From the NCBI GenBank assembly GCA_910585595.1, contig CAJUET010000002.1, forward strand, positions 135,418 to 199,417: a DNA stretch of 64,000 bases, read 5' to 3'. The stretch comes from an uncultured Christensenella sp. (GTDB taxonomy: Bacteria; Bacillota; Clostridia; Christensenellales; Borkfalkiaceae). The position numbers and the translations under genes are program-made. Shown here piece by piece: positions 1-64,000 of this stretch. The notes below the pieces were generated by a model, which saw nothing but the letters and a program-made list of their open reading frames with translations, did no database searches and was not told the origin of the DNA. How positions within the stretch are numbered: position 1 is the first letter of the stretch; each line of letters opens with the position of its first letter.

Positions 1-1606
1 GCTCCGTACCCGACGGGCGCACGCAGATGAAGGATCCCCCATCGAGTTCGTAATACACGCAGTTGCACTTGGGAATATCGAGCACCTCCTCTTTGCCGTC
101 CGCGGTCATTCTCTTCGAAGCGGAATAATCACGAACCGCCTCAACGCGGAAATTGCCGAACGAGTCGGCTTTCACCGTCTTTAACGCGTCAACGACGGCG
201 TTCATCTCCTTCATGGCGTTCAAGCCTGAATACTGAACGGAGATGTTTTTATCGAGAACGTAACCGTACTTGGCGTAAATTTCCATGAGCCGCGCGTAAA
301 CGCTCTTACCGATATAAGTATAGTAGCAGACCATTTCCGCGGCAAGCATGCTTGCCACCACCGCATCTTTATCGCGCGCGTGCGTGCCGCGCAGATAACC
401 GCAGGACTCCTCGAAGCCGAACACATAGGTATATGCTCCGCTCTTTTCCCACTCCTTGATCTTTTCGCCGATGAACTTAAAGCCGACGGGCGTTTCAAAG
501 AGTTTGACTCCGAAATCGTCCGCAATCGCCTTTGCCATACCCGTCGTAACGAATGATTTGACGACGGCGGCATTGTCAGGCAATGCTTTTTCCTCTTTAA
601 GGCGGTTGAGGATATAATCGAGGAGCAAAATTCCGACTTGATTGCCCGAAAGCGCGATAAACTCACCTTCGTCGTTCTTGACTGCCACGCCGAGGCGGTC
701 GGAATCGGGATCGGTGCCGAACACTACGTCCGCATGAATTTTGTTTGCAAGAGCAATGCCCATAGAGAGCGTTTCCTTAAATTCGGGGTTGGGCACTTTG
801 ACGGTAGAAAATTCGGTATCGGGATTCTTCTGTTCTTCGACGACGGTTACGTTGATCCCGAGGCGCGCAAGAATATTCGTTACGGGAACGTAGCCCGAAC
901 CGTGCACGGGGGTATAGACAAGCTTTAAATCCTTACCGCATTTTTTGATGGCCTTCTTGGAAAGGGTCAGTTTGGAAAGCGCTTTCAAATAGGTTCTATC
1001 GACCTTTTTGGAAACTGCGGAAATAAGCGGACTCTTTTCGTCGCACCCGACCGAAAGATAATCGGTAATTTTTTCGATTTCCTTCACGACGACTTCCGTC
1101 GCCTCGGGCGACATCTGCGCGCCGTCCTCGCCGTAGACCTTATACCCGTTATATTCCTTGGGATTGTGAGAAGCCGTGATCATAACGCCCGCTACCGTTT
1201 TAAGATAGCGCACCGCATACGAAAGCATGGGCACGGGGTGCACTTCGGAAAAGAGATACGCTTTGATCCCGTTCTTTGCAAGCACGCCCGCAGACTTTTC
1301 GGCAAAGAGACGGCTCTTTCTTCTCGTATCGTATGAGATGACGACGCCTCTTTTTTTCGCCTCCTCTCCGAGGGAAGAAATATAACGGGAAAGACCTTCG
1401 CTCGCGCGCATGACGGTGTAGACATTCATCATGTTCATGCCGCACCCGATAATGCCGCGCATACCCGCCGTGCCGAATTCGAGCTCGCCGCCGAAGCGGT
1501 ATTCCTTTTCTTTTTCGTCGTCCTTGATCGCAAGAAGTTCCGCCCTGCTCTCTTCGTCGAGACGGGGATCGTTCAGCCATTGTTCGTAATTTTCGTTATA
1601 AGACAT
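1..1606 (-). CDS. phosphoglucomutase/phosphomannomutase-family phosphohexomutase (C-terminal end runs off the window)
   Basis: Absent from the ORF track because the frame stays open to base 1. ATG at 1606 with GGGAGA RBS. Hand translation: MSYNENYEQW...FGTAGMRG...MITASHNPKEYNGYK (phosphoserine loop)...CVRPSGTE (domain IV loop). Confidence 0.85.
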   Translation of the reverse strand, partial: MSYNENYEQWLNDPRLDEESRAELLAIKDDEKEKEYRFGGELEFGTAGMRGIIGCGMNMMNVYTVMRASEGLSRYISSLGEEAKKRGVVISYDTRRKSRLFAEKSAGVLAKNGIKAYLFSEVHPVPMLSYAVRYLKTVAGVMITASHNPKEYNGYKVYGEDGAQMSPEATEVVVKEIEKITDYLSVGCDEKSPLISAVSKKVDRTYLKALSKLTLSKKAIKKCGKDLKLVYTPVHGSGYVPVTNILARLGINVTVVEEQKNPDTEFSTVKVPNPEFKETLSMGIALANKIHADVVFGTDPDSDRLGVAVKNDEGEFIALSGNQVGILLLDYILNRLKEEKALPDNAAVVKSFVTTGMAKAIADDFGVKLFETPVGFKFIGEKIKEWEKSGAYTYVFGFEESCGYLRGTHARDKDAVVASMLAAEMVCYYTYIGKSVYARLMEIYAKYGYVLDKNISVQYSGLNAMKEMNAVVDALKTVKADSFGNFRVEAVRDYSASKRMTADGKEEVLDIPKCNCVYYELDGGSFICVRPSGTE

Positions 1607-1642
1607 ATTATCTCCCTATTACGCGCTGCAACGGCGCAAAAT

Positions 1643-2608
1643 TTATTCTTTTAAATCGTCCGGTTTCTCCTCTCCGCCCGCAATGGTACGCGAAGAAATA
1701 AAGTACTTTTTCGAATTATCCTCGTAATACTGTACGAACTGCAAAGAAAGCAGGAATACAAAACTCAAAGGAAGCGTTACGAGAAGCGCGCTCCCGAACG
1801 TGCAGAGCGCAAACAGTATATTCACGACCATTATAAGATATGCCGCGACCAAAAAGCTTGCAAAGCGCCTGCCGAAGTGCTTTTTGGCACAGATACTTTC
1901 GCGGAAAGCGCGCGCAACTTTTTTTTCGCCCGCAACGATTGCGGGGATCCATGCGGAGACGAGCGTCATTTTAAGCGCTTCCAAACAGGCGAACGCGGTT
2001 ACCGTCAACGAAAGCGAGCAAAGGATCGAAACCCAACCGCTGATCGAGAACGCCGCAGGCAGCCAGAAGAAAGCAAACCAGCAGACGAGAACCGCGATCA
2101 AATCGTAAAGAAAGATAAGCGGTACATAGATAATTTCGTACAGAGCGCCTTTTGCAAGATTCTTAAAATAGGAGCCGGAAAACCGCGTACGGGAAAAAGT
2201 GCTCATGCGATCGTTCATCGTTCCTGCAACCGCAAAGCGACCGAGTCCGTTCATAAAACGCGACAGCAGATAGATCGCGGCAACTCCCACGCCCGTCCCC
2301 ACGATCGCGCCCGTGGAATTACGGATAAGTTCTTTTAATTCGCCGAACGCTTCGGCAAAGCTGTTCTGAAAAGTATCCTGTATCCATGCGGAGTTGCCCG
2401 TGACGATCGCATTAAAAAAACCTTTGATCAGTTCCGCGACCGTCTTGGTAGGACTGCCCGAAATAATGCCGTCAAGCCCCAAACGCAGAATCAAATAACC
2501 CAAGCTCATAAATACCGCACCCGTAAGTACAGAATACAGGAGAAGTTTAAATACGCTTGAAAAATTATCCATTGTAATATGGATCGCATTACGAAATCTC
2601 ATATTCAA
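1643..2608 (-). CDS. multi-pass membrane protein, function unknown
   Basis: 321-aa ORF with several long hydrophobic segments. A 4-nt overlap with ORF 2605..3441 suggests an operon. Confidence 0.6.
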   Translation of the reverse strand: MNMRFRNAIHITMDNFSSVFKLLLYSVLTGAVFMSLGYLILRLGLDGIISGSPTKTVAELIKGFFNAIVTGNSAWIQDTFQNSFAEAFGELKELIRNSTGAIVGTGVGVAAIYLLSRFMNGLGRFAVAGTMNDRMSTFSRTRFSGSYFKNLAKGALYEIIYVPLIFLYDLIAVLVCWFAFFWLPAAFSISGWVSILCSLSLTVTAFACLEALKMTLVSAWIPAIVAGEKKVARAFRESICAKKHFGRRFASFLVAAYLIMVVNILFALCTFGSALLVTLPLSFVFLLSLQFVQYYEDNSKKYFISSRTIAGGEEKPDDLKE

Positions 2609-3441
2609 ATATCCTTATAGCTTTTAATAACGTCCTCTCTGTCCAATTTGTCCGTTTCGAAATAGACGGTTTCCATACGGATAAACATTCCCGCGTAGAG
2701 GAAAAGAGAGAGGATAAGCGCAACGACGCGGAATATGATTTCATAGAGAAACGCCGTTCCGCCCAATAAAACGATCGCGAGCGAAACCGAGAGCGCGTGC
2801 GCCGCGATGAGTTTCCATCTTACTCCTATGGAGAGGCGGTAGGAATAGAGAAAGGCATGATAAGGGCGGAAGCCCGTGATCTGCATACAGGGCAACCACA
2901 GATAAAAGGCCTCGAACGCATACAGAAACATAAATGCAACGACGAAAAACACAAGCGCCGTAAGAATATACACGAGCGCGGTAGACGGGATCGAAAAAAT
3001 CGCAAACATGAGCGCCGCAAGAATGATCGACGCAATTTCGCCGAGCGCGTAAAACAGAAGAATGATCAGAAAAGAAGGCAGAAGAAGATTCTTCATTCCC
3101 TCTCCCATGCCGCTCGGCGTTCGCTTTCCGATACGCATATGTTTTTCTATCATGGTGAGAAGAAGCGCCGCAAAAACCGAAGACAATATATACGCGCACG
3201 CCGTGTATACCCCGCCGAGCGCAGAATCGATCCTTATGGGAGCAAAGGCGCGGAGCATATCCAAAAAGTCCGTGCGCGGAGTTCCTTTAAAAAACCCGTG
3301 CACAAATTCCGAGATCGCAGTATAGTCGAAAGAGAGCGCAATAAAAACCGCCGGCGCCAACCCGCAGGCGAGTACATACCAGAAATTTTTAAAAAGGTAT
3401 TTCCAATTTCCGAATACTATACGCATTTTCTTTCTCCTCAT
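2605..3441 (-). CDS. multi-pass membrane protein, function unknown
   Basis: 278-aa ORF, hydrophobic throughout, translationally coupled to 1643..2608. Confidence 0.6.
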   Translation of the reverse strand: MRRKKMRIVFGNWKYLFKNFWYVLACGLAPAVFIALSFDYTAISEFVHGFFKGTPRTDFLDMLRAFAPIRIDSALGGVYTACAYILSSVFAALLLTMIEKHMRIGKRTPSGMGEGMKNLLLPSFLIILLFYALGEIASIILAALMFAIFSIPSTALVYILTALVFFVVAFMFLYAFEAFYLWLPCMQITGFRPYHAFLYSYRLSIGVRWKLIAAHALSVSLAIVLLGGTAFLYEIIFRVVALILSLFLYAGMFIRMETVYFETDKLDREDVIKSYKDI

Positions 3442-3518
3442 TCTTTATTATATAACAATTTGCGCCGACTGTAAAGAGTTTTTTCCGAAAAGCAAAATAA
3501 AAAATGCTCTCCCTTTTC

Positions 3519-3965
3519 TCAGGAAAGCACTCCGCGTTCTTTTAACAAGTCTTCAAGCAGATCTGCCGCGTCGCGGATCAGCAAAGGACAGGGTCGCTTT
3601 TTGTAGTACTCATCCGTCCGCGGTTCTGCATTCGGGGAGGAATCAACCCCGATTCCGGCGCCCGAAAGGAGCTTTCCGCAGATCACGCTCCCGTTCTTTT
3701 CCTCGAAGCGACGGCAGTACTCTTGTACGATCGCATAGACCTCGCTCTTTTTAAGCTGAGAAAAAAAGAGTCCCAAACACATCACGGCGCCCGTGACCGC
3801 TCCGCAGGTCAAACGAAGCCTGCCCATTCCGCCGCCGAAGGGATGCGCCGCCGCAAGCAGAGTCTCTTTATCCGCCTTCGTATCGTCTATAAAAGCAAAG
3901 ACGACCGCCTGCGCACAGTTATAGCCTTCTCTGAATTTTTGTTCTGCGATCTCTCCCCTCGTCAT
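3519..3965 (-). CDS. C_GCAxxG_C_C family redox-type protein
   Basis: YNCAQAV ... GGGMG ... LTCGAVTGAVM ... VICGKL cysteine pattern typical of this family; 148 aa. Confidence 0.75.
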   Translation of the reverse strand: MTRGEIAEQKFREGYNCAQAVVFAFIDDTKADKETLLAAAHPFGGGMGRLRLTCGAVTGAVMCLGLFFSQLKKSEVYAIVQEYCRRFEEKNGSVICGKLLSGAGIGVDSSPNAEPRTDEYYKKRPCPLLIRDAADLLEDLLKERGVLS

Positions 3966-3980
3966 GGGTTTCTCCTCATT

Positions 3981-4133
3981 TTATAATTCTGATTCGTAAT
4001 GGCATTTAGCGTCTTGCGTGGGCGGCATGGATTCTCCCTCCCCCACATAAATGGTATTTACGATCCTGCCTTCGCCGTCCACGATTCTGTATGCGCCCGT
4101 TTTGGGGCAGGTGTCTCCGCAATGCAATCTCAT
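3981..4133 (-). CDS. small Cys-containing protein (50 aa), below the ORF-track cutoff
   Basis: ATG at 4133 preceded by GGAGGA. Hand translation: MRLHCGDTCPKTGAYRIVDGEGRIVNTIYVGEGESMPPTQDAKCHYESEL. Confidence 0.4.
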   Translation of the reverse strand: MRLHCGDTCPKTGAYRIVDGEGRIVNTIYVGEGESMPPTQDAKCHYESEL

Positions 4134-4183
4134 GTTTATCCTCCGATATTGAAAGTATGCGGAGAAAACGAAAGTTTATACGG

Positions 4184-5014
4184 TTACAAAACGCCGAGGG
4201 CGTTCAGCCAAAAACAGGTAAACGAAAGCGCGACAAGATATACCGCAAACCACTTGTAATTCCCTTTACTGATGACTTTGAGCATGACTTTGATCGCAAA
4301 AAATCCTGCGACCGCAGAGAAAACCACTCCCACGACCATCCCGATAATTCCGCCCGTTCCGACGGCGGCGATTCCTTCGTCGGACTTGACGACATGAAAG
4401 ACCTCTACGGCGAGACTTCCCAAAATCACGGGAATACTCATGAGAAAGGAAAATCTTGCGACCTGTTCTCTCTTTGCGCCCGAAATTACGCCCGCCGCGA
4501 TCGTAGAACCGCTCCGCGAAATCCCGGGGAACAGCGCAGCCGCCTGCGCAAGCCCCATGGGAACGGAATGTCTCCAACTAAGCGGCGCGGTCTTTTTCTT
4601 ACGGGACGATATAAATTCAGTCAACAACAGAATAAATGCCGTGAGTGCGAAGAACACCGCAAGCCAACAGAGCCAGGCGGCGTTGGATTCGGGATCGAAA
4701 AGCGCTTCGATCTTGTCGTTGAACAACAGCCCGATAACACCTGCGGGAACTGTTGCGACAATCAGCATAAGAAGCGTTTTGAAGGGCTTTTTAAAGAGCG
4801 CTAAAATATCCTTCCAAAATACGAAAATGACGGATAAAAGCGTTCCGAAGTGCAGCAGAATGTTTACAAAGGTCATTCCCGCAACGCCTAAATTGTAGCC
4901 CAGTATCTGCTGTAAAAGCGTTAAATGTCCGCTTGAAGAAACGGGCAGGAACTCCGTGAGTCCCTGCACCGTGCCTAAGACAGCAGATTTCCAGATAGCT
5001 TCCCAAATTCCCAA
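4184..5014 (-). CDS. uppP: undecaprenyl-diphosphate phosphatase
   Basis: GLTEFLPVSSSGHL motif, polytopic membrane profile, 276 aa. Confidence 0.9.
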   Translation of the reverse strand: MGIWEAIWKSAVLGTVQGLTEFLPVSSSGHLTLLQQILGYNLGVAGMTFVNILLHFGTLLSVIFVFWKDILALFKKPFKTLLMLIVATVPAGVIGLLFNDKIEALFDPESNAAWLCWLAVFFALTAFILLLTEFISSRKKKTAPLSWRHSVPMGLAQAAALFPGISRSGSTIAAGVISGAKREQVARFSFLMSIPVILGSLAVEVFHVVKSDEGIAAVGTGGIIGMVVGVVFSAVAGFFAIKVMLKVISKGNYKWFAVYLVALSFTCFWLNALGVL

Positions 5015-5046
5015 TTTAAACTCCGTACAAAACGTTTTGTTATTTT

Positions 5047-7185
5047 TTAGTTGTTACCGAGATTTGCAAGATCGGAATAGCGGTCTTCGTAAATCGTGGC
5101 GCTTTCCTTATAGTAGGAAACGATCAAAGAGTGGCGGTTCGTCGAGTCCTTAGAAGCGGTGTCCGCCTTGTGCGCCTCGTAGTAGAGATTGGAGAAAGTC
5201 CCCTCGTCCTTTATCAATCCGTAATTGAATTCAAAAGGCGTTCTGATACCGCTTCCGTTATCCTTACCGTCTACGAACGAGAAAGTACAGTAAATGATAT
5301 GCCAACCGTAATCGGAAGGAACGACGATGTAGTTGCCCGCGCCTTCCTTTACCACCTTTTGCGCCGCATACTCGAACTCGCTCACGAAACTCGTCTTGTT
5401 TGCGGTGACCGCATAGCCGAGGTAAGAATTCAGCCCGCCTTTATCCGTATTATACGCAAAGGACAATTCGTTTATGACGGACATTGCCGTATTCTCGGGA
5501 GTGCCCGCTTTGAACATCTGATTTGCGTTAAAGCCGCCATCAAACGTAACCTTTCCCTTATAATAGACGAACTTCCCGTAATCAACGTCGCCGTTGGTTT
5601 TGTAATAATTTTTAGGATCGGTACTGTAATAGGAATCTCCCAAAGGCGTCCCTTTTTGAACGGTCGCGCCTGCGCTTTCAAGATACCCTTCCATCTCATT
5701 GATGAAGCCGTCTATCGTAATCTGATTGGGTTTATATTTACGCAGTTCCTCGTTCCACGTTCCGTTATAAGTGTACTTGCCGTAATAGTTCTTCAAACGC
5801 TTATACTTTGAAGGCTCATTGCTGTCGTTAAAGTTATCTTCGAAGAAGAGCCATTCTCTCTTCGGTTTGCTATCGTCAGTCGTATTATAGCCGTATGCAC
5901 CGACGTCCGCAGTCGCCTTAAACGAATAGTCCGTTTCGCCACGGAACCAGCTGCCGCGCTGATCGGTCGCCTTGATCTTTTTTAATAACTGTGCGCGCGT
6001 TGCAAACTTATTTCCCTTCGTATCGCCGAAGTCCTGCGTAACGGAGTTGAGCTCGTCCGTCTGCGCCGCGGAGAAGGGCAAAAGAATATTGATCACGAAA
6101 CCGAACGCGCTCTCCTCATCCGAATTTCCCGTAGCCGTTAAAACAAATTTTGAATCGGAAACGGAATCCAAATCGCTCTCCAAAGCAGAGGACGACTTTT
6201 GGTATATATTGCTCTGATTTTCTAGCGTTTCGTTAAAGTTATCGGTAAGATATGTTTCTGTGATCGTCTCTTCCGCCTGTTTTGAAAATACGTCGATCAA
6301 TTTTTGGATGAGAGCGTCCTCGTAGTCCGACTTCTTTTCGCGTTTGAAATATTCAAGCGATTCGATATCGCTCGTATCATCCCCTTTCTGCACGAGTCCG
6401 TTCGCTTCCAGATCCGACAAAAATTCGTTATAGCCGCGAAGACGCGTGGTCGCCGTAGAGCCGTCTTTGGGTTCGTATACATGCACGCCGCTCTGCTTTC
6501 CCGTACCCGTATATACTCTGTAATCTTCGGAATAGTAATCGCTGTCCGAAGTATTCAATCCGGAGGGTGTCGTTCTCACTTCGGAATCGTATTCTTTATC
6601 GTCCTCTTCCTTTTTGATAAACCGATCTTCGTAAGAGTCCACAGAGTTATTGAACAGGACTCTCGTCGTATAGTCCGCTTTTTTGATCTCCTCGTCGGTA
6701 AGGAAATAGGCAGTCGCCGCAATATCGTAATCTACGCCGCTTTTATCCTTAACCGCTTCGTTGAACGCCGCAAGGTCGTTGTAGGTATACGGCTTCTTGT
6801 TATCCTCCTCGTCCTGCCAACCGTTCGCAAGAAAATACGCCTTTGCATACTGAATGGAAATCTGGCGCTGAGCAAGCGATTCGGATATCGCATTAAAAAG
6901 ATCCGCGTAATTCACATTGGCATTGGAATAACCGGAATTGATAAACGTGGCAATCAAGTCCCTTTTAGAAACGGACGCCGACGTTATGACCTTTGCAACG
7001 AGGTCGTCGTCCAAATCTTTGAACTCCTTTTTAAAGTTATCGGATTTCGCAATATTGACTGTCGCAACGGTCTGAGCCAGATTCTTTTTTTCGTTACGGA
7101 TTACGAGGTCGCACCCCGCGAAGATTCCGCAACTCATGATTGCAGCAACCGCTACCGCTACCGCTTTTTTTCTGTTAATCTTCAT
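5047..7185 (-). CDS. lipoprotein with C-terminal parvulin/PpiC-type peptidyl-prolyl isomerase domain (PrsA/SurA-like foldase)
   Basis: Signal peptide with lipobox IFAGC. C-terminal SEFEYAAQKV...SDYGWHIIY parvulin-like motif. Located next to mfd. Confidence 0.6.
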   Translation of the reverse strand: MKINRKKAVAVAVAAIMSCGIFAGCDLVIRNEKKNLAQTVATVNIAKSDNFKKEFKDLDDDLVAKVITSASVSKRDLIATFINSGYSNANVNYADLFNAISESLAQRQISIQYAKAYFLANGWQDEEDNKKPYTYNDLAAFNEAVKDKSGVDYDIAATAYFLTDEEIKKADYTTRVLFNNSVDSYEDRFIKKEEDDKEYDSEVRTTPSGLNTSDSDYYSEDYRVYTGTGKQSGVHVYEPKDGSTATTRLRGYNEFLSDLEANGLVQKGDDTSDIESLEYFKREKKSDYEDALIQKLIDVFSKQAEETITETYLTDNFNETLENQSNIYQKSSSALESDLDSVSDSKFVLTATGNSDEESAFGFVINILLPFSAAQTDELNSVTQDFGDTKGNKFATRAQLLKKIKATDQRGSWFRGETDYSFKATADVGAYGYNTTDDSKPKREWLFFEDNFNDSNEPSKYKRLKNYYGKYTYNGTWNEELRKYKPNQITIDGFINEMEGYLESAGATVQKGTPLGDSYYSTDPKNYYKTNGDVDYGKFVYYKGKVTFDGGFNANQMFKAGTPENTAMSVINELSFAYNTDKGGLNSYLGYAVTANKTSFVSEFEYAAQKVVKEGAGNYIVVPSDYGWHIIYCTFSFVDGKDNGSGIRTPFEFNYGLIKDEGTFSNLYYEAHKADTASKDSTNRHSLIVSYYKESATIYEDRYSDLANLGNN

Positions 7186-7287
7186 AATTTACTCCGAACT
7201 TTTCCGTGAAAGGAATACAAAAACCCACAATCACACTTACTTATTATAGCGCATAATGCGAATTCGCGCAAGTCATTTTCGTGAAAA

Positions 7288-10200
7288 TCAAGTAAAAGAT
7301 GCCGCAAATTTTAAAAATTTCGTCATAAAAATCATGGTTTTTCCGCCGTTGCCCATTGAACGGAACTTTAAAACGGGCGCGCTCGTCATATCGAAACTCA
7401 AATCGCGGGCATATTTATCGATCGCGGCGGAGATTCTGCTGTCGCCGAGCGTTTTTAACGAGGTAAATTCAAGCGCCCCGCCGTTTGCCCCCACGGAAAT
7501 CTTTTTGACGCGGAATTTCGCCGCGTAGCTCTTTAAGACGGCGATCACGAGCAAATTGACTGTCTCCTGCGGAAGCGTTCCGTAAGTCTCTTCAAGGGAA
7601 GTACAAACCCGTTTATAGTCAGCGGCGCTCTTGATTTCGGCAATCTGTTTATAGGTGTCCATGCGCCCCGCCGCCGATTCGATATAGCTTTCGGGAATGA
7701 ACGCCGTCGCCTTGATATCCAAATCAACGCTTGTCTCCGCCTCTCCCGTGATTTCTTCTTTGAGAATTTTGGAATAGAGTTCGTAGCCCACCTTATCCAT
7801 ATGCCCGTGCTGTTCCGCACCCAAAACGCTTCCCGCGCCGCGGATCTCCAAATCGCGCATGGCGATCTTAAAGCCCGAGCCGAGTTCGGTAAACTGCATA
7901 ATAGCCTTTAACCGTTCAGCGGCGTTTTCCGTCATCACCCGTTCGGGTTTATAGGTAAAGTACGCATGCGCAAGCCTTGCTCCCCGCCCCACTCTTCCGC
8001 GGAGCTGATAGAGCTGCGCGATCCCCAAACGGTCGGAATCGATCACGATGATTGTATTCGCGTTGGGAAGGTCGATCCCGTTTTCGATGATCGTCGTTGT
8101 CACCAATATATCGCTCTCGCCGCGGTAAAAACCGAACACCGAATTTTCAAGCGTCGTCTTATCCATTCTGCCGTGCGCGACGGCAACGCGCGCTTCCGGC
8201 ACGATCTCCTGCAACCTTCGGGCAAAGGTAAAAATACTCTCCACGCGGTTGTAAAGAACGAACACCTGCCCTTTCCTCGACACCTCTCTTAAAATCGCGT
8301 CGCGCAAAAGGGACTCCGTCTCCTCGGCAACGTAAGTCTGCACAGGCAGGCGGGCGCGCGGAGGCGTCTGAATGGTCGAAATGTCACGAATGCCGGAAAG
8401 GGACAAATGCAGGGTGCGCGGAATGGGCGTTGCCGTCATCGTCAAACAGTCGATATTCCGCTTTATATTCTTGATCTTTTCCTTATGCTCCACGCCGAAC
8501 CGCTGTTCCTCGTCGAGCAAAAGAAGTCCCAGATCCTTAAATTTTATATCGGACGACAACAGCCTGTGCGTGCCGATGATAAGGTCGATCTCTCCGCGTT
8601 CGAGCGCGAAAAGAATTTCTTTTTGCACCTTGTCGGAGCGGAAACGGTTGATCGCCTCGACCCGCACGCCAAAGTCCTTCATTCGCTCCGTCGCCGTACG
8701 GAAGTGCTGTTCGGAAAGGACGGTCGAAGGGCACATGAGCGCCGCCTGCTTTCCCGCCAAAATACAGCGGTAGGCGGCGCGGAGGGCGACCTCCGTCTTG
8801 CCGAAGCCCACGTCCCCGCAAAGAAGTCTGTCCATCACCTTATCCGAACACATATCTTTTTCGATCTCTTCGAGGGAAACGAGCTGATCCGCCGTTTCCT
8901 CGTAAGGAAACGCCGCCGCGAACTCCTCCATCTCCTCGCGGTATTCGGGAAAGACAAATCCGTGCCGTTCAGTGCGTTCCTGATAGAGTTGCTTCAAATC
9001 GAACGCCATCTTTTTGAGCGAGGCCCGGACGCGCGCCTTGACCCGTTCGAACTCTCCGCCGCCGATCTTTGAAAGGGTCGGGTTCTCTTCGCCCATGTAT
9101 TTGCTGAGCGCGTCCATCTGCTCCACGGGCACATAAAGCGTATCTCCGCCCTTATATTCGAGCGCGATATATTCCTTTACGCCGTCCGTCGTTTCGATTT
9201 TTTTCGTACCGACGATCCTGCCGATCCCGTGCGTTTCGTGCACGGCGTAATCGCCCACTTCGGGAGCAACGAACAAGTCCCCTCTGCGTTTTTTAATGCG
9301 CCGCTCCTTGGGTGCCTTTAAGAACAGATCGTCCGAACCCAAAACCGCGATCTTGCTCTCGTGCAGAATAAAGCCGTGCGAAAGCGGGCTATCCGTGACC
9401 GCGATCCCCTTAAAATTCAAAAGGGAAGAGGAAAGCGCGACGGGCGTAAAGCCGTTTTCGTCGAGCGCGTCGCCAAGTTTTTTCGCCCGCTCTGCATTTC
9501 CGCAGCAGAGAACGACGCGGTAGCCCGTCCTTTTCCATGCGGCCAGATCGTTATACAAATCGGAAAAACTGTTGATATAGCGGCGGACGGGCACGGCGGT
9601 AAAGCGGTGCGTCTTTAAGGGATCAAAGAAATAGGTCTTGCCCGTGAACGACGAAAGAGAGACCGCTTTTCTCCCATTGAAATCGGAAAGGATACTTTGC
9701 GGAACGAACTGATCCTGCGAAAACGAAGCGACCTCTCCGCTCTCTCTGAGGGTCAAAAACCGCTCTGCGTGCTCTTTATAAAGCCCTTCCATACGATCGG
9801 AAATCTGCTTCGTTTCGTCAAACAATATCTGCACGTCCCGTCCGAGAACGTCGAAAAAGCACGCCGAATTTTTGAGAAGCGGCATTAAAAATTCCGAACG
9901 GAAGCCGTCCGCCCTGATTTCCCCGAAAATGTTTTCAAGCCTACGTCTTGCCTCGGAAGAGGGAGCGGAAGCAAGCTCCTTTTTAAAGATTGCGGAAAGC
10001 GTCTCTTCCTCTCCCTCTTCGGGCACGACGTCCGTTGCCGAAGCGATCGTGACTTGATTCAGGACGGGAAGGCGCTCCCCCGTGATTTCATCGTAGGGTT
10101 TAATACTCTCGATTTCGTCACCGAAGAAATCAATCCGGACGGGGTGCTCCGAATTGACGGGATAAATGTCGAGAATGTCGCCGCGGAGCGCAAACACGCC

Positions 10201-10674
10201 CTTACTCTCCACCGCGTATTCCCGCGCATAGCCCGCGCGGACAAGTTCTTCCGCAAATTTACGCATATCGCAATTCTGCCCCGTGCGCAACATGAACACG
10301 GGAAGACGGGCGGGCACGAGCCCCATAAACGCTTCGATATCGCCGACGAGAATATCCGCTCCCGTCTGCCATTCGAAGAGCGCGGAAAGCCGTTTGTTGA
10401 AAGCGTCCTTCGAGAGCGCCTTGCGATAAAAGAGCACCTCGTCCTTGGCGGGAAGAAGCGCGACTCTCTTATCTGAGAGCGCGGCGACCGACTCCGCCGC
10501 CCGCTGTGCGGAGAGCGCGTCCGCCGTGATATACACCGCACGCCCTTGGGTCATGGAAGCAATTAAGTACTTCATAGGGTCGGAAAGACCGTAACACGAC
10601 GCGGGCGCGCCGCTTTGAATGTCACGCCCGAGCAAGGAAAATTCGATTACGTTGTCAAAATCGAAAAAACTCAT
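7288..10674 (-). CDS. mfd: transcription-repair coupling factor
   Basis: 1128 aa; GDVGFGKTEVALRAA Walker A, LLLLDEEQRFGV box, TATPIPRTL, CarD-like region (YVPVEQ). Confidence 0.95.
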   Translation of the reverse strand: MSFFDFDNVIEFSLLGRDIQSGAPASCYGLSDPMKYLIASMTQGRAVYITADALSAQRAAESVAALSDKRVALLPAKDEVLFYRKALSKDAFNKRLSALFEWQTGADILVGDIEAFMGLVPARLPVFMLRTGQNCDMRKFAEELVRAGYAREYAVESKGVFALRGDILDIYPVNSEHPVRIDFFGDEIESIKPYDEITGERLPVLNQVTIASATDVVPEEGEEETLSAIFKKELASAPSSEARRRLENIFGEIRADGFRSEFLMPLLKNSACFFDVLGRDVQILFDETKQISDRMEGLYKEHAERFLTLRESGEVASFSQDQFVPQSILSDFNGRKAVSLSSFTGKTYFFDPLKTHRFTAVPVRRYINSFSDLYNDLAAWKRTGYRVVLCCGNAERAKKLGDALDENGFTPVALSSSLLNFKGIAVTDSPLSHGFILHESKIAVLGSDDLFLKAPKERRIKKRRGDLFVAPEVGDYAVHETHGIGRIVGTKKIETTDGVKEYIALEYKGGDTLYVPVEQMDALSKYMGEENPTLSKIGGGEFERVKARVRASLKKMAFDLKQLYQERTERHGFVFPEYREEMEEFAAAFPYEETADQLVSLEEIEKDMCSDKVMDRLLCGDVGFGKTEVALRAAYRCILAGKQAALMCPSTVLSEQHFRTATERMKDFGVRVEAINRFRSDKVQKEILFALERGEIDLIIGTHRLLSSDIKFKDLGLLLLDEEQRFGVEHKEKIKNIKRNIDCLTMTATPIPRTLHLSLSGIRDISTIQTPPRARLPVQTYVAEETESLLRDAILREVSRKGQVFVLYNRVESIFTFARRLQEIVPEARVAVAHGRMDKTTLENSVFGFYRGESDILVTTTIIENGIDLPNANTIIVIDSDRLGIAQLYQLRGRVGRGARLAHAYFTYKPERVMTENAAERLKAIMQFTELGSGFKIAMRDLEIRGAGSVLGAEQHGHMDKVGYELYSKILKEEITGEAETSVDLDIKATAFIPESYIESAAGRMDTYKQIAEIKSAADYKRVCTSLEETYGTLPQETVNLLVIAVLKSYAAKFRVKKISVGANGGALEFTSLKTLGDSRISAAIDKYARDLSFDMTSAPVLKFRSMGNGGKTMIFMTKFLKFAASFT

Positions 10675-11234
10675 CCGTTATACTTTCCCATCACGCGGTC
10701 GATTTTTTCGCCGCCCGCAAGCAAAACCGCCGCTTCGGCAGCGCGCTTTGTCGCGTTTGAAAATAATTCGTAGTCCTCTTTGAGAATGTCGGAAAGAACG
10801 TAGTCGATGAGCGGAATATTCCGCGCCTCGTCGCGGATTCCGATGCGGATCCTCGCAAAATCAGAAAATCCGAGTTCGGCAATGATCGAACGCATTCCGT
10901 TGTGCGTGCCTGCGCTCCCTGCCGAACGGATACGCACGTTTCCCTTGGGTAAATCGTAGTCGTCGTAAACGACGACGAGCTCGTCCTTTGTCAGCTTATA
11001 TTTATTCATAAGTTGTTTGACCGCTCTTCCCGAAGCGTTCATATAAGTGACGGGGCGGGCAACAAGCACCTTTTCGCCCTTTATAAACGCTTCGGCAACG
11101 GAAGCCTCGCATTCCTTTTTTTTGAATTTTGCGCCCAAAAGCGCGGCGCAGTCCCCCGCCGCCAAAAAGCCCACGTTATGAAAGGTCTTTTCATACTTCA
11201 CTTCGGGATTCCCGAGTCCTACGATCAAAAACAT
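10671..11234 (-). CDS. pth: peptidyl-tRNA hydrolase
   Basis: MFLIVGLGNPEVKYEKTFHNVGF N-terminus, 187 aa, 4-nt overlap with mfd. Confidence 0.95.
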   Translation of the reverse strand: MFLIVGLGNPEVKYEKTFHNVGFLAAGDCAALLGAKFKKKECEASVAEAFIKGEKVLVARPVTYMNASGRAVKQLMNKYKLTKDELVVVYDDYDLPKGNVRIRSAGSAGTHNGMRSIIAELGFSDFARIRIGIRDEARNIPLIDYVLSDILKEDYELFSNATKRAAEAAVLLAGGEKIDRVMGKYNG

Positions 11235-11251
11235 AATTGCGCTCCGTAAAT

Positions 11252-11275
11252 AAAAGCCGCCGCATAAGCGGCGGC
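11252..11275 (-). terminator. rho-independent terminator after prs
   Basis: GCCGCCGC-ATAA-GCGGCGGC hairpin (11256-11275) followed on the minus strand by TTTTATTT. Confidence 0.75.
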
Positions 11276-11289
11276 ATAGCGTTTGAAAA

Positions 11290-12237
11290 TCAGTCGTAAA
11301 TCTTGCTCATCGGTTTATCGAGATATACGTTCTCGATTGCCGCGGCAAAGATATCCGCCGTCGTTAATATCTTCATCTTCGGCAACATCTTTTCTTCCGG
11401 AAGGTGAATGGTATCGAGCATAACGAGTTCTTTGATGGGCGATTTTTCAAGACGTTCGATCGCGGGTCCCGAAAGCACGGCGTGCGTACAGCAAGCGTAA
11501 ATTTCGGTTGCGCCCTTATCGACGAGCGCCTGCGCGCCCTGCACGATCGTTCCCGCAGTATCGATCATATCGTCTACGAGAAGGCACTTCTTCCCCTCGA
11601 CGTTACCGATAATATTCATGACTTCCATCACGTTCGCCTTGGGACGGCGTTTGTCGATGATAGCCATCTGGCAGTTGAGACGTTCCGCGACCTTTCTTGC
11701 ACGGTTCACACTGCCGATATCGGGAGAGACGACCATATAGGAATCGTCCATTTTATTTGAAAAATAATTGTAAAGCGTAGGTCCGCCCAACAAATTATCG
11801 AGCGGGATATTAAAGAAACCCTGAATCTGCGCCGCGTGCAAGTCCATCGTAAGAACTCTGTCCGCGCCCGCAGCGGTCAAAAGATCAGCAACGAGTTTTG
11901 CGGTAATAGGATCGCGCGAACGCGCCTTTCTGTCCTGACGGGCGTATCCGAAATAGGGAATCACCGCCGTAATACGCCCCGCCGACGCACGCTTAGCCGC
12001 GTCGATCATGATGAGCAATTCCATTAAGTTGTCATTAACGGGATCGGAAGTCGACTGTATAATGAACAAATCTCTTCCGCGCACCGTTTCGGCAAGGTGA
12101 ATGCTTGTTTCCCCGTCGGAGAACTTTCCCGTTTCCACTCCACCCAAAGTCGTATTCAGCTTTTTTGCAATCGCTTCGGCAAGGGGACGGTTGGAACTTC
12201 CCGCAAACAGTTTGATTTCGCTACCGTGTGTAATCAT
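11290..12237 (-). CDS. prs: ribose-phosphate diphosphokinase
   Basis: 315 aa; [37 protein letters not shown]-binding motif. Confidence 0.95.
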
Positions 12238-12350
12238 AATCCGATTTTCCTCGAAAAATTTTTCTTAGGCGCTTCTTAATAAGGCACCCGTTTATTGTAA
12301 ACGAAATGCATTTTTTCGTCAATCGTTTGAAATGGGTTTTCAAAAATTTT

Positions 12351-13523
12351 TTATTTTCTTACGACATCCGTTTTTTTCGCCGCCTCGGCTACCGCTTTCG
12401 CTACCGCTTCGTGCGCGCGTTTGTCGTATGCATAAGGAAGAATATAATCAGGATTCAATTCTTTTTCGCTCACGCAGGAGGCGATCGCCTCGCTTGCCGC
12501 AAACATCATTTCGAAATTGACGGTAGTAGCTCTTGCGTCGAGCGCGCCGCGGAAGAGTCCGGGGAATACAAGCACGTTGTTGATTTGGTTGGGGTTCTCC
12601 GAAGAACCCGTGCCGACGACCGCCGCGCCCGCTTTTATCGCCTTGTCCCGCGCGATCTCGGGCGTAGGATTCGCGCAGGTAAACACGATCGCGCCGTCCT
12701 TCATAGAGCGCACCATATCTTCGCTGACGCAGTTTGCAACCGAAACGCCCACGAATACGTCCGCACCCTTCATGGCGTTTTCGAGCCCGCCCGTAAGACG
12801 GCGGCGATTGGTGCGTTTTGCGATCTCCGCCTTGACGGGATTGAGTTTTAAATCACCCTCGCAGATGATTCCCCTGCTGTCGCAGAGAACGACGTCCTTC
12901 ACGCCGCTTTTCAAAAGAAAGTTGGCAATCGCGATTCCCGCCGCTCCCGCGCCGTTGAGCGCGACGACTACTTCCTCCCGCTTTTTATTTACGAGTTTTA
13001 AAGCGTTCGAAAGCGCCGCCGCCGTAACGATCGCCGTGCCGTGCTGATCGTCGTGAAAGACGGGAATATCCAAGTCCTCTTTGAGTCTTCTTTCGATTTC
13101 GAAGCAGCGGGGCGCTGCAATATCTTCCAAATTGATCCCGCCGAACGAACCTGCCAAAAGCTCTATATTCCGAATAATTTCTTCTGTATCCTTGGAACGG
13201 ATACACAACGGATAGGCGTCAACGTCGCCGAACGCCTTAAAGAGCGCGCACTTCCCCTCCATGACGGGCATACCCGCTTCGGGTCCGATATCGCCCAGCC
13301 CCAAAACCGCCGTACCGTCCGTTATGACGGGCACGGTATTCCAGCGCCTCGTAAGCGTAAAACTCTTTTCGGGATCGTTGTGAATCGCCATACAGGGTTC
13401 CGCAACGCCCGGGGTATAGGCAAGAGAGAGCTTTTCGCGGCTGTCCACCTCTACACGGGGGACGACTTCGATTTTACCGCGCCACTGCGCGTGCTTTTTT
13501 AAAGATTCTTCTCTGTAATTCAT
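12351..13523 (-). CDS. NAD(P)-dependent malic enzyme (short form)
   Basis: Start moved to ATG 13523 (AAGGAG RBS). LAYTPGVA, VITDGTAVLGLGDIG, FGGINLEDI, VFHDDQHGTAIV, LNGAGAAG motifs. Confidence 0.85.
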   Translation of the reverse strand: MNYREESLKKHAQWRGKIEVVPRVEVDSREKLSLAYTPGVAEPCMAIHNDPEKSFTLTRRWNTVPVITDGTAVLGLGDIGPEAGMPVMEGKCALFKAFGDVDAYPLCIRSKDTEEIIRNIELLAGSFGGINLEDIAAPRCFEIERRLKEDLDIPVFHDDQHGTAIVTAAALSNALKLVNKKREEVVVALNGAGAAGIAIANFLLKSGVKDVVLCDSRGIICEGDLKLNPVKAEIAKRTNRRRLTGGLENAMKGADVFVGVSVANCVSEDMVRSMKDGAIVFTCANPTPEIARDKAIKAGAAVVGTGSSENPNQINNVLVFPGLFRGALDARATTVNFEMMFAASEAIASCVSEKELNPDYILPYAYDKRAHEAVAKAVAEAAKKTDVVRK

Positions 13524-13696
13524 AAATCTTCTCCTTTCGTACCTCGCTATTATACCACTTCGTCTTATGCTTGGCAAGCAAACGAACGCATAAAAAAGCC
13601 GCGCCTCGGAAACAAGACGCGGACTTATAAAAAATCACAAAGAATATTCCGTTTATCATGAACGAATCATTCGCGGAGCTTCATCAACAAACGAAA

Positions 13697-14440
13697 TTAC
13701 ATATTGTCCATGCCGCGCTTTCCGCCGTGCAGCTTTTTGACGGAAGTGCGGTGTTCCTCGCCCGCAAAGAGACGGACCAGATTTTTGCCGTGGCGGAACC
13801 AAGTTAAAAAATTGATAAGCAGCAACAGCGTAAACAGCACGGCGATATATCCCATGCAGGAACTCATTACGCTTACATACCGATCGTAAAAGATCGTCCC
13901 TTGCCAGACCGAAAACGCCGTAACGCCCAACAGAGAACCCATAGAACCCATTTCGGTAATCAAAATAAAGAGAAGCACCAAAATGAACGCCACGAGCATG
14001 ATTGCAAAATACCACGGGTTTTCACAACCGATCCCGAACCAGAACACGCCGTAAGTGGTCGCGATCCCCTTGCCGCCGTTGAACTTTAAGAATACGGGAT
14101 AGATATGACCGATGACCGCAAACAAACCCGCAACATAACGCGCCGTATCCGAAACCGAAATTTCCGTTCCCGCAAACCGATAGTCTGCAAAAATGTAGTA
14201 AACGGCTATGACCGGAATTCCCCCTTTCAAACAGTCGAACAGGAAATTTGCAAGCCCTACCTTCAAACCGAACTCGCGGCTCATGTTCATGGTGCCGGGA
14301 TTGCCGCTGCCGATCTTGCGCACGTCCCTATGCCGCGCCTTCGAGATCATGACAGCAAAATTGATACACCCCAGCAAATAGCTGACGACAGCCGCCAGCA
14401 AGAACCAATACCAGCACTCGGAAAGCGCAATCTCTTTCAT
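13697..14440 (-). CDS. plsY: glycerol-3-phosphate acyltransferase PlsY
   Basis: GSGNPGTMN motif, polytopic membrane protein, directly downstream of der as in many Firmicutes. Confidence 0.8.
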   Translation of the reverse strand: MKEIALSECWYWFLLAAVVSYLLGCINFAVMISKARHRDVRKIGSGNPGTMNMSREFGLKVGLANFLFDCLKGGIPVIAVYYIFADYRFAGTEISVSDTARYVAGLFAVIGHIYPVFLKFNGGKGIATTYGVFWFGIGCENPWYFAIMLVAFILVLLFILITEMGSMGSLLGVTAFSVWQGTIFYDRYVSVMSSCMGYIAVLFTLLLLINFLTWFRHGKNLVRLFAGEEHRTSVKKLHGGKRGMDNM

Positions 14441-14443
14441 GCG

Positions 14444-15757
14444 TCAGTCCTCCTTCTTCCTCGTGCGGGTCACGATTCTTATGGGCGTTCCCGAAAAATC
14501 GTAAGCCCCTCTGAGAACGTTTTCAAGATAACGTTCGTAGGAAAAGTGCATGAGTTTTTCATCGTTCACCTGCAATACGAAAAGCGGCGGATTCACCGAA
14601 ACTTGCGAAGCGAAATAGAGTTTCATGCGCTTTCCGTTATAGGAAGGCGGTTCGGAAATGCGCATTGCGTCCGATAAAAGATCGTTCAAAGCGCCCGTCG
14701 TAATACGCCGCCCCGCATTCCCGTATGCTTCCCCGGCAAGCGAAAGAATTTTATCGATCCTCTGCCCCGTCTTTGCCGAAACGTATACCGACTTGAAATA
14801 GTCCATAAACTTTAAATCTTCTTTCAGTTTACTTTCGAATTTCTCTATGGTATGCGTATCCTTTTCGATGACATCCCACTTATTCATTGCGATCAAAGAA
14901 GGCTTTCCCTCTTCGTGCGCCATTCCGATAATACGGACGTCCTGTTCGGTAAGCCCCTCCGTGCTGTCTACGACTAAAACGACGACGTCGGCGCGCTTTA
15001 ACGCTTCGAATGCGCGGAGCACCGAATAATATTCCACGTCGTCCTCGACGGAGCGCTTTCTGCGAATCCCCGCCGTATCGATGAGCGTATATTTCTTTCC
15101 TTTCCGCGTAAAGGGCGTATCGATCGCGTCGCGCGTAGTGCCGGCAACCGGAGCAACGATCGTGCGTTCCTCGCCCAAAATTTTATTGACGATCGAGCTC
15201 TTGCCTGCGTTGGGTTTTCCGACGACTGCGATCTTCAAGGAATCGTCACCGTCGTTTTCCCCCTGTTCGAAATTCTCGACCGCCGCGTCTAATAGATCGC
15301 CGATTCCGCGGGAATGTTCCGAAGAGACGGCGAACGGTTCACCAAGCCCCAGCGAATAGAACTCGAATAACTTATCGGGGGAATATTCGTCGATTTTATT
15401 GACTACGAGAAACACGGGCTTTTGGGAACGGCGCAGAATTTCCGCCACGTCGTAATCGGAGGGAGTGAGCCCCTCTCTTCCGTCCGTAAAGAAAAATATC
15501 TCGTCTGCGGTGTCGATCGCAAGCTGTGCCTGTACCGCGATCTGACGGCGCATATCGTCGTTTGATTTCAATTCGATCCCGCCCGTATCGACGAGCGTGA
15601 AGGGTTTGCCCCGCCATTCCGACGAGGCATATATCCGATCGCGGGTGACCCCCGGTCTGTTTTCGGTTATAGCAATTCGCTGCCCCGCAACGCGGTTGAA
15701 GAAGGTGCTCTTTCCTACATTGGGTCTGCCCACGATTGCAATCAAGGGATTTTTCAT
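14444..15757 (-). CDS. der: ribosome-biogenesis GTPase Der (EngA)
   Basis: Start moved to ATG 15757 (MKNPLIAIVGRPNVGKST). Second G domain GKPNAGKSS. KH-like C-terminus. Confidence 0.95.
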   Translation of the reverse strand: MKNPLIAIVGRPNVGKSTFFNRVAGQRIAITENRPGVTRDRIYASSEWRGKPFTLVDTGGIELKSNDDMRRQIAVQAQLAIDTADEIFFFTDGREGLTPSDYDVAEILRRSQKPVFLVVNKIDEYSPDKLFEFYSLGLGEPFAVSSEHSRGIGDLLDAAVENFEQGENDGDDSLKIAVVGKPNAGKSSIVNKILGEERTIVAPVAGTTRDAIDTPFTRKGKKYTLIDTAGIRRKRSVEDDVEYYSVLRAFEALKRADVVVLVVDSTEGLTEQDVRIIGMAHEEGKPSLIAMNKWDVIEKDTHTIEKFESKLKEDLKFMDYFKSVYVSAKTGQRIDKILSLAGEAYGNAGRRITTGALNDLLSDAMRISEPPSYNGKRMKLYFASQVSVNPPLFVLQVNDEKLMHFSYERYLENVLRGAYDFSGTPIRIVTRTRKKED

Positions 15758-15839
15758 AACGGTATTATTATAAACGAATTCCCCTTTCTTGTAAAGAAAA
15801 AACGGCTCGAAAGCCGTTTTTTGTTTTTGTTCGATCCGA

Positions 15840-16130
15840 TTACTTAATGTATACTCTGATGACACCGAATACGACGCCGAACACATAAATGACGAGGGCA
15901 ATCCAATAAACGACTTTCCAACCGGTCTTTCTATATCTGACCCAATCGTAAGCGGGAAGCGCAACCGCGATCAAAAGCGCGATCTTTGCAAGCAAATCGA
16001 ATATGTTTACGATCTGCGCGCCGACGCCGCACCAATTCAAAATACCGCTTACAACGAACAATATCGCGGTAACGAGGATTCCCCAAAACGCACAAGCTCT
16101 CGTGAAATCGTTTTTGTTTCCACCGGACAT
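15840..16130 (-). CDS. small membrane protein, unknown function
   Basis: 96 aa with three hydrophobic helices. Confidence 0.5.
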   Translation of the reverse strand: MSGGNKNDFTRACAFWGILVTAILFVVSGILNWCGVGAQIVNIFDLLAKIALLIAVALPAYDWVRYRKTGWKVVYWIALVIYVFGVVFGVIRVYIK

Positions 16131-16260
16131 AAAATTTACCTCTCTTTATAATTTTTTTCTTGAATTATAGCACAGCACTTTAAAAAAAGCAACGTTTTTT
16201 CATGATATTTATGCGCATTTATCAGTTGACGAACAAAATAAGCAATGCTAAAATAGAGTC

Positions 16261-17520
16261 ATGAAAAATTATCTCGATCAAGCCGTAAAGGCGATCTCAG
16301 AAAGCATCAAATTCGACTCCTCTCTCAGCGAGCCCCTCGAAGGCGCGCCCTTCGGCAAGGGCGCGGCGGACTGCCTTGCGCATTTCTTGAATCTTGCGGA
16401 AAGCCTCGGATTCGAAACCGCAAATTACGACGGCTACATCGGCGAAGTGACTTTCGGCGAGGGAGAAGAGGAGTTTGCGATTTTAGCGCACCTCGACGTC
16501 GTGCCCGCGGGAAGCGGCTGGACGAAGCCGCCCTTCCGCGGACTCGTCGAAAACGGCAGAATCTGGGGACGGGGCGCCATGGACGACAAGGGTCCCGCCG
16601 TTGCCGCTCTCTTTGCGCTCAAAAAACTCAAAGACGAAGGTTTCGTTCCCAAGAAAAAAATCAAACTTATTTTGGGGCTCAACGAAGAATGCGGTTGGAA
16701 GTGCATCGAGCATTACAATAAAGTCGCGCATATGCCCGACGAAGGTTTTTCGCCCGACGCGAACTTCCCCGTGATCTATGCGGAAAAGGGAATCCTGCAT
16801 ATCCGCGCCGATTTTCCCGTAGAGAAAAATCTATTTTCCTCGCTTACGGGCGGGGAGCGCGTAAATATGGTTTGCGACTACTGCGAGGCGATCCCCCTCT
16901 TCCCCGCCGATCCCCAAAAGGCGAAACGCTTAGGGCTTGAAATCGCGGACGGAAAATTGATTTCCAAGGGAAAGAGCGCACACGGCTCCACCCCCGAAGA
17001 GGGCGTGAACGCCATTTTGCCTATGCTTGAATATTTCGGACTGCAACGCATTCTCGATTGCCTTTTTGAGGATATTTACGAACTCAAAGCGCTTAAAGAC
17101 GAAACGGGAAATCTGACCCTTTCGCCCGACGTGATCTCTTATAAAGACGGCGTTCTTTCGGTACTCGTCGACATCCGTTATCCCGCGACCCTTCCCCTTT
17201 CGGCAGTCACGGAAAAGCTCGATCGATTCGGCGTGAAGATCGAAACGGTGTCTTTCCAAAAACCGCTCTTTCTGGATAAGAACAACTTTCTCGTTAAGAC
17301 GCTGCAAAAGGTATACGACGACTACACGGGCGAAAAACACGAGCCGATCGCGATCGGCGGAGGAACGTATGCGCGGGCGCTCAAATGCGGCGTCGCGTTC
17401 GGTCCTGAAATCGAGGGCGAAGAAGTTACTATTCACCAAATAAACGAATATATCACGATCGACCGCGTTAAACTCATGCTCGAAATCTATTCGGAAGCAG
17501 TCAGGCAGCTCACAAAATAA
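16261..17520 (+). CDS. M20-family dipeptidase (PepV/Sapep-like)
   Basis: AHLDVVPAG..W..PPF and GRGAMDDKGP motifs; 419 aa. Confidence 0.75.
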   Translation: MKNYLDQAVKAISESIKFDSSLSEPLEGAPFGKGAADCLAHFLNLAESLGFETANYDGYIGEVTFGEGEEEFAILAHLDVVPAGSGWTKPPFRGLVENGRIWGRGAMDDKGPAVAALFALKKLKDEGFVPKKKIKLILGLNEECGWKCIEHYNKVAHMPDEGFSPDANFPVIYAEKGILHIRADFPVEKNLFSSLTGGERVNMVCDYCEAIPLFPADPQKAKRLGLEIADGKLISKGKSAHGSTPEEGVNAILPMLEYFGLQRILDCLFEDIYELKALKDETGNLTLSPDVISYKDGVLSVLVDIRYPATLPLSAVTEKLDRFGVKIETVSFQKPLFLDKNNFLVKTLQKVYDDYTGEKHEPIAIGGGTYARALKCGVAFGPEIEGEEVTIHQINEYITIDRVKLMLEIYSEAVRQLTK

Positions 17521-17540
17521 TACGGAAAACCATAAAAAAC

Positions 17541-17574
17541 GGGCGCACCTTTTAAGGCTCGCCCTTTTTATTTT
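17541..17574 (+). terminator. rho-independent terminator after the dipeptidase gene
   Basis: GGGCG...CGCCC hairpin followed by TTTTTATTTT. Confidence 0.65.
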
Positions 17575-17583
17575 GATTGCTTT

Positions 17584-20500
17584 TTACAGCTTTACAACAG
17601 TCAAAGTGACCTTATCCCCGTTAATATCGAGAGACTTCGTGTATCCCTTTTCGCTGCTCTTTTCGATTTTGAGCGCCAACACGTCGCCCGCGAACGCTCC
17701 TTTTTGAAGCGCCTTTTCCGCTCTTCCTTCGGCATCCGAATAGTAAACCGCAATACGGTCGACGACCTCGAAACCCGCCTCCTTTCTCATCATCTGGATC
17801 TTGGAGACAAGCTCTCTTTCCGTCCCCTCGAAGAGAAGGTCTTCCGTAAGTTTCGTATCGAGCGCAACGGTCACGCCTCTGTCCGCGGCGACTGCGTACC
17901 CTTCCGCAGACTCCGTAAAAATCTGCAAATCCTCTTCGGTAAGAGTCACCGTTCCGTCTAAAATTTGCGCTTCGCCCCGTTCCCTTACCGCCTTTACGAT
18001 TTCCGCCGCGTTGCAGGAACCGAGGAAATCCGAGATCGCTTTCAACTGTTTGCCGTACTTGGGTCCGAGCGTTCTCAACTGCGGTTTGAGCTTATAGGAA
18101 ACAAGTTCTTCCGCGCTCGTTACGGTGCGGTAATTCTTTACGTTGAGCTCGTCCAAAACGACAGCTTTGAGTTCGTCATGAACGTCGAGCGGCATTTCAC
18201 TTGCTACGACAAGTTCATAAAGCGGCTGACGGTTCTTGATGTTGCCCGCGCCGCGTGCGGCTCTGCCTAAGTTGACAACGGTCAAAACGTCGTCCATGCC
18301 GCGTTCGAGCTCAGAATCGATCAGATTTTCGTCCGCTTCGGGATACTCGCAAAGGTGCACCGAAACGGGCGCTTTTTTATAAAATGCGGGTACAAGATTC
18401 TGATAGATCATTTCTGCCATAAAGGGCGTATAGGGCGCAAGCAGTTTTGTAAGCGTTACAAGCACCGTATAAAGCGTCGTATACGCCGCCGCCTTATCAT
18501 CGGTCATGCCGCCGCCCCAATAGCGGTCGCGTCCGCGACGCACGTACCAATTCGAGAGCACGTCCGAAAAATCCTGAATCGCACGCGCGCCCGTCGTGAT
18601 GTCGTAATCGTTCAAAAGTGCATTCACCTTTTTTACAAGCGAATTCAAGGAGGAAAGAATCCACTTATCCATCAGCGTAAGTTTGCATTTTTTTAAATCG
18701 TACTCCGAAGGATCGTATCCGTCGATATCCGCATACAGCGTAAAGAATGCATATGTGTTCCAAAGCGTTCCCTGGAACTTTCTCTGCGATTCCGAGACCG
18801 CTTCACTGTCGAAACGGGACGGGATCCAAGGGAAGCTGTTCGTATAAAAATACCAGCGCACCGCGTCGGAGCCCTGCTTATCCAAGACCGACCACGGGTC
18901 GACGACATTGCCCTTATGCTTGCTCATCTTGATACCGTTCTTATCGTTTACATGCCCCAAGACGATACAGTTCTTGAAGGGCGCTTTATCGAAGAGAATC
19001 GTTGAAATCGTCAAAAGCGTATAGAACCAACCGCGCGTTTGATCGACGGCTTCCGAGATGAAGTCCGCAGGGAAAGTCTTTTCGAACAGTTCTTTATTTT
19101 CAAACGGATAGTGATACTGCGCAAAGGGCATGGAACCCGAATCGAACCAGCAGTCGATGACTTCGGGCGTGCGCTTCATGTTTCCGCCGCACTTTGAACA
19201 CTTGCAAACGAGCCTGTCCACGTAAGGACGGTGCAACTCGATATTTTCGGGAGCGCCGCACTTTTCGTGAAGTTCCTTGCGCGAACCGATGACTTCGATT
19301 TCGCCGCAGTCGCCGCATACCCAAACGGGAAGCGGCGTTCCCCAATACCGATCGCGGGAAAGTCCCCAGTCGATCACGTTTTCAAGGAAATTTCCCATTC
19401 TGCCCTCTTTGATGGTTTCGGGCATCCAATTTACGGAACGGTTGCATTCAATGAGCGCGTCTTTGACTGCGGTCACCTTAATGAACCAGCTCGACCGCGC
19501 ATAGTACATGAGGGGCGTATCGCAGCGCCAGCAATGCGGATAATCGTGCTCGAAACTCAGAGCGCGGAAGAGCTTACCCTGCGCTTTGAGCATTTTCAGA
19601 ATTTCTTTGTCTGCATCTTTGATAAAGAGTCCCTTGATTTCCGGGAAGCGTTCGTCGAATTTCCCCTGTTCGTTCGTAAGCGCGATCACGGGAAGTCCGT
19701 AATTTTTACCGACGTTGTAGTCGTCCTGCCCGTACGCGGGCGCAATGTGTACGACGCCCGTACCGTCGGTGAGCGTAACATAGGTATCGCATACGACCTC
19801 GTAAACGCGCTTCCAATCGTTCTTAGTATTTTCGAGATCGCTCTCAGCGTTGGGAAACAGGGGTTCGTACTTTAACCCCTCGTAGCCCTTTCCCTTTTTG
19901 CGGTCGATCACTTTATATTCTTCAAAGAACTTCGAAGCAAGCACTTCCGCCAAAATATACCGTACGCCGTCCGATTCGATTTCTGCATAGTCCTCGTCGG
20001 GATTCATGCACAGCGCCACGTTCGAGGGTAGCGTCCAAGGGGTCGTCGTCCAGGCAAGAATATAGGTATTCTCTCTTCCTGCGACCTTGAACTGCGCGAT
20101 CGCGGAAGTCTCCTTTACGCTCTTGTATCCCTGCGCCACCTCGTGCGAGGAGAGCGCCGTGCCGCACCGCGGACAGTAGGGAACGATTTTGTGCCCCTTA
20201 TATAACAGTCCTTTCTTATGAATTTCTTTAAGCGCCCACCACTCCGATTCGATATAGTCGTCGTGATAAGTCACATAAGGATTTTCCATGTCGACCCAGT
20301 AACCTACGCGCTCGCTCATCTTCTGCCATTCGTTTTGATACTTGAAAACGGATTTCTTGCACTGATCGTTAAACGGCTCGATCCCGTAAGTTTCGATCTG
20401 TTTTTTGCCGTCGAGTCCGAGCGTTTTTTCCACTTCGAGTTCCACGGGAAGTCCGTGCGTATCCCAGCCCGCTTTTCTCAAAACATGCCTGCCCTTCATC

Positions 20501-20718
20501 GTCTGAAAGCGCGGGATAATGTCCTTCATGACGCGCGTTAAAATATGCCCGATATGCGGCTTACCGTTCGCCGTGGGAGGACCGTCGTAGAAGGAGAATT
20601 CCCCCCTTCCCTCGTTCTTATCCACGCTTTTTTCGAATATTTCATTCTCTTTCCAAAACTCTACGATCTCTTTTTCGCGCTCCACGAAATCGAGCGAAGT
20701 AGATACCTTTTTATACAT
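17584..20718 (-). CDS. ileS: isoleucine--tRNA ligase (long type-2 form)
   Basis: 1044 aa; PPTANGKPHIGH (HIGH) and KMSKHKGN (KMSKS) signatures; zinc-knuckle CPRCGT / CWRCDT. Confidence 0.95.
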   Translation of the reverse strand: MYKKVSTSLDFVEREKEIVEFWKENEIFEKSVDKNEGRGEFSFYDGPPTANGKPHIGHILTRVMKDIIPRFQTMKGRHVLRKAGWDTHGLPVELEVEKTLGLDGKKQIETYGIEPFNDQCKKSVFKYQNEWQKMSERVGYWVDMENPYVTYHDDYIESEWWALKEIHKKGLLYKGHKIVPYCPRCGTALSSHEVAQGYKSVKETSAIAQFKVAGRENTYILAWTTTPWTLPSNVALCMNPDEDYAEIESDGVRYILAEVLASKFFEEYKVIDRKKGKGYEGLKYEPLFPNAESDLENTKNDWKRVYEVVCDTYVTLTDGTGVVHIAPAYGQDDYNVGKNYGLPVIALTNEQGKFDERFPEIKGLFIKDADKEILKMLKAQGKLFRALSFEHDYPHCWRCDTPLMYYARSSWFIKVTAVKDALIECNRSVNWMPETIKEGRMGNFLENVIDWGLSRDRYWGTPLPVWVCGDCGEIEVIGSRKELHEKCGAPENIELHRPYVDRLVCKCSKCGGNMKRTPEVIDCWFDSGSMPFAQYHYPFENKELFEKTFPADFISEAVDQTRGWFYTLLTISTILFDKAPFKNCIVLGHVNDKNGIKMSKHKGNVVDPWSVLDKQGSDAVRWYFYTNSFPWIPSRFDSEAVSESQRKFQGTLWNTYAFFTLYADIDGYDPSEYDLKKCKLTLMDKWILSSLNSLVKKVNALLNDYDITTGARAIQDFSDVLSNWYVRRGRDRYWGGGMTDDKAAAYTTLYTVLVTLTKLLAPYTPFMAEMIYQNLVPAFYKKAPVSVHLCEYPEADENLIDSELERGMDDVLTVVNLGRAARGAGNIKNRQPLYELVVASEMPLDVHDELKAVVLDELNVKNYRTVTSAEELVSYKLKPQLRTLGPKYGKQLKAISDFLGSCNAAEIVKAVRERGEAQILDGTVTLTEEDLQIFTESAEGYAVAADRGVTVALDTKLTEDLLFEGTERELVSKIQMMRKEAGFEVVDRIAVYYSDAEGRAEKALQKGAFAGDVLALKIEKSSEKGYTKSLDINGDKVTLTVVKL

Positions 20719-20747
20719 AACTCCCTCTTTTAGGTTTCGTTTTTCAT

Positions 20748-20776
20748 ATTATATCTGATTTGGCCGAATTTGTAAA
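20748..20776 (-). promoter_or_regulatory. candidate sigma-70 promoter of ileS
   Basis: On the minus strand, TTTACA, 17 nt, TATAAT. This leaves only a ~25-nt leader before the ATG. Confidence 0.5.
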
Positions 20777-20974
20777 ACGATTTTTGGAAAATTCATGAAA
20801 TAAGACTCATTCTACTGTGAGTAGAATTGAAATTTTGTCAGTAGAATTAACAATTTTAAAAATGGAGCGCAAAAAAAGCAAAATAGACGTTTTTTTATCT
20901 TTCAGCTGTTGTAAAAATTTAAAAAATAGCTACAATAGTGGTATACACTAAAAACAGTCCGAGGTGCAAATATT

Positions 20975-21922
20975 ATGAATTCATTCGAAATCGTTACGGA
21001 TTCCGCAGCAAATCTTCCCGATTCATACAGGATAGACAGAAATATTCACGTCGTCCCCTTCCGCTATATCGCAGACGGCGTTGAGTATACCTGTCTTGAA
21101 GAGGGCGTTCCCTTTCGGGAGAGCGCAAAAAAATTCTATGCACTTTTAAAATCGGGCGCAGACATTAAAACCTCCCTCGTATCGGAGGCGCAGTTCACCG
21201 CAGCGGCGGAACCCCTGTTGGAAGAGGGAAAGGACGTTCTCTTTCTTACGATCGCCTCCGGAATCAGCGGTACCTATAATCAAGCGCAGGCAGCGGCGGA
21301 AGCCCTCTCGAAAAAATATCCGAAACGCACCGTGATTGCAATCGACAGCGCAAACGCCTCTATGGGGCAGGGACTTCTCGCGCTTAAAGCCGCCGATTTG
21401 AGAGACATGGGCGAGAGTTGCTCTGCCACGGCGGAATGGTTGCAGGAAAACGTATATAAACTTAACAGCTATCTCACCGTAAGCGATTTGAAATACCTTA
21501 AAAAGAGCGGTAGAATTTCCACCCTCGTTGCGATCGCAGGCACGCTTCTGAGCATTAAACCCATCATCAAAGCGGACGGCGGTCCGGTTCCAAAACTTGC
21601 GGTCTGCGGCAGGGAGCACGGCAGAAAAAAGGCGATTTCGGCAGTTTTGAAAGCTTTTACGGATAATGCAATCGAACCCGAAACACAGGTCGTGGCAATT
21701 ACGCACGCCGACTGCGAAGAGGAAGCGTTCGCGCTTGCAGAGGAAGTTAAAAAGCTGGGCGTAAAAGACGTCATCATCGAATATTACGACATCTGTACGG
21801 GCGCGCACGCAGGACCCGGTACACTTGCCCTTTTCTTTACGGGAAAGGACAGACGGGGCGATTCGGTACCCGCCGAAGCCCGCGCAGGAGTCAAAAAGAA
21901 AGCGCGGAATACTGCAAAATAA
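20975..21922 (+). CDS. DegV-family fatty-acid-binding protein
   Basis: MNSFEIVTDSAANLP N-terminus and overall DegV pattern; 315 aa with a basic C-terminal tail. Confidence 0.85.
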   Translation: MNSFEIVTDSAANLPDSYRIDRNIHVVPFRYIADGVEYTCLEEGVPFRESAKKFYALLKSGADIKTSLVSEAQFTAAAEPLLEEGKDVLFLTIASGISGTYNQAQAAAEALSKKYPKRTVIAIDSANASMGQGLLALKAADLRDMGESCSATAEWLQENVYKLNSYLTVSDLKYLKKSGRISTLVAIAGTLLSIKPIIKADGGPVPKLAVCGREHGRKKAISAVLKAFTDNAIEPETQVVAITHADCEEEAFALAEEVKKLGVKDVIIEYYDICTGAHAGPGTLALFFTGKDRRGDSVPAEARAGVKKKARNTAK

Positions 21923-21929
21923 AACAATA

Positions 21930-21968
21930 GAACATCGCCCCTCCCGCTAAACGGGAGGGGCGATGTTC
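21930..21968. terminator. bidirectional terminator hairpin (degV / ABC-F convergent pair)
   Basis: Perfect 17-bp stem GAACATCGCCCCTCCCG / CGGGAGGGGCGATGTTC with a 5-nt loop, followed by a T-rich tract. Confidence 0.8.
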
Positions 21969-21979
21969 TATTTTAAAGT

Positions 21980-23566
21980 TTATCCTTCGATGAGGTCTAC
22001 GTATTCATCGAACGTCACATTTTTATCAAAGATCTTGGTACCGTTCAAAACGATAATGCGGTTACAAACCGTATTCATAAGCTCCTGATCGTGCGAAGTC
22101 AACAGCATACAGCCCTTGAACGAAGCGAGACCGTTGTTGAGCGCGGTGATCGATTCCAGATCGAGGTGAGCCGTCGGCTCGTCAAAGATCAGGAAATTCC
22201 CCCCTTCAAGCATCATTTTTGCAAGCATACAGCGCACTTTTTCGCCGCCCGATAAAACGCTCGCTTCTTTAAGCGCCTCCTCGCCCGAAAAGAGCATTCG
22301 CCCGAGCCAGCCCCGTAAATACTCCTCGTAGTGATCCTTCGAGAACTGCGAAAGCCACTGCACGAGCGACAACTCGCACCCGTTGAAATATTCACCGTTA
22401 TTCTGCGGAAAGTAGGAGGAGATGATCGTCTTGCCCCACTTCACGGTACCCGCGTCGGGTTCCGCCTTGCCCGTTAAAATATCGTAGAGCATCGTGATTG
22501 CCGTAGACTGATCGGAAACGATTCCGATTTTATCCCCCTTTTGCACGGTGAACGAAAGGTTTTTGAAATATCCCTCTTTCGTAAGTCCTTCTACAATCAG
22601 AATATCGTTGCCTATTTCGCGTTCGTATTTAAAGTCGATAAACGGATATTTCCTGAGCGAGGGCTGAAAATCGGAAATCGTGAGTTTTTCAAGCTCCTTC
22701 TTTCGCGAAGTCGCCTGACGGGACTTGCTTGCATTCGCCGCGAACCTCGCAATAAATTCTTTCAGCTCCTGCGCGCGCTGTTCGGCTTTCTTGTTCTGAT
22801 CCTTCTGCTGGCGGGCAAGCAGCTGCGAAGTCTGATACCAAAAATCGTAATTGCCCAAATACAGATTGATTTTTCCGAAGTCCACGTCGCATATATGCGT
22901 ACAGACCTTGTTTAAAAAGTGGCGGTTATGCGAAACGATGATGATCGTATTCTCGAAATCGAGCAAATAATTTTCCAGCCAGCGCACCGTCTTTAAGTCG
23001 AGGTTGTTCGTAGGCTCGTCCAATAAAAGAACGTCGGGGTTGCCGAAGAGCGCCTGTGCCAAAAGTACGCGCACCTTCTGTTTTGCGTCCAAGTCCCCCA
23101 TCGTCATATAGTGGTATTCCGAGGGAATATCGAGCGCATTCAAAAGCATTTCCGCTTCGCTCTCCGCCTCCCAGCCGCCGAGTTCCGCAAACTCGCTTTC
23201 AAGCTCGGAAGCACGAATGCCGTCCTCCTCGGTGAATTCCGCGTGCGCATATAACGCGTCCTTCTCGTCCATAATTTCAACTAAGCGCTTATGTCCCAGC
23301 ATGACGGTGCGCAACACCGATTCGAAGTCGTACTTGTTCTGATTCTGCGCAAGCACGCTCATACGCTCGTTCCTATCGAGAGATACGCTTCCCTTGTTGG
23401 GCTCGATTTCACCCGAAAGAATTTTTAAGAAGGTGGACTTGCCCGCGCCGTTCGCGCCGATGATCCCGTAACAGTTCCCCTTTGTGAATTTTAAGTTGAC
23501 GTCCTCGAAAAGTTTTTTGCTCCCGTATTGAAGACTGACGCCCGTAACCTGTAACATACTCAGCAC
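21980..23566 (-). CDS. ABC-F family ATPase (translation factor type, no TM domain)
   Basis: Two ABC cassettes (GANGAGKST; LSGGEK; LLLDEPTN / LIFDEPTAHLD) joined by a charged linker; 528 aa. Confidence 0.85.
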   Translation of the reverse strand: MLSMLQVTGVSLQYGSKKLFEDVNLKFTKGNCYGIIGANGAGKSTFLKILSGEIEPNKGSVSLDRNERMSVLAQNQNKYDFESVLRTVMLGHKRLVEIMDEKDALYAHAEFTEEDGIRASELESEFAELGGWEAESEAEMLLNALDIPSEYHYMTMGDLDAKQKVRVLLAQALFGNPDVLLLDEPTNNLDLKTVRWLENYLLDFENTIIIVSHNRHFLNKVCTHICDVDFGKINLYLGNYDFWYQTSQLLARQQKDQNKKAEQRAQELKEFIARFAANASKSRQATSRKKELEKLTISDFQPSLRKYPFIDFKYEREIGNDILIVEGLTKEGYFKNLSFTVQKGDKIGIVSDQSTAITMLYDILTGKAEPDAGTVKWGKTIISSYFPQNNGEYFNGCELSLVQWLSQFSKDHYEEYLRGWLGRMLFSGEEALKEASVLSGGEKVRCMLAKMMLEGGNFLIFDEPTAHLDLESITALNNGLASFKGCMLLTSHDQELMNTVCNRIIVLNGTKIFDKNVTFDEYVDLIEG

Positions 23567-23673
23567 CCCGATTTTTATTTCGCGGTTATTATACCATAAT
23601 CTCCCGATTTAATCAAACGAATCGCTCGGCTTTAACGAAAAAAGACCTTACTCACGGAAGGTCTTTTCCCATA

Positions 23674-24459
23674 TTAAATAAACGATACGCTCACGGAGCC
23701 TGCGGAAACGCCGACATCGAGTTTTTTATCTGGATCGGCACCCGTCTGACCGGAAACGTTACAGGAACCCGCGCTCTTGTCTACAAGAATCGTATAATCT
23801 TCTCTGTTGCCTGCAACCTTAAAATTCGCGGAGCCTGCGGAGACGTTCACGCGGATCTGCGGACAGGCAATGCGTTCCGCATTAAACGCACCTGCGTTTA
23901 CCTTACAGTCGAGCGATGCGCTTTCAAGAGATTTGACGTAAATCGCCCCCGCATTTACATTGCATTTTAATTCCGCACAAACCACGCCGTGCGCCGTGAG
24001 ACTTCCCGCATTCACAGTGATCTGCGCCTTTTCGAATTCTCCCTCGCCGATCTCCACCTTTCCCGCATTGACCGTGACGGTAAGTTTGAGAACCGTATTC
24101 CGCGGAATCTTTACGAGCGTTTCGGGAAGAACGATCGGCAGAAAAGTGAAATTGTACCAGTGCTTTTTGTTCAGACCGTTTACCGTGAGCAAGCCTTCTT
24201 TTTCTTCGACTGAGCCCGAATATCTGTTCGATACGGGATAGTCTACGGTGATCTCCTCTCCGTCGTAAAATTCCGTTTTGATATTCCCGACAGAGTTGTC
24301 GATTCTAAGTTCTGTGATTTCCCCTTCGGCAACGTAATGCTTCATTTCGAATTCGGGCATAAATTTCCAATCGTTCAGCGCAAGCGCTATGACCAGAATG
24401 ATCAGTCCGATCCCGATAATCACGCTTCCCCCGATGATCGCTTTGATAACAGCCTTCAT
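23674..24459 (-). CDS. DUF4097-like beta-repeat protein, N-terminally membrane anchored
   Basis: N-terminal TM, then repeated VNAG/VSAGS beta-strand units. Third gene of a PadR operon. Confidence 0.6.
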   Translation of the reverse strand: MKAVIKAIIGGSVIIGIGLIILVIALALNDWKFMPEFEMKHYVAEGEITELRIDNSVGNIKTEFYDGEEITVDYPVSNRYSGSVEEKEGLLTVNGLNKKHWYNFTFLPIVLPETLVKIPRNTVLKLTVTVNAGKVEIGEGEFEKAQITVNAGSLTAHGVVCAELKCNVNAGAIYVKSLESASLDCKVNAGAFNAERIACPQIRVNVSAGSANFKVAGNREDYTILVDKSAGSCNVSGQTGADPDKKLDVGVSAGSVSVSFI

Positions 24460-24460
24460 T

Positions 24461-25135
24461 TTACGCCTCCTCCGCGGTAAATAACGATTTTATAAAGCCG
24501 CCTATCTTTTTGAAAAACGTCCACAAGAGCTTAGCTATACGGGGCAGAACGCTGATCAGAATCACGCCTATGCCGAACAGAATCAAACCTGCGCCCACGC
24601 GCATAAGCCCGTCGGGAACGCTTGAAAACAACGTGCCGACGCCCAATCCGATCTCGCCAATCCCCGCGATCAGAACCGCAAACGGTGCAAGGAACGCCGC
24701 AACCGTGACCGCACTCAAAGCCAGAATTATGCCGAAAATCGGAATTGCAAATATAATGCAAAGCAAAATAAATACCCAAGAAGTCTTGCCCTTACTCTTT
24801 CGCTTTGCCCTCTTTTCTTCCTTAGCGCATGGTCTTGCTTCGTACACACGCGGCGGTTCGCTGAAATATTCGTCGCGCGCGGGTGCTGGTTTTGGCGGCA
24901 CTTCGTGCCGCTCCTTTCTTTCGGGTACTTCATACGCGCCTCCGTCCTCGTTCAGAATGCGCTGCGCCGCGTCGTAGGGAGGTCCGAACTGTTCTATGAT
25001 CTCCCGCTCGGAATAGCCCGCCTCACGGCGATCGGCATACGCTTCCGCATAATACTCCAAAACGCGTTTTTGTTCGCTTTGAGAAACGCAAAGAAGATTG
25101 CTCTTTAATTCGTCTCTCCATTCGGTATACGTCAT
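24461..25135 (-). CDS. DUF1700-like membrane protein
   Basis: N-terminal YTEWRDELKSNL...QKRVLEYYAE pattern, C-terminal TM helices. Overlaps the padR stop. Confidence 0.65.
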   Translation of the reverse strand: MTYTEWRDELKSNLLCVSQSEQKRVLEYYAEAYADRREAGYSEREIIEQFGPPYDAAQRILNEDGGAYEVPERKERHEVPPKPAPARDEYFSEPPRVYEARPCAKEEKRAKRKSKGKTSWVFILLCIIFAIPIFGIILALSAVTVAAFLAPFAVLIAGIGEIGLGVGTLFSSVPDGLMRVGAGLILFGIGVILISVLPRIAKLLWTFFKKIGGFIKSLFTAEEA

Positions 25136-25443
25136 ATCTTTCCTCCGAAAATCGCTTTGTAAATACTTTGTATCTCCAACAGATCCTCTCTGCCCGATCT
25201 TAGCTTGCTCAGTCCCAAGGGAGTTATCTTGTAATACCGCCTCAACCTTCCGCTGTGCTCCGCCGTGCGCGCCGTAATATAACCGCCGACTTCCAACCGC
25301 TTCAAAATAGGATAGAGCGTACTTTCGGAAATTTCTATAACTCCCTCTAAGTCGCTGATGATTTTATAGCCGTAGCTCTCGCCCCTGCTCAACGCATAGA
25401 GCACGCATACGTCTAATATTCCCTTTTTGAGCTGTACATCCAT
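25132..25443 (-). CDS. PadR-family transcriptional regulator
   Basis: LKKGILDVCVLYALSRGESYGYKIISDL winged-helix pattern; 103 aa. Confidence 0.85.
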   Translation of the reverse strand: MDVQLKKGILDVCVLYALSRGESYGYKIISDLEGVIEISESTLYPILKRLEVGGYITARTAEHSGRLRRYYKITPLGLSKLRSGREDLLEIQSIYKAIFGGKI

Positions 25444-25567
25444 TGAATACCCCGCTTTGTCTGATACTATACATTACATAGTATTATTTGTCAAGCGTTT
25501 TCAACAAAATTTTTTCAGAAATTTTTTAGCCGAACAAATATATTGCGAGCATAAAAAAAGAACCCCG

Positions 25568-26590
25568 TCAAGGGGTTTTCTCTTCTTTTTTCGGTTTCTT
25601 CTTTTTGGAATAAAGCCAAAAGCCGAACGAAAGCGCAAAGCCTGAAAACAACAGTACGACCGCTACGACCCAATACCACGGGGAAGCGTTGAGAGCCGAT
25701 AAAACCGTAGGCGCGATTTCGGTTTTCGCTTCCCGAAGGGTGGAGACGTAAATGGCGGGAACGGAACCGATTATAAAACCTAAAATGGAATAATGAGTTC
25801 CGCGCGGGCACTTTTTCAAGAGCGTTTTCATAAGCACGGAGATCGCAAAGAAGCCCGCAACGAGCCCTATCGCAAGACAGCCCAAAACAGCAAAACATAT
25901 CCCAACGTTTCGCCCGTGCAGTAAATACACGGTCACAAGCTCTACGACAGGATTATAATAGCCGAAAATAAGCAACAGCATCGAACCCGAAATTCCGGGC
26001 ACGACGAGCGCGCACGAGCCGACCGCGCCGATCAGAATGAGCAGAAAATATCCGCCCGCGTTCATATCAAATAAATTCACGTTCCCCGCAAGCGGCAAAA
26101 AGCAGAGCGCGGCGGCGGCAGCCAAAGGAATGAATAAGGCAAGCGCATACTTCCAGTTGAACTTTGCGCCCTTCAATTTTTCCCCTATGGACGGAATTCC
26201 GCCGATCGCAAGCCCCACAAACAGCGTCACCGTGGGAACGGGATAATGCCTGAGCCCCCATTGTATGGGCAGTATCAACGCCGCAATGCCCACGAGCATA
26301 CCGATAAGAATGGGAAGAAGAGTCACGACGCTCTTTTTGAAGTGTTTGAAAATATCGGCGATCGCGCCCACGAGCCGCTCGTATATGCCGAGGATCGCCG
26401 CCACCGAACCGCCCGAAAAACCGGGAATAATAAATGCGATCCCGATTCCGATCCCCCTCAAAATATCGTAAAAAAAAGCGAGAAAAGGATTTTGTTTTTT
26501 CCCTTCCTGCGGTACCTTCTCAGGTTGCTTTTGGGGTTCCCCTTCAAGTTCCGACGCTTCCGTTTTGATTTTTTCGCTCTGCTCGTCCAT
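25568..26590 (-). CDS. DUF368-family polytopic membrane protein (family linked to undecaprenyl-phosphate recycling)
   Basis: IIPGFSGGSVAAILGIYERL and a second VVPGISGSMLLLIFGYY repeat, typical of DUF368. Confidence 0.7.
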   Translation of the reverse strand: MDEQSEKIKTEASELEGEPQKQPEKVPQEGKKQNPFLAFFYDILRGIGIGIAFIIPGFSGGSVAAILGIYERLVGAIADIFKHFKKSVVTLLPILIGMLVGIAALILPIQWGLRHYPVPTVTLFVGLAIGGIPSIGEKLKGAKFNWKYALALFIPLAAAAALCFLPLAGNVNLFDMNAGGYFLLILIGAVGSCALVVPGISGSMLLLIFGYYNPVVELVTVYLLHGRNVGICFAVLGCLAIGLVAGFFAISVLMKTLLKKCPRGTHYSILGFIIGSVPAIYVSTLREAKTEIAPTVLSALNASPWYWVVAVVLLFSGFALSFGFWLYSKKKKPKKEEKTP

Positions 26591-26626
26591 ACAGTTTAGT
26601 ATATCACAGCTTTACGGGAAAAACAA

Positions 26627-27328
26627 CTATTCCGATAAAAAATCTTCTCTCGAAAGTCCTTCCCGAAGTTTTTCAAGCGCCTTCTTTTCGATACGCGAAA
26701 CATAGGAGCGGGAAATTTTAAGTTTTGCAGCAACCTCTCTCTGCGCCATGGGCGCGCCGCCTGCCAAGGCGTAGCGCATACAGATAATGACGGTCTCCCG
26801 TTCGGAGAGAAGTTTTTTGATTGCGCACAAAAATTTTTCCTGCATGAGCGACTGCTCCACGCTCCCGAACACTTTATCCTCTTTTTCAAAAAGCAGATCC
26901 ATGAGGGTAAGCTCGTTTCCGTCCTTATCGCATCCCACGGGGTCTGAGAGGGAAACGTTCTTTTTATGCTTTTTTCCCGCGCGGATAAGCATGAGAATTT
27001 CGTTCTCGATACAGCGTGCCGTGTAAGTCGCAAGCCGCGTGCCGTGCCCCACCTCGTAAGTATTGATTGCCTTGATGAGCCCGATACTGCCCACCGAGAT
27101 CATGTCGTCCGTCTCCGCCGCTCCGTTGTACTTTTTTACGATATGGGCAACAAGCCGCATGTTGTGTTTGACGAGCATATCTTTTGCGTGTTTGTCCCCT
27201 TGTTTGGCAAGCTTTAAATATTTCTCTTCCTCCGCCGCCGAAAGAGGCTTTGGATAAGACGTTCCGTCCGAAAAAGAACCCGTAAAAAAGAATAGCCGCG
27301 TTAACACGGCGCAAATGAGTCCGAGCAT
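26627..27328 (-). CDS. sigK: sporulation sigma factor, pro-sigma-K type
   Basis: Short hydrophobic pro-sequence, then YPKPLSAAEEEKYL...HNMRLVAHIVKKY...ARCIENEILM...VSLSDPVGCDKDGNE...ISRSYVSRIEKKAL. This parallels B. subtilis SigK. The gene is monocistronic and uninterrupted. Confidence 0.75.
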   Translation of the reverse strand: MLGLICAVLTRLFFFTGSFSDGTSYPKPLSAAEEEKYLKLAKQGDKHAKDMLVKHNMRLVAHIVKKYNGAAETDDMISVGSIGLIKAINTYEVGHGTRLATYTARCIENEILMLIRAGKKHKKNVSLSDPVGCDKDGNELTLMDLLFEKEDKVFGSVEQSLMQEKFLCAIKKLLSERETVIICMRYALAGGAPMAQREVAAKLKISRSYVSRIEKKALEKLREGLSREDFLSE

Positions 27329-27532
27329 AGGAAACCCCGCAAAAATTCCGTTTGTTTATCCTATGCTTTTTACAATTTGTCCTATACTAAAAGGCAGGCA
27401 AAAATTCAAATTTATTCGGATTCAAAGAAAAAGTTAGAAATTCAACCAACAGTTGAGAAAATATTATTGAGATTTTGAACCGATTTTTGTATAATTTATT
27501 TATGATCATATAAAACGCGCGGAGGAGAATCA

Positions 27533-28678
27533 ATGAACTGTGGAGAAAAGATAGCGGAACTGCGTAAAAAACGCGGTATGACGCAGGACGATCTGGGAAA
27601 GGCGATGAACGTTTCGTATCAGGCGGTTTCAAAATGGGAGCGCGACGAATCGCAGCCCGATTTCGAGACGATGACGAAAATCGCCAAACTGTTCAACGTC
27701 CCGCTCGGATATTTTGCAGAGGACAGCGAAACGGAAGAAAAGTCCGACAAAGAAACTATCAAGGAAGAAGTCAAAGAAGAAGTTAAAAAAGAACTTCGGG
27801 AAGAATTAACGCGGGAAGTTACGGAAGGCATCAAAAAAGAACAAGCCGAAGATCCGACCGCAGGAAACTGCACCGTCTGCGGAAAATTACTGAAAGAGAG
27901 CGAAGTCGCATCTTACACGCCCAAGCTCGTCTGTAAATCTTGCGCGGAACGAAAAGAACAGGAAACGCTGAACGCTCAGAAAAAAGCGGAGGAAGACAGG
28001 AAACTCGACAAACAGCTTTCCGCAAGAGAGATTCTCGGACACGGATTCGACGTACCGCTCATCATATCGTTAGTGCTTGCGTTCGTCTGTTACGTCGCGC
28101 TCACCGCAGTCACCTTTCTCAACCAATCGTCGGACGACGGCATGCTCTACGGATTTTTGACTTTCCTGTGTCCCCTCGCTGTTTTTGCCTGCACGCACGC
28201 CGTCGTCGATGCAGTCAGCGAATGGCGGAACCGTGACAGCGACGAAGCCTATACGCGCAACCTGTCGCTGATTGTCGGAGCGTGTTTTGCCGCCGTCAAT
28301 CTTGCGATTTTCCTCTCCCTCTATTTCACCTCGGACGAGGGCGCAGACCTGTTTTGTCTGATACTGCTCTTTATGAGCATGATACTTTCTTTCACGTTCG
28401 TAAGCCAGTTTATGTACGGCGGAGTCGTCAAAGAAATATTTACGGCGGGAGGTTTCACCTTTAAATTACCGGGATTCATCATCACGCTCGACATCGACTC
28501 TCTGCTGTGGATGATCGTAGCGAAATTCTTTCTCGGAATTCTTGCGGCAATCGTATTCGTCGTAACGACCGTGCTCTTCGCCGTGGTCGCAATCCTCGGC
28601 TCAGTCTTTCTCTTTATCCCCTCCGTTCTCTGGAAAACGAGAAAGGATCATAAAGCAAAACAAAGCCTGAAAGAATAA
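27533..28678 (+). CDS. XRE-type HTH protein with zinc-ribbon and C-terminal multi-pass membrane domain
   Basis: N-terminal LRKKRGMTQDDLGKAMNVSYQAVSKWE HTH, charged linker, CTVCG...CKSC, then about 6 TM helices. Confidence 0.65.
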   Translation: MNCGEKIAELRKKRGMTQDDLGKAMNVSYQAVSKWERDESQPDFETMTKIAKLFNVPLGYFAEDSETEEKSDKETIKEEVKEEVKKELREELTREVTEGIKKEQAEDPTAGNCTVCGKLLKESEVASYTPKLVCKSCAERKEQETLNAQKKAEEDRKLDKQLSAREILGHGFDVPLIISLVLAFVCYVALTAVTFLNQSSDDGMLYGFLTFLCPLAVFACTHAVVDAVSEWRNRDSDEAYTRNLSLIVGACFAAVNLAIFLSLYFTSDEGADLFCLILLFMSMILSFTFVSQFMYGGVVKEIFTAGGFTFKLPGFIITLDIDSLLWMIVAKFFLGILAAIVFVVTTVLFAVVAILGSVFLFIPSVLWKTRKDHKAKQSLKE

Positions 28679-28692
28679 TTACATAAAATATC

Positions 28693-28721
28693 AAAGCGCC
28701 GTCCATCCGGGACGGCGCTTT
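28693..28721. terminator. bidirectional terminator hairpin
   Basis: AAAGCGCCGTCC / GGACGGCGCTTT 12-bp stem between convergent genes. Confidence 0.8.
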
Positions 28722-28731
28722 CATTTATTCG

Positions 28732-30486
28732 TTATTTCTTATCGGGAATGACCGCGCGGATATTCGCTTCGACAAGCTGTTTTTCCTCCACGGGCGAGGG
28801 CGCGTTCATAAGAAGATCGCGCGCCTTTGCGTTCATGGGGAAAGGAATAACCTCGCGGATATTTGCCGTCTCGCAAATAAGCATGACCATTCTGTCGACG
28901 CCGGGGGCGACGCCCGCGTGCGGAGGCGCGCCGAACTCGAACGCCTGATAGAGCGCGGGGAACTTTTTCCCGACCTCCTCTTTCCCCATGCCGACGAGCG
29001 AAAACGCTTTGAGCATGATTTCGGGATCGTGATTTCTCACCGCGCCCGAAGAAAGTTCGATTCCGTTACACACAATATCGTACTGATAGGCAAGAATTTC
29101 AAGCGGATCTTTTTTGAACGCCTCCATTCCCCCCTGCGGCATAGAGAACGGATTGTGGCAGAATTCGAGCTGCCCGCTCTCCTCGCCGATTTCATACATG
29201 GGAAAGTCGACGATCCAGCAGAAGCGGAACACGTCCTTTTCAAGCAGATCGAGCCCCGTGCCCAACATGGTGCGCAAAATTCCCGCACGCTTTTGCACGA
29301 GCGAAAGCTTTTCTTCCGCGATAAGCGCGACGAAGGAATTCGCCTTCAACTCCAAGCGCGCTTTGACTTCCTCTGAATTCTCCGTTAAAAATTTGCTGAT
29401 TCCGCCCACGGGCTGCGCGTTCTCGTCCAGACGGAACCAGAACATTGCGCCCCCTTCCGTCTTGATCTTGAAGTCCTCTGCGGTCTTGTCGATCCACTTT
29501 CTCGCACCCGTAAAATCGGGCACGGCGATCGCTTTGACGACTTTACCCTGAAACGCCGTAAATTCGCCGTCGGCAAATAAGTCGGTAACGTCCCTGATCA
29601 CGAGCGGGTTGCGAAGGTCGGGCTTGTCCGAACCGTACGTTTCCAAAGCCTCGCGGTAAGGGATACGGCGGAAAGGCGGCTTATCCGCCTGTTTGCCCGA
29701 ATACTTGGCGAATACGGGCGGAAGCACCCCTTCCAGCACCTCGAACACGTCCTCCTGCGTTGCATATGCAAGTTCGATGTCGAGCTGATAAAACTCACCG
29801 GGGGAGCGGTCGGCTCTTGCATCCTCGTCGCGGAAGCAGGGCGCGATCTGAAAGTATCGGTCGAATCCCGAACACATCAAAAGCTGTTTATACTGCTGCG
29901 GCGCCTGCGGAAGCGCGTAGAACTCGCCGGGATACAGGCGGCTCGGCACGATATAGTCGCGCGCGCCCTCGGGCGAAGAACTCGTTAAAATGGGCGTCGT
30001 GATCTCATAAAAGCCCCTCTCGGTCATGAGCTTTCTCAGATCGGCAACGATTTGGGAACGCAGAATAATTTTATCGCGTACCGCGCTGTTTCTCAGATCG
30101 AGAAAGCGGTAACGAAGGCGTATATCCTCGCCCGCGTCGAGCGAACGGTTGACCTCGAAGGGAAGCGCCTGCACCGAGCGTCTGCCCAGAATTTCCACCT
30201 TTTCGGGAATAATTTCGATAAGCCCCGTGGGAAGTTTCTCGTTGGGCGCGGAACGAAGCGCGACCGTTCCCTCTATGCTGACCGTCGATTCGGTGGGAAT
30301 ATCCCTTAAAGCCGAAAGACAGGGTTCTTCGGTTGCGACGACCTGCGTCGTGCCGTAGAAGTCGCGCAAGACCGCAAAGAGCAAGCCTCCCTTATCGCGC
30401 TTAGAATCGAGCCAGCCGGAAAGTTTCACCTTTTTGCCCGCGTCCTCTTTTCTGAGTTCCCCGCAGGTGTGCGTTCTATAAAACAT
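28732..30486 (-). CDS. aspS: aspartate--tRNA ligase
   Basis: 584 aa; MFYRTHTCGELR N-terminus, FYQLDIE, class II motifs, GAPPHAG. Confidence 0.95.
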   Translation of the reverse strand: MFYRTHTCGELRKEDAGKKVKLSGWLDSKRDKGGLLFAVLRDFYGTTQVVATEEPCLSALRDIPTESTVSIEGTVALRSAPNEKLPTGLIEIIPEKVEILGRRSVQALPFEVNRSLDAGEDIRLRYRFLDLRNSAVRDKIILRSQIVADLRKLMTERGFYEITTPILTSSSPEGARDYIVPSRLYPGEFYALPQAPQQYKQLLMCSGFDRYFQIAPCFRDEDARADRSPGEFYQLDIELAYATQEDVFEVLEGVLPPVFAKYSGKQADKPPFRRIPYREALETYGSDKPDLRNPLVIRDVTDLFADGEFTAFQGKVVKAIAVPDFTGARKWIDKTAEDFKIKTEGGAMFWFRLDENAQPVGGISKFLTENSEEVKARLELKANSFVALIAEEKLSLVQKRAGILRTMLGTGLDLLEKDVFRFCWIVDFPMYEIGEESGQLEFCHNPFSMPQGGMEAFKKDPLEILAYQYDIVCNGIELSSGAVRNHDPEIMLKAFSLVGMGKEEVGKKFPALYQAFEFGAPPHAGVAPGVDRMVMLICETANIREVIPFPMNAKARDLLMNAPSPVEEKQLVEANIRAVIPDKK

Positions 30487-30515
30487 GGTTTTATCCTCTA
30501 TATATCGTTTTCATT

Positions 30516-30544
30516 ATTGTAGCCTGTTCCCCACCCGTTGTCAA
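30516..30544 (-). promoter_or_regulatory. candidate sigma-70 promoter of aspS
   Basis: On the minus strand, TTGACA, 17 nt, TACAAT, about 30 nt upstream of the ATG. Confidence 0.55.
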
Positions 30545-30562
30545 GAAAATGAAAGAAAGCTA

Positions 30563-30591
30563 TTGACATTTTTTCGCTATTTTGATATACT
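30563..30591 (+). promoter_or_regulatory. candidate sigma-70 promoter driving the structured leader/sRNA
   Basis: TTGACA (30563-30568), 17 nt, TATACT (30586-30591). Confidence 0.6.
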
Positions 30592-30595
30592 ACCC

Positions 30596-30749
30596 TTACC
30601 ACGCAACTGAATAATTTTTGCACACAGGGTACAAACCGGCATTGTTTGTATCTCTATATTCCTGTGTGCGGAATGGTTGCGTGGTAACAATCGGAGATAC
30701 TGATGCAGGGCGTGTCTCCGAAAGGGACACGCTTTTTTATTGCCCTGCA
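30596..30749 (+). ncRNA. structured 5' leader or small RNA with intrinsic terminator upstream of the LRR lipoprotein gene
   Basis: Nested perfect helices: 12 bp (30596-30607/30676-30687), 9 bp (30620-30628/30661-30669), 6 bp (30631-30636/30644-30649). Terminator GCGTGTC..GACACGC + TTTTTT at 30710-30738. Alternative pairing TGCAGGGC (30704-30711) / GCCCTGCA (30742-30749). Confidence 0.45.
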
Positions 30750-30763
30750 AAAGGAGAAAAATT

Positions 30764-31819
30764 ATGAAGAAACTTGTTACCACGCTATGTACTCTCGTCT
30801 GCACACTCTGTCTTTTCTCCCTGTTCGCCGCCTGCGAAGACACAGACAAGCAAACGACTCTCAGCTACGACCTCACGGACGAAACCTGCACGGTTTCAGG
30901 TGGTACGGTCGTCGACAAAGAATTGGATATTCCCTCGTCCTATAACGGGCACACCGTAACGGACATAGGGCAATCCGCTTTTAAAGACAACCTCACCGTA
31001 ACAAGCGTAACCATTCCCGACGGCGTAACAAAAATCGGACAGGACGCTTTTTACGGTTGCAGAAACCTTGAAAGCGTAACGATTCCGCAAAGCGTAACTT
31101 CGATCGGTACCTCCGCGTTCTACAACTGCTCAAAGCTGACGAATATCTATTATAAAGGCGACGTTGCGTCCTGGTGCGCCAAGACCGACCTTTCGGGACT
31201 CATGCGCTACGGCAACGCGCAAAAAATCTTACATATCGGCGGCAGTCAGATTTCGGGAACGCTCACCGTTCCAGACGGCGTAACAAAAATAGGCAAAGCC
31301 GCATTCTACCGTTGCAACGGACTGACGGGCGTTTTCTTCCCGAACAGTCTTACGGCTCTCGGCGACTGGGCATTCGCAGAATGTCCGGATCTTTTAAGTG
31401 TCACCGTTTCCGAAAAAGTCACAAGCATCGGCGAAGGCGTTTTCCGCTCCTGTTCGAAATTGGAAAGTGTAACGTACAACGCCACTGCCGTACCGCAATT
31501 CGCGTTTCACCATTGCTACGCGCTTACAAGCGTCGCTCTCGGAATAACAACAAATAAGATTGACGAGAACGCGTTCGCCTTCTGCACCGCGCTCAATCAA
31601 ATCACAATTCCGAACAGCGTAACCAAAATCGGAGCAAATGCGTTTTCCGCCTGTTCCGCGTTGAAAAAGGCGGTTTTCATAACGGCGAACGGTTGGAAAG
31701 TAATAAAAGGAGGCGATAATGATGAAGATAAAGACGTTTCAAAAGATATTACCGATTCCGAAACAGCCGCAAATTATCTCATCAACAATTACGCCGACAA
31801 AGATTGGGAACGCAGTTAA
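30764..31819 (+). CDS. BspA-type leucine-rich-repeat (LRR_5) lipoprotein
   Basis: Start at ATG 30764 (AAGGAG RBS). Lipobox LFAAC. Repeated IP..VT.IG..AF..C..L units. Confidence 0.8.
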   Translation: MKKLVTTLCTLVCTLCLFSLFAACEDTDKQTTLSYDLTDETCTVSGGTVVDKELDIPSSYNGHTVTDIGQSAFKDNLTVTSVTIPDGVTKIGQDAFYGCRNLESVTIPQSVTSIGTSAFYNCSKLTNIYYKGDVASWCAKTDLSGLMRYGNAQKILHIGGSQISGTLTVPDGVTKIGKAAFYRCNGLTGVFFPNSLTALGDWAFAECPDLLSVTVSEKVTSIGEGVFRSCSKLESVTYNATAVPQFAFHHCYALTSVALGITTNKIDENAFAFCTALNQITIPNSVTKIGANAFSACSALKKAVFITANGWKVIKGGDNDEDKDVSKDITDSETAANYLINNYADKDWERS

Positions 31820-31869
31820 AAATAACATTAAAAAACGATATAAAGAAGGACGGAAAATGCCGTCCTTCT

Positions 31870-33114
31870 TTATCTTAAAATCACCAACCTCTTTTTTGCC
31901 CGCGTGATCGCAGTGTACAGCCAGCGCGCGCCGTCGTCGAAAATGCGGCTCTCGTCGAACACGACCACAAAATCGTATTCCGAACCCTGCGCCTTGTGAC
32001 AGGTGACGGCATAGGCGAACTCGAAGCGGCATACGGTATCTTCGCGCCGCACCTTGAAACGTTTCAACATTTCGCGATTATTCTCATACACGAGCGCGCC
32101 GTTCTGTAAAAAACAGGCCTTTCCGCCGTAGCCGTGATAATAGCGCCCCTCGCGGAAAATACCCGTATCGAAGGGCAAGTCCTCTACCTGTTTATCGAGA
32201 AAGTCCGCCTTGAAGTCGAGCTTTGCAAGCCCGTCCTCCCCCTCTTCGACGCCGCAGCATACGCCGATAATGCCGTTTACCAAATGGAACTCCCCTTTGT
32301 CGTCGATGGTTTTGCTCCAATCGTTCAGCGTACAGATCAGTTTTTCGCCGTCCACGGGCAACACCGCCGAAGCGGAAATACCGAGATAGGAACGAATCTC
32401 GCGGTTGATAGTTTCGCGCGTGCGGTTCGTGCCGACGATGATCTGATCCGCCTTTAAAAAGAGCTGCCGCCGCTCCGCAGGGGTCAAAGAGTTTTTGGGG
32501 ATCACCTGCACGCTTTCCCCGTAGCTTCCGTAAGGGAGCGCTTTGCCCGCCCGCGCAAGCGACGCGAGCTTTACGATCGGGTTATCCTTCTCCTGCCGCA
32601 CGATTTGGGTCAGCGTGACGCACGGCATCGTTAAAAGCGTATTCGTGCCCCCGACGGGCGGAAGCTGCGCGGGATCGCCCGAAAACAAACATTTCACCCC
32701 GTAAGACAAAAGATCGCGCAATACCTCGTCCGAGACCATGCTCGTTTCGTCCACGACGATCAATTTGATTTCGGGATCGATCTTTTCCTTTCTTACAAAA
32801 CGCAAAAAGCGCTCGGAGATCACCTCGCCGTTTTCGTCAACTTCGATGTCCTCTTCGCGCGTATAAATTAAAGAATGCACGGTGCCCGCAGGCGTTCCCG
32901 ATCGCAGAAGTACGGAAGCCGCCTTCCCCGTGGGCGCAACGAAAATCGCGCTCTTTCCGGGGGTAAGCCCAAGCGCGCGCACCGCATGATCGATGAGAAA
33001 GGTTTTCCCCGTGCCCGCATATCCGCATAACACGAAAATTTGCGTGCCGAGATTAAAAAACCATTCTTTGATCAGCGCTTCCGCGTCCTGTTGATCGGGA
33101 GTGAGTTCTTCCAT
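31870..33114 (-). CDS. SF1 RecD/Pif1-like DNA helicase
   Basis: GYAGTGKTF Walker A, VVDETSMV, GDPAQLPPV, TCHKAQGSEYD, YTAITRAKKRLVIL. Confidence 0.8.
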   Translation of the reverse strand: MEELTPDQQDAEALIKEWFFNLGTQIFVLCGYAGTGKTFLIDHAVRALGLTPGKSAIFVAPTGKAASVLLRSGTPAGTVHSLIYTREEDIEVDENGEVISERFLRFVRKEKIDPEIKLIVVDETSMVSDEVLRDLLSYGVKCLFSGDPAQLPPVGGTNTLLTMPCVTLTQIVRQEKDNPIVKLASLARAGKALPYGSYGESVQVIPKNSLTPAERRQLFLKADQIIVGTNRTRETINREIRSYLGISASAVLPVDGEKLICTLNDWSKTIDDKGEFHLVNGIIGVCCGVEEGEDGLAKLDFKADFLDKQVEDLPFDTGIFREGRYYHGYGGKACFLQNGALVYENNREMLKRFKVRREDTVCRFEFAYAVTCHKAQGSEYDFVVVFDESRIFDDGARWLYTAITRAKKRLVILR

Positions 33115-33174
33115 ATTTTAATTATAGCATACGGAAGTCCGCTTTGCAAACATTCGTTTTAAAGTTTTTAAATT

Positions 33175-33597
33175 TTATTCGGGAAAAGCAAACTCTGCGT
33201 GTAAGAGCCTTGCGCCCATATTCAGATCAATTAAGATGCTTCCGTCCTTCATGGGAAAAGTGCGCTTTACGGAGCGAAGTCCCGCTTTTGCGGAAAAGGT
33301 AATTTCTTCGCGTTCGGTCAATACCGCGTATTCTCCCGCATAACTGCCCGTCTGCCCCTCCTTCTCTTTGTAAGAAAGCACGAACTTTCCGTCGTAGCCG
33401 AGTTTGAGTTTTACGGACTCGAATTTATCGGTAAAATCTTCGCCGCCGAGCGTAAGTTTTTTAAGTGTGTATTCCCCCGTATAGGGCTTTGAAAGATCGG
33501 GAAGCGAACCCATGTCCTCCACTTTTTCACACGCGCAGAATAAGAAAAGCGCGCACAAAATACCGATCAGACAAACAATCAAAGATTTTTTTCGCAT
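33175..33597 (-). CDS. small lipoprotein, unknown function
   Basis: Start moved to ATG 33597 (MRKKSLIVCLIGILCALFLFCAC lipobox). Confidence 0.55.
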   Translation of the reverse strand: MRKKSLIVCLIGILCALFLFCACEKVEDMGSLPDLSKPYTGEYTLKKLTLGGEDFTDKFESVKLKLGYDGKFVLSYKEKEGQTGSYAGEYAVLTEREEITFSAKAGLRSVKRTFPMKDGSILIDLNMGARLLHAEFAFPE

Positions 33598-33700
33598 ACG
33601 TTCAGTATTGGCGGACGATGGAAAATTATGTATTTTCCCCTTCATTTTCCCGCCCTTGACCGCACACCGAACGCGATGATCTGCCGGTTGTAAGGCAATC

Positions 33701-33732
33701 AAAAAAACGGCTTGACGACAAGCCGTTTTTTT
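33701..33732. terminator. bidirectional terminator hairpin
   Basis: A-run, ACGGCTTG-ACGA-CAAGCCGT stem-loop, T-run. Confidence 0.8.
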
Positions 33733-33742
33733 AATAAACTAT

Positions 33743-34264
33743 TTAGTTGAAGTATCTCTTCAAAAGTCCCTTAAAGCCCGCGCCGTGTCTTGCCTCGTCC
33801 TTTGCCATTTCGTGCACGGTATCGTGGATCGCGTCGTAGCCAAGCTCCTTAGCACGCTTTGCAAGCGCGAGCTTTCCTTCGCAAGCGCCCGTTTCCGCCG
33901 CCGCGCGAAGTTCCAGATTCTTCTTTGTGGAATCGGTTACGACTTCGCCCAAAAGCTCTGCGAATTTGCTTGCGTGTTCCGCCTCTTCGTAAGCGTAACG
34001 TTTATACGCTTCCGCGATCTCGGGATAGCCCTCGCGCTCTGCAACTCTTGCCATTGCAAGATACATACCTACTTCGCAGCACTCGCCCTCGAAATTGGCG
34101 TGAAGTCCGTCCATGACTTCCTTATCTTCGACCTTACCGTCGCCGACATGATGTTCGCAAGCGAACTTGGATTCCTCAACGGGAACAAACTTTTTCGCCT
34201 TGCAAACGGGGCAAACCTCTACGTCGTCCGCGACGACTTCGCCGCATACTGCACATCTTTTCAT
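33743..34264 (-). CDS. reverse-rubrerythrin-type protein (N-terminal rubredoxin-like Cys4, C-terminal diiron ferritin-like domain)
   Basis: CAVCG...CPVCK at the N-terminus. [10 protein letters not shown]...[10 protein letters not shown]...EMAKDEARH diiron ligand helices. Confidence 0.85.
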
Positions 34265-34328
34265 AGTAAAATCTCCTTAAATGAAATTACCTGAATTATA
34301 ACACATTTATTTGAAAATTACAAGATAT

Positions 34329-34988
34329 TCAGGTAAAATTTTCCTGTGCGAACAGAATTTTTTCCAGTTCCTCAAAGTCGCTTGCAAAGCGCGTCGCCCC
34401 CGCTTTTTTGAGCTGCTCCTCCGTTCTGTATCCCCACAGCGTGGAAACCCCGAACATACCCGCATTGATCGCCGTCAGCGCGTCCGTTTCGCCGTCGCCG
34501 ACGAACGCGCATTCGCCAACGGGCACGCGCATCGTGAGCGACGCGTACAGCGCAAGCGAAGGATCGGGTTTACAGGGAAACGCTCCGCTTTCGCCGCCTA
34601 CGAATTCGAGCGGATAGCCCTTAAAGAATTTTTCCACGCAGCCGAGCGTTGCGTCCTGCGGTTTGTTTGTAACGATCCCGAATTTTACGCCCCGTTTTAC
34701 TAGCCGATCCAAAAATGCTGTTTCGCCGCCGTAAAGGCAGGTGAGCGAATTGTCGTTTGCGGCGTATCTTTTCGAAAAATCTTCAAACACCTCTTCGGAA
34801 AACCGTTCGCCTGCGGGAAACGCCCTCTCCACGAGCTTTCTTGCCCCGTCGCCGATACAACGCTTTGCCTGTTCCTCGCTGATCGCGGGATAACCGTGCG
34901 CCGTAAGCGCGTCGTTCAGGTGCCGCCGTATGTCGGGCAGCGTGTTGAGTAACGTTCCGTCTAAATCAAATAATATTGCTTTTATCAT
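34329..34988 (-). CDS. HAD-superfamily hydrolase (phosphoglycolate-phosphatase-like)
   Basis: MIKAILFDLDGTLLNT motif I, VTNK motif II, VGDGETD motif IV. Confidence 0.75.
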   Translation of the reverse strand: MIKAILFDLDGTLLNTLPDIRRHLNDALTAHGYPAISEEQAKRCIGDGARKLVERAFPAGERFSEEVFEDFSKRYAANDNSLTCLYGGETAFLDRLVKRGVKFGIVTNKPQDATLGCVEKFFKGYPLEFVGGESGAFPCKPDPSLALYASLTMRVPVGECAFVGDGETDALTAINAGMFGVSTLWGYRTEEQLKKAGATRFASDFEELEKILFAQENFT

Positions 34989-35004
34989 AACCGTTATCCG
35001 TTTT

Positions 35005-36693
35005 TTACATTTTCTCCGGCACGCCGATCCCCAACAGCGTCAATGCGTTTGTAAGCGCAACGAGCGCCGCTTCCGTGAGCCGAAGGCGAAATGCGCGTTC
35101 CTTCTCTTCCGCCTGCAAAATTTTACAGTCGATATAAAACTTATTGAACTTCTGCGCGGCGTCCACGGCAAACCGCGCGATATAGCTCGGCTCGTAATTT
35201 TCCGCCGCCGCCTTTACCGTTTCGGGGAACACCGAAATCGCCTTTACGAGCTCCGCTTCCGAAGCGCAGGGCTCGACAGCTTCTGCCTGCGTTTTGTCGT
35301 ATCCCTCTGCCGCCGCCTTTTCCAAAACCGAACGGGCGCGCGCACAAGTATATTGCACATAGACGCTCGTCTCCCCTTCGAAGGAGAGCGCCTTGTCATA
35401 GGAAAATACGATATCCTTGATTTTATTGTTATAGAGCGCGCCGAACACCACCGCGCCCACGCCCACCTTTTCGGCAACGTCAGCTTTATTTTCAAGCGCG
35501 GGGTTCTTCTCGTCGATTACAGTATACGCCTTTTCCACGCATTTATTGATGACGTCTTCGAGCCAGACGACCTTGCCCTTTCGCGTGGACATCGCCCCGT
35601 CCTCCAAAGAGACCATTCCGTAGGCAACGTGCACCAAATCTTTTGCCCACGCCTTGCCCATAAGTTCCAGCACTTTGAACACCTGCTTGAAGTGCAGATT
35701 CTGCTGATAGGCGACAACATAAAGACATTTATGAAAGTCGTAAGTTTTTTTACGGTATTCCGCCGCCGCCAAGTCGCGGGTCGCGTAGAGCGACGCGCCG
35801 TCCGAACGCAAGATCAAGCAGGGCGGCATATGAAAGGCTTCAAGGTCTACGATCCTTGCGCCCTCGCTCTCTTTTAAAAGTCCCTTCTCGTTCAACTCGT
35901 CGATGACGGGCTGCATTTTATCGGTATAAAACCGTTCGCCCGCGTAGCTGTCGAATTGGATATGCAGTTTTCCGTAAATGGTTTTTACATAGGCAAGCGT
36001 GAGTTCCTTGAACCACTCGAAAAGAGCGTTCGCCTCTTTGTCCCCGCTCTCGATCAGGCGGAAGTACTCGCGCGCTTCCCTCTCCATTTCCTCCGTGGCT
36101 TCGTTGTTGAACTTTACATACAGGTCGTTAATCGCGTGGATACCGCCCTTTTCGACTTCCTCTCTATTGCCCCAATGCTTGTATGCGCAAATAAGCTTGC
36201 CGAACTGCGTTCCGTAATCGCCGAGGTGGTTGATGCCGACCGCCTTATATCCGAGAAAGTTGAAAATGCGATAGAGTGCGCCGCCCAGAACGGTCGTAGA
36301 GAGATGCCCGATATGAAAGGGCTTTGCGATATTGACCGACGAATAGTCGATACAAACCGTTTTCCCCTTTCCCTCGTCGCCCGCGCCGTAATTTTCCCTT
36401 TCGTTGAGAATCCTCTCCAACACGTCTTGGGCAAGTTTTTGCTTATCGATTTTAAAATTAAGATAACCGTTGACTGCCGAAACTTCTTGAATTTCACCCC
36501 CGACGGGAAATATTGTTTTAAGCTCCTCTGCGATCGCGACAGGGCTTTTTCGTAACACCTTTGCAAACTTAAAGCACGGGAGCGCATAATCTCCCATCGA
36601 AGAATCGGGCGGAACGGCAAGGTCCTCTTCGATCTCCTTTACGCTCACGCCGTCGATTTTGAGCCTTTCGGCAATATAATGCTTATAATCCAT
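35005..36693 (-). CDS. argS: arginine--tRNA ligase
   Basis: Start moved to ATG 36693 (MDYKHYIAERL). SSVNIAKPFHIGHL (HIGH) and MSTRKG signature; 562 aa. Confidence 0.9.
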   Translation of the reverse strand: MDYKHYIAERLKIDGVSVKEIEEDLAVPPDSSMGDYALPCFKFAKVLRKSPVAIAEELKTIFPVGGEIQEVSAVNGYLNFKIDKQKLAQDVLERILNERENYGAGDEGKGKTVCIDYSSVNIAKPFHIGHLSTTVLGGALYRIFNFLGYKAVGINHLGDYGTQFGKLICAYKHWGNREEVEKGGIHAINDLYVKFNNEATEEMEREAREYFRLIESGDKEANALFEWFKELTLAYVKTIYGKLHIQFDSYAGERFYTDKMQPVIDELNEKGLLKESEGARIVDLEAFHMPPCLILRSDGASLYATRDLAAAEYRKKTYDFHKCLYVVAYQQNLHFKQVFKVLELMGKAWAKDLVHVAYGMVSLEDGAMSTRKGKVVWLEDVINKCVEKAYTVIDEKNPALENKADVAEKVGVGAVVFGALYNNKIKDIVFSYDKALSFEGETSVYVQYTCARARSVLEKAAAEGYDKTQAEAVEPCASEAELVKAISVFPETVKAAAENYEPSYIARFAVDAAQKFNKFYIDCKILQAEEKERAFRLRLTEAALVALTNALTLLGIGVPEKM

Positions 36694-36819
36694 AACAATG
36701 TACTCCGTTTTTTCCGCAGATAAGTTTAACACATTTTCAAAAAATAGGCAAACGAAAGGCTTGAACATTTTAACAAAATACGCTATAATAATCAAAAAGA
36801 ATCTTTGGAGACAACACAC

Positions 36820-37920
36820 ATGAAACTCGGAGTCGTGGGACTTCCCAACGTAGGAAAATCCACTCTGTTTAATGCGATCACACACGCAGGCGCGGAAGCG
36901 GCGAACTATCCCTTCTGCACCATCGAGCCCAACGTGGGCGTGGTCGCCGTGCCCGACGAGCGGCTTGACAAGCTCGCCGCCCTCTACGACAGTAAAAAAG
37001 TTACCCCCGCCGTCATCGAATTCGTCGATATTGCGGGGCTTGTAAAGGGCGCGAGCCGCGGCGAGGGTTTGGGCAATAAATTCTTATCTCATATCCGCGA
37101 GGTGGACGCGATCGTTCACGTCGTTCGGTGCTTCGAGGACGCGAACGTGACCCATGTCGAAAACTCCGTCGACCCCGTGCGCGACATCGAAACGATCAAC
37201 TTAGAGCTTATTCTCTCCGATCTGGACGCCGTGCAAAAGCGCATAGACAAGACAAAGAGTGCGGCGCGCGGCGGCGCGGATAAAAACGCGGCGGCAGAAT
37301 ACGCCTTCCTCGAAAAACTTTTAAAGCATTTGGAATCCGAACAGCCCGCCTATTCCTATCCCGCAACGGAAGACGAAAAAAACATTCTGGACAATCTGTT
37401 TTTGCTCACGACGAAACCCGTCATCTACTGCGCGAACGTTTCGGAGGAAGATATGGGCAAGGACGAGGACGAAATTCCCCTCGTCGTCAAAGTCAAGGAA
37501 TACGCAAAGGCGCACGGCGCGGCGACGATTGCCGTCTCCGCCAAAACGGAGGAGGAACTTTCGCAAATGGAGGGCGAGGACAAGGAAATGTTCCTCGAAG
37601 AGTTCGGGCTCAAAGAAAGCGGACTCGATAAGCTCGTGCGCGCGTCCTATGCGCTTTTGGGTCTTATTTCCTATCTTACGGCGGGCGAAAAGGAAACGCG
37701 CGCCTGGACGATCAGAAACGGCACGAGAGCGCCGCAGGCGGCAGGAAAAATTCATACCGATTTCGAAAAGGGCTTTATCCGCGCCGAAGTCGTGGAATGG
37801 CAAACGCTTCTCGATTGCAACGGACTCGTGGGCGCGCGCGAAAAAGGCAAGGTCCGCTCCGAGGGCAAGGACTATGTGATGAAAGACGGCGACGTCGTTC
37901 TATTCAGATTCAACGTATAA
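36820..37920 (+). CDS. ychF: ribosome-binding ATPase YchF
   Basis: Start at ATG 36820 (MKLGVVGLPNVGKSTLFNA). TGS-type C-terminus (GKDYVMKDGDVVLFRFNV). Confidence 0.95.
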   Translation: MKLGVVGLPNVGKSTLFNAITHAGAEAANYPFCTIEPNVGVVAVPDERLDKLAALYDSKKVTPAVIEFVDIAGLVKGASRGEGLGNKFLSHIREVDAIVHVVRCFEDANVTHVENSVDPVRDIETINLELILSDLDAVQKRIDKTKSAARGGADKNAAAEYAFLEKLLKHLESEQPAYSYPATEDEKNILDNLFLLTTKPVIYCANVSEEDMGKDEDEIPLVVKVKEYAKAHGAATIAVSAKTEEELSQMEGEDKEMFLEEFGLKESGLDKLVRASYALLGLISYLTAGEKETRAWTIRNGTRAPQAAGKIHTDFEKGFIRAEVVEWQTLLDCNGLVGAREKGKVRSEGKDYVMKDGDVVLFRFNV

Positions 37921-38144
37921 ATACAACGTCATTTCTGACTGCTTACCGTTGTCGGTTAAATATCCTGCGCGGGCATAGAACGGTTGAAGGCCGTTACGAA
38001 ATAAGTTCATTCGGCGATCTCTTCCGCTTTTGCCCATTTGGGCAAAAGCGTTTCGTCCATGATCTTCTGCCACAGTTCGGGATTGTTCATTACGCGACAA
38101 GATTTCCGCTACGCTTTTAGCGCAAATCGAAAGCAAAAACAACG

Positions 38145-38172
38145 AAAAAAAAGAAACCGCAAATGCGATTTC
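38145..38172 (-). terminator. rho-independent terminator after tRNA-Pro
   Basis: On the minus strand, GAAATCGCA-TT-TGCGGTTTC followed by TTTTTTTT. Confidence 0.7.
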
Positions 38173-38201
38173 TTTCTCGGAGTGTTCGTATACCCCTGAT
38201 G

Positions 38202-38278
38202 TGGTTGAGGTGACGTGACTTGAACACGCGACCTCTTGGTCCCTAACCAAGCGCGCTACCAAACTGCGCTACACCTCA
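38202..38278 (-). tRNA. tRNA-Pro with anticodon AGG (A34)
   Basis: Hand-folded 77-nt cloverleaf with encoded CCA: TGAGGTG-TA-GCGC-AGTTTGGTA-GCGC-G-CTTGG-TTAGGGA-CCAAG-AGGTC-GCGTG-TTCAAGT-CACGT-CACCTCA-A-CCA. The architecture closely parallels B. subtilis tRNA-Pro(UGG) except for A at position 34. Confidence 0.85.
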
Positions 38279-38435
38279 ATATGACTCCCAAATACTTTGC
38301 TTTTTAAATCAAAGAGGTCTGCAACCTCTTCTCCAAAGCATATTTTATTATATCTAAAAATCGAACCGTGTCAAGCGATTTCCTATCCGAATTATAAAAT
38401 TTTTGGTTTCGGCTTTCCTATTTATAATTTACCGA

Positions 38436-38469
38436 AAAATTCCGAATCGAATTTTCGATTCGGAATTTT
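38436..38469 (-). terminator. terminator hairpin after the island-proximal LRR gene
   Basis: Perfect palindrome AAAATTCCGAATCGAA / TTCGATTCGGAATTTT with T-run. Confidence 0.7.
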
Positions 38470-38487
38470 ATATTTTAATCTGCAATT

Positions 38488-39687
38488 TTATCTTCTTATG
38501 ATTTCGCAATTTTCAGGGAACGCGCCTTCCGCCACTTCGCAGTCATCCGAGATAACAACGCGTTTAAGACTTTCGCAAAAATGAAACGCTGCTTCGCCGA
38601 TATAATCTACTCCCTGCGGTATTTTGATATCCGAAAGCATTTCACAGCCGTAGAACGTGTGACGTTCTATTTCCGTTACGTCGTCGGGTATTTTTATACT
38701 TTTCAGACTTTTACAATCGGAAAACGCAAATTCGCCTATTTGGCTCACGCTTTCGGGAATTTCCAAACGGTCGAGACTTTTACAGTTCAAAAAAGCGCTT
38801 TTGCCGATTTGCGTTATGCCGTCGGGTAATTTGATCTCGTTCAGATTTTCGCACCAGGCAAACGCATTCTCTCCCATTTGCGTTACGTCAAGCGGAATAT
38901 CTATGCGCGCAACGTTTTTGCAACAGGCAAATGCGTCCTCTCCGATTTGCGTGACGCCGTCGGGAACGGTATACGCTTTAACGTCGCGCCCCTCTGGCAT
39001 TTTTACGATCCGACGCATATCTTTGCTGAACAATACCCCGTCTCTGTCGCAAAAATTCCTGTTGTTTTGATCGACGGTGATCGTTTCAAGGCTGTCGCAG
39101 CAGACGAACGCGCCCCTTCCGATTTGCGTCACGCTGCCCGGTATTTTAATACGCACAAGACTTTTACAGCCGTAAAACGCGCTTTCGCCTATATAAAGCA
39201 CGCTATCGGGAATTTCGACACCTGCAAGATTTTTACAATAGTGAAATGCTCTTTCGCCGATTTGGATGACGGTATCGGGAATTTCCACGTTTTCAAGACC
39301 GGCGCAATAACGGAACGCCCTTTCGCCGATTTGTGTTACGTCATTTGGAATATGATAATTTGCAATATCAGATCCTTCGGGCATCTTGATGATTCGACGC
39401 ATATCCTTGCTGAACAATACCCCGTCTATATCGCAATAATATTTGTTGTTCTCATCAACGTTAATACTTTTCAGACTTTCACAGCCGTTAAAAGCGTTTA
39501 TCGCGATTTGCGTTACGGAAGCAGGTATTTCCAAACTGTTAAGACTGCTGCAACCGCTGAACGCACCTTTATTTAACCGTGTTAGAACACCCATATTTAT
39601 ATAGGGTTGAGGGTTCTCCAAGATTTTGCCTTTCGGGGTGTTGTTGTAGCACAGTTCTCGTAAATGTAAACGGCAAAAAATCATCAC
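38488..39687 (-). CDS. BspA-type leucine-rich-repeat (LRR_5) protein without recognisable signal peptide
   Basis: About 14 units of I.IP..VT.IG..AF..C..L. The first ~30 aa are non-repeat and non-hydrophobic. Confidence 0.75.
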   Translation of the reverse strand: MMIFCRLHLRELCYNNTPKGKILENPQPYINMGVLTRLNKGAFSGCSSLNSLEIPASVTQIAINAFNGCESLKSINVDENNKYYCDIDGVLFSKDMRRIIKMPEGSDIANYHIPNDVTQIGERAFRYCAGLENVEIPDTVIQIGERAFHYCKNLAGVEIPDSVLYIGESAFYGCKSLVRIKIPGSVTQIGRGAFVCCDSLETITVDQNNRNFCDRDGVLFSKDMRRIVKMPEGRDVKAYTVPDGVTQIGEDAFACCKNVARIDIPLDVTQMGENAFAWCENLNEIKLPDGITQIGKSAFLNCKSLDRLEIPESVSQIGEFAFSDCKSLKSIKIPDDVTEIERHTFYGCEMLSDIKIPQGVDYIGEAAFHFCESLKRVVISDDCEVAEGAFPENCEIIRR

Positions 39688-39892
39688 TTAAAATAATAAT
39701 GAAAGAAGTCAGACAGAAATGTTTGGCTTTTTTATTTTGCCTAAAATGCAATGATTTTTTGGTAGCACTCCGAGAACGTAAGCAAGTCGTTTACATTTAC
39801 AGCGTGATTGCAACATTAGCGAGCCTTTGTCCGAACAGTGCTACACTGCCCCTTTGCCGAAAGGCTAATAAAATCTTGGAGGATAAAAAGAA

Positions 39893-40195
39893 ATGAAAAA
39901 AGTAGTTTACTCAATAACAAAGGTAAACAAAGACGAGAAGTTGAAAGGTGTAGGTTATCTGGTTGAAGGTAACTTACTTATCCCCTCTACTTCCAGCAAA
40001 GGTAACGCTTATATAAGAGTATTTGAAGATGTTACCGAAAAATGCAAAGCCGTAAAAGACACGGATAACGAGTTCAAAGGTTACGTTACGGTCGCTTACG
40101 AAAATATCCACGTATTCAATAAAGAGAAAAATCATTACGATACATTGGATTACGTAGAAACAACCTATTATATATGGTTCAAATACATTGATTGA
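39893..40195 (+). CDS. hypothetical protein (100 aa)
   Basis: GGAGGA RBS 8 nt upstream of the ATG. First gene of the block. Confidence 0.6.
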   Translation: MKKVVYSITKVNKDEKLKGVGYLVEGNLLIPSTSSKGNAYIRVFEDVTEKCKAVKDTDNEFKGYVTVAYENIHVFNKEKNHYDTLDYVETTYYIWFKYID

Positions 40196-40206
40196 GGTGC
40201 TTGAAA

Positions 40207-40437
40207 ATGTTTGAATATGATTTCTTTGACGGTGATCACTTTATCACGTTCGATATAGTTGAAATAGATGATGATGACGAAACGGTTACGGTAGCAATAT
40301 CTAATCAAGGTCGTATAACGCACGATACTTTCAATTTATTTGAAGATGAAGCATTAAAAGACATTTGCGAAAATCGTTACTTTGAATTTGGCTTATATCA
40401 AGACAAAATTTACATAAACGATTTTGAGTGCTTATAA
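40207..40437 (+). CDS. hypothetical strongly acidic protein (76 aa)
   Basis: ATG 40207 after GAGGTG RBS. Contains DIVEIDDDDETV and FEDEALKD tracts. Confidence 0.6.
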   Translation: MFEYDFFDGDHFITFDIVEIDDDDETVTVAISNQGRITHDTFNLFEDEALKDICENRYFEFGLYQDKIYINDFECL

Positions 40438-40449
40438 GGGGTATTTCAA

Positions 40450-40566
40450 ATGGACGAAATGACTTACATGGAAATAATGAAGCAAGACTATCCGAAAGAC
40501 TTTGCCGATGATGACGAATTTATATCGGCACTGTTAGATTGGTGCGAAAACAAGGAGGACAGATAA
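40450..40566 (+). CDS. hypothetical small acidic protein (38 aa), below the track cutoff
   Basis: MDEMTYMEIMKQDYPKDFADDDEFISALLDWCENKEDR. Its TAA overlaps the next ATG (ATAATG). Confidence 0.45.
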   Translation: MDEMTYMEIMKQDYPKDFADDDEFISALLDWCENKEDR

Positions 40567-41030
40567 TGAACGTATTTATTGGCGGTTCTATCAGCTTTGA
40601 CTATCTCGACTATACCATAACGGACGAGTTAGACAAGTATATGAACGGTGAACTTGAAATCTTTGTAGGTGATGCTTACGGAGTAGATAAGCTCGTTCAG
40701 AAGTATTTGGATAAAAACGGGTATCGCAACGTAACGGTCTATGCAAGTAACGGACGAGCAAGAAATAATATCGGGCTTTGGAAAGTAAAAGCTATTGAAG
40801 TTCCGAGCGACGTTTACGGCAGAGAGTTCTATACATATAAAGACTTTGCAATGAGTACCGACTGTAATTTCGGCTTTATGATATGGGACGGAAAAAGCAG
40901 AGGCACGCAAGCGAACATACTGCGTTTAATCAATATAAATAAGGGCGTGAATGTATATCTCCCCTACCTTCGTCAAATGAAATCTATCAACGATTATAAA
41001 GACTATAAAAAACTTATGGAGGAAATATGA
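40566..41030 (+). CDS. SLOG-superfamily (DprA/LOG/YpsA-like Rossmannoid) protein
   Basis: Start at ATG 40566 (MNVFIGGS). VGDAYGVDKLVQKYL ... VTVY ... FMIWDGKSRGTQANI pattern resembles DUF1273/DUF2493-type SLOG proteins. Confidence 0.5.
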   Translation: MNVFIGGSISFDYLDYTITDELDKYMNGELEIFVGDAYGVDKLVQKYLDKNGYRNVTVYASNGRARNNIGLWKVKAIEVPSDVYGREFYTYKDFAMSTDCNFGFMIWDGKSRGTQANILRLININKGVNVYLPYLRQMKSINDYKDYKKLMEEI

Positions 41031-41578
41031 ACAGAGTTGCAATGGTAATTGGCTCGTGGGGTTCGTACAACGAATGTAACGAACGAGCGTTAGGCAGTCA
41101 ATGGCTGGACTTCGACGATTACGACGATTGGGACGAAATCGTAGAAGAACTTAAAAAAGAAGGCTTTGAGCTGGATGGCGTCGACGAAGAACTATTTGTG
41201 CAGGACATCGAGGGCGTTCCTACTTCAAGCACCGATTGGGATAACACGCACCCCAAAGAGATATTTGAGCTTATGAAAAAGTCCGGCGTTCTGGACAATG
41301 AATATAAATACGAGCTTATGGAAGCGTACTGCGAGGTTAGATCGTTCAATGAATGGTCTGACCTCGTTTCAGATTACGAAGAAAATTGGGATAGAGATAT
41401 TGTCTTTTACAAGAATAAGACAATGCTCGACGTGGCTTATGAAATTATAGACGAATGTTACAACTTGGAAAAGATGCTTGGAAATCTTGCCAGCTATTTC
41501 GACTATAACGCATTTGCAAGGGATTTGAGTTACGACGGATACACGGAAACGTCAAACGGCGTGATTGAAATTAGATAA
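41027..41578 (+). CDS. ardA: antirestriction protein ArdA
   Basis: Aligns by eye along its whole length to Tn916 Orf18/ArdA: N-terminal GSWGSYNE..LGSQWLDF, central LFVQDIEG, C-terminal LDVAYEIIDE...YFDYNAFARDLSYDGYTETSNGVIEI. Very acidic. Confidence 0.85.
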   Translation: MNRVAMVIGSWGSYNECNERALGSQWLDFDDYDDWDEIVEELKKEGFELDGVDEELFVQDIEGVPTSSTDWDNTHPKEIFELMKKSGVLDNEYKYELMEAYCEVRSFNEWSDLVSDYEENWDRDIVFYKNKTMLDVAYEIIDECYNLEKMLGNLASYFDYNAFARDLSYDGYTETSNGVIEIR

Positions 41579-41602
41579 AAAATATAAGGAGGTTTTGGAA
41601 AA

Positions 41603-41878
41603 ATGGACTTTACTGTTTTACACAAGGGTAAGACATACTGTTTGAACACCGCCGACGAATTATACATATTCGGGTTGGGTATTGAAATGGGCATTGAAGA
41701 AAAACTGCAAACGGATATTATAACATTCATTGATTTTATCCGACAATGCCATAAAACAGACTGTTGCAATGCCCCGTTAAAGCCGTTTACTACCTTTATA
41801 ACCGATTGGTGGAACGAGTTTCACAACAAAGACAAGATATTTATAGTAAACAAATTTTACGAAATAAAAAATCAATAA
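41603..41878 (+). CDS. hypothetical protein (91 aa)
   Basis: AGGAGG RBS, co-directional in the block. Confidence 0.55.
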   Translation: MDFTVLHKGKTYCLNTADELYIFGLGIEMGIEEKLQTDIITFIDFIRQCHKTDCCNAPLKPFTTFITDWWNEFHNKDKIFIVNKFYEIKNQ

Positions 41879-41890
41879 GGAGTTATTAAA

Positions 41891-42316
41891 ATGGAAACCA
41901 ACACTCAACCTACCCTTCAAGAAAAGAAGAACAAAGCAATCGAGATTATGCACACTCTCGACATCTACAAGCCGTACATAGAAGGCTTTAAGCAATCCGA
42001 CAAGGTTTGCTTCTTTGAAGGCTTTGGCGGCTTTTGGGTTTATCAAGAACCCGAAATAGAAGCCAAGATGCGTGAACTTGAAGAACAGTACAAATGCAAA
42101 GTTTACGCAATCACGCACGAATTTACCGACTTTGGGGAACTGTACGATTTCCTTATCGTAACGAACTATCCTGAAGAATGGGAAGATTCCGTTTACAGCG
42201 TAGGAAATAAACATACGGTATTTGCCTACGTTTGGAACAAGTCAGACGAAGATTGCAGCGAGTTCGGAAGCATTACCGTACAATCATTCGGTGGCGGTAT
42301 TCGGAGGGTTGCATAA
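41891..42316 (+). CDS. hypothetical protein (141 aa)
   Basis: AAGGAG RBS. The stop overlaps the next start. Confidence 0.6.
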   Translation: METNTQPTLQEKKNKAIEIMHTLDIYKPYIEGFKQSDKVCFFEGFGGFWVYQEPEIEAKMRELEEQYKCKVYAITHEFTDFGELYDFLIVTNYPEEWEDSVYSVGNKHTVFAYVWNKSDEDCSEFGSITVQSFGGGIRRVA

Positions 42317-42627
42317 TGAAGAAAGTATATATTGTACAATTCGATTGGGCAACTCCCGATGCAAGCGACGTTGACCTTTACGTTTACGATAGTTACGACA
42401 AGGCTTACGACAAATTCAAAGAACTTATATGCGCCGAGCGTAAACCCGAAAATTCGTGGGTTGGCGACGTTGAGTTCGATGACGAAGGCTATCCCGTTGA
42501 CGATCACTACGAGTTCGATTTCGAGGACAACAATTCGGGCGAATCCGAAGTTTGGTGGCACATTACCGATAAGAACGATTGGTATCAATACTCGAATATA
42601 GACTTGCTTGTTATGGAGGTTATGTAG
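42316..42627 (+). CDS. hypothetical highly acidic protein (103 aa), DNA-mimic candidate
   Basis: ATG 42316 overlaps the previous TAA. By hand count about a quarter of residues are D/E (e.g. VEFDDEGYPVDDHYEFDFEDNNSGESE). Confidence 0.6.
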   Translation: MKKVYIVQFDWATPDASDVDLYVYDSYDKAYDKFKELICAERKPENSWVGDVEFDDEGYPVDDHYEFDFEDNNSGESEVWWHITDKNDWYQYSNIDLLVMEVM

Positions 42628-42629
42628 TA

Positions 42630-42908
42630 ATGACAAAGAAAGAACTTTACGATATGACATTTAACGAAGCGGCAGAAAAGTTATGCGAAACAAATGACTG
42701 TATAACCACTTACGAAACGCTGAAATCGTTTGCTGTTATGAACGTAGAAAACGACAGCTTCAATGTGGCTATACATATACTCGAAGCGTTACGGTCATAC
42801 CCAGCCTATTATTACAATTACGATTATTCAATGGGTACGCTCGACACCCCTACTGCTCTGACATTACACGTCGATTTGGAAGATTACTGCGAGGAGGATC
42901 AATTATGA
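42630..42908 (+). CDS. hypothetical protein (92 aa)
   Basis: ATG 42630 after GGAGG. ATGA overlap with the next ORF. Confidence 0.55.
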   Translation: MTKKELYDMTFNEAAEKLCETNDCITTYETLKSFAVMNVENDSFNVAIHILEALRSYPAYYYNYDYSMGTLDTPTALTLHVDLEDYCEEDQL

Positions 42909-43150
42909 GAAACACGAAAGAAATTAAGCCCCTGCTTACCGCTATCTATTGCCTTAACCGTGTGGGCGAAAAAGACAAACAAATAGACCTGATTTGTGAT
43001 TATGCGTTCAGAAGATTATTCGGCGCTAACACGAACTTGCTGGCTATCGCTTGTATCGGACAGACAAAAGAAACTATCGAACAGCAAGTAAACGAATTAC
43101 TCAAATTAGATACCGAGTTCAATAAATATTTGGAGGAATACAAGAAATGA
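42905..43150 (+). CDS. hypothetical protein (81 aa)
   Basis: ATGA overlaps at both ends. Confidence 0.55.
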   Translation: MRNTKEIKPLLTAIYCLNRVGEKDKQIDLICDYAFRRLFGANTNLLAIACIGQTKETIEQQVNELLKLDTEFNKYLEEYKK

Positions 43151-43350
43151 ACGGATTTAAGACACAGGCTTATATAAGTTCTCTGAACAAGGGCTTAATT
43201 ACCCCGACACACAAAGACGAAATAACGGTGCTTGAAAAGGTCGGCGACAACGACTACATAGTAGATTATAAGGGCGTGCGCTGTCATGCCCTTTTTAATT
43301 GGTTTGTGTGTGCGTACTTCGCAGACGATTTATATAGGAGGGTAAACTAA
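43147..43350 (+). CDS. hypothetical protein (67 aa)
   Basis: Coupled to both neighbours. Confidence 0.5.
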   Translation: MNGFKTQAYISSLNKGLITPTHKDEITVLEKVGDNDYIVDYKGVRCHALFNWFVCAYFADDLYRRVN

Positions 43351-43979
43351 TGGGACAGTATTACAGAGCAATAGTCAAAAAGCAAAACAAGCGCAACGTC
43401 GTATATAACCGCTATGTTATGAAAGACGGCAAGCCCAAATATATGATGGCTAAACTTACCGAGCATTCGTGGTGGCGAAACGATTTCGTAAATGCAGTAT
43501 GCCTTGCAATATACGAAAGCAAAGAAAAGCGCCGTGTTGCTTGGATTGGCGATTATGCCGAAAGTTATTTAGAAAGTATCGGCAAAGACAATTTCAACGG
43601 CTTGAAGCAAAAGCAAATAAAAAGGCTTTGCAATCAGACTTGGGATTGCGAAGGCGTTGCAGTTGAGCCTACCGAATTTACGTTAGACGGAAAGTTTATC
43701 GTAAATCACACGAAGAAAGAATATTTCACCGGCACGCAATACTTTGAAAACGGTTGTATGCGTTCTCAAGAATATGGCGATTGGTGTATGCACCCTCTAC
43801 CGCTATTGACTTGCATCGGCAACGGATTGGGCGGTGGCGATTACCACTCTCCCACTGCCGACAGTTCGGAAGAATATATCGGCGCATGGGCTTGGGACGA
43901 AATAAGCATAGAAGATAAAGCACCTACGGACTACAACGAAATTGAACTTATATTCAAAGAAAAAGGATGGGAAGATTGA
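43350..43979 (+). CDS. hypothetical protein (209 aa)
   Basis: MGQYYRAIV...LTEHSWWRNDFVNAV...VAWIGDYAE...LGGGDY. No family recognised. Confidence 0.6.
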   Translation: MGQYYRAIVKKQNKRNVVYNRYVMKDGKPKYMMAKLTEHSWWRNDFVNAVCLAIYESKEKRRVAWIGDYAESYLESIGKDNFNGLKQKQIKRLCNQTWDCEGVAVEPTEFTLDGKFIVNHTKKEYFTGTQYFENGCMRSQEYGDWCMHPLPLLTCIGNGLGGGDYHSPTADSSEEYIGAWAWDEISIEDKAPTDYNEIELIFKEKGWED

Positions 43980-44689
43980 TGGAAAGCAATGAAATCTTGG
44001 AACAACTCAAAGCAAAAGGACTGCTAAAATTTAAGGCAGTAAATATCAGCGATAATAAGGCTTATAGGTGTTACATAGAAAGCGACGGTAACATATTTGT
44101 GTATGCTCACAATAAAAAGCGCTACGGCTGGCGCTTCAATGAAGAACAGTTTTTAATATGCTATACACCGTTAATACCTAACGATGAAAATTTGCAATGG
44201 AAAAAGCGACTGAAACGTGCCGTAAATCTCTGCCGTGAAAGCGGACTATGGGCGGAACTCGCTGTCGTATGGGACAACCTTTACAAATATGTTACGCTCG
44301 ACGAAAAAAGAAAGATTTACGATATGAGTTGGGATAATCGTGAAGCGACCATTGCCTACTGCAAAGAACACTACCCCTTTATGATCAAAACCGACAAAGA
44401 CGGTAAGGAATATCTCGACACGGATTATATATGGGAACTATCCCGTTGCGAACTCAAATCTATGTATTTCGGCTATAACAATACGGAAGAAAAAGAACAA
44501 ATCCGTAAAGCCATTTCTGAACATAGACAATACACCATACCGAGAATACGAACTACTTACGACGTGAGCTTCAGTTATAACCCCGAACGCAACCGAGCTT
44601 TCTACAGTGAAGAATATAAAGACTGCGGTAACGGACACTACTATCTTGCGCTTAACCACAGCACGGCGGTATTCTGCGAGGACGATTAA
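43979..44689 (+). CDS. hypothetical protein (236 aa)
   Basis: TGATG overlap with the previous ORF; an alternative ATG lies at 43967. Ends ...CGNGHYYLALNHSTAVFCEDD. Confidence 0.6.
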   Translation: MESNEILEQLKAKGLLKFKAVNISDNKAYRCYIESDGNIFVYAHNKKRYGWRFNEEQFLICYTPLIPNDENLQWKKRLKRAVNLCRESGLWAELAVVWDNLYKYVTLDEKRKIYDMSWDNREATIAYCKEHYPFMIKTDKDGKEYLDTDYIWELSRCELKSMYFGYNNTEEKEQIRKAISEHRQYTIPRIRTTYDVSFSYNPERNRAFYSEEYKDCGNGHYYLALNHSTAVFCEDD

Positions 44690-44695
44690 ACGGTA

Positions 44696-44941
44696 ATGCC
44701 TATGACGTCAAACAATGAATACGGATACACAGTACGATATAAGCAGGTAGGTTCAAGTAAATGGAAAGTTTATCTCGTAACGAACTCATACGACAGCGCA
44801 TTATGGAGTGTGCGTTGGTACGAGCGAGATCCGCCCAAGAACAGAATTACAGGTAAAGCGATTGAAAACGTAATATGGGATATATTCCCGATAAAAACGC
44901 TATTCGAGTATAAATGGCGTTGGCGTGGTTGTCCGTTCTGA
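44696..44941 (+). CDS. hypothetical protein (81 aa)
   Basis: Co-directional ORF, Trp/Arg-rich. Confidence 0.5.
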   Translation: MPMTSNNEYGYTVRYKQVGSSKWKVYLVTNSYDSALWSVRWYERDPPKNRITGKAIENVIWDIFPIKTLFEYKWRWRGCPF

Positions 44942-44999
44942 ATACGGATAACCGCGTCTTTTCTTTTATCTACAAAATTCAAATAAGGAGTTATACACA

Positions 45000-45206
45000 A
45001 TGAAAATCTCAACAGACAAACTTTACTATCTTTGCAACAAGTATCAATGGTTCACTAACGGCGACTGCCGACAATACGACTTGTTATTCAAACTAAACAG
45101 AGAGGGCGCACCACTCGAAAAATTGGCGACTATTATTTGGTTTTGCTCTTTCGGTTACAACGAACAAGACATTCTCAAAATCTTAAAACAGGAGGCAGAT
45201 TTATAA
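45000..45206 (+). CDS. hypothetical protein (68 aa)
   Basis: AAGGAG RBS. Its TAA overlaps the next ATG. Confidence 0.55.
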   Translation: MKISTDKLYYLCNKYQWFTNGDCRQYDLLFKLNREGAPLEKLATIIWFCSFGYNEQDILKILKQEADL

Positions 45207-46306
45207 TGACTACTCTCAACCTTACCGCAAGCGGTAAAGCGCAAGAACTTATCCTTGCCTACTTGCAAGCAAACGCAAGCGACGTTCTTGCCGAAAAGAT
45301 TAACAGCGGTACGCCGTTCACGAAAGACGGCAAACAACTCATCAACAAGAAAACGCTCGACGGGTTTATGACCTTTGCGAGCGGTGAAGCAAAGAAGCTC
45401 GCCGAGAAAAACGCAAGATCGGCGTGCGTAGAAGATACCGTCGTTTACGGCTGGGCTATCCACTACTTTGAAGAAGATAACATCGAAGGCAAACTTTTCA
45501 ATGAGGACGGCACAGAGTACAAATCGGTTGTGAAGACTACACCAAGAACCACAACGAAACCCGTTAAGGTCGAGCCACCCAAACCGAAACAACAGCAAGC
45601 GTCCTTGTGGGATATGATTGAGCAATCGGATAAAAAGCCCGTAAAAGTTCAAGCCGACGACCACGAAGTAATAGACGATACTGACGATGACGGCGAAGAA
45701 CTGAATAACGATTACACTCCGGAAGAACTTGCCAAAGAAGCCGAAGAAATTAACGAGCCGACTGTAGAAGAAAAGCCTGTTCAATTATCGAAGCCCTATC
45801 CCCCTTTCTATACACAATATTTGGAACTTTCGGAACACACCGACGGTATCGTTCTTATCCGCTTGGGCGACTTCTACGAAGCGTTTGACAGCGATTCCGA
45901 AACATTAGCCGAAGAACTCAATATGACGCTCACAAGCCGTCAAATAACCGATGACGAGCGTGTGCCTATGATTGGCTTCCCCTTTCACTCGGTTGACGCT
46001 TACATAGCCAAAATACGCAAAAATCACGACGTCGTAATTATTGAATCAAACAGCGACATTAAAACGCTTGCACAGATAGTAACCGCAGACGGAAAAGCCG
46101 TTGACAGCGGAACAGGCGAAGTTCTTGACGATGATATAGAAGAACTTACAGAAGCAGAAATGCGACAGTTCGACGGCGACATAGGCGAGCCAAAAACAGT
46201 TGATGCGCAAGACGATGAAAGAACTCCCTACTCCCTTTCTTCGTTTGACAAAGAAACGATGATTTATCTTTACGATTTGCTCGACGGCAAATTGGATATA
46301 GCGTGA
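45206..46306 (+). CDS. fusion protein: N-terminal PcfK-like (AcrIIA9-family-like) domain, acidic/Pro-Lys linker, C-terminal MutS domain I (mismatch-binding domain)
   Basis: Start at ATG 45206 (AGGAGG RBS). N-terminal ...VVYGWAIHYFEEDNIEG, as in PcfK-like proteins. The C-terminal PPFYTQYLELSEHTDGIVLIRLGDFYEAFDSDSETLAEELNMTLTSR...VPMIGFPFHSVDAYIAKIRKNHDVVIIE aligns by eye with E. coli MutS residues ~12-95, including GDFYE. Confidence 0.7.
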   Translation: MTTLNLTASGKAQELILAYLQANASDVLAEKINSGTPFTKDGKQLINKKTLDGFMTFASGEAKKLAEKNARSACVEDTVVYGWAIHYFEEDNIEGKLFNEDGTEYKSVVKTTPRTTTKPVKVEPPKPKQQQASLWDMIEQSDKKPVKVQADDHEVIDDTDDDGEELNNDYTPEELAKEAEEINEPTVEEKPVQLSKPYPPFYTQYLELSEHTDGIVLIRLGDFYEAFDSDSETLAEELNMTLTSRQITDDERVPMIGFPFHSVDAYIAKIRKNHDVVIIESNSDIKTLAQIVTADGKAVDSGTGEVLDDDIEELTEAEMRQFDGDIGEPKTVDAQDDERTPYSLSSFDKETMIYLYDLLDGKLDIA

Positions 46307-46316
46307 GGTGAACATT

Positions 46317-47648
46317 ATGACGATTGAAGATGCTGAAAAGTTGACGATACCAAAGTATCTGACAGAGCGCATTCGCAAAGCTGATTTTAAGAAACACCCG
46401 ACTCCAGAAAAATCCATTAGGTTCTACGCCTATCTTGCATTATGGAAACGCAAAGAGCTTATAAAGATTACCGTTGCAGCAAAGCACTATCGCAGAAAAC
46501 TGTATATGAAGATAGTTGCTATTCACGGCTTGCACGCACAAAGATGCTATATCAAAGATTTGGAATATAACTATATGGGCGCAATGGGCTATCGTGTAGG
46601 CTGGTTTGATGAAGGCATACAAAAATACTATAAATGGTACGAGCGCGGCTGGTGCTGGGCAGACGATAAATATTACGATCCCTACGCACCTATCGTAAAT
46701 TATGAAGTCATAGATAAACTGCCTGAATACAAATACAGCGCTTACAAGCAATACGGCGGTATTGACTTATTCAAATACTTGCGTGTTTACGAGAAATATC
46801 CGCAAGCGGAAATGTTCGTGAAATTCGGTTTATCGACGTATGCGTTAAGCAAGCAGTTATTGGAAAAATCAGCAAAGGACAAGCAGTTCCGTAAATGGCT
46901 GATTAGAAACAGCAGTGAGTTGCATGGTAGGTACTACTATGTAACCACCATTCTATCTTCTTATAAAACGGGCAAACCGTTAGACCATATACAGCAGCTC
47001 GAAAGACAGAAGAAAAGCTTTTGCAATAAAAACGGAAGCTACCCCGAATTACGGCGTTTCTTCAAAGGACAGACGATTAAGTTTTTGGAATACATACAAA
47101 AGCAAGATACGAGCATCGCAACATACAACGATTACTTCAATGCTTGCAATTATCTGGGCTTGGATATGAGCGAAGATAAAAACGTATTCCCCCACAACTT
47201 CAAGCATTGGCACAATATGCGCATAGACCAATATCACACGGCAAAGGCAATGAAAGACGCCGAAGAACGCAAAGAGCTGTATGCGAAGTTCGCCAGCGTT
47301 GCCGAAAAGTATTTGAGCTTACAGCGAAACAGAGAAGCGTTTATCGTCATTATAGCAAGGAGTCCAAGCGATTTGATGCACGAGGGCGATACCCTGCATC
47401 ACTGCGTGGGACGAATGAATTACGACCAAAAATTTGCGCGTGAAGAAAGCCTTATTTTCTTTGTCCGAAACGCATCCGAACCCCATATTCCATTCGTTAC
47501 AATGGAATATTCACTCAAGAACAAAAAGATATTACAATGTTATGGCGAACACGACCACAAACCGAACGACAATGTTTTGGAGTTCGTAAACAAAAAATGG
47601 CTACCGTTCGCAAACAGACAATTAAAGAAAATACAAATAGCGGCATAA
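46317..47648 (+). CDS. PcfJ-like protein
   Basis: ATG 46317 after GAGGTG. The C-terminal EGDTLHHCVGRMNYDQKFAREESLIFFVR...PFVTMEYSL...ILQCYGEHDHKP resembles the PcfJ family. Follows the PcfK-like gene as in pCF10-type elements. Confidence 0.6.
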   Translation: MTIEDAEKLTIPKYLTERIRKADFKKHPTPEKSIRFYAYLALWKRKELIKITVAAKHYRRKLYMKIVAIHGLHAQRCYIKDLEYNYMGAMGYRVGWFDEGIQKYYKWYERGWCWADDKYYDPYAPIVNYEVIDKLPEYKYSAYKQYGGIDLFKYLRVYEKYPQAEMFVKFGLSTYALSKQLLEKSAKDKQFRKWLIRNSSELHGRYYYVTTILSSYKTGKPLDHIQQLERQKKSFCNKNGSYPELRRFFKGQTIKFLEYIQKQDTSIATYNDYFNACNYLGLDMSEDKNVFPHNFKHWHNMRIDQYHTAKAMKDAEERKELYAKFASVAEKYLSLQRNREAFIVIIARSPSDLMHEGDTLHHCVGRMNYDQKFAREESLIFFVRNASEPHIPFVTMEYSLKNKKILQCYGEHDHKPNDNVLEFVNKKWLPFANRQLKKIQIAA

Positions 47649-47667
47649 CCGCAAAGGAGTAAAAATT

Positions 47668-47991
47668 ATGAACAATTATTATAGAGTTACAGGTTACTGC
47701 GAGCAAAAAGATTTTTGCTTTATTATGGACTGCTACGGTATGTATGAGAAGTTATGGCAATTCAGCTCTATGCTCATACAAAAAGGCTTAAAAGTCTTGG
47801 AGGTCGGTAACGACACAAAGTTTATGGACGGCAATATAGACCGTATAGACGAAAACAACGAAAAAGTATTTTTACGAGCAAACGCCGAAGGCAAGCCCGT
47901 ATACACCACCCAGACGATTAACGGCATTACATATAAAGCCGTAAAAGTTGCCGACAAAATCTACATACCCGATAGAACGCAAACCGTATAA
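47668..47991 (+). CDS. hypothetical protein (107 aa)
   Basis: AAGGAG RBS. Last gene before the terminator. Confidence 0.55.
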   Translation: MNNYYRVTGYCEQKDFCFIMDCYGMYEKLWQFSSMLIQKGLKVLEVGNDTKFMDGNIDRIDENNEKVFLRANAEGKPVYTTQTINGITYKAVKVADKIYIPDRTQTV

Positions 47992-48005
47992 CCGAATACA
48001 AAGTC

Positions 48006-48041
48006 AAAGCCCGGATTCCTTTCGGAGTCTGGGCTTTTTTT
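48006..48041 (+). terminator. rho-independent terminator closing the plus-strand block
   Basis: 14-bp stem AAAGCCCGGATTCC / GGAGTCTGGGCTTT (two G-U pairs), 4-nt loop, TTTTTTT. Confidence 0.8.
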
Positions 48042-48044
48042 GTG

Positions 48045-48284
48045 TTAATCGTCATCTTCTAAATCATTGAAGTAATCTCTATCAAAAAACTCTGACAAGG
48101 TAATGCCTGCACCCTCGCAAAAACTCTTGATAGTTGTTACTTTCGGACACTTAGTTCTTCCTTTCATTAAATCATAAAGAGCCGAAGGCGATTTGCCACC
48201 GTTTAGACACGCCTTACAAATATTCTTACCTTTTTCTTCGCAGATCTCCTCAATACGTTTTAAGATTGCTTCGTTCGTTTTCAT
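48045..48284 (-). CDS. XRE/Cro-type HTH regulator (79 aa)
   Basis: Start moved to ATG 48284 (AAGGAG RBS). KNICKACLNGGKSPSALYDLMKGRTK...TIKSFCEGAGITLSEFF HTH pattern. Confidence 0.7.
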   Translation of the reverse strand: MKTNEAILKRIEEICEEKGKNICKACLNGGKSPSALYDLMKGRTKCPKVTTIKSFCEGAGITLSEFFDRDYFNDLEDDD

Positions 48285-48362
48285 AATCGTGAAACTCCTT
48301 ATCGTAATTCCACGATTAGTATATGAAATTTGAAAAATTATCTCTCGTGGAGTTCCACGATA

Positions 48363-48391
48363 TTGACTTGCTACTGCAATTTTGCTATAAT
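48363..48391 (+). promoter_or_regulatory. strong sigma-70 promoter flanked by 14-bp direct repeats (operator candidates)
   Basis: TTGACT, 17 nt, TATAAT. GGAGTTCCACGATA occurs at 48349-48362 and again at 48399-48412. A third core copy, TTCCACGAT, is at 48308-48316. Confidence 0.65.
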
Positions 48392-48415
48392 ATTTCACGG
48401 AGTTCCACGATAAAT

Positions 48416-48964
48416 ATGGTTGTGTGTTTTTTAGGTCATAGAAAAATAACTAACGCCGAACAAATTAAAACTCGGCTAATCGAAATCGTTTCAAATCTGA
48501 TCTCAAACGGAGTAGATACTTTTTTATTCGGCAGCAGAAGTGATTTTGATATCCTATGTTGGGAGGTCGTTACCGATCTGCAAGAGCAATGCCCCCACCT
48601 TAAACGGATAAGCTATAATGCACACCACGAAACTGCCTTCACTTCTAAAGAAGAACGAGAAAGCTTTGAAAAGTTTTTCTCTCAAATGGTTAAGCACGAA
48701 GTTCATTATACTGACTACGAAGAATCCGTCAGTTCCAAGAAATCCCTTAACGCAAACAAAAACGCATACATAATGCGCAATCAAGAAATGATCGACAATA
48801 GCGACGTATGCGTGTTCTACTATAACAAAGACTATCTACCGCCAAAGCGGAAAGCAGCCAATAAATTTCTTCCCGACTATCAACCTAAAAGCGGTACAGC
48901 AATCGCTTACGCTTACGCTGTTCAAAAGAAGAAGCAAATTTATAATACATTCATTGAAGTATAA
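48416..48964 (+). CDS. SLOG-family protein (DUF1273/YpsA-like)
   Basis: Start at ATG 48416 (MVVCFLGHRKI...). NGVDTFLFGSRSDFDILCWEVV..LQEQCPHLKRISY ... RNQEMIDNSDVCVFYYN ... SGTAIAYAYAVQKKKQIYN matches the GHR...G..G.D...A......P.....SGT pattern of YpsA-like proteins. Confidence 0.7.
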   Translation: MVVCFLGHRKITNAEQIKTRLIEIVSNLISNGVDTFLFGSRSDFDILCWEVVTDLQEQCPHLKRISYNAHHETAFTSKEERESFEKFFSQMVKHEVHYTDYEESVSSKKSLNANKNAYIMRNQEMIDNSDVCVFYYNKDYLPPKRKAANKFLPDYQPKSGTAIAYAYAVQKKKQIYNTFIEV

Positions 48965-48975
48965 AAGGCTTAAAT

Positions 48976-50259
48976 ATGTTTAGAAAAATTCAAAAACCAA
49001 TGTCCGTATTCACAATCAGTATATTACTGTTTTTAATCGTGTTAAGCACTTGTACTACTTTTCTACAAATTCATACAGCACAGGCTCAAACATTTGAGCA
49101 ACATATTCCTACCTTTGGTCTATACTGCAAAGATGAAACCATTATACAATCTGGCACTGTTAAATACGATTTATCGGATGCCGAAACCATTGCGCAAGGA
49201 AAAAGCTCAATACAATCAAGTTATCAAATTGCGGCAGTTAATCGCACAGTTGAATTTGTAATACCTTTTATATCGTCAGCAGAAAATGCCCCACTCTTTT
49301 CTATTAAAGCAAATGAGCAAAAAATCGACTGCTCAATTTGGTACGGAAACCCCTTCTTTTCGTCCGATGAAGATACAGACTTTGAAAGCCTTATTGACGA
49401 TACATATTCAACCGATATTGATAAAGCCATAAAAGGAACGCTCTATACAATAACACCAGACAATGAAACGATTTCGATTGAATTATCTTTTGCCGAAAAC
49501 AAACGAAGTAGTTTCATATATGAAACCTCTAATCAATTATCGGCATCAAGTTCAGCCAGCGGAACTTACACTTGGACTTTGAAAAACGCTTTTATAAAAC
49601 CCGAATATAAATTTTTCATACTTGGCGAAAATTCCAACCACTCTTTTTCATGCAGCAGTGAATATCAAACGGAAACAATAACTTGCAAAGATTACATTGA
49701 TCGTCAATATGAATACTTGAAAGAACTTTACGATGAATACGGGATTGCCGTTGATTTTCTCTATTCAATGTTTAATCTGCTATTGCAAAACAAGCAAAGC
49801 GTAGTTTATGACGATTTATTCTTTAATTCTATAAATACACAAAGATATAACGTATATAAGTTTTCTATACAGCTCGATACGACTACACTCATCAATTACG
49901 AACTTCCTGTAAACATACAACGCAATTTTGCTTTTACTCCAACGATATATTTGCTTGAGCAAAAGAATTTAGGAAACTACCCTATATTCTACATTGCTGA
50001 ACTAAACAATGAAATACCCTATATCATTGAATCAAGCGTCAAATTCATTAAAGACGGACTTACATATAGTGCCGAAACCGCCGACGATTATTACTTCGTT
50101 TTCAGTTCGTCCGAAAAGCCCCAAAGTGCCACGTTCCCTACTAACAGCAACGATAATAAGGCTTTGATTATCTGCTGTTCTGTTATAGGTGGAATCGCAT
50201 TTATCGCCTTAATTGTTCTGATAGGAATTGTAATACATCAAAAGGTTAAACACCGCTAA
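48976..50259 (+). CDS. secreted protein with N-terminal signal/anchor and C-terminal TM anchor, unknown function
   Basis: 427 aa. N-terminal hydrophobic segment ending AQAQ. C-terminal LIICCSVIGGIAFIALIVLIGIVI followed by HQKVKHR. Confidence 0.65.
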   Translation: MFRKIQKPMSVFTISILLFLIVLSTCTTFLQIHTAQAQTFEQHIPTFGLYCKDETIIQSGTVKYDLSDAETIAQGKSSIQSSYQIAAVNRTVEFVIPFISSAENAPLFSIKANEQKIDCSIWYGNPFFSSDEDTDFESLIDDTYSTDIDKAIKGTLYTITPDNETISIELSFAENKRSSFIYETSNQLSASSSASGTYTWTLKNAFIKPEYKFFILGENSNHSFSCSSEYQTETITCKDYIDRQYEYLKELYDEYGIAVDFLYSMFNLLLQNKQSVVYDDLFFNSINTQRYNVYKFSIQLDTTTLINYELPVNIQRNFAFTPTIYLLEQKNLGNYPIFYIAELNNEIPYIIESSVKFIKDGLTYSAETADDYYFVFSSSEKPQSATFPTNSNDNKALIICCSVIGGIAFIALIVLIGIVIHQKVKHR

Positions 50260-50276
50260 AAACCGCTAACTGACAG

Positions 50277-50340
50277 CAGGGCGTGTGCTTGTCTTGATAC
50301 GAGAGCGGCGCTGGCGCGCCGCCGACAAGCACACGCCCTG
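50277..50340. repeat. GC-rich nested hairpin
   Basis: Perfect 17-bp arms CAGGGCGTGTGCTTGTC / GACAAGCACACGCCCTG enclosing an inner 7-bp hairpin GCGGCGC-TGGC-GCGCCGC. No flanking T-run. Confidence 0.8.
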
Positions 50341-50374
50341 CGCAACCCAACCCAACGAAAACCATAGTAACAAA

Positions 50375-50447
50375 TAGCGACGGCGAAAATTCGGGCGACA
50401 CGCGCAGGCTTTCCGTGTCCGCCCGAATTTTTCTTTCGCCGTCGCTA
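50375..50447. repeat. long imperfect hairpin (about 28 bp paired) abutting the rep stop codon
   Basis: TAGCGACGGCGAAAATTCGGGCGACACG - loop - CGTGTCCGCCCGAATTTTTCTTTCGCCGTCGCTA. One 1-nt and one 5-nt bulge by hand pairing. Confidence 0.8.
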
Positions 50448-50449
50448 CA

Positions 50450-51484
50450 TTAGTTACTTTTACGCATTTGCGCTATTACTTCGGGGCTTACCCTTCCCAT
50501 ATATAAGCCCTCGTCCCAGCAGTTGAAATCGTCGAATAATAGTAGTTTCTTATCCTCTTGCCCTATTGTGCATACAATGTCCTCGTCCATTATGTCGGAT
50601 ATAAAGTATTGGTACAGCCCCTTGCTGTACACTATTTTTTCGCCTGTCTTTTCTATATATTTCATTAAATAAGCGAGTGCCTCGCCATATAAGTTTGGAT
50701 CTAATACTTTGAAATCGTTGCGCCCGAATCGTTCCGCAAAATAGGTATTTAGCGTTATCGTCTGCATGGTATGCGACACCGTGCTGAAATCGGTCTTTTC
50801 CACAAGTTCGCCGACCATAGCATCGTCCGGCACGTTGAATAAACCGTGAAAATGTAACCGCTTCTTTTCGGGTGATCGTTCCCATACGCCCATATACTTC
50901 CATCCCTGTCTATATGCAAGCAATGATAATTTGTTCTTCAGCTTCTTTTTGAATGTTTCTTCGGTGTGCTTTTTGTCATCGTATGTAAACGTGCAGAAGT
51001 AATTAAACTTTGCCAAATTAGCTTTTCGCACCATACGAACACGCCTACTCACTATGTTCCTATGCTTCCTTTCAAACCCTAAATCGACATACCACTTTAA
51101 CTGCTCTATACTGTCAAAATACGCCTCCATACCTTCCATAACTTTGAAATGCCGCTGCGCTCTCGGCAAGTCAATGTATTTGTTATACAATTCTTCAAAC
51201 AACTCCTTCCGCGTCATCTGACGTTCTCGTAGCGGCTGTGTATTGGCTTCTAACGGCTCGTTTGGTGATTCCGCTATTACTTGCTCGTCAGCTTCGCCCC
51301 CGTCGCTTTCGCAAGAAATTAAAGGCTCCGGCGCCTTATCGGTGTCGAAGCCTTCTTCTTTTGCTTCTGCGACGGTTATTACTTCCTCTATAGGTTTCGG
51401 ACGGTAACGCTGTGGACGTTCCGTATGCGGTATCGCTATGTAATGCGATCCGTCAAAATACACTTTGGTTTCTCCGAATGGCAT
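50450..51484 (-). CDS. rolling-circle replication initiator (HUH endonuclease, two-tyrosine type)
   Basis: Motif I YFCTFTYDD, motif II RLHFHGLFNV (HUH), motif III LAYLMKYIEK (Y-x3-Y as in phiX174 A / gokushovirus VP4-type Reps). Confidence 0.75.
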   Translation of the reverse strand: MPFGETKVYFDGSHYIAIPHTERPQRYRPKPIEEVITVAEAKEEGFDTDKAPEPLISCESDGGEADEQVIAESPNEPLEANTQPLRERQMTRKELFEELYNKYIDLPRAQRHFKVMEGMEAYFDSIEQLKWYVDLGFERKHRNIVSRRVRMVRKANLAKFNYFCTFTYDDKKHTEETFKKKLKNKLSLLAYRQGWKYMGVWERSPEKKRLHFHGLFNVPDDAMVGELVEKTDFSTVSHTMQTITLNTYFAERFGRNDFKVLDPNLYGEALAYLMKYIEKTGEKIVYSKGLYQYFISDIMDEDIVCTIGQEDKKLLLFDDFNCWDEGLYMGRVSPEVIAQMRKSN

Positions 51485-51518
51485 TTTGACTTTAACGAGG
51501 GATAACCGTCTTATAAAG

Positions 51519-51731
51519 TTATTTACGCCGCTTGTTATACTCGGGCGTATTCTTATAAAGTAGAGCGTACTCGAAATTGCCGTGTACTTTCATTGCTCGC
51601 TTGAGCGCCTTTTTATCACCGTTCTCGGCGGCTTCACGCAATTCATTCTCGCTGTAATGATAGCCACTCTTGAGTTCGCTTACGGAATATTTATGCGCCA
51701 ATTTCTTGTGCCTTAAAGTGAAAAATCCCAC
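51519..51731 (-). CDS. hypothetical basic protein (70 aa)
   Basis: GTG start with AAGGAGGT RBS embedded in the end of the upstream gene. Confidence 0.45.
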   Translation of the reverse strand: MGFFTLRHKKLAHKYSVSELKSGYHYSENELREAAENGDKKALKRAMKVHGNFEYALLYKNTPEYNKRRK

Positions 51732-51733
51732 GC

Positions 51734-52306
51734 TTACTTACCTCCTTTTTTTAATTGTCTTTGTTGCTTTTTATCAAGTTTGCGCTCACGCTTCGCCTGC
51801 TTTTGGACAAGTCTTTGTTCTCGTATAGCTTGCTTTTTAGCAAGCTTACGCTCACGCTTCAACTGTTTTTTGGCAAGTTTCTGTTCTCGTATAGCCTGCT
51901 TTTTAGCAAGCTTAAGCTCGCGCTTCGCTTGCTTTTGGGCAAGTCTTTGTTCTCGTATAGCCTGCTTATTAGCGAGTTTGGGTTCGCGCTTCTTTTGCAA
52001 CTTATCGAGCTTGGCTTGCTTTTTGGCGAGTTTATTATTTCGCTTTTCTTGCTTCTTTTCAAGTTTCAAACGGCGCTTTTCTTGCTTGACTTTCACTTGC
52101 TGTTCTTTGAGCTTTTTCTTTTGATACTGCCGATCTTCTTTGTCGATTTTCTTAAACGATTTCTTCATATTCTTAAAAATATAATTGAGTATTTTATCGT
52201 TGAATTTGTCCGGCACGAAGTCGGCGGTATCGAGCGTGTGCGAAAAGGTTTCGTAATACTTAATAAGGCAAGCGTTTATGAGTTTGTTTTTGTTGTAGTT
52301 AATCAT
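51734..52306 (-). CDS. lysine/glutamine-rich coiled-coil repeat protein (190 aa)
   Basis: C-terminal half is 22-aa repeats LAKKQAIREQ(K/R)LA(K/Q)KQ(L/A)KRE(R/L)K. ATGA overlap with the Zot-like gene. Confidence 0.65.
   Translation of the reverse strand: MINYNKNKLINACLIKYYETFSHTLDTADFVPDKFNDKILNYIFKNMKKSFKKIDKEDRQYQKKKLKEQQVKVKQEKRRLKLEKKQEKRNNKLAKKQAKLDKLQKKREPKLANKQAIREQRLAQKQAKRELKLAKKQAIREQKLAKKQLKRERKLAKKQAIREQRLVQKQAKRERKLDKKQQRQLKKGGK
51779..51976. repeat. three exact-phase 66-bp tandem repeats (coding), with degenerate copies up to about 52090
   Basis: Units at 51779-51844, 51845-51910 and 51911-51976 each end in AGC(A/G)AG. They lie inside ORF 51734..52306. Confidence 0.85.
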
Positions 52307-53124
52307 GCGACTTTACCTCTCTTTTGATAGTATCCTTCGGGCAACTCGTCGTCGTTTTCTTCGAGATAACGGATATAGCCTTCAAGCGTTTGCTCGGTAG
52401 GCTCTGACTGCTGATAATCGAAGTCCTCATTAAAGTGTCCTTGATAGAACTTCGGCTTGCAGCATTGACTATCATAGCATTCAAATACATTGTAGTCCGC
52501 TGTAACCACTTCTACCGTATAGCAACTCTTATCCTGTTTGCCACTCGACATATACTTGTCGAATAAGCTGCTGTTCTCTATACGGCGAATATGCCACGTC
52601 AGGCGGCAAGGTCTGCCGAAATCGTTGTATTCTTTGTCTAACTTTATTATCTCTATGAACTGCGACAATTCCCGAATGTTGACGTCGATTAGCATTGGTC
52701 TTTGCGTGTCAAGATAAACGTCCAAATCGTTATGCCCGTGCTGTTCATACCATCTACTTTGCCAATCCGGAAAATACATAGATAATCTGCTATTAAGGTA
52801 CTTTTGCGCTTCCGTAATGCAGATAACCTCATAAGGTAAATTAAAATGCGTTTGCACAAACGGATTGGCAAAGCCCAGACGGTAAGGGTTAATTCGGCGG
52901 CTATATCGGGGGCTGTACCGATAGCGCTTAAACGTCATATCGTAGTTAGCCGAAACACAGTGAATCGGCACAGTCCCCAAGTTTTCAAAGCCGCTATTTC
53001 TTTTCCCTATAATCTCACGAGCCATAGTCCGATTACGAACCTTGTCAAACGCATAACCGTTTGCAACGTGCGTCATAAAACAGGTCTTGCCCGTTCGCGG
53101 CGGTGCGAAAATTATCGTTATCAT
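52303..53124 (-). CDS. Zot/gpI-like P-loop NTPase (filamentous-phage assembly ATPase family), no TM segment seen
   Basis: Walker A IIFAPPRTGKT at the extreme N-terminus. VICITEAQKYLNSR (Walker B position). WYEQHGHNDLDVYLDTQRPMLIDVNIRELS parallels M13 gpI WFLHARKLGWDIIFLVQDLSIVDKQARSAL. Confidence 0.65.
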   Translation of the reverse strand: MITIIFAPPRTGKTCFMTHVANGYAFDKVRNRTMAREIIGKRNSGFENLGTVPIHCVSANYDMTFKRYRYSPRYSRRINPYRLGFANPFVQTHFNLPYEVICITEAQKYLNSRLSMYFPDWQSRWYEQHGHNDLDVYLDTQRPMLIDVNIRELSQFIEIIKLDKEYNDFGRPCRLTWHIRRIENSSLFDKYMSSGKQDKSCYTVEVVTADYNVFECYDSQCCKPKFYQGHFNEDFDYQQSEPTEQTLEGYIRYLEENDDELPEGYYQKRGKVA

Positions 53125-53128
53125 AGGC

Positions 53129-55510
53129 TTACCTTAAAACGTACAAATCCCACATAGTCATCATTTCAATGTAGAAACCTGCATTGTCAGACCATTCGAC
53201 AGTTAATACGCCGTCTTTCTTGCACGATATGGTAATAGTAAATGTGTTTGGTGTTCCGTAATCCACAACACCGAGCGTTGCCGAGAACGGCGTAGTGCTT
53301 GTCAATACCTTTTCGCCCGGATAGTGGTCGAAACTCATACCGCTGCTGTCGAGCGCAAACCATTCGTTACCGTCGAACTGCCAGCCGTAACAGCCGTTGC
53401 CATCAGACGAGTTATACCAGAAACTATTGTTACCGTCATCACTAATGTTGGCTTGCATAAAGTTGGCGGTTATCTTGATTTTATCGCCTTTCTTCAAGCC
53501 GCTCACTTGCAAATCTACACTATGTGTATTGCTGTCGCCGTAAACGTATTGCTGTTCGTTAGATAAAAGTTTCCATGTCCCGTGTTTAGCCGTAAAGGTT
53601 GTGTTAGCGGTAATCTTATAAGTTGCGACGTTCACGATATTCGTTCCGTCAACCGTCCAGCCCTTGAAAGTATCGCTACTGAACGTAGGCGCGGTTGCAT
53701 AACCGCCGCTTTGTACCTGTTGCGTCGAAAGGGTTGTGTTGCCGTTCTTGAACGTAACCGTGAGCTTGTCAATACGGAATACGGCGTTAAAAGTAACGTT
53801 GCCCGTAATTGCGTAACTGCTTACGTTGACAGTGTTCGTTCCGTCGATAGACCAGCCGACAAACACGTAATTCGTTTTCGTCGGATCGCTCGGCTTGCTT
53901 GCATATTTCCCGTGTTCTATCGTCTGTGTAGACAGCGTTTTACCGTCGTTTTTGAATGTAACGGTATAAGTTTGAATACGGAAGATAGCGGTAAAAGTTA
54001 CGTTTTCGTTAACGATATAATTGCTTACGTCAATGGGGCTTGTACCGTCTAACGACCAACCGACGAAGATATGATTTGCCTTTGTCGGATTGCTCGGCAC
54101 GGTAGGCTTTCCATTCTTTACAACGAGTTGCGTATTGTGTGTACTGCCTTCCGCCATAAACTTGACGTCGTATTTGTAGGTGATGTCGGCAACGAAAACG
54201 GTGTCTGCCGTAATGCGGTATTCGCTTACGTCCGTCATAACGCCGTTGACTTTCCAGCCGTTGAAAACTTTATATGCCGTGCTTGCAGCGGCAGGCGCGG
54301 TTGCATAGTTGCCGCTCTTGACGGTTTCGTTTTTCAGCGTGGTATCTTCGTACTTGAACACTACCGAATACAACTTTGTGAATTTTGCCGTAAAGGTTAC
54401 GTTCTGCGTTACGGTGTAGTTTGCAAGATTGACTACGTTATTGCCGTCGAGCGTCCAACCGTCGAACACATAACCGTTCTTCGTCGGGTTAGTGGGTACG
54501 TTAACTTTTGCGTCTTTGAGTACAATTTGACTGTTATGATTTTCGCCGTCGGATATGAAGTTGACTTCGTACTTGCGCGTAACGTCGGCAACGATTTTGG
54601 TATTTGCCGTTATGCGGTAGGTGGCAAGGTCGATAGGTTCTCCGTCCACAGTCCAACCGTTGAAAATGAGATATGCGGTGGACGGCGGCGTTGCAACCGT
54701 TAAAAGACTGTTTTTGTTGACAACTTGAATGTTGTACACGCTGCCGTCGAACTCGAACGTAGCGACAACTTGTTCGCCGCTTTCTAATGAAGCGAGATAC
54801 TGTTCATAGTAACTTACCGATTTTTGCAATTCCGCAATCTTGACATTAAGAGCGTTGACTACCGCAGAATTGTTTTGCGATTGCAGAGTAAGGTCGGAAA
54901 TCTGATTATTAAGGCTTACGATTTGTGCGTTCAGTCCGTTAATTGTGCGCGTGTTCAGTTCGTTGGTTTCCTGCAACTGATTATTGAGTGATTGCAAATT
55001 GGAAATTTGTTCGTTTAACTGCGCTATTTGTCGTTCGTTCTCGTCTTTGTTTGCGGAGAGAGAAAGCACCTGATTATTGAGCGTAGCGATTTGTCCGTTC
55101 AAATCTGTGATTGTCACTTCATTGCTTGCCTTGATAGTGTTTAGTGTGTCGATTTGCGTTTGCAGAGCGGTTTTCTGTTCGTTAAGCGTTCCGATTTGCC
55201 CTTGATAATCCTTAATGCTGTTATTCAGGGCGTTGGCTTCGCTCGTGTACTGCGAGATTAAATCGTTCTGCGTAGTTATCGTATCGCGGTAACTGTTGAT
55301 GAGATTGTCGTATTCTTCCTTGTCGGTAAGAGCGGTATTGTAGCCGTCTTCGTAGGCGTTTTGAACGTCGTCCTGCGTATAAAGACCGTTGCCCGCCATA
55401 CCTTCCTTAACCTTAGACCAATTTATGATGCCCCACGTCAGCACGAAGGCGAACGCGGCGACAATGAGAATACTGAATATGATTGTTAATACTTTTTTTG
55501 TCGTTGACAT
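53129..55510 (-). CDS. N-terminally anchored protein with Asn/Gln-rich coiled coil, six Listeria-Bacteroides-type repeats and a C-terminal globular domain
   Basis: N-terminal TM helix (VLTIIFSILIVAAFAFVLTWGII). LNNQ-type heptads from about residue 90 to 240. Six ~68-aa units of pattern Y.V.F...G......V..G......P..P....Y.F.GW..DG.....Y.IT.N.TF.A.F. Confidence 0.7.
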   Translation of the reverse strand: MSTTKKVLTIIFSILIVAAFAFVLTWGIINWSKVKEGMAGNGLYTQDDVQNAYEDGYNTALTDKEEYDNLINSYRDTITTQNDLISQYTSEANALNNSIKDYQGQIGTLNEQKTALQTQIDTLNTIKASNEVTITDLNGQIATLNNQVLSLSANKDENERQIAQLNEQISNLQSLNNQLQETNELNTRTINGLNAQIVSLNNQISDLTLQSQNNSAVVNALNVKIAELQKSVSYYEQYLASLESGEQVVATFEFDGSVYNIQVVNKNSLLTVATPPSTAYLIFNGWTVDGEPIDLATYRITANTKIVADVTRKYEVNFISDGENHNSQIVLKDAKVNVPTNPTKNGYVFDGWTLDGNNVVNLANYTVTQNVTFTAKFTKLYSVVFKYEDTTLKNETVKSGNYATAPAAASTAYKVFNGWKVNGVMTDVSEYRITADTVFVADITYKYDVKFMAEGSTHNTQLVVKNGKPTVPSNPTKANHIFVGWSLDGTSPIDVSNYIVNENVTFTAIFRIQTYTVTFKNDGKTLSTQTIEHGKYASKPSDPTKTNYVFVGWSIDGTNTVNVSSYAITGNVTFNAVFRIDKLTVTFKNGNTTLSTQQVQSGGYATAPTFSSDTFKGWTVDGTNIVNVATYKITANTTFTAKHGTWKLLSNEQQYVYGDSNTHSVDLQVSGLKKGDKIKITANFMQANISDDGNNSFWYNSSDGNGCYGWQFDGNEWFALDSSGMSFDHYPGEKVLTSTTPFSATLGVVDYGTPNTFTITISCKKDGVLTVEWSDNAGFYIEMMTMWDLYVLR

Positions 55511-55522
55511 AGATAATTCTCC

Positions 55523-56050
55523 TTATAAAATTTCGATAATTTGCAAGCGCATACCGTTGTCCGAAAAGTATTGTTCCAAGAAGGACGCATTTTCGTTTCC
55601 GGTAGTCGCAAGCGTGAGTTGAGTTTTGCCGCTTAAAAATTTGACGGATATTTTCATAACCGAGCGATTTACGATTTGCCCGTCTGTATTGTAAAAGTCG
55701 AGATTGACTGTTGCATACACCGAGCCTGCTTTAATTTCGCAGTTGAGTAAAACGTAATCGTTCAGCACTACGTTGTACTTTTTGTTTTCGCCGTCGAAGT
55801 TCTCCGTTTTGAGCAAGTCTTTCTCGAAATAGTAGGTGTCCGTGTCGTCGTATAGGTCGTGATAGAAAACGACGCTCGTTGACGTGTACTTAAAACTTTC
55901 CTGTGAGAAACGGTTGCTTATGTCGATACTGCCGTTGACGTAACTTTCGGCTTTGATTTCCTTATACAGTTGCAAGCCGCAGAATACGCCGGCAACGATA
56001 AGCGCGAAGGCGAGAATATACAAAATAACCAATCCTATGATTTTCTTCAT
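55523..56050 (-). CDS. N-terminally anchored protein (175 aa), unknown
   Basis: MKKIIGLVILYILAFALIVAGVFCGL TM helix. ATGA overlap with the upstream gene. Confidence 0.6.
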   Translation of the reverse strand: MKKIIGLVILYILAFALIVAGVFCGLQLYKEIKAESYVNGSIDISNRFSQESFKYTSTSVVFYHDLYDDTDTYYFEKDLLKTENFDGENKKYNVVLNDYVLLNCEIKAGSVYATVNLDFYNTDGQIVNRSVMKISVKFLSGKTQLTLATTGNENASFLEQYFSDNGMRLQIIEIL

Positions 56051-57453
56051 ACCATCACCCCCGTAAGTTCGCCGTCGAATGCGTTTTGCAGTCCGTCGAA
56101 TGTGATTCCGCTTGATTTGTTAAGCGTTTGCAGGTTTGTACCGAACAGAGATTTTTCGAGCAAATAAACTGTCTGCGTTCCGCCACGAATGGTAAGCGTG
56201 TCGAGTTCCAAATTCTCAAAAGCGTTGTAATCCAAACCCACGATATTGATTTCCTTTTGCGTAAGATAGGTCGCGTTCAAATCGAGCGTGATATTGATTT
56301 TGGCTCTCGGAATTTCCGCGAACAGTTTTTTGGCGTCCATAGTAAGAGAAACAAAATACCCGTCGTAAACTTCGCTGTAACGGTAGGCGAAAATATCTTC
56401 GCCCCGTAATTTGCTCGTAACGTCGAGATTGTAGGTCATTCGTTCCTGCCAATAACTCGTGTCGATTTTATCTTCCGAAACGTCGTACTTTGAATTGTTG
56501 TCGATAATACCGAACATACTTTGCGTGCTGTTGCGTGCGCCGTTCTCGTCGTAATGAAATTTGAGTACCGAATACGTCTTGATAATGTCCGTAACGTCGT
56601 CTGTCTTGAATTTCTTTGTTTCATAATCGTATTCCTTGATAGAGAAAAGCGACGATAGGTCAACCGTAATGTAATAATCACCGTAACCTGCGCTGTTGGT
56701 TTTTACCGCCTGCATACACGACTGAAACAAACTGCCGTAGGTGTAGTAATAACGATTGTAAATGTCTCCGACTTTCCAGCCGATACCGAAGAAATTGCGT
56801 AGATCTCCGACGTCGCGGTCGAAATACTTGTTAAGAGAAATTGCGAACGCTCGGTCGTCGATTTTGATAATAAATTCGGTTGTGCGTTTGAGTTCGGTTG
56901 CGATACTGCCGTTTTCGTTGGTAACACCGTTCCAATTTATACCGTTGGTATAATCGTAATAATTGAAAGACTTATCGACGTAACTGTTTACGATTTTCAT
57001 AGCGTTATCATCCGTGCCGTAATAGCGGTCATTGTTTCCGAACGGGTTAATAAACTTGACGCTTGTATTGCCGTCCCACACGTCGAGCGGCAGTCCTTGA
57101 TAATCACCCAGATACTGCATACCCGTTGAGCGGTAATCCGTCGAGAGTAGGCTCGTCGTGGTAAAGTAGTTCATTTTGAGTTCTTGTAACTGTATGCCGT
57201 TGCCTTTGTCGTTACTGTAATAATTTACTTCGAGGAAATAACGGTCTTTGAGTTCGTCTTTTTCTTCTTCCGTCAGATCATCAGATTTGATTATCTCTTG
57301 GATATCCAAACCGACTTGGTTATCAATGTTGTTTACGCCTATCGTTATATCCTTCACAAAGTAGTGGTAATAGATAAAGGCGATAATAACGCACACACTG
57401 ATAACACACAAAAATACAAGGCAACAGTTGGCTATTGTTTTTAAGACCTTCAA
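56047..57453 (-). CDS. N-terminally anchored protein (468 aa), unknown
   Basis: TTG start with AAGGAGGT RBS. TM helix CCLVFLCVISVCVIIAFIYY. Tyr/Asn/Asp-rich ectodomain. Confidence 0.6.
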   Translation of the reverse strand: MKVLKTIANCCLVFLCVISVCVIIAFIYYHYFVKDITIGVNNIDNQVGLDIQEIIKSDDLTEEEKDELKDRYFLEVNYYSNDKGNGIQLQELKMNYFTTTSLLSTDYRSTGMQYLGDYQGLPLDVWDGNTSVKFINPFGNNDRYYGTDDNAMKIVNSYVDKSFNYYDYTNGINWNGVTNENGSIATELKRTTEFIIKIDDRAFAISLNKYFDRDVGDLRNFFGIGWKVGDIYNRYYYTYGSLFQSCMQAVKTNSAGYGDYYITVDLSSLFSIKEYDYETKKFKTDDVTDIIKTYSVLKFHYDENGARNSTQSMFGIIDNNSKYDVSEDKIDTSYWQERMTYNLDVTSKLRGEDIFAYRYSEVYDGYFVSLTMDAKKLFAEIPRAKINITLDLNATYLTQKEINIVGLDYNAFENLELDTLTIRGGTQTVYLLEKSLFGTNLQTLNKSSGITFDGLQNAFDGELTGVMV

Positions 57454-57480
57454 ATTTTTTGTACCTCCTTGTTAGAATAA

Positions 57481-57518
57481 AAGGCGCTAAATAAACTTTT
57501 CCGTCTAAATAGCGCCTT
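57481..57518 (-). terminator. hairpin (possible attenuator) immediately after the 52-aa ORF
   Basis: 9-bp stem AAGGCGCTA / TAGCGCCTT with a 20-nt loop, followed on the minus strand by TTATT. Confidence 0.35.
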
Positions 57519-57531
57519 CGTTGTTGGGGTT

Positions 57532-57690
57532 TTACAGTAAGCCGTTCCAGCCGAAGAAGTTGAGCATTTTGGCAAGCCAACGTAAGCCGTATGCAATCCA
57601 TTCAAAGAGTTTGGCGAGAATTGATAACGGCCACGTTCCGACCAGCACCACAAGGATTACTACAAGTAGTATCAATATCAATTTCTTCAT
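57532..57690 (-). CDS. 52-aa hydrophobic protein, candidate major coat protein (below the ORF-track cutoff)
   Basis: ATG 57690 after GAGGTG RBS. Hand translation: MKKLILILLVVILVVLVGTWPLSILAKLFEWIAYGLRWLAKMLNFFGWNGLL. Confidence 0.5.
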   Translation of the reverse strand: MKKLILILLVVILVVLVGTWPLSILAKLFEWIAYGLRWLAKMLNFFGWNGLL

Positions 57691-57705
57691 CGGAACACCT
57701 CACTA

Positions 57706-58059
57706 TTAGCGCATAAGCATTGCAAGCAAAGTCTTGTCGGAATTGCGTGCGGGCTTAACGGCGCACTCGTAAACTTCGCCCGTTTCCTTATCCACCGTGC
57801 GGACGAGAAAGCGCGTACCGGTAACGGGCTTGCCTTCGCCGTTGGTGAACTCGAAAGGTTCGGCGATGAAATCCGCCTTATCCTCGTTGCCGAACACGAT
57901 ATCCAAAACCGTGTAACCGCCTTTGTCGTTTTTATCGGGCGGAGCGATTTTGATTTTCACGTCCCTGCCGCGGACATTGCCGCAGATGAAATACTCGGAA
58001 TAGGTTTTACCCTTATACTCGAATGCGCCCTTTTCTACCTTAATGTTGTTCTTTGCCAT
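57706..58059 (-). CDS. hypothetical beta-rich protein (117 aa), positional candidate for an ssDNA-binding protein
   Basis: Immediately upstream of the small hydrophobic ORF. No motif recognised; the call rests on position only. Confidence 0.3.
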   Translation of the reverse strand: MAKNNIKVEKGAFEYKGKTYSEYFICGNVRGRDVKIKIAPPDKNDKGGYTVLDIVFGNEDKADFIAEPFEFTNGEGKPVTGTRFLVRTVDKETGEVYECAVKPARNSDKTLLAMLMR

Positions 58060-58077
58060 ACTTTCTTTACCTCCCTG

Positions 58078-58371
58078 TTATGCGGATTTCTTTCCGCCCT
58101 TTTTTACCGGCAACTTCGTGCCTTTTTCTCTGGAATACTTCTTTGCTTCCGATTTGGAAAGACCGGCGTCCATAGCCTGCTTGTAGCGGAACAGTCCGGC
58201 GTGATCGCTCTGACACTGCAAGTAACCCGAACGGAGTCCTGCTTCGTAGTCGCTCAAAGGCTGACCTTCTTTCTGTCCGTGCTGATGCACCTTTGCTCTG
58301 CGTTCCTCAACGTAACTCGCCGCACGCTTGCTGGGGGTAGTCCAACGTCTTTCCGTATTGTAATTTGCCAT
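58078..58371 (-). CDS. hypothetical basic protein (97 aa)
   Basis: Start moved to ATG 58371 (AGGAGA RBS). Lys/Arg-rich ends. Confidence 0.5.
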   Translation of the reverse strand: MANYNTERRWTTPSKRAASYVEERRAKVHQHGQKEGQPLSDYEAGLRSGYLQCQSDHAGLFRYKQAMDAGLSKSEAKKYSREKGTKLPVKKGGKKSA

Positions 58372-58543
58372 ATTCAAATCTCCTATTGATTTTAATATTG
58401 CCCGTGAAACCGATAGCACAGCTTATCTGTCAAACCGGCACTGATATGTTTACTTTGTCGATCTGTTCGTGCGTAGGCGGCCACCTTTATGAAATTCACG
58501 CTGAACACAATCGCCGTTTATTTATGCGCCGTGTAACATTCGA

Positions 58544-58795
58544 TTAGTTGAGTAGGCTTAAAATGCTCTCGTCCGGTTCGCTTCCCAAAAGAACTTGCTC
58601 GCCTTTTACAAGCGTGCCTTGCTCGTCGTAGTATCGTCTAACCAACCACAGCTCCGCATTGAAGCCACAAGCGGTCTTATAGTCGCAATACGCACTTGCT
58701 TTGTCCTCGTCGGCAAAGTATTTACTGCCGCGATTGCACTCGACACGGTAAAACTGCACGACTGCGTTCCTTTGCGCACCCTTCATCTTGCACAT
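58544..58795 (-). CDS. hypothetical protein (83 aa)
   Basis: Co-directional ORF. No family recognised. Confidence 0.45.
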   Translation of the reverse strand: MCKMKGAQRNAVVQFYRVECNRGSKYFADEDKASAYCDYKTACGFNAELWLVRRYYDEQGTLVKGEQVLLGSEPDESILSLLN

Positions 58796-58883
58796 CGTCT
58801 TTCTCCTTGCTTGATTTATTTTGTAGGCGCTCGTTCATAACCCCTACACTTATAGCCACGAAAACGGGCAAAAGTTTTCGGTC

Positions 58884-59279
58884 TTACAAAAAATTTTTGA
58901 GTTTTTTATAAATTCGTGCCAATCTATTGCTGATACTGCACACCGCAACTCCGTCGCTTTCCGCTATCTCGGACACCGTTTGTCTTTCAACGAACAAGCG
59001 ATTGAGAAGGCTTTGTTGCGTAGGTAACAGTTGCGAAATTGCTTCCTGCAATCGCTCGTTTTCCATACCGCCGAAAATCTCATCGAAATTATATTCGTCC
59101 GTATATGACGGCTCGACGTTCATTTCGGTAAGCGTTTCCAAAGAAACGTGCCTGCGAGTTTCACGGCGATTCCCGTACTTTTCTTCCTTGTCCATTTCAA
59201 TTAAAAGGTCGTAAAGCTCGTCCTCTACTTCCACAACACTTTTAGTTCCGTCCGCAAATTTGTAAGTATAAGTTTTCAT
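58884..59279 (-). CDS. sigma-70 region-4-like HTH protein (Tn916 Orf7-like small sigma/regulator)
   Basis: C-terminal LPTQQSLLNRLFVERQTVSEIAESDGVAVCSISNRLARIYKKLK resembles sigma-70 region 4. Confidence 0.6.
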   Translation of the reverse strand: MKTYTYKFADGTKSVVEVEDELYDLLIEMDKEEKYGNRRETRRHVSLETLTEMNVEPSYTDEYNFDEIFGGMENERLQEAISQLLPTQQSLLNRLFVERQTVSEIAESDGVAVCSISNRLARIYKKLKNFL

Positions 59280-59415
59280 ATTTTGACTCCTTGAATTTGA
59301 TAGTGAAATCCGCAGAGCCGAGTTTTCCGCAAACTAAAAGACGGCATAGAAACGATTGAATTTGTTTCCATTGCCGTCTTGCGGTCTGCGGATATTATTG
59401 AGTTGTTACGGCGAT

Positions 59416-59568
59416 CTACGCCGCCTTATCTTTGTTGGTTACGCTGATTTGTCCGTTGTCCGAAAAGCATATAAGCGTGGTACAGCCTTTCAATACTATC
59501 TCGACGGTTTTGCTCGATTTATCTACACGGCACACGAGCTTGCCTTGACTGTTGCGTACTTCTTCCAT
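59416..59568 (-). CDS. hypothetical small protein (50 aa)
   Basis: ATG 59568 after GGAGGA. MEEVRNSQGKLVCRVDKSSKTVEIVLKGCTTLICF... Confidence 0.45.
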   Translation of the reverse strand: MEEVRNSQGKLVCRVDKSSKTVEIVLKGCTTLICFSDNGQISVTNKDKAA

Positions 59569-59570
59569 AT

Positions 59571-59720
59571 TCAATCCTCCGATTTCTTTTCCTTTTGCCA
59601 TTTGAGAATATTCTCAAGAAACTTCTTTGCTATTGGCTCTAAAGTCGCTTTGGGTATTTTGCCGTAGTCCGGCATACCGTTGACTTGAACTTCATACGCT
59701 GGTTCTACTTTCTGTTTCAT
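59571..59720 (-). CDS. hypothetical small protein (49 aa), below the track cutoff
   Basis: ATGA overlap with the upstream HTH gene. MKQKVEPAYEVQVNGMPDYGKIPKATLEPIAKKFLENILKWQKEKKSED. Confidence 0.4.
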   Translation of the reverse strand: MKQKVEPAYEVQVNGMPDYGKIPKATLEPIAKKFLENILKWQKEKKSED

Positions 59721-60058
59721 TTGGTTACTCCTTTCAGACCGAAAGTTTTGATGATTGATTTCATCACTTCGGCATCCTTGCCATTGAGTTCGGGCAAAAG
59801 CCTTTGTAATAATTCCTGCTGTTCGTCCTTGAGATAGGACTTACCCAACCTGTAATTTTCATCTACACGAATTCCACCTCCATTGCCTTTTGAAGTGTAA
59901 ATCGGATAATCTAAAGACAATATTAAAATGTCATTGCGGATTGTTCTGTCTGTTACGTTAAACTCGAATGCCAGATTTGCAACTGTTTCAAATCTACGCA
60001 TACAAAGAACTTCCAATATGGCATTTCTTCGTTCGCTTGACGTCATATCCGATTTCAC
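59717..60058 (-). CDS. HTH (DeoR/HTH_11-like) regulator
   Basis: SSERRNAILEVLCMRRFETVANLAFEFNVTDRTIRNDILIL winged-helix pattern. Confidence 0.65.
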   Translation of the reverse strand: MKSDMTSSERRNAILEVLCMRRFETVANLAFEFNVTDRTIRNDILILSLDYPIYTSKGNGGGIRVDENYRLGKSYLKDEQQELLQRLLPELNGKDAEVMKSIIKTFGLKGVTK

Positions 60059-60143
60059 CTCCTTTCGCTTTTCTTGGCGTTATTCTAAAATTCAAATAGG
60101 AAGGTTTTTTTCCTATTAGAAAAACTTTTTTAATTTTTTTGAG

Positions 60144-60218
60144 AAAAATAAAAAGCCGCCGAGTAGCGTGCCACGCACTACTCCCATTGAGTAAATGCGC
60201 TTTGCGCTATTCGGCGGC
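60144..60218 (-). terminator. compound terminator / small structured RNA between the regulatory genes
   Basis: On the minus strand, the outer 8-bp stem GCCGCCGA / TCGGCGGC encloses two inner hairpins (GCGC-AAA-GCGC and GAGTAG...CTACTC), followed by TTTTTATTTTT. Confidence 0.5.
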
Positions 60219-60371
60219 CTCTCGTGTTATTGTAATTACTTACAAAGGTTCGGTTAAACCAATCCGATATATACAGTTCGACCTCTTGGCTTTACAATGC
60301 CTCTGTTTCAGACCGACCAAGCGTCTTGCCGTATATTGTCATAAAGACTATAAATTGTAATTTTTCTTTCG

Positions 60372-60572
60372 TTACTGCATAATTGTTTGCCCTTCGGGTG
60401 CGTAAACGTCTAATGAAACGTGCCGCCTGCTCATTACCCGTGATATTGTTACAGTACCACAGTGAGGACACTTGACTTTCGTCAAACCGTTTATGTCCCT
60501 TATCCCGATTGTCTTTTGGTGGCAGTTGACGCACACAAATGGCACGGGCTTTTCGTAGCTAAATTTTGGCAT
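60372..60572 (-). CDS. small zinc-ribbon protein (66 aa), cysteine-rich KTR-like
   Basis: Start moved to ATG 60572. CVNCHQ...17 aa...CPHCGT four-Cys ribbon. Confidence 0.55.
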   Translation of the reverse strand: MPKFSYEKPVPFVCVNCHQKTIGIRDINGLTKVKCPHCGTVTISRVMSRRHVSLDVYAPEGQTIMQ

Positions 60573-60712
60573 TATCTTTATTCTACTCCTTTTCTCTCGC
60601 CTGCAATAGATGGTATTTAGAAAACTGCCTTTATGCGGTTGAGAACTCCGGCACGGAAGTAATCTATCTTTTGCAAGTCCTATATAACAACGATTTCGGG
60701 GCAAAATCGCAG

Positions 60713-61309
60713 TTAATACATTTTAATGCAACTGACAAGAATGCCTTGTATTTCACAATTCTTTACGATAATATCCTGCATTGTCTTATTTTCCGGATGC
60801 AGCCTTATCTTGTCCTTTTCTTTGTAAAAGCGTTTTAGTGTATTTTCGCCATTGACAAGTGCAACCACTATCTCACCGTCCAGAGCTTCTTTCTGCTTGC
60901 GGATAACAAGTAAATCGCCTTTGTTTATTCCAGCATCTATCATACTGTTACCAAAGGCACGAAGCATATACATTTCGCTATTACCGAAGATCGAGCAAGG
61001 AAGCGCAAAACTTTCTTCTATATTCTCTACTTCCAAGCACGGCTCGCCACAAGCGATTTCACCGATGAGCGGAACAGTTACGGTTTCGCCACCCCACAAT
61101 TTTGCAAGTGGCGCTATGTTTCCTATATCCGTGCGTTCGATACGTCCTTCCGCCGCCAACTGCTTAATATACCGTTGCACGGTTGCCAAAGAACCGAGCT
61201 TCAGAGCGTTCATTATGTTACGAAAGCTCGGCGATATACCGTGTTGCTTTTGATACTCTACGTTGTACTCCGCTATGGCGTTTTTCGTTTCTTCGCTTAA
61301 AACTCTCAT
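60713..61309 (-). CDS. LexA-type repressor (winged HTH + S24 self-cleaving peptidase domain)
   Basis: N-terminal SFRNIMNALKLGSLATVQRYIKQL. Linker VPLIGEIACGEP with Cys-Gly at the scissile position. GNSMIDAGI (Ser) and LKRF (Lys) dyad; 198 aa. Confidence 0.8.
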   Translation of the reverse strand: MRVLSEETKNAIAEYNVEYQKQHGISPSFRNIMNALKLGSLATVQRYIKQLAAEGRIERTDIGNIAPLAKLWGGETVTVPLIGEIACGEPCLEVENIEESFALPCSIFGNSEMYMLRAFGNSMIDAGINKGDLLVIRKQKEALDGEIVVALVNGENTLKRFYKEKDKIRLHPENKTMQDIIVKNCEIQGILVSCIKMY

Positions 61310-61359
61310 TTTATATCCTTTGCATTATAACAAAACTGTCCGTTTCGTTATATAAATAG

Positions 61360-61388
61360 AGTATAGCACAAGAACCGCAATATTGCAA
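61360..61388 (-). promoter_or_regulatory. candidate promoter of the LexA-type repressor gene
   Basis: On the minus strand, TTGCAA, 17 nt, TATACT. Flanked by the inverted repeat ACTGTCCGT (61335-61343) / ACGGACAGT (61408-61416). Confidence 0.5.
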
Positions 61389-61466
61389 GTGCGCAGCGTG
61401 GCGGTTTACGGACAGTGAAAAGTTTTTTATTTAATTGTAAAAATTCTATTTACTCGATTTTGAGGA

Positions 61467-62282
61467 CTACTCCAAATCATCAAACGATATATTAGTGTAC
61501 TCAAAAGTTTGCAAATCAATAAATGCTATAATTGAATTGATAACAGCTTGCATACATTCAGCACCAAACTCTCTCAAAAGACTTTTTGAATAATACGGAA
61601 TCAATATTAAATCGTATATATCTATTATCTTTTGCTTATTACAGAACTCAAGGAATTGACTAACCTTTTGTTCAATGAGAATATCTTGAACTTTATACTT
61701 ACGCCAAACAAGCTGCGATATTTTTTCAATACCATACTCCTTAAATTCAAAGTATATGTAACTGAATTTCCGCTTTGCCCTATTATCTTTTACATAATTA
61801 CCTATCGAATATAAAGAAAGTTTATCAATGGTAGTTTCAGTCTTAATCGAACCGCCACCTATTTTTATTAGTGTTTCGACATAGCGCTTTTCATTCTTAA
61901 GTCGTCTATATTCCTTTTCAAACGTTGATTCGAGCCGATCTATGTCGGTTTGAAAAACCTCCAACCCGTTATCAATCCTTTCCTGCGCCCTAAACCTATA
62001 TTCCCTAATTTCGGTCAAATATGACTGATAGTCCAAAAATATCTGTTCAAGATCAAATTTGCTAATATATATTTTATCGGAGTAAATATAAGTAGAATAT
62101 TTTAGGCTGACACGCCGACATACAACATATTGCTCTTTATGATTTATAAGTTGAGAATTAAAAGCACAAGAGTTTTTTTCTAATGCCGATTTACTACTTT
62201 TGGGCAAGCGATTTATCAAACTATCCCAAATTAAATTGAATTTAGCTTTTCTCTTTGCCGTTATAAATTCTTCATTCGTCAT
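61467..62282 (-). CDS. hypothetical protein (271 aa) appended to dndDE
   Basis: Very AT-rich, starts 24 nt downstream of the dndE-like gene, same strand. No family recognised. Confidence 0.6.
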   Translation of the reverse strand: MTNEEFITAKRKAKFNLIWDSLINRLPKSSKSALEKNSCAFNSQLINHKEQYVVCRRVSLKYSTYIYSDKIYISKFDLEQIFLDYQSYLTEIREYRFRAQERIDNGLEVFQTDIDRLESTFEKEYRRLKNEKRYVETLIKIGGGSIKTETTIDKLSLYSIGNYVKDNRAKRKFSYIYFEFKEYGIEKISQLVWRKYKVQDILIEQKVSQFLEFCNKQKIIDIYDLILIPYYSKSLLREFGAECMQAVINSIIAFIDLQTFEYTNISFDDLE

Positions 62283-62306
62283 AAAGGATTCTCTGCTGTA
62301 TTTCTA

Positions 62307-62687
62307 TTATATACTTTTGTCGAGATTGGCAAGGTGATTATAAAAGTTACTACCGGAATATTTATACTCTGCGTAAAGTAATTTTGCGCCCCTATCCAAA
62401 TGAGCCTTAAGATACTTCGGAAAATACTCTTCTTCGGATAAATCAAAACCATTTTTATTTACAATAAGAGTCTTAAATAAATCGTCATACTCACCTGTAA
62501 TCGTTTGACGGTTAAGCTCAAGCCCATCGGTATCAGTATTAAAACTATCCGCGTCCAACTCTGTATTGTCTCTAATTGATAGCGCTATCGCAATTTTAGC
62601 CAACGCAAACGGCTGTAAATGAATACTCGCGCTAATGTCATTGAAAACCTGCATGGTTTCTTTTGATGTTTTTAACTTAAATACCAT
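62307..62687 (-). CDS. dndE: DndE-like DNA phosphorothioation protein
   Basis: Start moved to ATG 62687, one nt after the dndD stop, with the GAGGTG RBS inside dndD. FKLKTSKETMQVFNDI...LQPFALAKIAIALSI...LNRQTITGEYDDLF resembles the DndE (DUF1832) pattern; 126 aa. Confidence 0.6.
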   Translation of the reverse strand: MVFKLKTSKETMQVFNDISASIHLQPFALAKIAIALSIRDNTELDADSFNTDTDGLELNRQTITGEYDDLFKTLIVNKNGFDLSEEEYFPKYLKAHLDRGAKLLYAEYKYSGSNFYNHLANLDKSI

Positions 62688-62688
62688 A

Positions 62689-64000
62689 TTACACCTCAAA
62701 ATACTTTGCTGGAACGACGGTAGTATTACCATAGTCATTTATTGATAGCATAAAACGATCGGATATCTTTTCATCAACAAGCGTCTTATACTCACCAACT
62801 ATTTCTTCATCCGTAGAAAGAATAAACATCTGATTGGAAATTTTATTAAAGAACTCCTCCACTATCTTTTCACGATGATTAGAGTCAATTCTTGCAAAAG
62901 GCGTATCAATGAAGAACGGTATATCTTTTCTACTTGTCTTTAACAATGCCAAGTACAAAGACATAATATACACCTGCCTTTCCCCTTGCGAGAACGGCGC
63001 AGTTATAGGCGAAGGCAATACTATAGTTTCCTTTTCGCCCAAACGCAATTTGTTGATTTCGATTAAGTATTTTGTATCAAACATTTCCAAGAAATGAGTT
63101 TTCTCATTTGCTTGCAAATAGTTCTCAATTTGCAAAAAGGTTACGTCAATAAACTTATACGGAATCACGTTAATATTTTTATCAATAACAATTCCGTCTA
63201 TAAAGTTGTCTTTATTGATAATTGACGAGAAACATTCAATAAATGCTTGCTGTAAAATTTTACCTTGTCGAGCAATCAATTCTTCTTCAAGTAATGTATA
63301 TACACCTATAGCCCTCGAAGAAAGTTCCGTAATAGATTTTGATTTCAGCATCTTCTCATAAACTTCTTTTGCTTTATTAAACTCCGAATTAAGCTGCATC
63401 TTCTCGGCATCTTTTACAGTAATATCTTGAACCAACTTTTCAGTGCGCAACTTCAAGTCCAACAAATCTTTTTCGATTTTTTCTTTTTGCTCGGAGTATT
63501 CCTCATATCCATCAATCGAACTTGCGGAAAGTTGCTCTCTTAATCTCTTTGTCGTTTTTAACGAAGCAGCTAATGCCTTATTAGACTTTATAATCAGTTG
63601 TTGTTCAAAATCTATTTTCTCGTAGATTTGAGCTATCAATCTATTTATCTGGCTATTCGACAAATCGAATAATACCTTTTGTTCTCCGCTTCCAACAAAG
63701 ATGGCGCGAAGAAACTGCACAATTTCTTCGGAAGAAGATTCGGCAATTCCTTTTTCGTTAAGAAAATCCGATAACGATTTTTGGATATTTTCTTCTTGCA
63801 ACGCTTCGGAAATCGCCTTATGGCTTTTAATATCTTGCTCGTGTTCCAACCTTGCGAGAAGATCCTGCATCTGTTTTTTTACAATTATGAACGGCAAATA
63901 ATGGTTGGCGATTTCTTTCAACCATCTATTGATCTCTTCTCTCTTCGCTTCTTCCTTTGTAAGATTGGCGCTTATTTCTTTCCATTCAGACAAACTCACG
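62689..64000 (-). CDS. dndD: DndD-like SMC/ABC-type ATPase (N-terminus beyond the window)
   Basis: Long coiled-coil region, then PFSQGERQVYIMSLYLALL (signature) and FFIDTPFARIDSNHREKIVEEFF...MFILSTDEEI, which matches the DndD C-terminal DTPLGRLDS.HR...STDEE block. The frame is open to the window edge. Confidence 0.75.
   Translation of the reverse strand, partial: VSLSEWKEISANLTKEEAKREEINRWLKEIANHYLPFIIVKKQMQDLLARLEHEQDIKSHKAISEALQEENIQKSLSDFLNEKGIAESSSEEIVQFLRAIFVGSGEQKVLFDLSNSQINRLIAQIYEKIDFEQQLIIKSNKALAASLKTTKRLREQLSASSIDGYEEYSEQKEKIEKDLLDLKLRTEKLVQDITVKDAEKMQLNSEFNKAKEVYEKMLKSKSITELSSRAIGVYTLLEEELIARQGKILQQAFIECFSSIINKDNFIDGIVIDKNINVIPYKFIDVTFLQIENYLQANEKTHFLEMFDTKYLIEINKLRLGEKETIVLPSPITAPFSQGERQVYIMSLYLALLKTSRKDIPFFIDTPFARIDSNHREKIVEEFFNKISNQMFILSTDEEIVGEYKTLVDEKISDRFMLSINDYGNTTVVPAKYFEV

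Follow-up and report, generated by a model that had tools for sequence, protein, structure and literature searches.

The chief new result of our analysis is a conserved, non-coding hairpin region (39609-39889) that lies immediately upstream of a block of small genes in the window, the whole 64,000-nucleotide stretch of DNA that was analysed. This hairpin of ~280 nt is maintained by compensatory substitutions and carries sequences matching sigma-A-type -35 and TG-extended -10 elements; by the same matches, these are correctly spaced only on the left arm, which points away from the block, while on the block-facing right arm they lie much further apart. We see about an even chance that an integrated mobile island of gut Clostridia has in this block its establishment and anti-restriction operon, switched on by an Frpo-like activation from single-stranded DNA. 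The coordinates of the individual features are given in Table 1.

Table 1. Features of the island's left end, the upstream hairpin and the gene block (positions of the window).
Feature	Position	Strand	Remarks
Left terminus of mobile island	39560..39608	.	shared DNA begins here in six flanking contexts
Conserved non-coding region	39609..39889	.	one long imperfect hairpin, ~50 long-range pairs
Left arm promoter elements (predicted)	39643..39670	-	-35 TTTACA 39665-39670; TGC-extended -10 TACAAC 39643-39651
Apical hairpin then T-run	39702..39739	+	covariation rich in + strand G.U pairs
Right arm promoter elements (predicted)	39790..39847	+	-35 TTTACA 39790-39795; TGC-TACACT 39839-39847
Gene 1 leader	39859..39892	+	conserved GCC-GAAA-GGC mini-hairpin and GGAGG ribosome-binding site
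Gene 1	39893..40195	+	100 aa; conserved, without family; 45/80 loci
Gene 2	40207..40437	+	76 aa, pI 4.05, without family; 27/80 loci
Gene 3	40450..40566	+	38 aa, pI 4.05, without family; rare, 4/80 loci
Gene 4	40566..41030	+	154 aa, weakly SLOG-like; rare, 2/80 loci
Gene 5, ArdA anti-restriction protein	41027..41578	+	183 aa, pI 4.05
Gene 6	41603..41878	+	91 aa, without family; poorly conserved
Gene 7	41891..42316	+	141 aa, without family; highly conserved
Gene 8	42316..42627	+	103 aa, pI 4.05, without family; 34/80 loci
Gene 9	42630..42908	+	92 aa, pI 4.09, without family
Gene 10	42905..43150	+	81 aa, without family; 25/80 loci
Gene 11	43147..43350	+	67 aa, conserved, without family; 63/80 loci
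Gene 12	43350..43979	+	209 aa; rare insert, 4/80 loci
Gene 13	43979..44689	+	236 aa, without family; rare insert, 4/80 loci
Gene 14	44696..44941	+	81 aa, basic (pI 9.6), conserved, without family; 45/80 loci
Internal terminator-like hairpin	44922..44968	+	15-bp stem plus T-run
Gene 15	45000..45206	+	68 aa, without family; 23/80 loci
Gene 16, PcfK-like + MutS domain I	45206..46306	+	366 aa
Gene 17, PcfJ family	46317..47648	+	443 aa; PcfJ profile 102 bits
Gene 18	47668..47991	+	107 aa, conserved, without family; 62/80 loci; block's last gene
Intrinsic terminator	48006..48047	+	48006-48037 plus T-run; closes block

Each element possesses a single copy of the hairpin, placed directly 5' of whichever gene opens its block (about 70 loci). 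Its DNA fold scores z = -6.6 on the plus strand and -6.2 on the minus strand. In the alignment 86.6% of the cells are paired as against 41-49% in slid controls, 50 of the 61 pairs show double changes, and 328 cells are double-changed as opposed to 73-93 in those controls; in 500 shuffles these pairing and double-change values were never reached. The strand test is weak: although the minus strand gives the more stable fold in 26 of the 36 loci (Wilcoxon p = 1e-5), the G.T pair counts (41 vs 53) fail to separate the strands, and the basal helix and the apical hairpin carry plus-strand wobble pairs. At its base (39616-39625) the long hairpin pairs with the GGAGG site of the gene 1 leader, and its apical hairpin, which resembles an intrinsic terminator, probably insulates the block from transcription reading in from the left.

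The spacer between the left-arm promoter elements is 16 nt here and 16-18 nt in all 36 loci. Their -10 hexamer, which in most loci is TACAAC and thus lacks the usual final T, starts with TA in 32 of the 36 and has an A at -11 in 35 of them (one row is misaligned); in its downstream half the -10 usually lacks pairing (alignment columns 207 and 209). As the right-arm -35, about half of the relatives have TTGACT or TTGACA; its distance to the -10 (46 nt here; 44-50 nt in 34 of the 36 loci) is too great for a duplex promoter. The original prediction had spotted no canonical sigma-70 promoter upstream of 39893, in agreement with our scan, which listed no sigma-70-like site on the plus strand of 39688-39892. 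This absence is meaningful because a near-consensus promoter (48363-48391) is present for the other operon of the island, and it is likely that the block is without a working promoter in duplex DNA. A counterpoint is that the right-arm TGC-TACACT of this locus could serve as a -35-independent extended -10 in duplex DNA. The accompanying guess of an unusual, possibly ssDNA-dependent, expression gains support from the conserved hairpin and its promoter elements.

Promoters active in ssDNA, Frpo and ssi, are reportedly found on F and ColIb-P9 (Masai and Arai 1997; Bates et al. 1999; Nasim et al. 2004). The present hairpin can be likened to them by architecture: it is an imperfect hairpin of ~300 nt just 5' of early genes, with the -35/-10 in the stem, the bases around the -10 unpaired, and a predicted activity only while the template strand is single-stranded. 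It departs from them in its Gram-positive hosts, in the 'split' design with one correctly spaced arm and a 30-nt loop-out on the other, and in placing the ribosome-binding site in the basal helix and a terminator-like hairpin at the apex. A comparable case is EGeRS1, the establishment-gene regulatory sequences of the pLS20-family plasmids (Val-Calvo et al. 2021, PMC8708921), which are likewise ~325 nt of conserved structured DNA directly 5' of the ribosome-binding sites of establishment/anti-restriction operons in Firmicutes and lack a constitutive promoter, although they occur in several copies per plasmid as opposed to one per element here. The transferred strand of pLS20 is the non-template strand, and its authors therefore rejected an ssDNA promoter (PMC8708921). 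A distant-mode DNA search of the PLSDB plasmids with the hairpin returned no match.

The block is situated at the very edge of low-GC DNA of foreign origin, the GC content dropping from 0.51 to ~0.40 at 38 kb. Six different left contexts hold near-identical copies (99.8-100%), every one of which starts at 39560-39564, and the terminus holds the conserved motif CACCTTTATTTAACCGTGTTAGAACAC (39564-39590). In the relatives, the genes upstream are unrelated housekeeping genes, and the block is always ~300 bp from the end of the integrated island. The island also encodes a rolling-circle Rep of the G2P type, which is found with a Zot-like ATPase module downstream of the block in ~40% of the relatives. 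Among the 35 relatives with enough sequence, only 14 have Rep within 8 kb downstream, and in some genomes (L062, L089 and L100) chromosomal genes appear within ~3.5 kb after gene 18, directly so in L062. The block is always convergent with the Rep gene; hence, its template strand is the Rep sense strand. We found no relaxase, oriT or type IV secretion genes belonging to the island, nor other conjugation genes, and the region of 38-64 kb has no capsid, tail, terminase or lysis genes. Accordingly, the idea of a conjugative leading region finds no support here. A small sigma-like (sigma region-4) protein is encoded at 58884-59279.

It is conceivable, if rather unlikely, that the hairpin is instead a single-strand origin (sso, minus-strand origin) or some other cis site for replication, transfer or integration, with the block being served by an ordinary, weak or regulated duplex promoter, be it the extended -10 TGC-TACACT (39839-47) or one read by the above sigma-like protein. 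Rolling-circle plasmids and filamentous phages have single-strand origins in the form of long hairpins, whose promoter-like -35/-10 sites RNA polymerase reads, and this resemblance speaks for such an origin together with the G2P-type Rep, the single-copy hairpin at the island terminus, the plausible extended -10 of the right arm and the sigma region-4 protein encoded nearby. However, the hairpin goes along with the block and not with Rep, being present in loci without Rep within 8 kb, and always adjoins the ribosome-binding site of the first gene, whichever gene that is. Moreover, the right-arm -10 is not conserved over the loci, where TCCTTT, GTCGTT, TGTTTT and others take its place. The priming and promoter roles are not exclusive, since Frpo does both.

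At the island's extreme left end, the block itself forms a single tightly packed array resembling a transcription unit. Its 18 co-directional plus-strand ORFs (39893-47991, 8 kb), every one of them in frame, have a coding fraction of 0.98 and intergenic distances of -4 to +58 nt, and a GGAGG-type ribosome-binding site precedes 17 of them. The operon-like organisation of about 18 ORFs recognised in the original prediction is thus borne out, as are all eight of its start/stop overlaps (TAATG, ATGA or TGATG) and the acidity of genes 2, 3 and 8 (26-33% D+E). The single strong terminator that it saw closing the block is indeed present, but a second strong terminator-like hairpin (44922-44958) occupies the only sizeable gap in the block, between genes 14 and 15.

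Profile matches and alignments identify a true ArdA, a PcfK-like/MutS-domain-I fusion and a PcfJ protein among the products, in line with the ArdA and PcfJ named earlier. ArdA scores 63.9 bits in Pfam (cut-off 27) and aligns end to end with the Tn916 Orf18 ArdA (PDB 2W82), which it matches in acidity and in proximity to the end of an integrated element; it differs in its low identity (E = 3e-4, pairwise search), in ~18 extra residues and in belonging to an element without Tn916-type transfer genes. The expected PcfK-like domain is also recovered (33.3 bits, cut-off 27), but only over residues 47-94 and at the N-terminus of a fusion, where it is followed by an acidic linker, a previously missed MutS mismatch-binding domain I (2e-19) and an acidic tail. 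The mismatch-binding motif GDFYE is intact and is kept in 78 of 80 homologues (35-77% identity). No PLSDB plasmid encodes this fusion. PcfK is, as had been noted, the Pfam family of AcrIIA9 (PMC6739104), from which the present protein is set apart by its partial domain, the MutS fusion and the acidic tails. The PcfJ gene follows directly, giving the same family pair (PF14058, PF14284) as in pCF10-type elements; its start in public assemblies is 46317 as against 46308 in the earlier call. The SLOG protein placed in the block fared less well: gene 4 is sub-threshold against Pfam YAcAr (14.9 bits, cut-off 28.2; phrog_289 1.4e-8), while a clear YpsA SLOG lies outside the block at 48416-48964.

The 13 remaining ORFs, for which no family could originally be named, have no above-threshold family assignment in Pfam, PHROGs or NCBIfam other than two PHROGs without assigned function matched by gene 12 (phrog_3156 6e-17). 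PDB sequence or profile searches with genes 1, 7, 12 and 13 were without match, and none of the 13 is linked to an anti-defence family in Pfam, PHROGs, NCBIfam or, for some, the PDB. Neither did they turn out to belong to ordinary phage replication or structural families. Two confident AlphaFold models, for gene 7 (pLDDT 92) and PcfJ (pLDDT 88), were both without a fold match in the PDB.

Comparison across genomes revealed ArdA, the PcfK-like/MutS fusion, PcfJ and about 10 conserved genes without family to be a collinear module of hundreds of genomes, found in at least 548 places of a species-representative genome collection, mostly gut Clostridia MAGs. This gene content and order recur in 80 loci fetched from other genomes (35-90% protein identity), and the block is therefore not a chance assembly. 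The collinear core comprises genes 1, ArdA, 7, 8, 11, 14, 16, 17 and 18, each present in 34-80 of the 80 loci, with gene 1 opening the block in most elements. The swappable inserts include orphan DNA methyltransferases: N6-adenine enzymes occur inside or just after the block in relatives (a 274-aa N6_Mtase in 12 loci), and one locus carries a 647-aa Dam/DUF4942 protein. These, along with ArdA and the PcfK family link, favour the proposed reservoir of anti-defence proteins; yet the nine-gene core indicates a fixed module with few variable slots, not a free reservoir, and the 13 ORFs lack any anti-defence family. Two deletion variants (L002 and L004) show that the block is dispensable once resident.

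The conservation of the core genes fits element housekeeping roles as well as it does counter-defence. It is unlikely, however, that the block is mainly a DNA-processing or maintenance module (replication restart, recombination, partition, regulation) with ArdA as its sole counter-defence gene. Sequence and order of the core are strongly conserved over hundreds of elements (mean column identity 68% for gene 7, with 2066 homologues, and 66% for PcfJ), which is atypical of fast-evolving anti-defence genes; the MutS domain I with its intact motif suggests DNA transactions, and PcfJ and PcfK have no demonstrated function beyond the AcrIIA9 link. Against this, methyltransferases and small acidic proteins fill the variable slots, the 18 genes gave no hit to a replication, partition or recombinase family, and the block persists in Rep-less islands.

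Under the Frpo-like activation of an establishment operon that we prefer, the apical terminator-like hairpin would shield the block from outside transcription until the minus strand (the template of genes 1-18) becomes single-stranded after rolling-circle replication, filament-type export or conjugative entry, and folds. The non-template -35/-10 would then come, at the correct spacing, from the left arm, the right arm would loop out its extra ~30 nt, and host RNA polymerase could start near 39850 and transcribe rightwards into gene 1. As a result, ArdA and the other products would be made in a burst while the incoming DNA is not yet a target of restriction, and the same start could prime complementary-strand synthesis, like Frpo. 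ArdA would block type I restriction through DNA mimicry; the acidic small proteins, the PcfK-like domain and the orphan methylases of the relatives are candidate counter-defence or establishment factors, as is the MutS-I fusion, possibly a decoy that binds mismatches or DNA ends. Since the island shows no relaxase, oriT or secretion system of its own, its entry as ssDNA is itself something we infer.

Anti-defence islands with ssDNA promoters are an established concept for plasmids (PMC11541004; PMC8708921), and Samuel et al. (Nature 2024, PMC11541004) described such islands from the leading regions of conjugative plasmids and ICEs. The block shares with these islands a series of small genes lined up in one orientation at an edge of a mobile element, the combination of ArdA, an Acr-family domain and orphan methyltransferases (here in the relatives) amid many genes without family, and a structured upstream region in place of an ordinary promoter. 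It is unlike them in the lack of an oriT, relaxase and type IV secretion system of the island's own, and of SSB, PsiB and toxin-antitoxin genes, in its gut Clostridia MAG hosts, and in a gene order that is a conserved core and not a mosaic. Finally, it is highly improbable that we are dealing with a tailed prophage's early region or with a decaying remnant without present function, despite the PHROG matches of ArdA, PcfJ, gene 12 and both halves of gene 16, the stand-alone PcfK-like proteins (~135 aa) in IMG/VR contigs and the deletion variants: phage structural and lysis genes are missing from 38-64 kb, 2.9 million viral contigs yielded only one full-length gene-16 relative versus at least 548 in genomes, and all 18 ORFs are intact, with copies from many samples being 99.9-100% identical.

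We file the block of genes 1-18 as an establishment/anti-restriction operon that lies at the edge of an uncharacterised family of Clostridia islands and carries a candidate single-strand-activated promoter. Its nearest known counterpart is the anti-defence island of plasmid leading regions, to which the original prediction had likened it, and the layout and some of the content are indeed common to both. However, the plasmid islands adjoin an oriT and a relaxase gene, the adjacency by which they are defined, and this the block lacks: a search for the expected conjugation module recovered no relaxase or T4SS family at 38-64 kb or in the 16 kb past the window. As layout and some of the content match without this adjacency, we treat the block as a variant of the leading-region islands. 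Its known anti-defence content comprises a clear ArdA, a partial PcfK-like domain and, in relatives only, methyltransferases; 13 of the 18 genes are unassignable.

All 18 genes in 39893-47991 are in frame on the + strand, and the same co-orientation is seen in 80 of 80 relatives. Nearly all are preceded by a GGAGG-type ribosome-binding site at 5-10 nt, with intergenic gaps of -4 to +58 nt and a coding share of 98% of the interval. The eight start/stop overlaps read earlier from the sequence are present to the exact position (as TAATG, ATGA or TGATG), and the three ORFs described as acidic have a pI of 4.05 with 26-33% Asp+Glu; ArdA (pI 4.05, 24% Asp+Glu), gene 9 (pI 4.09) and gene 16 (pI 4.3) are likewise acidic. 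A single terminator had been proposed to close the block: this terminator does occur, at 48006-48037, with a hairpin that ranks second to an internal one at 44922-44958, the best in the region, which sits in the only real gap of the block, between genes 14 and 15. The same scan agreed with the original prediction in detecting no sigma-70-like + strand site in the 205 nt 5' of gene 1, and it recovered an 11/12-consensus promoter at 48363-48391, ahead of the next + strand operon.

The named members of the block differ in how well their assignments stand. Gene 5 is ArdA (PF07275), with 63.9 bits in Pfam against a cut-off of 27 over residues 8-180, a match to phrog_2059 ("anti-restriction protein") at 9.5e-20 and a full-length alignment with the Tn916 Orf18 ArdA (PDB 2W82, residues 7-163 of the latter). 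The identification of gene 17 as PcfJ is equally upheld (PF14284, 102.4 bits, cut-off 25); public gene calls begin later than the 446-aa start variant of PcfJ and the 143-aa one of DndE. The SLOG protein placed within the block stays below threshold, as gene 4 scores 14.9 bits against the YAcAr cut-off of 28.2. The sole hint of this fold is a match to phrog_289 at 1.4e-8, and gene 4 is no more than a weak relative of SLOG proteins. Just beyond the block, 48416-48964 encodes a SLOG protein that is clearly of the YpsA family (37 bits, cut-off 27.7).

The PcfK-like assignment of gene 16 stands in part: PF14058 scores 33.3 bits against a cut-off of 27, in a partial match that covers residues 47-94 and profile positions 31-73 of 139. 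A phrog_7445 match extends over residues 47-130. AcrIIA9 does belong to the Pfam family PcfK, as the original prediction held (PMC6739104). However, a typical AcrIIA9-type protein would be a stand-alone Cas9 inhibitor of ~140 aa, whereas gene 16 encodes 366 aa and is fused to MutS_I; stand-alone PcfK-like proteins are encoded by phage contigs. This MutS domain I (70 bits) had been overlooked. Residues 198-287 align with residues 10-100 of E. coli MutS, including the GDFYE mismatch-binding motif (Phe-X-Glu), which is retained in 78 of 80 gene-16 homologues at only 35-77% identity. MutS domains II-V (connector, core, clamp and ABC ATPase) were not matched in gene 16. The NCBIfam MutS models score 72-75 bits against cut-offs of 480-642 and cover just the N-terminal 90 residues of MutS, hence the protein is without an ATPase. 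The gene-16 family has 223 representatives below 1e-30 at 50% clustering, ~100 of them full-length fusions; the fusion is encoded by none of the PLSDB plasmids and by a single contig among 2.9 million viral ones. To our knowledge, this widespread protein has apparently been studied by nobody. A MutS domain-I-like segment was also found within a "strawberry notch" helicase of the cyanobacterial (Chroococcidiopsis) plasmid NZ_CP097482.1 (250854-251135); hence, mobile elements have recruited the domain more than once.

The remaining 13 proteins had nothing above threshold in Pfam and no match in NCBIfam, where 17 of the 18 block proteins went unmatched; in the PHROG search only gene 12 was matched, to two function-unknown PHROGs. 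Likewise, PDB sequence and profile searches of genes 1, 7, 12, 13 and 17 returned no match. Gene 7 has 2066 homologues, none of them named. Its AlphaFold model (pLDDT 92, pTM 0.88) found no match in a fold search of the PDB (best E = 0.02, TM <0.32), and neither did the PcfJ model (pLDDT 88, best E 0.18). Judged by these models, gene 7 and PcfJ are real, folded and conserved proteins without a known type, a result that speaks neither for nor against a role in anti-defence. That the unnamed ORFs are new anti-defence proteins, as originally predicted, is no more than a reasonable hypothesis; several of them may instead serve the element's own DNA handling, a role to which their strong conservation points.

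To place the block among its relatives, we scanned one genome per species for gene 16, which yielded at least 548 relatives, and fetched 80 loci, mostly from MAGs labelled Christensenella/Christensenellaceae or unclassified Clostridia, Clostridiales and Eubacteriales. The kept gene order is 1-2-ArdA-7-8-(9/10)-11-14-15-16-17-18, with the occurrence of individual genes given in the table. Alternative inserts in the same slots include DUF7222, DUF7659, DUF6809, DUF4326, a DnaJ-domain protein, a 274-aa N6-adenine methyltransferase (12 loci) and a 647-aa Dam/DUF4942 methyltransferase. In two otherwise identical copies parts of the block are missing: contig L002 lacks the window's 40172-43464, while L004 lacks all to the left of 44060 as well as 45035-45992; one internal deletion among these joins genes 1 and 12. 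A resident island can thus do without parts of the block. Little is known of the counter-defence genes that mobile elements carry in gut Firmicutes, and restriction barriers make these bacteria hard to engineer. About ten conserved and intact genes of the module are candidates, with homologues that number from hundreds to thousands for each, alongside ArdA as a clear positive control and slots that vary naturally.

Features of the island in the window and occurrence of block genes among the 80 fetched loci
Feature	Position	Strand	Loci	Remark
Left-arm promoter elements	39643-39670	-		points out of island
Gene 1		+	45/80	
Gene 3		+	4/80	
Gene 4	40566-41030	+	2/80	
ArdA (gene 5)	41027-41578	+	40/80	
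Gene 7		+	51/80	
Gene 8		+	34/80	
Gene 11		+	63/80	
Gene 12		+	4/80	
Gene 13		+	4/80	
Gene 14		+	45/80	
Gene 17 (PcfJ)		+	71/80	
Gene 18		+	62/80	
Operon ending in G2P-type HUH Rep	50450-58400	-		~8 kb
Zot-like P-loop protein	52303-53124	-		in Rep operon

Variable cargo follows the block in relatives, for instance a Tet(M)/Tet(O)-type ribosomal protection gene (L028, 12710-14626), an RHS-repeat toxin (L056, 14553-20390) and a DndD-like ATPase (L053, 8557-10638); the island family thus moves resistance, toxin and defence genes. Beyond this cargo, 14 of the 35 loci with sufficient sequence encode a convergent Rep, accompanied either by the Zot-like set of the window or by a 705-aa membrane P-loop protein; in pairwise BLAST this ATPase shares only a short motif with the window's Zot-like protein. 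In other relatives chromosomal genes come soon after gene 18, either directly (L062) or, as a chromosomal-type GH3 gene, with either two small ORFs or a methyltransferase plus an 858-aa ORF in between (L100/L089). Hence, the block can stand alone as an island of ~6-9 kb. No direct or inverted repeats of 13 nt or more bound these "block-only" islands.

By exact-protein look-ups the block was traced to dozens of metagenome contigs, which match its DNA at 99.8-100% identity, one of them being identical to the window; near-identical DNA was found in no plasmid or phage. The shared DNA starts at 39560-39564 in six different left contexts. Four of these are different BspA-type LRR genes, with the junction always at a G-A-F codon triplet, and another is a TrbL-like gene beside a VirB4-like ATPase. 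The latter is read as an insertion into another element, since the TrbL-like ORF is cut at the junction. The possibility that these VirB4/TrbL flanks (L008/L012) make the island conjugative was rejected, as the shared DNA ends there at the same base. Furthermore, the 5' neighbours of the first block gene in relatives are unrelated chromosomal genes, which confirms the position of the block at the island edge.

The left end adjoins BspA-type LRR (LRR_5) genes in several unrelated contexts and also in divergent relatives (window 39560-39621 and 38488-39687, - strand; L002, L003, L005, L013, L032, L038 and L041), invariably at the G-A-F repeat motif (AAnGCACC), and the conserved terminal motif resembles part of the LRR repeat (LTRLNKGAF). 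These junctions suggest that the island inserts site-specifically, at a repeat motif that surface-protein genes carry in multiple copies. The predicted outward-facing promoter of the left arm would read into the truncated LRR gene. MGVLTRLNKGAF is unlikely to be a real N-terminus driving the LRR genes, since it lacks a signal peptide and is 24 nt from the ribosome-binding site. The GC content drops from ~0.51 to ~0.40 at 38 kb, beside a tRNA-Pro gene (38202-38278, - strand, anticodon AGG) that lies 200 bp from the truncated LRR gene and could represent an earlier island border, independent of the 39560 junction.

On the right side the copies are collinear for at least 40 kb, with an HTH gene, YpsA and a membrane protein followed by the operon of the Rep (REP_ORF2-G2P, 40.9 bits, cut-off 27.8), which includes the Zot-like protein and several membrane/surface proteins; past it, the shared DNA encodes a small sigma-like protein, a LexA-like repressor and a Dnd cluster. 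Along this collinear stretch we saw no integrase, relaxase or secretion system. The Zot-like protein matches its PHROG at only 1.7e-7, and the transmembrane-segment candidates of the module include a 52-aa protein. The Rep module matches gut Enterocloster inoviruses in size (PMC10061712), and as an operon of ~8 kb it resembles inoviruses of gut Clostridia in both size and content. Besides the 52-aa hydrophobic protein, it encodes several N-terminally membrane-anchored proteins and a 793-aa coiled-coil/Flg_new surface protein. Much of this region is absent from some copies (48916-57582 from L004, 51682-55314 from L002). Beside the Rep gene, 51734-52306 (- strand) encodes a 190-aa protein that consists over nearly its whole length of basic repeats of the KKQAK/RE(Q)RLA type (such as KLAKKQAIREQRL), a composition by which it may be a DNA-coating or condensing protein.

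Directly before gene 1, a stretch of 330 nt is conserved even where gene-1 identity is just 36%. An HMM of this region finds one copy per element, always right before whatever gene opens the block. A few loci have two or three copies (L070 at 2021-2145, 4655-4917 and 7486-7770; L045; L056), which suggests tandem or nested islands. The window's hairpin (39609-39889) folds much better than shuffled controls on both strands (z = -6.6 and -6.2), and ~50 long-range pairs form in all 36 aligned loci. For the covariation test we specified a 61-pair structure ourselves, and used as controls partners slid by 1-3 columns and 500 shuffles. In this structure 86.6% of cells are paired, as against 41-49% in the slid controls, with 328 doubly changed cells against 73-93 and both-side changes at 50 pairs; none of the 500 shuffles reaches the observed pairing or covariation values. 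Independently, RNAalifold recovered the 13-bp helix at the centre, each column of which has 10-15 compensatory sequences. A long imperfect hairpin is thus kept by selection. Rfam holds no family for it, returning only a tRNA and a sub-threshold ctRNA match on the apical hairpin, and no distant DNA match was found among PLSDB plasmids, the pLS20 family included.

Both arms bear promoter elements. On the minus strand of the left arm, pointing out of the island, a -35 TT(G/T)AC(T/A) is followed by a spacer of 16-18 nt in 36 of 36 loci, TGC and a -10 hexamer that begins with TA in 32 of 36, usually as TAC. Mirror elements, TTGAC(T/A) (TTTACA in the window) and TGC-TAC, occur on the + strand of the right arm, toward the block, with 44-50 nt between them in 34 of 36 loci; this surplus of ~30 nt varies in sequence but keeps a stable length. 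Unpaired bases predominate in the downstream half of the -10 (alignment columns 207 and 209). In the basal helix the gene-1 ribosome-binding site is paired with 39616-39625. The apex, a hairpin with a T-run and many + strand G.U pairs, is predicted to be a terminator-like insulator on the + strand.

These features are compatible with a promoter activated in single-stranded DNA. In duplex DNA the block would be without a correctly spaced promoter facing it, and transcription from outside would halt at the apex. The minus strand, which is the template of genes 1-18, would fold when single-stranded, such that the left arm supplies the non-template -35 and -10 at correct spacing while the extra 30 nt of the right arm are looped out. 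RNA polymerase would then initiate near 39850 and proceed into gene 1, and the same start could also prime second-strand synthesis. That the elements would point toward the block on template-strand folding we infer from strand polarity. The proposal follows the principle of Frpo, the single-stranded DNA promoter of plasmid F (PMC11541004; PMC8708921).

The minus strand is the more stable fold in 26 of 36 loci (p = 1e-5); the counts of G.T and A.C pairs do not separate the two strands. The block always converges on Rep, so that its template strand is the Rep sense strand, which in Ff-type phages is the packaged strand. Minus-strand stability and convergence are weakly consistent with single-strand activation, while the many relatives without Rep are a point against it. 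Alternatively, the TGC-TACACT of the window might be an extended -10 promoter working in duplex DNA.

Taken together, these observations allow a joint reading of the single-strand proposal that we offer tentatively and consider rather doubtful as a whole. The hairpin would be a new Gram-positive "split" promoter activated in single-stranded DNA, its operon-facing -35 and -10 being ~30 nt too far apart in duplex DNA and brought to correct spacing by the template-strand fold. It would drive a conserved counter-defence/establishment operon in which one mechanism or more would be new, starting with a decoy made of MutS domain I and joined to an AcrIIA9-type domain. The operon would belong to so far undescribed integrative elements of gut Clostridia, which have no conjugation genes and may move in single-stranded form via Rep and Zot-like export. 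Single-strand-dependent activation was defined in enterobacterial plasmids, and the hairpin is a concrete, sequence-defined candidate for it outside of these. If the promoter model is true, the early-expressed genes of uncharacterised elements could be found from sequence alone.

Two further clusters share the island. A DndB-C-D-E phosphorothioation cluster (window 62307-64000, - strand; L017, 1-9976) precedes an AAA_15 ATPase, an SNF2/PLD helicase and a 936-aa protein that together look like a restriction partner. Upstream of the Rep operon, a regulatory cluster (58884-61309, - strand) encodes a LexA-like S24 repressor, a zinc-ribbon protein, an HTH_11 protein and a 131-aa protein with sigma-70 region 4 only; this sigma-like protein could direct the non-canonical promoters of the island.

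Follow-up and report, generated by a model that had tools for sequence, protein, structure and literature searches.

MutS domain I has been described outside MutS, in polyvalent proteins of conjugative elements and phages, in a computational study (Iyer et al. 2017, PMC5512222) which predicted that the copies on conjugative elements bind the incoming element's DNA where it is distorted or single-stranded. These polyvalent proteins of Firmicutes and Bacteroidetes mobile elements are giant and multidomain (1841-5144 aa in the examples we sampled), about 80% of them carry ArdC-N, and their detached domain I keeps the residues GDFYE. In MutS1 (E. coli MutS, PDB 1e3m; B. subtilis MutS), the same fold with its Phe-x-Glu motif comes together with connector, core/lever, clamp and ATPase domains and a dimerisation region. 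The PcfK/AcrIIA9 family (PF14058) contains PcfK of pCF10 and AcrIIA9 (Uribe et al. 2019); the latter has been reported to bind SpyCas9 and to prevent it from binding and cleaving DNA. Ordinary members of this family are 116-260 aa long and end at a motif of the form Q-x-[SD]-L-F that follows a Lys/Pro-rich linker, and PcfJ is encoded directly downstream, as in pCF10.

Within the window, the whole 64,000-nucleotide stretch of DNA analysed here, we observed a single gene that joins the two domain types (45206-46306, + strand; 366 aa plus stop). Its product consists of four parts: a PcfK domain, a disordered linker carrying a conserved motif, a complete MutS domain I and a family-specific tail. 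The initial annotation had proposed such a fusion and suggested searches with the Pfam profiles PF14058 and PF01624; both were run and both matched above their cut-offs (33.3 bits against 27 and 70.3 bits against 20.6, respectively). The start codon is preceded at 10 nt by a ribosome-binding site (AGGAGG, 45190-45195, + strand) and overlaps by 1 nt, as TAATG, the stop codon of a conserved, translationally coupled 68-aa ORF (45000-45206, + strand). Since the reading frame is intact, a ribosome-binding site is present and conservation across the family is strong, a pseudogene or chance ORF was ruled out. The protein is strongly acidic, with a pI of 4.3 and 78 acidic versus 37 basic residues, and its MutS-I part alone has a pI of 4.5.

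The N-terminal part (aa 1-110; 45206-45535, + strand) is globular and homologous to the PcfK/AcrIIA9 family. The Pfam match spans aa 47-94 and, at E 6e-8, covers only positions 31-73 of the 139 in the PF14058 profile. AlphaFold2 (AF2) modelled this domain in the fusion with a pLDDT of ~90. Stand-alone PcfK-type proteins of viral contigs (L091-L095) share 55-60% identity with aa 1-136, and a further stand-alone protein (P0134, from the L099 ORF), itself matched by PF14058 at E 1.9e-15, is 39% identical over aa 1-138. Fold searches with the PcfK-domain model (pLDDT 84.5, pTM 0.72) returned nothing significant in the PDB (best E 2.9) or in BFVD (best E 1.8). A kinship with the NF-YB histone fold was considered and set aside, as the sequence matches were not significant (E 0.036).

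The MutS domain I lies at 45803-46072 (+ strand; Pfam match aa 200-289), with a folded unit of approximately aa 195-300. It was recognised by PF01624 (E 2.1e-19; profile positions 2-93 of 113), by phmmer against PDB sequences, where it matched E. coli MutS residues 10-101 (E 4e-12), and by Foldseek, in which all of the top 50 matches to the AF2 model (pLDDT ~94 for aa 195-300) were MutS/MSH domain I. Superposition of E. coli MutS (1wbb_A) on the model gave an rmsd of 1.9 Å over 81 columns at 36% identity. The mismatch-contacting residues are retained: by alignment, Phe223-Tyr224-Glu225 (45872-45880, + strand), inside the sequence G-D-F-Y-E, corresponds to F36-Y-E38 of E. coli MutS. No connector, core/lever, clamp or ABC ATPase domain and no dimerisation region was found, MutS_I being the only MutS domain in a Pfam search, and the AF2 model contains only linker and tail beyond the two globular domains. 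Both NCBIfam MutS equivalogs stayed below their cut-offs (74.8 bits against 480, and 71.8 against 641.7). The protein is thus not a MutS, and the missing domains mean that it cannot signal to MutL or hydrolyse ATP. These results bear out what the initial annotation had read from the letters, namely a MutS domain I that keeps Phe-x-Glu and stands without connector, clamp or ATPase domains. Its placement of the domain at the C-terminus did not hold, because a 77-aa tail (aa 290-366) follows.

Conservation was assessed across 113 relatives with 51-86% identity to the window protein. All of them keep G221, D222, Y224 and E225, at least 90% keep F223, and further signature residues of the domain (T241, R245, P254, G257, P259 and H261) are also conserved. 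Copies of MutS-I from other mobile-element proteins likewise retain GDFYE. This pattern suggests that the mismatch motif is under selection, and we predict that the domain binds DNA. To our knowledge, MutS domain I on its own has little affinity for DNA and is not established as a DNA-binding module. The MutS-I part is 44-48% identical to cellular Clostridia MutS, compared to 28-41% for the mobile-element copies sampled.

The tail (46073-46303, + strand) carries the motif E-M-R-x-F-D-G-D-I-x-E-P and ends in a conserved amphipathic helix, FDKETMIYLYDLLDGKLDIA (aa 347-366; 46244-46303, + strand). A phmmer search with aa 290-366 against 1.84 billion representative proteins gave only 13 matches: tails of the same family, whether complete, truncated or fragmentary, and a single read-through product that continues into PcfJ. 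No tail shared with other protein families was found among these representatives. By eye, the terminal helix KETMIYLYDLL resembles IEAMNLLYELK of MutS. An origin of the tail from the MutS C-terminus was unsupported when compared by hhalign with 61 MutS C-termini (3% probability, P 0.013, 9 columns).

The two globular domains are joined by a linker (aa 111-194; 45536-45787, + strand; pLDDT <50) that is Pro/Lys-rich and then acidic, much as the initial annotation had described it. Embedded in this disordered stretch is a conserved island, PKPKQQQASLWDMI (aa 125-138; 45578-45619, + strand), with a mean column identity of 0.79 compared to 0.48-0.50 for the linker outside the motif, and the AF2 model places a short helix at residues 135-140. 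The core of the island, Q131-A-S-L-W135 (45596-45610, + strand), resembles the beta-clamp-binding sequence Q-phi-x-L-F. Among the 113 relatives Q131 never varies, and at least 90% share S133 and D136. A motif of the type Q-x-S-L-[F/W]-D was present in all 120 of 120 homologues; the window copy reads QASLW, with W rather than F at position 5, and relatives read QASLF, QLSLFDML, QMSLFDLM or QFSFFDML. As a peptide, the motif region of the linker reads PKPKQQQASLWDMIEQ.

The same kind of motif recurs in stand-alone PcfK proteins, in which the strict form falls within the last 16 residues in 90 of 120 sequences, against 0.12 expected from shuffles; prototype PcfK of pCF10 ends in QIDLFECV. The published beta-clamp-binding consensus is QL[S/D]LF, and clamp motifs include QLSFF in B. 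subtilis MutS and the C-terminal QLSLF of PolC. Q[LIV]S[LF] also occurs near the C-termini of E. faecalis and Clostridia MutS, and the flexible linker of the fusion protein carries a candidate motif of a similar QxS[LF]F type. Judged by sequence, the linker motif therefore resembles the kind by which Firmicutes MutS binds the beta clamp, and we regard it as a putative clamp-docking site. A clamp-binding-like motif in the linker, which stand-alone PcfK proteins, that of pCF10 among them, carry at their extreme C-terminus, is new here. The fusion lineage adds MutS domain I and the tail after this motif, where ordinary PcfK proteins end, and intermediates with the tail and without MutS-I exist (P0122, L092).

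Gene annotation of the window covered 35-64 kb. The fusion gene sits in a co-directional block (39893-50259) near the head of which lies an ArdA antirestriction gene (41027-41578, + strand), that is, in an ArdA-led 'establishment / anti-defence' block of an integrated element in a gut Clostridia bacterium, and the mobile-element setting assumed in the initial annotation was correct. The element begins at approximately 39560 and extends beyond the end of the window; no direct repeat matching the left end was found to its right. A PcfJ-family gene (46317-47648, + strand; PF14284, E 2.6e-29) begins 10 nt past the fusion stop codon, and PcfJ is the invariable downstream partner in tailed prophages and ICE-like elements alike. 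PcfJ itself gave no Pfam clan clue, and a profile of 24 sequences found nothing among PDB sequences (best E 0.44). The order ArdA, followed further on by the 68-aa ORF, the fusion gene, PcfJ and a 107-aa ORF, is shared by elements that occupy different places in the chromosome. Both the conserved PcfJ partner and the ArdA-led operon setting are new here.

The fusion is not unique, and MutS-I outside MutS was already known. The same architecture recurs in over 100 clusters of proteins from gut Clostridia, some members of which NCBI names 'Cas9 inhibitor AcrIIA9 family protein', and we found no experimentally characterised member in the literature. The novelty suggested in the initial annotation therefore stands for experimental characterisation, and falls for the architecture itself and for the detached domain, which was published in 2017. 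With two globular domains on a mobile element, the protein fits the definition of a polyvalent protein at the minimum of the quoted range of 2-15 domains. It differs from the giant MutS-I polyvalent proteins in having only 366 aa and two domains, and Pfam found in it none of their usual partners (ArdC-N, peptidase, methylase or helicase domains); conversely, its PcfK partner, clamp-binding-like motif and PcfJ neighbour are absent from the earlier description (Iyer et al. 2017). Small stand-alone MutS-I proteins of ~105-125 aa on viral contigs (L103, L108, L109, L112) consist of domain I alone and keep GDFYE; they have no PcfK domain or tail and belong to other lineages, at 31-41% identity. One of these, L112, ends in QPALF.

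Several other candidates were discarded. An apparent natural form with only MutS-I and tail (P0127) proved artefactual, the PcfK part being frameshifted in L121. In a scan of genome contigs with patterns including RLGDFYE, only four loci were true relatives and many others were genuine mutS genes. [quoted passage not shown] A match to an 'Enterococcus phage' in a phage collection (H5) turned out to be the mutS-mutL locus of the host, entered in a record that is unverified; similar Enterococcus and Listeria matches in that collection probably have the same origin.

Our leading, and still tentative, reading is that the fusion protein is a clamp-tethered MutS mimic which blocks or diverts host mismatch repair (MMR) on element DNA. 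The linker motif would dock the protein on the host beta sliding clamp (DnaN), and this docking would stand in for the clamp and lever domains that hold full-length MutS topologically on DNA. Once tethered, domain I could insert Phe223 at mismatches or other distortions in element DNA that has just been replicated or has just entered the cell. Host MutS needs both the clamp site and the lesion, and a protein that occupies the two would act as its mimic and block or divert MutS/MutL on element DNA; the activities affected would be anti-recombination and the nicking by MutL of DNA with mismatches or hairpins. A further effector activity might come from the PcfK domain and PcfJ. This reading draws on the domain identities established by Pfam, phmmer and Foldseek, on the selection suggested for the mismatch motif, on a clamp-binding-like motif that is present in all 120 homologues and resembles the published consensus, on the operon conserved across insertion sites and on the published prediction for MutS-I of conjugative elements. 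Against it count the strong acidity of the protein and of its MutS-I part, the low DNA affinity of an isolated domain I, the W in the window motif, the versatility of short linear motifs, which may bind other partners, and the report of a different target, SpyCas9, for the PcfK prototype AcrIIA9. Site-specific integration is also not obviously in need of MMR inhibition. The initial annotation had suggested that the protein could compete with host MutS at heteroduplexes. The conserved linker motif is one indirect point in favour of that idea; the acidity, the weak DNA binding of domain I alone and the ability of such an element to integrate site-specifically without homeologous recombination speak against it. 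A broader version, in which a clamp-riding MutS mimic shields element DNA from MMR or shuts it down and the whole PcfK/'AcrIIA9' family of phages, pCF10-like plasmids and ICEs consists of clamp binders, with the anti-CRISPR label incidental, is conceivable but rather unlikely.

Alternatively, the protein might help replication or second-strand synthesis, with MutS-I binding irregular element DNA such as hairpins, junctions of single- and double-stranded DNA or primer ends, and the motif recruiting or retaining clamp and polymerase, without interference in MMR. The generality of the clamp-binding-like motif among PcfK proteins is consistent with such a role, as is a tailed prophage in which the PcfK-PcfJ pair directly follows replication genes such as Phage_rep_org_N. 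The element also encodes a rolling-circle-type HUH Rep (REP_ORF2-G2P) and may thus have single-stranded intermediates. However, nothing identifies an origin or structured-DNA target, and the strict retention of Phe-x-Glu suits contact with a mismatched base better than generic junction binding. Natural variants without MutS-I or the whole module (P0122, L092, L119) indicate, moreover, that neither is essential for replication. We therefore see helping replication as a possible role that is, on balance, unlikely.

Less probable still is an anti-CRISPR function like that of AcrIIA9, in which the PcfK domain binds and inhibits Cas9, and MutS-I and the clamp motif only concentrate the protein on DNA, for instance at R-loops or Cas9-distorted DNA. 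The NCBI naming, the reported activity of AcrIIA9 and the ArdA-containing, anti-defence-type block around the gene would fit. Yet AcrIIA9 homologues are seldom encoded alongside II-A self-targeting spacers in a genome and hardly ever next to an Aca gene, AcrIIA7 and AcrIIA8 from the same screen were later shown not to inhibit SpyCas9, and a conserved clamp-type motif with an obligate PcfJ partner is unexpected for a simple Cas9 binder. No Cas9 was seen in the annotated 35-64 kb of the window.

Very doubtful, finally, is a role as an acidic decoy aimed at host proteins instead of DNA, in which the polypeptide, with a MutS-I domain that had ceased to need DNA, titrates a nuclease, MutL, RecA-pathway proteins or a defence sensor recognising MutS-like surfaces: the low pI, the excess of acidic residues and the neighbouring DNA mimic ArdA are compatible with it, but the conserved G-D-F-Y-E and MutS-I signature residues are the pattern expected of a retained DNA contact, and known MutL contacts lie in the connector and core domains of MutS, not in domain I.

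Mismatch repair is a major obstacle to recombination between DNAs that have diverged and sets the mutation rate, and we know of no characterised protein of a natural mobile element that is dedicated to targeting it. If the protein is the clamp-tethered MutS mimic that we tentatively favour, the fusion may enable the element to disturb host DNA repair or turn it to its own use. The protein is small and modular, with clear targets for point mutants (F223, E225 and the motif residues Q131, L134 and W135) and natural deletion variants, which makes the idea directly testable. The motif common to PcfK proteins also offers a handle on the real role of the widespread 'AcrIIA9 family', a question that matters because of the later results for AcrIIA7 and AcrIIA8, and the fusion family itself is abundant in the Clostridia of human and animal guts.

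We found that the 366-aa ORF at 45206..46306 (+ strand) encodes a PcfK family member with an added MutS domain I, and not a MutS. Both domain calls of the initial annotation were correct, with Pfam placing PcfK (PF14058) at aa 47-94 (E 6e-8, 33.3 bits vs a cut-off of 27) and MutS_I (PF01624) at aa 200-289 (E 2.1e-19, 70.3 bits vs 20.6). In a phmmer search of PDB sequences, aa 198-287 aligned with E. coli MutS residues 10-101 (E 4e-12), which sets F223-Y-E225 on F36-Y-E38 and bears out the proposed retention of Phe-x-Glu. Since full-length MutS models (NCBIfam) score far under their cut-offs (74.8 bits vs 480), the protein holds no part of MutS beyond domain I, in agreement with the claimed absence of connector, clamp and ATPase domains. 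The MutS-I segment had been taken for the C-terminal end, but it lies inside the protein, with 77 aa of tail behind it. With a pI of 4.3, the protein is very acidic. An AGGAGG lies 10 nt 5' of the ATG, whose first base is also the last of the TAA that ends a conserved 68-aa ORF (TAATG), and the downstream gene begins 10 nt past the stop codon.

An AlphaFold2 model with 113 relatives as input predicted a confident N-terminal domain (aa 1-110, pLDDT ~90), a disordered linker (aa 111-194) with a single short helix at 135-140, a confident MutS domain I (aa 195-300, pLDDT ~94) and a largely disordered tail (aa 300-366) with a terminal helix at 349-358. The top 50 PDB matches of the model by Foldseek were exclusively MutS/MSH domain I. 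The superposition on MutS that the initial annotation had suggested gave 1wbb_A as the closest match (81 columns, 36% identity, rmsd 1.9 Å). When the N-terminal domain was modelled separately (pLDDT 84.5, pTM 0.72), no significant structural neighbour was found in PDB or BFVD.

The fusion of PcfK with MutS-I is a conserved, widespread family rather than a one-off. More than 100 clusters (90% identity) in the protein database share its length and PF01624 + PF14058 architecture, at 47-86% identity to the window protein, and come from gut/faecal metagenomes and Clostridia MAGs. Across 113 aligned members, G221, D222, Y224 and E225 never vary and conservation of F223 is at least 90%; the MutS-I signature residues T241, R245, R252, P254, G257, P259 and H261 are likewise fixed or almost fixed. 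The mismatch-contacting motif is thus under selection. One apparent 'MutS-I only' protein (P0127) was rejected as a false gene call; it arises from a frameshift and a stop codon within the PcfK-coding stretch of the gene in another assembly (L121:3300-4300).

The Pro/Lys-rich, acidic linker varies among members (mean column identity 0.48-0.50) apart from an island at aa 125-138 (0.79), where Q131 never changes and S133 and D136 reach at least 90% conservation. The window protein reads QASLWDMI here and relatives read QASLFDM, QLSLFDML, QMSLFDLM or QFSFFDML; Q-x-[STD]-[LIMFV]-[FWLY] occurs at this position in 120/120 homologues among the matches listed. The published beta-clamp-binding consensus is Q-phi-x-L-F, more exactly QL[S/D]LF; B. 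subtilis MutS has QLSFF and PolC has QLSLF at its C-terminus. By this resemblance, the linker motif may bind DnaN. We also found the strict motif inside the last 16 residues of 90 of 120 stand-alone PcfK proteins (P0134-P0253; 116-199 aa, all matching PF14058), where shuffles predict 0.12. Their consensus is Q-[LIM]-S-L-F-D-L-L-G, and the Q-[LIM]-[SD]-L-F-D-L-type ending, identical to the clamp-binding consensus, recurs at loci L091-L104 and L113. The prototype PcfK of plasmid pCF10 (L126:17208-17984) likewise ends in ...KEVDEQIDLFECV, with QIDLFECV as its motif. Taken together, the motif is an ancestral PcfK trait, and MutS-I and the tail were joined behind it in the fusion lineage. Intermediates with PcfK domain, motif and tail and without MutS-I are present (P0122, L092), and one representative, P0125, differs in its N-terminus. 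In cellular MutS from E. faecalis and from Clostridia, Q[LIV]S[LF] stands ~30-40 residues ahead of the C-terminus. Our literature search found no mention of a clamp-type motif ending stand-alone PcfK/'AcrIIA9 family' proteins.

MutS-I of the fusion shares 44-48% identity (84-91 bits) with the domain I of Clostridia and Negativicutes cellular MutS, a set pre-selected by similarity, and 37% with E. coli MutS, compared with 28-41% (43-67 bits) for the other mobile-element copies found, namely four small stand-alone proteins and three giant polyvalent proteins of viral contigs. With that pre-selection in mind, this closeness suggests that the domain was captured independently, from a mutS of Firmicutes. 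The small proteins (~105-125 aa; IMG/VR contigs L103, L108, L109 and L112) reach Pfam E-values as low as 2.6e-26, and one ends in QPALF; the giant ones (1841-5144 aa; L105, L107 and L110) hold MutS-I internally. All of them keep GDFYE.

The fusion gene belongs to an integrated element. G+C falls from ~0.50 to ~0.42 near 38 kb. Copies in other assemblies match only rightwards from ~39560 and differ in their left flanks, which sets the left end there (L083:1-1503 and L084:1-4358 compared). A tRNA-Pro gene (anticodon AGG, 38202-38278) and a BspA-type leucine-rich-repeat gene (38488-39687, − strand), where G+C is already low, separate housekeeping ArgS and YchF from the element, and comparable LRR_5 genes adjoin it in some other assemblies. 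In L084 the left end abuts a VirB4-like ATPase gene (DUF87/TraG P-loop), which may reflect a circular junction or, alternatively, insertion into a conjugative element. The element extends past the window end, and no direct repeat for its right end was found within the window.

All genes at 39893-50259 run in one direction, in the order small ORFs, ArdA (41027-41578), small ORFs, 68-aa ORF, fusion, PcfJ (46317-47648), 107-aa ORF, YpsA/SLOG-family protein (48323-48964, +) and a 427-aa protein. Relatives (55-64% identity) at other chromosomal sites keep ArdA ... 68-aa ORF, fusion, PcfJ, 107-aa ORF, ... Rep, and related elements keep the YpsA/SLOG gene 3' of PcfJ in the same block. For PcfJ itself, neither Pfam clans nor a 24-sequence profile run against PDB sequences (best E 0.44) pointed to a function. 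A deletion variant of the element (L119:17195-17849), elsewhere colinear, has lost the fusion gene together with PcfJ, the 107-aa ORF and YpsA, keeps only part of the 427-aa gene, and would serve as a natural knockout. The opposite-strand block at 50450-57453 (−) encodes a HUH Rep of the rolling-circle type (REP_ORF2-G2P) and a 273-aa protein whose weak PHROG match is Zot-like (filamentous-phage assembly ATPase), together with a coiled-coil/Listeria-Bacteroides-repeat protein of 793 aa and two proteins (175 aa and 468 aa) of no assigned function. The block may represent a module for ssDNA-type transfer or morphogenesis. No integrase and no type IV secretion gene turned up in the annotated 35-64 kb. 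A regulatory cluster at 58884-61309 (−; sigma-70 region-4, HTH_11, zinc-ribbon and LexA-like S24 peptidase repressor) suggests SOS-type control. On the right side, dndB-dndC(PAPS_reduct)-dndD-dndE for DNA phosphorothioation (62307-64000 and beyond, L116:273-5147; the window stops within dndD) appears to be cargo, since it travels with the element in five independent samples.

The data establish both domains, selection on Phe-x-Glu, a conserved clamp-type motif within the disordered linker, PcfJ as an obligate neighbour and a place in an ArdA-led block of a mobile element. In the mechanism that we propose, the linker motif would hold the protein on DNA-bound DnaN, in place of the DNA-encircling parts of MutS, while domain I would scan for mismatches or distortions. 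Tethered in this way, domain I would compete with host MutS, which is clamp-dependent in Firmicutes; alternatively, the same geometry would deliver PcfK/PcfJ activity to mismatched or distorted sites. We favour a MutS mimic only tentatively, given the pI, the W for F in the window motif, and an element that integrates site-specifically and so has no clear need for MMR inhibition. The protein might instead help replication or second-strand synthesis, which we consider unlikely; in a tailed prophage the PcfK-PcfJ pair lies directly 3' of the replication genes, and as pCF10 also carries it, the pair is the core module. It is more doubtful still that the protein is an anti-CRISPR of the AcrIIA9 type whose add-on targets DNA: NCBI labels some family members 'Cas9 inhibitor AcrIIA9 family protein', SpyCas9 binding is reported for AcrIIA9, and its numerous homologues frequently adjoin ArdA, but they almost never have Aca neighbours and are rare in genomes with II-A self-targeting spacers, and later work showed that AcrIIA7 and AcrIIA8, which came out of the same screen, do not inhibit SpyCas9. 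That so acidic a protein is simply a decoy is improbable.

MutS-I has been described in conjugative elements of Bacteroidetes and Firmicutes, as a domain of polyvalent proteins and, in that account, in its sole occurrence outside MutS; ArdC-N is also present in ~80% of these proteins, and the proposed role of MutS-I is to recognise incoming element DNA where it is single-stranded or mismatched (Iyer et al. 2017, PMC5512222). PcfK has no mention there. Our literature search found no co-mention of AcrIIA9 with MutS, and PcfK with MutS only as entries in a table of one paper. In conclusion, MutS-I on mobile elements is already known and the PcfK-MutS-I fusion is a variant of it; what we add of most use is the clamp-binding-like motif and the PcfK-PcfJ module, which open its function to testing.

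Follow-up and report, generated by a model that had tools for sequence, protein, structure and literature searches.

In the present study, a block of about 11.16 kb within the window (the whole 64,000-nucleotide stretch of DNA that was analysed) was interpreted as a temperate filamentous-phage (Tubulavirales-like) prophage, a reading drawn from sequence analysis and given a probability of about 0.8. A preliminary description of this DNA had proposed a filamentous (inovirus-like) prophage, and the proposal was supported by the Rep, the Zot-type ATPase, the non-fixed position of the block and the absence of an adjoining packaging module. As host, a gut bacterium of the Clostridia that has not been cultured carries the block, and the nearest relatives of the prophage are found in Christensenellales; the earlier designation of the host as a spore-former was not substantiated.

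Extent and gene layout

50265..61432, minus strand: whole inovirus-like prophage, about 11.16 kb, with ends from comparison with relatives

Approximately 17 close-packed ORFs, all on the minus strand, run from 61309 to 50450 in the ORF list. Every ORF of the preliminary description was present on the minus strand, and the ORF coordinates account for the two ATGA junctions, each an overlap of 4 nt (56047-56050 and 52303-52306). On the Rep side, homology to the related loci L003, L024, L025 and L039 and to approximately 40 other relatives ceases at 50261-50281, and on the repressor side homology to L039 ceases at 61432; comparison with relatives thus places the ends at about 50265-50271 and about 61432. 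The 427-aa and 271-aa proteins that flank the prophage had no homologue at any related locus.

When the block and its flanks were scanned against Pfam and PHROG, the reported lack of terminase, portal, capsid, tail and lysin families was upheld, and no conventional capsid or packaging module was found just outside the block. The sole "head scaffolding" PHROG match was weak and fell on the coiled coil of the 793-aa protein. Moreover, neither an integrase or recombinase gene in the element nor att direct repeats of at least 10 nt were found, none of about 200 related loci showed circular permutation or terminal redundancy, and circular contigs were not found.

Rep and terminal hairpins

50450..51484, minus strand: HUH Rep, rolling-circle replication initiator, 344 aa, two tyrosines (Pfam, PHROG)
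50375..50447, minus strand: hairpin B (inverted repeat I18), directly 3' of the Rep stop codon; may act as a terminator and/or as a (-)-origin or packaging hairpin
50270..50341, minus strand: hairpin A (50276-50341) with a terminal TGTCAG (consensus T[C/G]TCA); candidate (+)-origin or site of Rep recognition or recombination

Motifs and profile matches identify the 344-aa protein as an HUH Rep with two tyrosines, belonging to the inovirus G2P family. The FCTFTY, HFHGLF and YLMKY motifs previously noted are present in the translation, the match to Pfam PF23343 REP_ORF2-G2P (E = 2.7e-10, 40.9 bits) lies above the 27.8-bit cut-off, and PHROG 3584 and 942 (replication initiation) were also matched. 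An ORF from a human faecal contig is 53.7% identical to this Rep.

Hairpin A, with which the Rep-side end of the prophage coincides, is long and GC-rich, with a perfect lower stem of 18 bp and an invariant unpaired bulge, CT(T/C)GT(A)TCAA, on its 3' side. It is kept in 38 aligned relatives, in which 93.7% of cells were paired, versus 27-53% when the pairing was slid, and compensatory changes occurred at 16 of 21 pairs, a level reached by none of 500 shuffles. In three distant relatives the architecture is retained with a wholly different stem sequence. Hairpin B is kept in the closer relatives, and the intergenic region 50262-50452, which holds both hairpins, folds as ssDNA with -68.1 kcal/mol (z = -10.6).

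Zot-type ATPase and neighbouring small genes

52303..53124, minus strand: stand-alone Zot/pI-type assembly ATPase, 273 aa, without a transmembrane segment (profile searches)
51734..52306, minus strand: Lys-rich repeat protein, 190 aa (11-aa units encoded by 33-nt tandem repeats, families D1 and D2)
51519..51731, minus strand: 70-aa basic soluble protein (kept in 51 loci; dN/dS = 0.02)

Profile matches mark the 273-aa P-loop protein as a Zot/pI ATPase domain that is divergent and stands alone. Its translation carries a Walker A motif (APPRTGKT, residues 7-14) and an ICITEAQ box, and it matches PHROG 197 "Zot-like toxin" with E = 1.7e-7. The best solved match of the family profile was PDB 2r2a (E = 5e-5), in an alignment that spans the Walker B and H-x-H-x-x-x-D-x-x-x-x-T-Q blocks; the PDB title of this entry is "Uncharacterized protein", and we take it to be the N-terminal domain of Neisseria Zot. 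Pfam Zot was matched by 16 of 18 close relatives (best E = 3e-6), whereas the window ATPase alone scored 15.1 bits, under the 20.3-bit cut-off, which counts against the prophage reading. Together with a tblastn match to a phage Zot, these results place the protein in the Zot/pI family, as had been proposed. Its maximum 19-residue hydropathy was 0.85, versus 1.31 for the transmembrane segment of M13 pI. Roux et al. demand a transmembrane segment in the pI protein (PMC6813254, supplement), and its absence from the window ATPase also counts against the prophage reading.

The start of the Lys-rich gene overlaps the ATPase stop codon (ATGA). [quoted passage not shown]

Membrane-anchored proteins

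56047..57453, minus strand: 468-aa protein with an N-terminal anchor (hydropathy segment 1-34); candidate minor virion or assembly protein
55523..56050, minus strand: 175-aa protein with an N-terminal anchor (hydropathy segment 1-30); candidate minor virion or assembly protein
53129..55510, minus strand: 793-aa protein with an N-terminal anchor, a coiled coil, about six Flg_new repeats and a C-terminal domain; candidate adsorption/receptor-binding protein

Hydropathy analysis gave one N-terminal hydrophobic segment in each of these proteins, in agreement with the anchors noted previously, and none in the ATPase. The 468-aa protein had no Pfam, PHROG or PDB match and is kept in 51 loci; the 175-aa protein is kept in 49 (dN/dS = 0.03). 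The 793-aa gene is the most variable, mosaic module across relatives, and its product matches Pfam Flg_new (Listeria-Bacteroides, InlB B-repeat-like; E = 8.5e-41) and the Internalin B B-repeat in the PDB (E = 1.9e-4). The preliminary claim that the anchored and repeat proteins have no recognisable relatives therefore does not hold, since the 793-aa protein has InlB B-repeat domains and all of these proteins have homologues in dozens of related prophages.

Coat candidate and adjacent proteins

57532..57690, minus strand: 52-aa hydrophobic protein (conserved ORF), candidate major coat protein
57472..57519, minus strand: terminator-like stem-loop and T-run 3' of the 52-aa gene (10-bp GC-rich stem, then UUUUAUU)
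57706..58059, minus strand: 117-aa beta-rich protein with a predicted beta3-alpha-beta3-alpha fold (AF2 model, pLDDT 89)
58078..58371, minus strand: 97-aa basic soluble protein, highly conserved (48 loci, median identity 79%; dN/dS = 0.03); the listed ORF is 97/113 aa, 58078-58419

The conserved pattern of the 52-aa protein runs MKK, 15 hydrophobic residues, GTWPLSIL...WLAK.LNFFGWNG; its ORF is full-length in 47 loci at 52-98% identity, with dN/dS = 0.16. The hairpin reported after it was confirmed as a stem-loop with a T-run, and its RNA fold gave -25.3 kcal/mol (z = -2.6). The protein matched no known coat family in Pfam or PHROG and has no basic C-terminus of the kind usual in major coat proteins; both points count against the prophage reading.

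The 117-aa gene occupies the place of gpV in the M13 order, and ssDNA binding is a candidate role for its product. An identity as a gpV-like or OB-fold SSB, raised previously, was not supported: the confident model resembles neither gpV nor any OB-fold SSB, with no significant match in the PDB or BFVD (best E = 0.019 and 0.016, TM < 0.3). This lack of resemblance to known ssDNA-binding proteins also counts against the prophage reading.

Repressor and regulatory arm

61360-61388, minus strand: promoter TTGCAA-17-TATACT (promoter scan)
61327-61351, minus strand: palindrome ATAACAAAAC-N5-GTTTCGTTAT, SOS-box-like candidate operator (alignment)
60713..61309, minus strand: LexA/CI-type repressor, 198 aa, with an S24 self-cleaving domain (Pfam)
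58544..60572, minus strand: small regulatory genes (Pfam; gene calls in identical contigs), as follows
60372-60572, minus strand: Zn-ribbon protein, 66 aa (Pfam); the listed ORF reaches 60704
59717-60058, minus strand: HTH_11/DeoR-like protein (Pfam)
59571-59720, minus strand: 49 aa
59416-59601, minus strand: 61/50 aa
58884-59279, minus strand: sigma-70 region-4-like protein, 131 aa (Pfam)
58544-58795, minus strand: 83 aa

The LexA-type repressor of the preliminary description was recovered with matches to Pfam Peptidase_S24 (E = 4e-33) and LexA_DNA_bind (E = 3.3e-6), and its translation contains a GNSM serine motif, a lysine in TLKRF and Cys-Gly at the cleavage-site position. Both the promoter and the palindrome are kept across an alignment of five relatives.

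Relatives and selection

Over 50 independent loci share the gene order. In species-representative genomes, mainly those of Christensenellales and Clostridia, 159 places encode relatives, and metagenomes yielded 808 homologous ATPases. The block is not fixed in a syntenic context: insertion sites vary among genomes, close relatives are flanked by unrelated genes, the neighbours including hsdM (type I R-M), ypsA/kilA-N, araC-type and sugar transport genes, and several MAGs hold two related copies. Between the window and L003, dN/dS was 0.02-0.16 in all nine genes compared, indicating strong purifying selection. In IMG/VR, a protein-pattern scan found no relative and a DNA scan found one related contig. 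No Christensenellales hosts were found in the supplements of PMC6813254.

Comparison with known phages

Gut Firmicutes inoviruses are known from metagenome mining as "Clade-1" Ino-01 to Ino-06 (PMC8530359) and as the Clostridia-associated candidate family "Vespertilinoviridae" (PMC6813254). The window element, compared with Ino-01 to Ino-06 by description, resembles these groups in its monoderm gut Clostridia host and in a Zot domain that stands alone, with no membrane extension at its C-terminus; further common features are the HUH Rep, the small genes and a single long, variable gene downstream of the coat gene. It is larger, however (11.2 kb versus 5.6-9.4 kb), lacks a recombinase, carries three N-anchored proteins and has several regulatory genes in an arm that begins with a LexA/S24 repressor. 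The Enterocloster and Hungatella inovirus prophages, an experimental precedent for secretion (Burckhardt et al. 2023, PMC10061712), are likewise integrated in gut commensal Clostridia; by description they are 6.5-8.5 kb long (one 16 kb) with direct-repeat flanks, whereas no repeats of at least 10 nt were found in the window. Because such inoviruses with stand-alone Zot domains are already published, the block is a further member and not a new type of element, and the novelty originally attached to it was overstated (PMC6813254, PMC8530359, PMC10061712).

The circular order resembles that of the Ff phages M13, fd and f1 (Inoviridae): a G2P-family Rep is followed by hairpins, (regulators), a protein at the place of gpV, a small hydrophobic coat gene with a terminator, a large adsorption-type protein and a Zot/pI ATPase. 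Unlike the Ff phages, the element is temperate with a repressor, has no secretin (pIV), and its ATPase is missing the part of pI that spans the membrane and reaches into the periplasm. Profile comparison aligned the Walker A region alone with M13 pI, and no sequence similarity to gpV, gpVIII, gpIII or gpVI was found in the element. The closest annotated phage ATPase was the Zot of Bajarodino virus 12 (PQ006185, annotated Inoviridae, rodent faeces), with 30.7% identity over 87% of the protein (237 residues; tblastn, E = 3e-19); it is also about 266 aa long and without a membrane segment. That virus has a tyrosine integrase and its other genes are unrelated to the element, with no homologue of the window Rep by BLAST. 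Propionibacterium phage B5 (Paulinoviridae, a Gram-positive isolate) shares a monoderm host, a candidate ATPase without a transmembrane segment and several tiny hydrophobic ORFs; it is 5.8 kb long, lacks a repressor arm and showed no significant BLAST similarity to the window proteins, and B5 Orf1 gave a weak structural hint against the 117-aa model (E = 0.095, TM 0.26).

CTXphi of Vibrio cholerae is a temperate inovirus without its own integrase and under SOS/LexA control; its ssDNA hairpin is used by host XerCD for integration, and after integration the hairpin region lies at one end of the prophage. The window element may be analogous in being temperate, in lacking an integrase, in its predicted LexA-type control and in the hairpin at one prophage end, and differs in that no dif-like sequence was recognised in it, insertion sites differ between genomes and the host is monoderm.

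Discussion

The block could instead be a cryptic or defective prophage, derived from an inovirus and bound to the chromosome without excision or particles, slowly decaying or partly domesticated, and this is considered unlikely. The phage or a remnant occupies the site in all 24 contigs examined for the exact 427-aa flank protein, and in all contigs among the matches listed for the 271-aa protein, but this constant presence is weak evidence because the exact-sequence look-ups sample essentially one strain lineage. Two strain-level deletion variants at the same site (L015 and L017) also count against the preferred reading, as do the missing integrase, att repeats and circular contigs, which are consistent with a defective copy. 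Moreover, the prophage is a single copy with an origin-like hairpin at one end; in CTXphi, such a prophage yields no phage DNA without excision or a tandem copy, and if the analogy applies, the present copy could not do so either, which again counts against the preferred reading. Decay is, however, opposed by window genes that are all intact and colinear with relatives, by the low dN/dS (0.02-0.16), and by a family that occurs at many different sites, often twice per genome.

It is highly improbable that the block is a non-viral integrative rolling-circle element of a minimal conjugative or mobilisable kind, in which Rep would be the relaxase, the P-loop protein would translocate DNA and the anchored proteins would form the mating apparatus. 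The surrounding low-GC island does hold the conjugative-element genes ArdA, PcfK and PcfJ, the AICEs of Actinobacteria provide a precedent for elements of an RCR Rep and a single ATPase, and no recognisable coat protein family was found with Pfam or PHROG. Nevertheless, the ATPase matches Zot and not FtsK/HerA/TraB, the genes are ordered as in an inovirus (a small hydrophobic gene with its terminator, a large variable protein, then ATPase, Rep and hairpins), and the block moves independently of the ArdA/Pcf genes. Least probable of all is that the block is merely cargo of the surrounding tRNA-Pro-linked island: a drop in GC, a tRNA-Pro at 38.2 kb and ypsA beside the Rep end in L006 too would fit this, but close relatives have other neighbours (hsdM, araC-type and sugar transport genes), similarity to them breaks off sharply at both ends, and the flank proteins are missing from other loci.

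For a temperate filamentous prophage, the following steps are proposed by analogy with M13, CTXphi and similar phages. The self-cleaving repressor, at the head of a single transcription unit, is likely to bind the SOS-box-like palindrome that lies over its promoter, and DNA damage would de-repress the phage. Rolling-circle replication would start with Rep cutting the plus strand within the hairpin region beside its gene, and the progeny ssDNA would be covered by the 117-aa protein, the basic 97-aa protein or both. The 52-aa protein, whose gene is followed by a terminator like M13 gene VIII, is the leading candidate for major coat protein, and the three N-anchored proteins may be minor virion or assembly components, of which the variable-repeat 793-aa protein may serve in adsorption and one probably tethers the ATPase to the membrane. 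The lack of an encoded recombinase and the position of the prophage end exactly at the conserved terminal hairpin suggest that a host enzyme or Rep may act there during integration.

In conclusion, the stand-alone Zot-type ATPase would drive extrusion of the phage across a single membrane without lysis, and the prophage joins a large group, almost without annotation so far, that occurs in gut Christensenellales and other Clostridia.

Gene content and identity of the element

The minus-strand block between about 50265 and 61432 of the window is probably an inovirus-type prophage, to which reading we give a probability of about 0.8. Membership was judged by the operational Tubulavirales/inovirus-like definition of Roux et al. 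(2019), and the element, with 17 minus-strand ORFs in 11.16 kb, agrees with the small (about 5-15 kb) and co-oriented genomes of that definition. The preliminary description had counted about 17 minus-strand ORFs between 61309 and 50450, with 4-nt ATGA overlaps at 56047-56050 and 52303-52306, and both were recovered in the ORF listing; all of the motifs that it quoted were found in the translations. Its statement that capsid, terminase, portal, tail and lysin genes are absent also held, as Pfam and PHROG scans revealed no such family in the block or its flanks.

Features of the element, from the Rep end to the repressor end
50276-50341, hairpin A, the terminal hairpin
50450-51484, minus strand, 344-aa Rep
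minus strand, 70-aa protein and 190-aa Lys-rich protein
minus strand, 273-aa Zot-type ATPase
minus strand, N-terminally anchored proteins of 793, 175 and 468 aa
minus strand, 52-aa candidate coat protein
minus strand, 117-aa protein and basic 97-aa protein
minus strand, small regulators from Pfam/PHROG scans: a Zn-ribbon protein, an HTH_11/DeoR-like protein and a sigma-70 region-4-like protein
minus strand, 198-aa LexA-like repressor

The core order 97-117-52-468-175-793-Zot-190-70-Rep was kept in dozens of related loci, and by hydropathy the 52-, 468-, 175- and 793-aa proteins each have one hydrophobic segment, at the N-terminus.

The Zot-type ATPase

The 273-aa P-loop protein had been assigned to the Zot/pI family from its motifs, and this assignment was upheld by comparisons with PHROG, the PDB, an annotated inovirus Zot and, through its relatives, Pfam. 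The protein matched PHROG 197, 'Zot-like toxin', with E = 1.7e-7. The top solved match of its family profile was PDB 2r2a (E = 5e-5), aligned over the Walker B and HxHxxxDxxxxTQ blocks; this entry, titled 'Uncharacterized protein', is presumably the N-terminal domain of Neisseria Zot. Moreover, a tblastn comparison with the Zot annotated in Bajarodino virus 12 (Inoviridae, circular genome of 9.8 kb) gave 30.7% identity across 87% of the 273-aa protein (E = 3e-19), and blastp gave E = 2.9e-26. The window ATPase alone reached 15.1 bits (E = 0.017) against Pfam PF05707 Zot, which is below the gathering threshold of 20.3 bits, but 16 of 18 relatives with 70-90% identity matched Pfam Zot (best E = 3e-6), with no FtsK/HerA family among the matches listed, and one relative, P0109, has a precomputed PF05707 match on record. 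These data argue that the ATPase is a divergent branch of the Zot family and not a member of another family. An hhalign comparison of the ATPase family with M13 pI aligned the Walker A region alone, the family alignment being too shallow. An AF2 model based on an alignment of 18 close relatives was discarded for its pLDDT of 54.5; its BFVD matches were nameless and uninterpretable.

As judged by Kyte-Doolittle hydropathy only, no membrane segment was found in the ATPase; its maximum 19-residue value was 0.85, compared with 1.31 in the segment of M13 pI that we take to be its transmembrane segment. A transmembrane domain is demanded of pI-like proteins by Roux et al. (PMC6813254 supplement), and in this respect the 273-aa ATPase falls outside their description. 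In contrast, the ATPase fits the description by Sugimoto et al. (PMC8530359), who reported that the Zot domain stands alone in every gut inovirus targeted to Firmicutes.

Repressor, Rep and the terminal hairpin

The LexA-type repressor named in the preliminary description has both of the domains that the name implies, with matches of the 198-aa protein to Peptidase_S24 (E = 4e-33) and LexA_DNA_bind (E = 3.3e-6). The motifs read from its sequence (GNSM, the K of TLKRF, and Cys-Gly) fit a Ser/Lys dyad and a putative cleavage site; a Cys-Gly cleavage site is also used by UmuD. Likewise, the 344-aa protein is an HUH Rep as had been proposed, since it exceeded the cut-off for Pfam PF23343 REP_ORF2-G2P (40.9 against 27.8 bits) and its translation contains the HFH (HUH) and YLMKY motifs. 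Two tyrosines in such a motif are found as well in phiX174 gpA.

As ssDNA, the 191 nt that follow Rep form two long stem-loops (-68.1 kcal/mol, z = -10.6). One lies directly after the Rep stop codon; the other, hairpin A, is better conserved than any other non-coding feature of the family. Among 38 aligned relatives, 93.7% of the cells of hairpin A were paired, compared with 27-53% when the pairing was slid by 1-3 columns; both-sided changes occurred in 16 of 21 pairs, and the observed values were reached by none of 500 shuffles. In a sub-clade of three loci (L020, L063 and L067), this architecture is kept while the lower stem is entirely different in sequence, and the unpaired 3' bulge, CT(T/C)GT(A)TCAA, was nearly invariant. 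Such a pattern would be expected if hairpin A acts in cis at the level of DNA, for example as an origin, in packaging or as a site of recombination. The bulge (ACTTGTTCAAG / ACTTGTATCAAG) resembles the M13 origin stretch ACTCTTGTTCCAAAC, and this likeness and the two-tyrosine Rep motif are leads only.

Many of the metagenome contigs among related loci L114-L233 (for example L125, L143, L145, L159, L169, L181 and L193) start or stop in or beside hairpin A. Assembly may have broken at the inverted repeat, or different junctions may branch there. Just outside hairpin A, at 50245-50270, the sequence AGCGGTTTTT AGCGGTGTTT (phage orientation) forms a short tandem repeat over the last codons of the flanking 427-aa gene, and short repeats of the AGYGGTT or GGGTAA type likewise follow the hairpin in related loci L031-L033, L006 and L007. 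These repeats could be chance occurrences, target remnants or Rep-binding repeats.

Candidate structural and ssDNA-binding proteins

The 52-aa ORF, with one hydrophobic segment, is clearly a real gene, conserved in 47 loci; a stem-loop and a T-run come after it. The protein had no match to coat families, and its C-terminus, NFFGWNGLL, is not basic, which is unusual for major coat proteins. For the 117-aa protein, a confident model was obtained (pLDDT 89) with a beta3-alpha-beta3-alpha arrangement. The gpV-like OB fold that had been envisaged for it was dropped after structure searches of the PDB and BFVD gave no significant match: the best PDB hit was coronavirus nsp9 (E = 0.019, TM 0.28), with Bacillus subtilis SsbA at E = 0.23, and in BFVD nothing fell below E = 0.016, with a very weak match to B5 Orf1. 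Its profile had no match among PDB sequences. The 117-aa protein is an ssDNA-binding candidate by its gene position only.

The 793-aa protein combines an N-terminal anchor and a coiled coil with Flg_new (Listeria-Bacteroides) repeats (E = 8.5e-41); among PDB entries, these repeats match the B-repeat of Internalin B. In the Lys-rich protein, 33-nt tandem repeats at 51762-52067 (11 aa, KLAKKQAIREQ-like) enlarge the product to 190 aa; the versions of relatives have 106-117 aa, which indicates that the repeat number varies.

Extent and ends of the element

At the Rep side, DNA comparison with about 40 relatives showed that homology stops at 50261-50281, just past hairpin A and a T[C/G]TCA motif, and the near-identical phages of loci L003 and L006, which have different right flanks, diverge immediately after TCTCA. 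At the repressor side, similarity to locus L039 ceases at 61432, and upstream of the repressor gene five relatives have in common only the promoter, a palindrome region and an A/T-rich stretch. The flanking 271-aa and 427-aa genes were considered as parts of the element and rejected, being without a homologue in any related locus. Given these homology breaks at both ends and the absence of the flank genes from related loci, the element is delimited at about 50265-61432 (~11.16 kb), very close to the 50270-61470 of the preliminary description.

The translation of the 427-aa protein shows a signal-like stretch at the N-terminus and a hydrophobic segment at the C-terminus, and the protein has no family match. 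Its gene (48976-50259) lies between the phage end and ypsA in the window; in L006 (12640-12690), ypsA is ~200 nt from the phage end. The junction beside hairpin A seems to be a spot where other DNA has been gained or lost.

No integrase or recombinase is encoded in the element. In most of 35 loci tested, the window included, no direct repeat of at least 10 nt linked the Rep-side junction to the DNA 7-14 kb upstream, and the few AT-rich 10-14-mers that were recovered resembled chance matches. With respect to the XerCD/dif route, no dif-like sequence was recognised by eye at the phage end, and insertion contexts vary among genomes. A sister group, in which the ATPase is about 73% identical and which has different structural genes and a SprT-like gene, carries an IS30-type DDE transposase (HTH_38 and rve) just after the Rep hairpin (L020 11075-12127 and L021 9322-10371). 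This transposase may be the integration enzyme of the sister group; no such gene was found in the group of the window.

Circular forms were sought among the related loci. Terminal redundancy was absent from the first 103 fetched loci, permuted gene order from the genome loci, and permuted or terminally redundant contigs from 120 metagenome loci carrying the hairpin 18-mer; no circular contig was seen, and across about 200 related loci neither circular permutation nor terminal redundancy occurred. No empty site was seen: every contig recovered by exact look-ups of the two flank proteins has the prophage or a deleted version of it. These contigs sample one strain lineage and say little on presence or absence in related species.

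Hosts, distribution and evolution of the family

Homologues of the ATPase numbered 808 at E <= 1e-3 in a collection of 5.8 billion proteins, almost all of them unnamed, and a scan of species-representative genomes located relatives at 159 places. Their hosts are mostly MAGs of uncultured Christensenella, Christensenellaceae, Christensenellales and 'Clostridia bacterium' from mouse, human, ruminant, rabbit and chicken guts; cultured carriers are Pumilibacter muris (CLA-AA-M08), P. intestinalis (CLA-AA-M10) and Anaerocaecibacter muris (CLA-AA-M11), three in all. The flanks differ from locus to locus, with a Y-family polymerase gene on one side of the phage and type I R-M genes on the other in L003-L005, ypsA and kilA-N in L006, araC-type and sugar genes in L007, and other genes in L039. 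In several MAGs, two related copies lie on different contigs.

Between locus L041 and the window, the 468-, 175- and 793-aa proteins (L041 3124-7450; window 53129-57453) are 95-97% identical and the ATPase just 76%, from which the structural module of the phage family is taken to be a mosaic. Compared with L003, all nine genes had dN/dS values of 0.02-0.16, and dS extended from 0.16 to 2.2 (0.16-0.21 for the 97- and 117-aa genes, 1.0-2.2 for most others), a range so wide that recombination is indicated. The conserved order, varied flanks, double copies, mosaicism and low dN/dS together argue for a living, spreading phage lineage and against a fixed chromosomal relic.

In IMG/VR, a protein-pattern scan found no relative, and a DNA scan with the hairpin 18-mer gave 1 true relative in 8 matches. 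Virus catalogues appear to miss this group, possibly for the reason that its ATPase has no membrane segment.

The resident copy and its neighbourhood

Contigs identical to that of the window assemble from runs such as SRR5927716 and SRR5927697. Two deletion variants at the same site as the window's copy were found. In L015 (16773-17184), the ATPase and 190-aa genes are gone, together with most of the 793-aa and 70-aa genes. In L017 (14593-14703), the deletion begins at codon 37 of the 52-aa ORF and reaches into ypsA, so that Rep and both hairpins are missing. The chromosomal genes of the window include prs, pth, mfd, ileS, der, aspS and argS, and the mfd cluster is named 'Clostridia bacterium'. 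The host had been called a spore-former; this term is not sustained, as the 20 ORFs scanned in the chromosomal part comprised only housekeeping genes and no sporulation gene.

The prophage lies in an island of low GC (about 34-46%, compared with about 50%) that begins at a tRNA-Pro gene, and a DNA phosphorothioation (dnd) cluster directly adjoins the prophage.

Features flanking the prophage
38202-38278, tRNA-Pro(AGG)
38488-39687, BspA-type LRR protein
41027-41578, ArdA
45137-46306, PcfK+MutS_I protein
46308-47648, PcfJ
48323-48964, YpsA/SLOG protein
62307-62738, dndE
62689-63999, dndD-like SMC ATPase, cut by the window end

The stretch 38202-50260 resembles cargo from the leading region of a conjugative element. 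Within the island, ArdA, PcfK, PcfJ and YpsA stand on one side of the phage and the dnd cluster on the other. On identical contigs (L014 1-9976), the dnd cluster continues with dndC, dndB and genes for an SNF2/PLD helicase and AAA_15/AAA_23 proteins, the latter genes and the helicase being probably the restriction half of the dnd system.

Discussion

The element belongs to an already known kind, as inoviruses of gut Firmicutes, stand-alone Zot domains and secretion in Enterocloster have all been published. Roux et al. (2019, PMC6813254) recorded 60 detections in Clostridia and atypical pI proteins in Gram-positive hosts; Sugimoto et al. (2021, PMC8530359) described gut inoviruses targeted to Clostridiales with stand-alone Zot domains; and Burckhardt et al. 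(2023, PMC10061712) reported Enterocloster inoviruses secreted both in vitro and in vivo. The distinguishing features of the present element are its size, a multi-gene regulatory arm headed by a LexA-type repressor, the lack of recombinase genes, a hairpin with covariation at the prophage extremity and membership in a large group associated with Christensenellales.

A possible life cycle can be outlined by analogy with M13, CTXphi and lambda-type switches; only the identities of the S24 repressor and Rep come from the searches above. The repressor would bind the conserved palindrome over its own promoter and would cleave itself upon DNA damage. The long operon would then be expressed, and the terminator after the coat gene may boost the upstream transcripts. 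Rep would nick in the hairpin region and drive rolling-circle synthesis, and the ssDNA could be coated by the 117-aa protein, the basic 97-aa protein or both, while the 52-aa and N-anchored proteins would wait in the membrane. The strand packaged would be the coding one, the minus strand of the window, and the 52-aa protein, if it is the major coat protein, might be present as a processed form of about 33 aa. The membrane-less Zot ATPase would power extrusion, with a tether supplied by one of the anchored proteins or by the 190-aa protein, whose gene overlaps that of the ATPase. Adsorption may be mediated by the 793-aa repeat protein.

A further-reaching proposal, which we regard as unlikely, joins two parts. 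Hairpin A with its bulge and the terminal T[C/G]TCA would serve both as the nicking origin of Rep and as the substrate of an integrase-free ssDNA integration and excision carried out by Rep or a host recombinase, and a new type of apparatus for extrusion through a thick wall would be built from the three N-anchored proteins and the membrane-less Zot ATPase. If hairpin A did have this dual purpose, it would represent an integration route so far undescribed for filamentous phages of monoderm bacteria.

The element represents a large and almost unannotated group of filamentous prophages, the proteins of which are nearly all named 'hypothetical protein' in the sources. Hairpin A provides a concrete DNA target for studying the replication and the recombinase-free integration of these phages. 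Moreover, with cultured carriers at hand and a LexA-type switch that points to simple induction, the exit of a filamentous phage from a monoderm cell could become testable.
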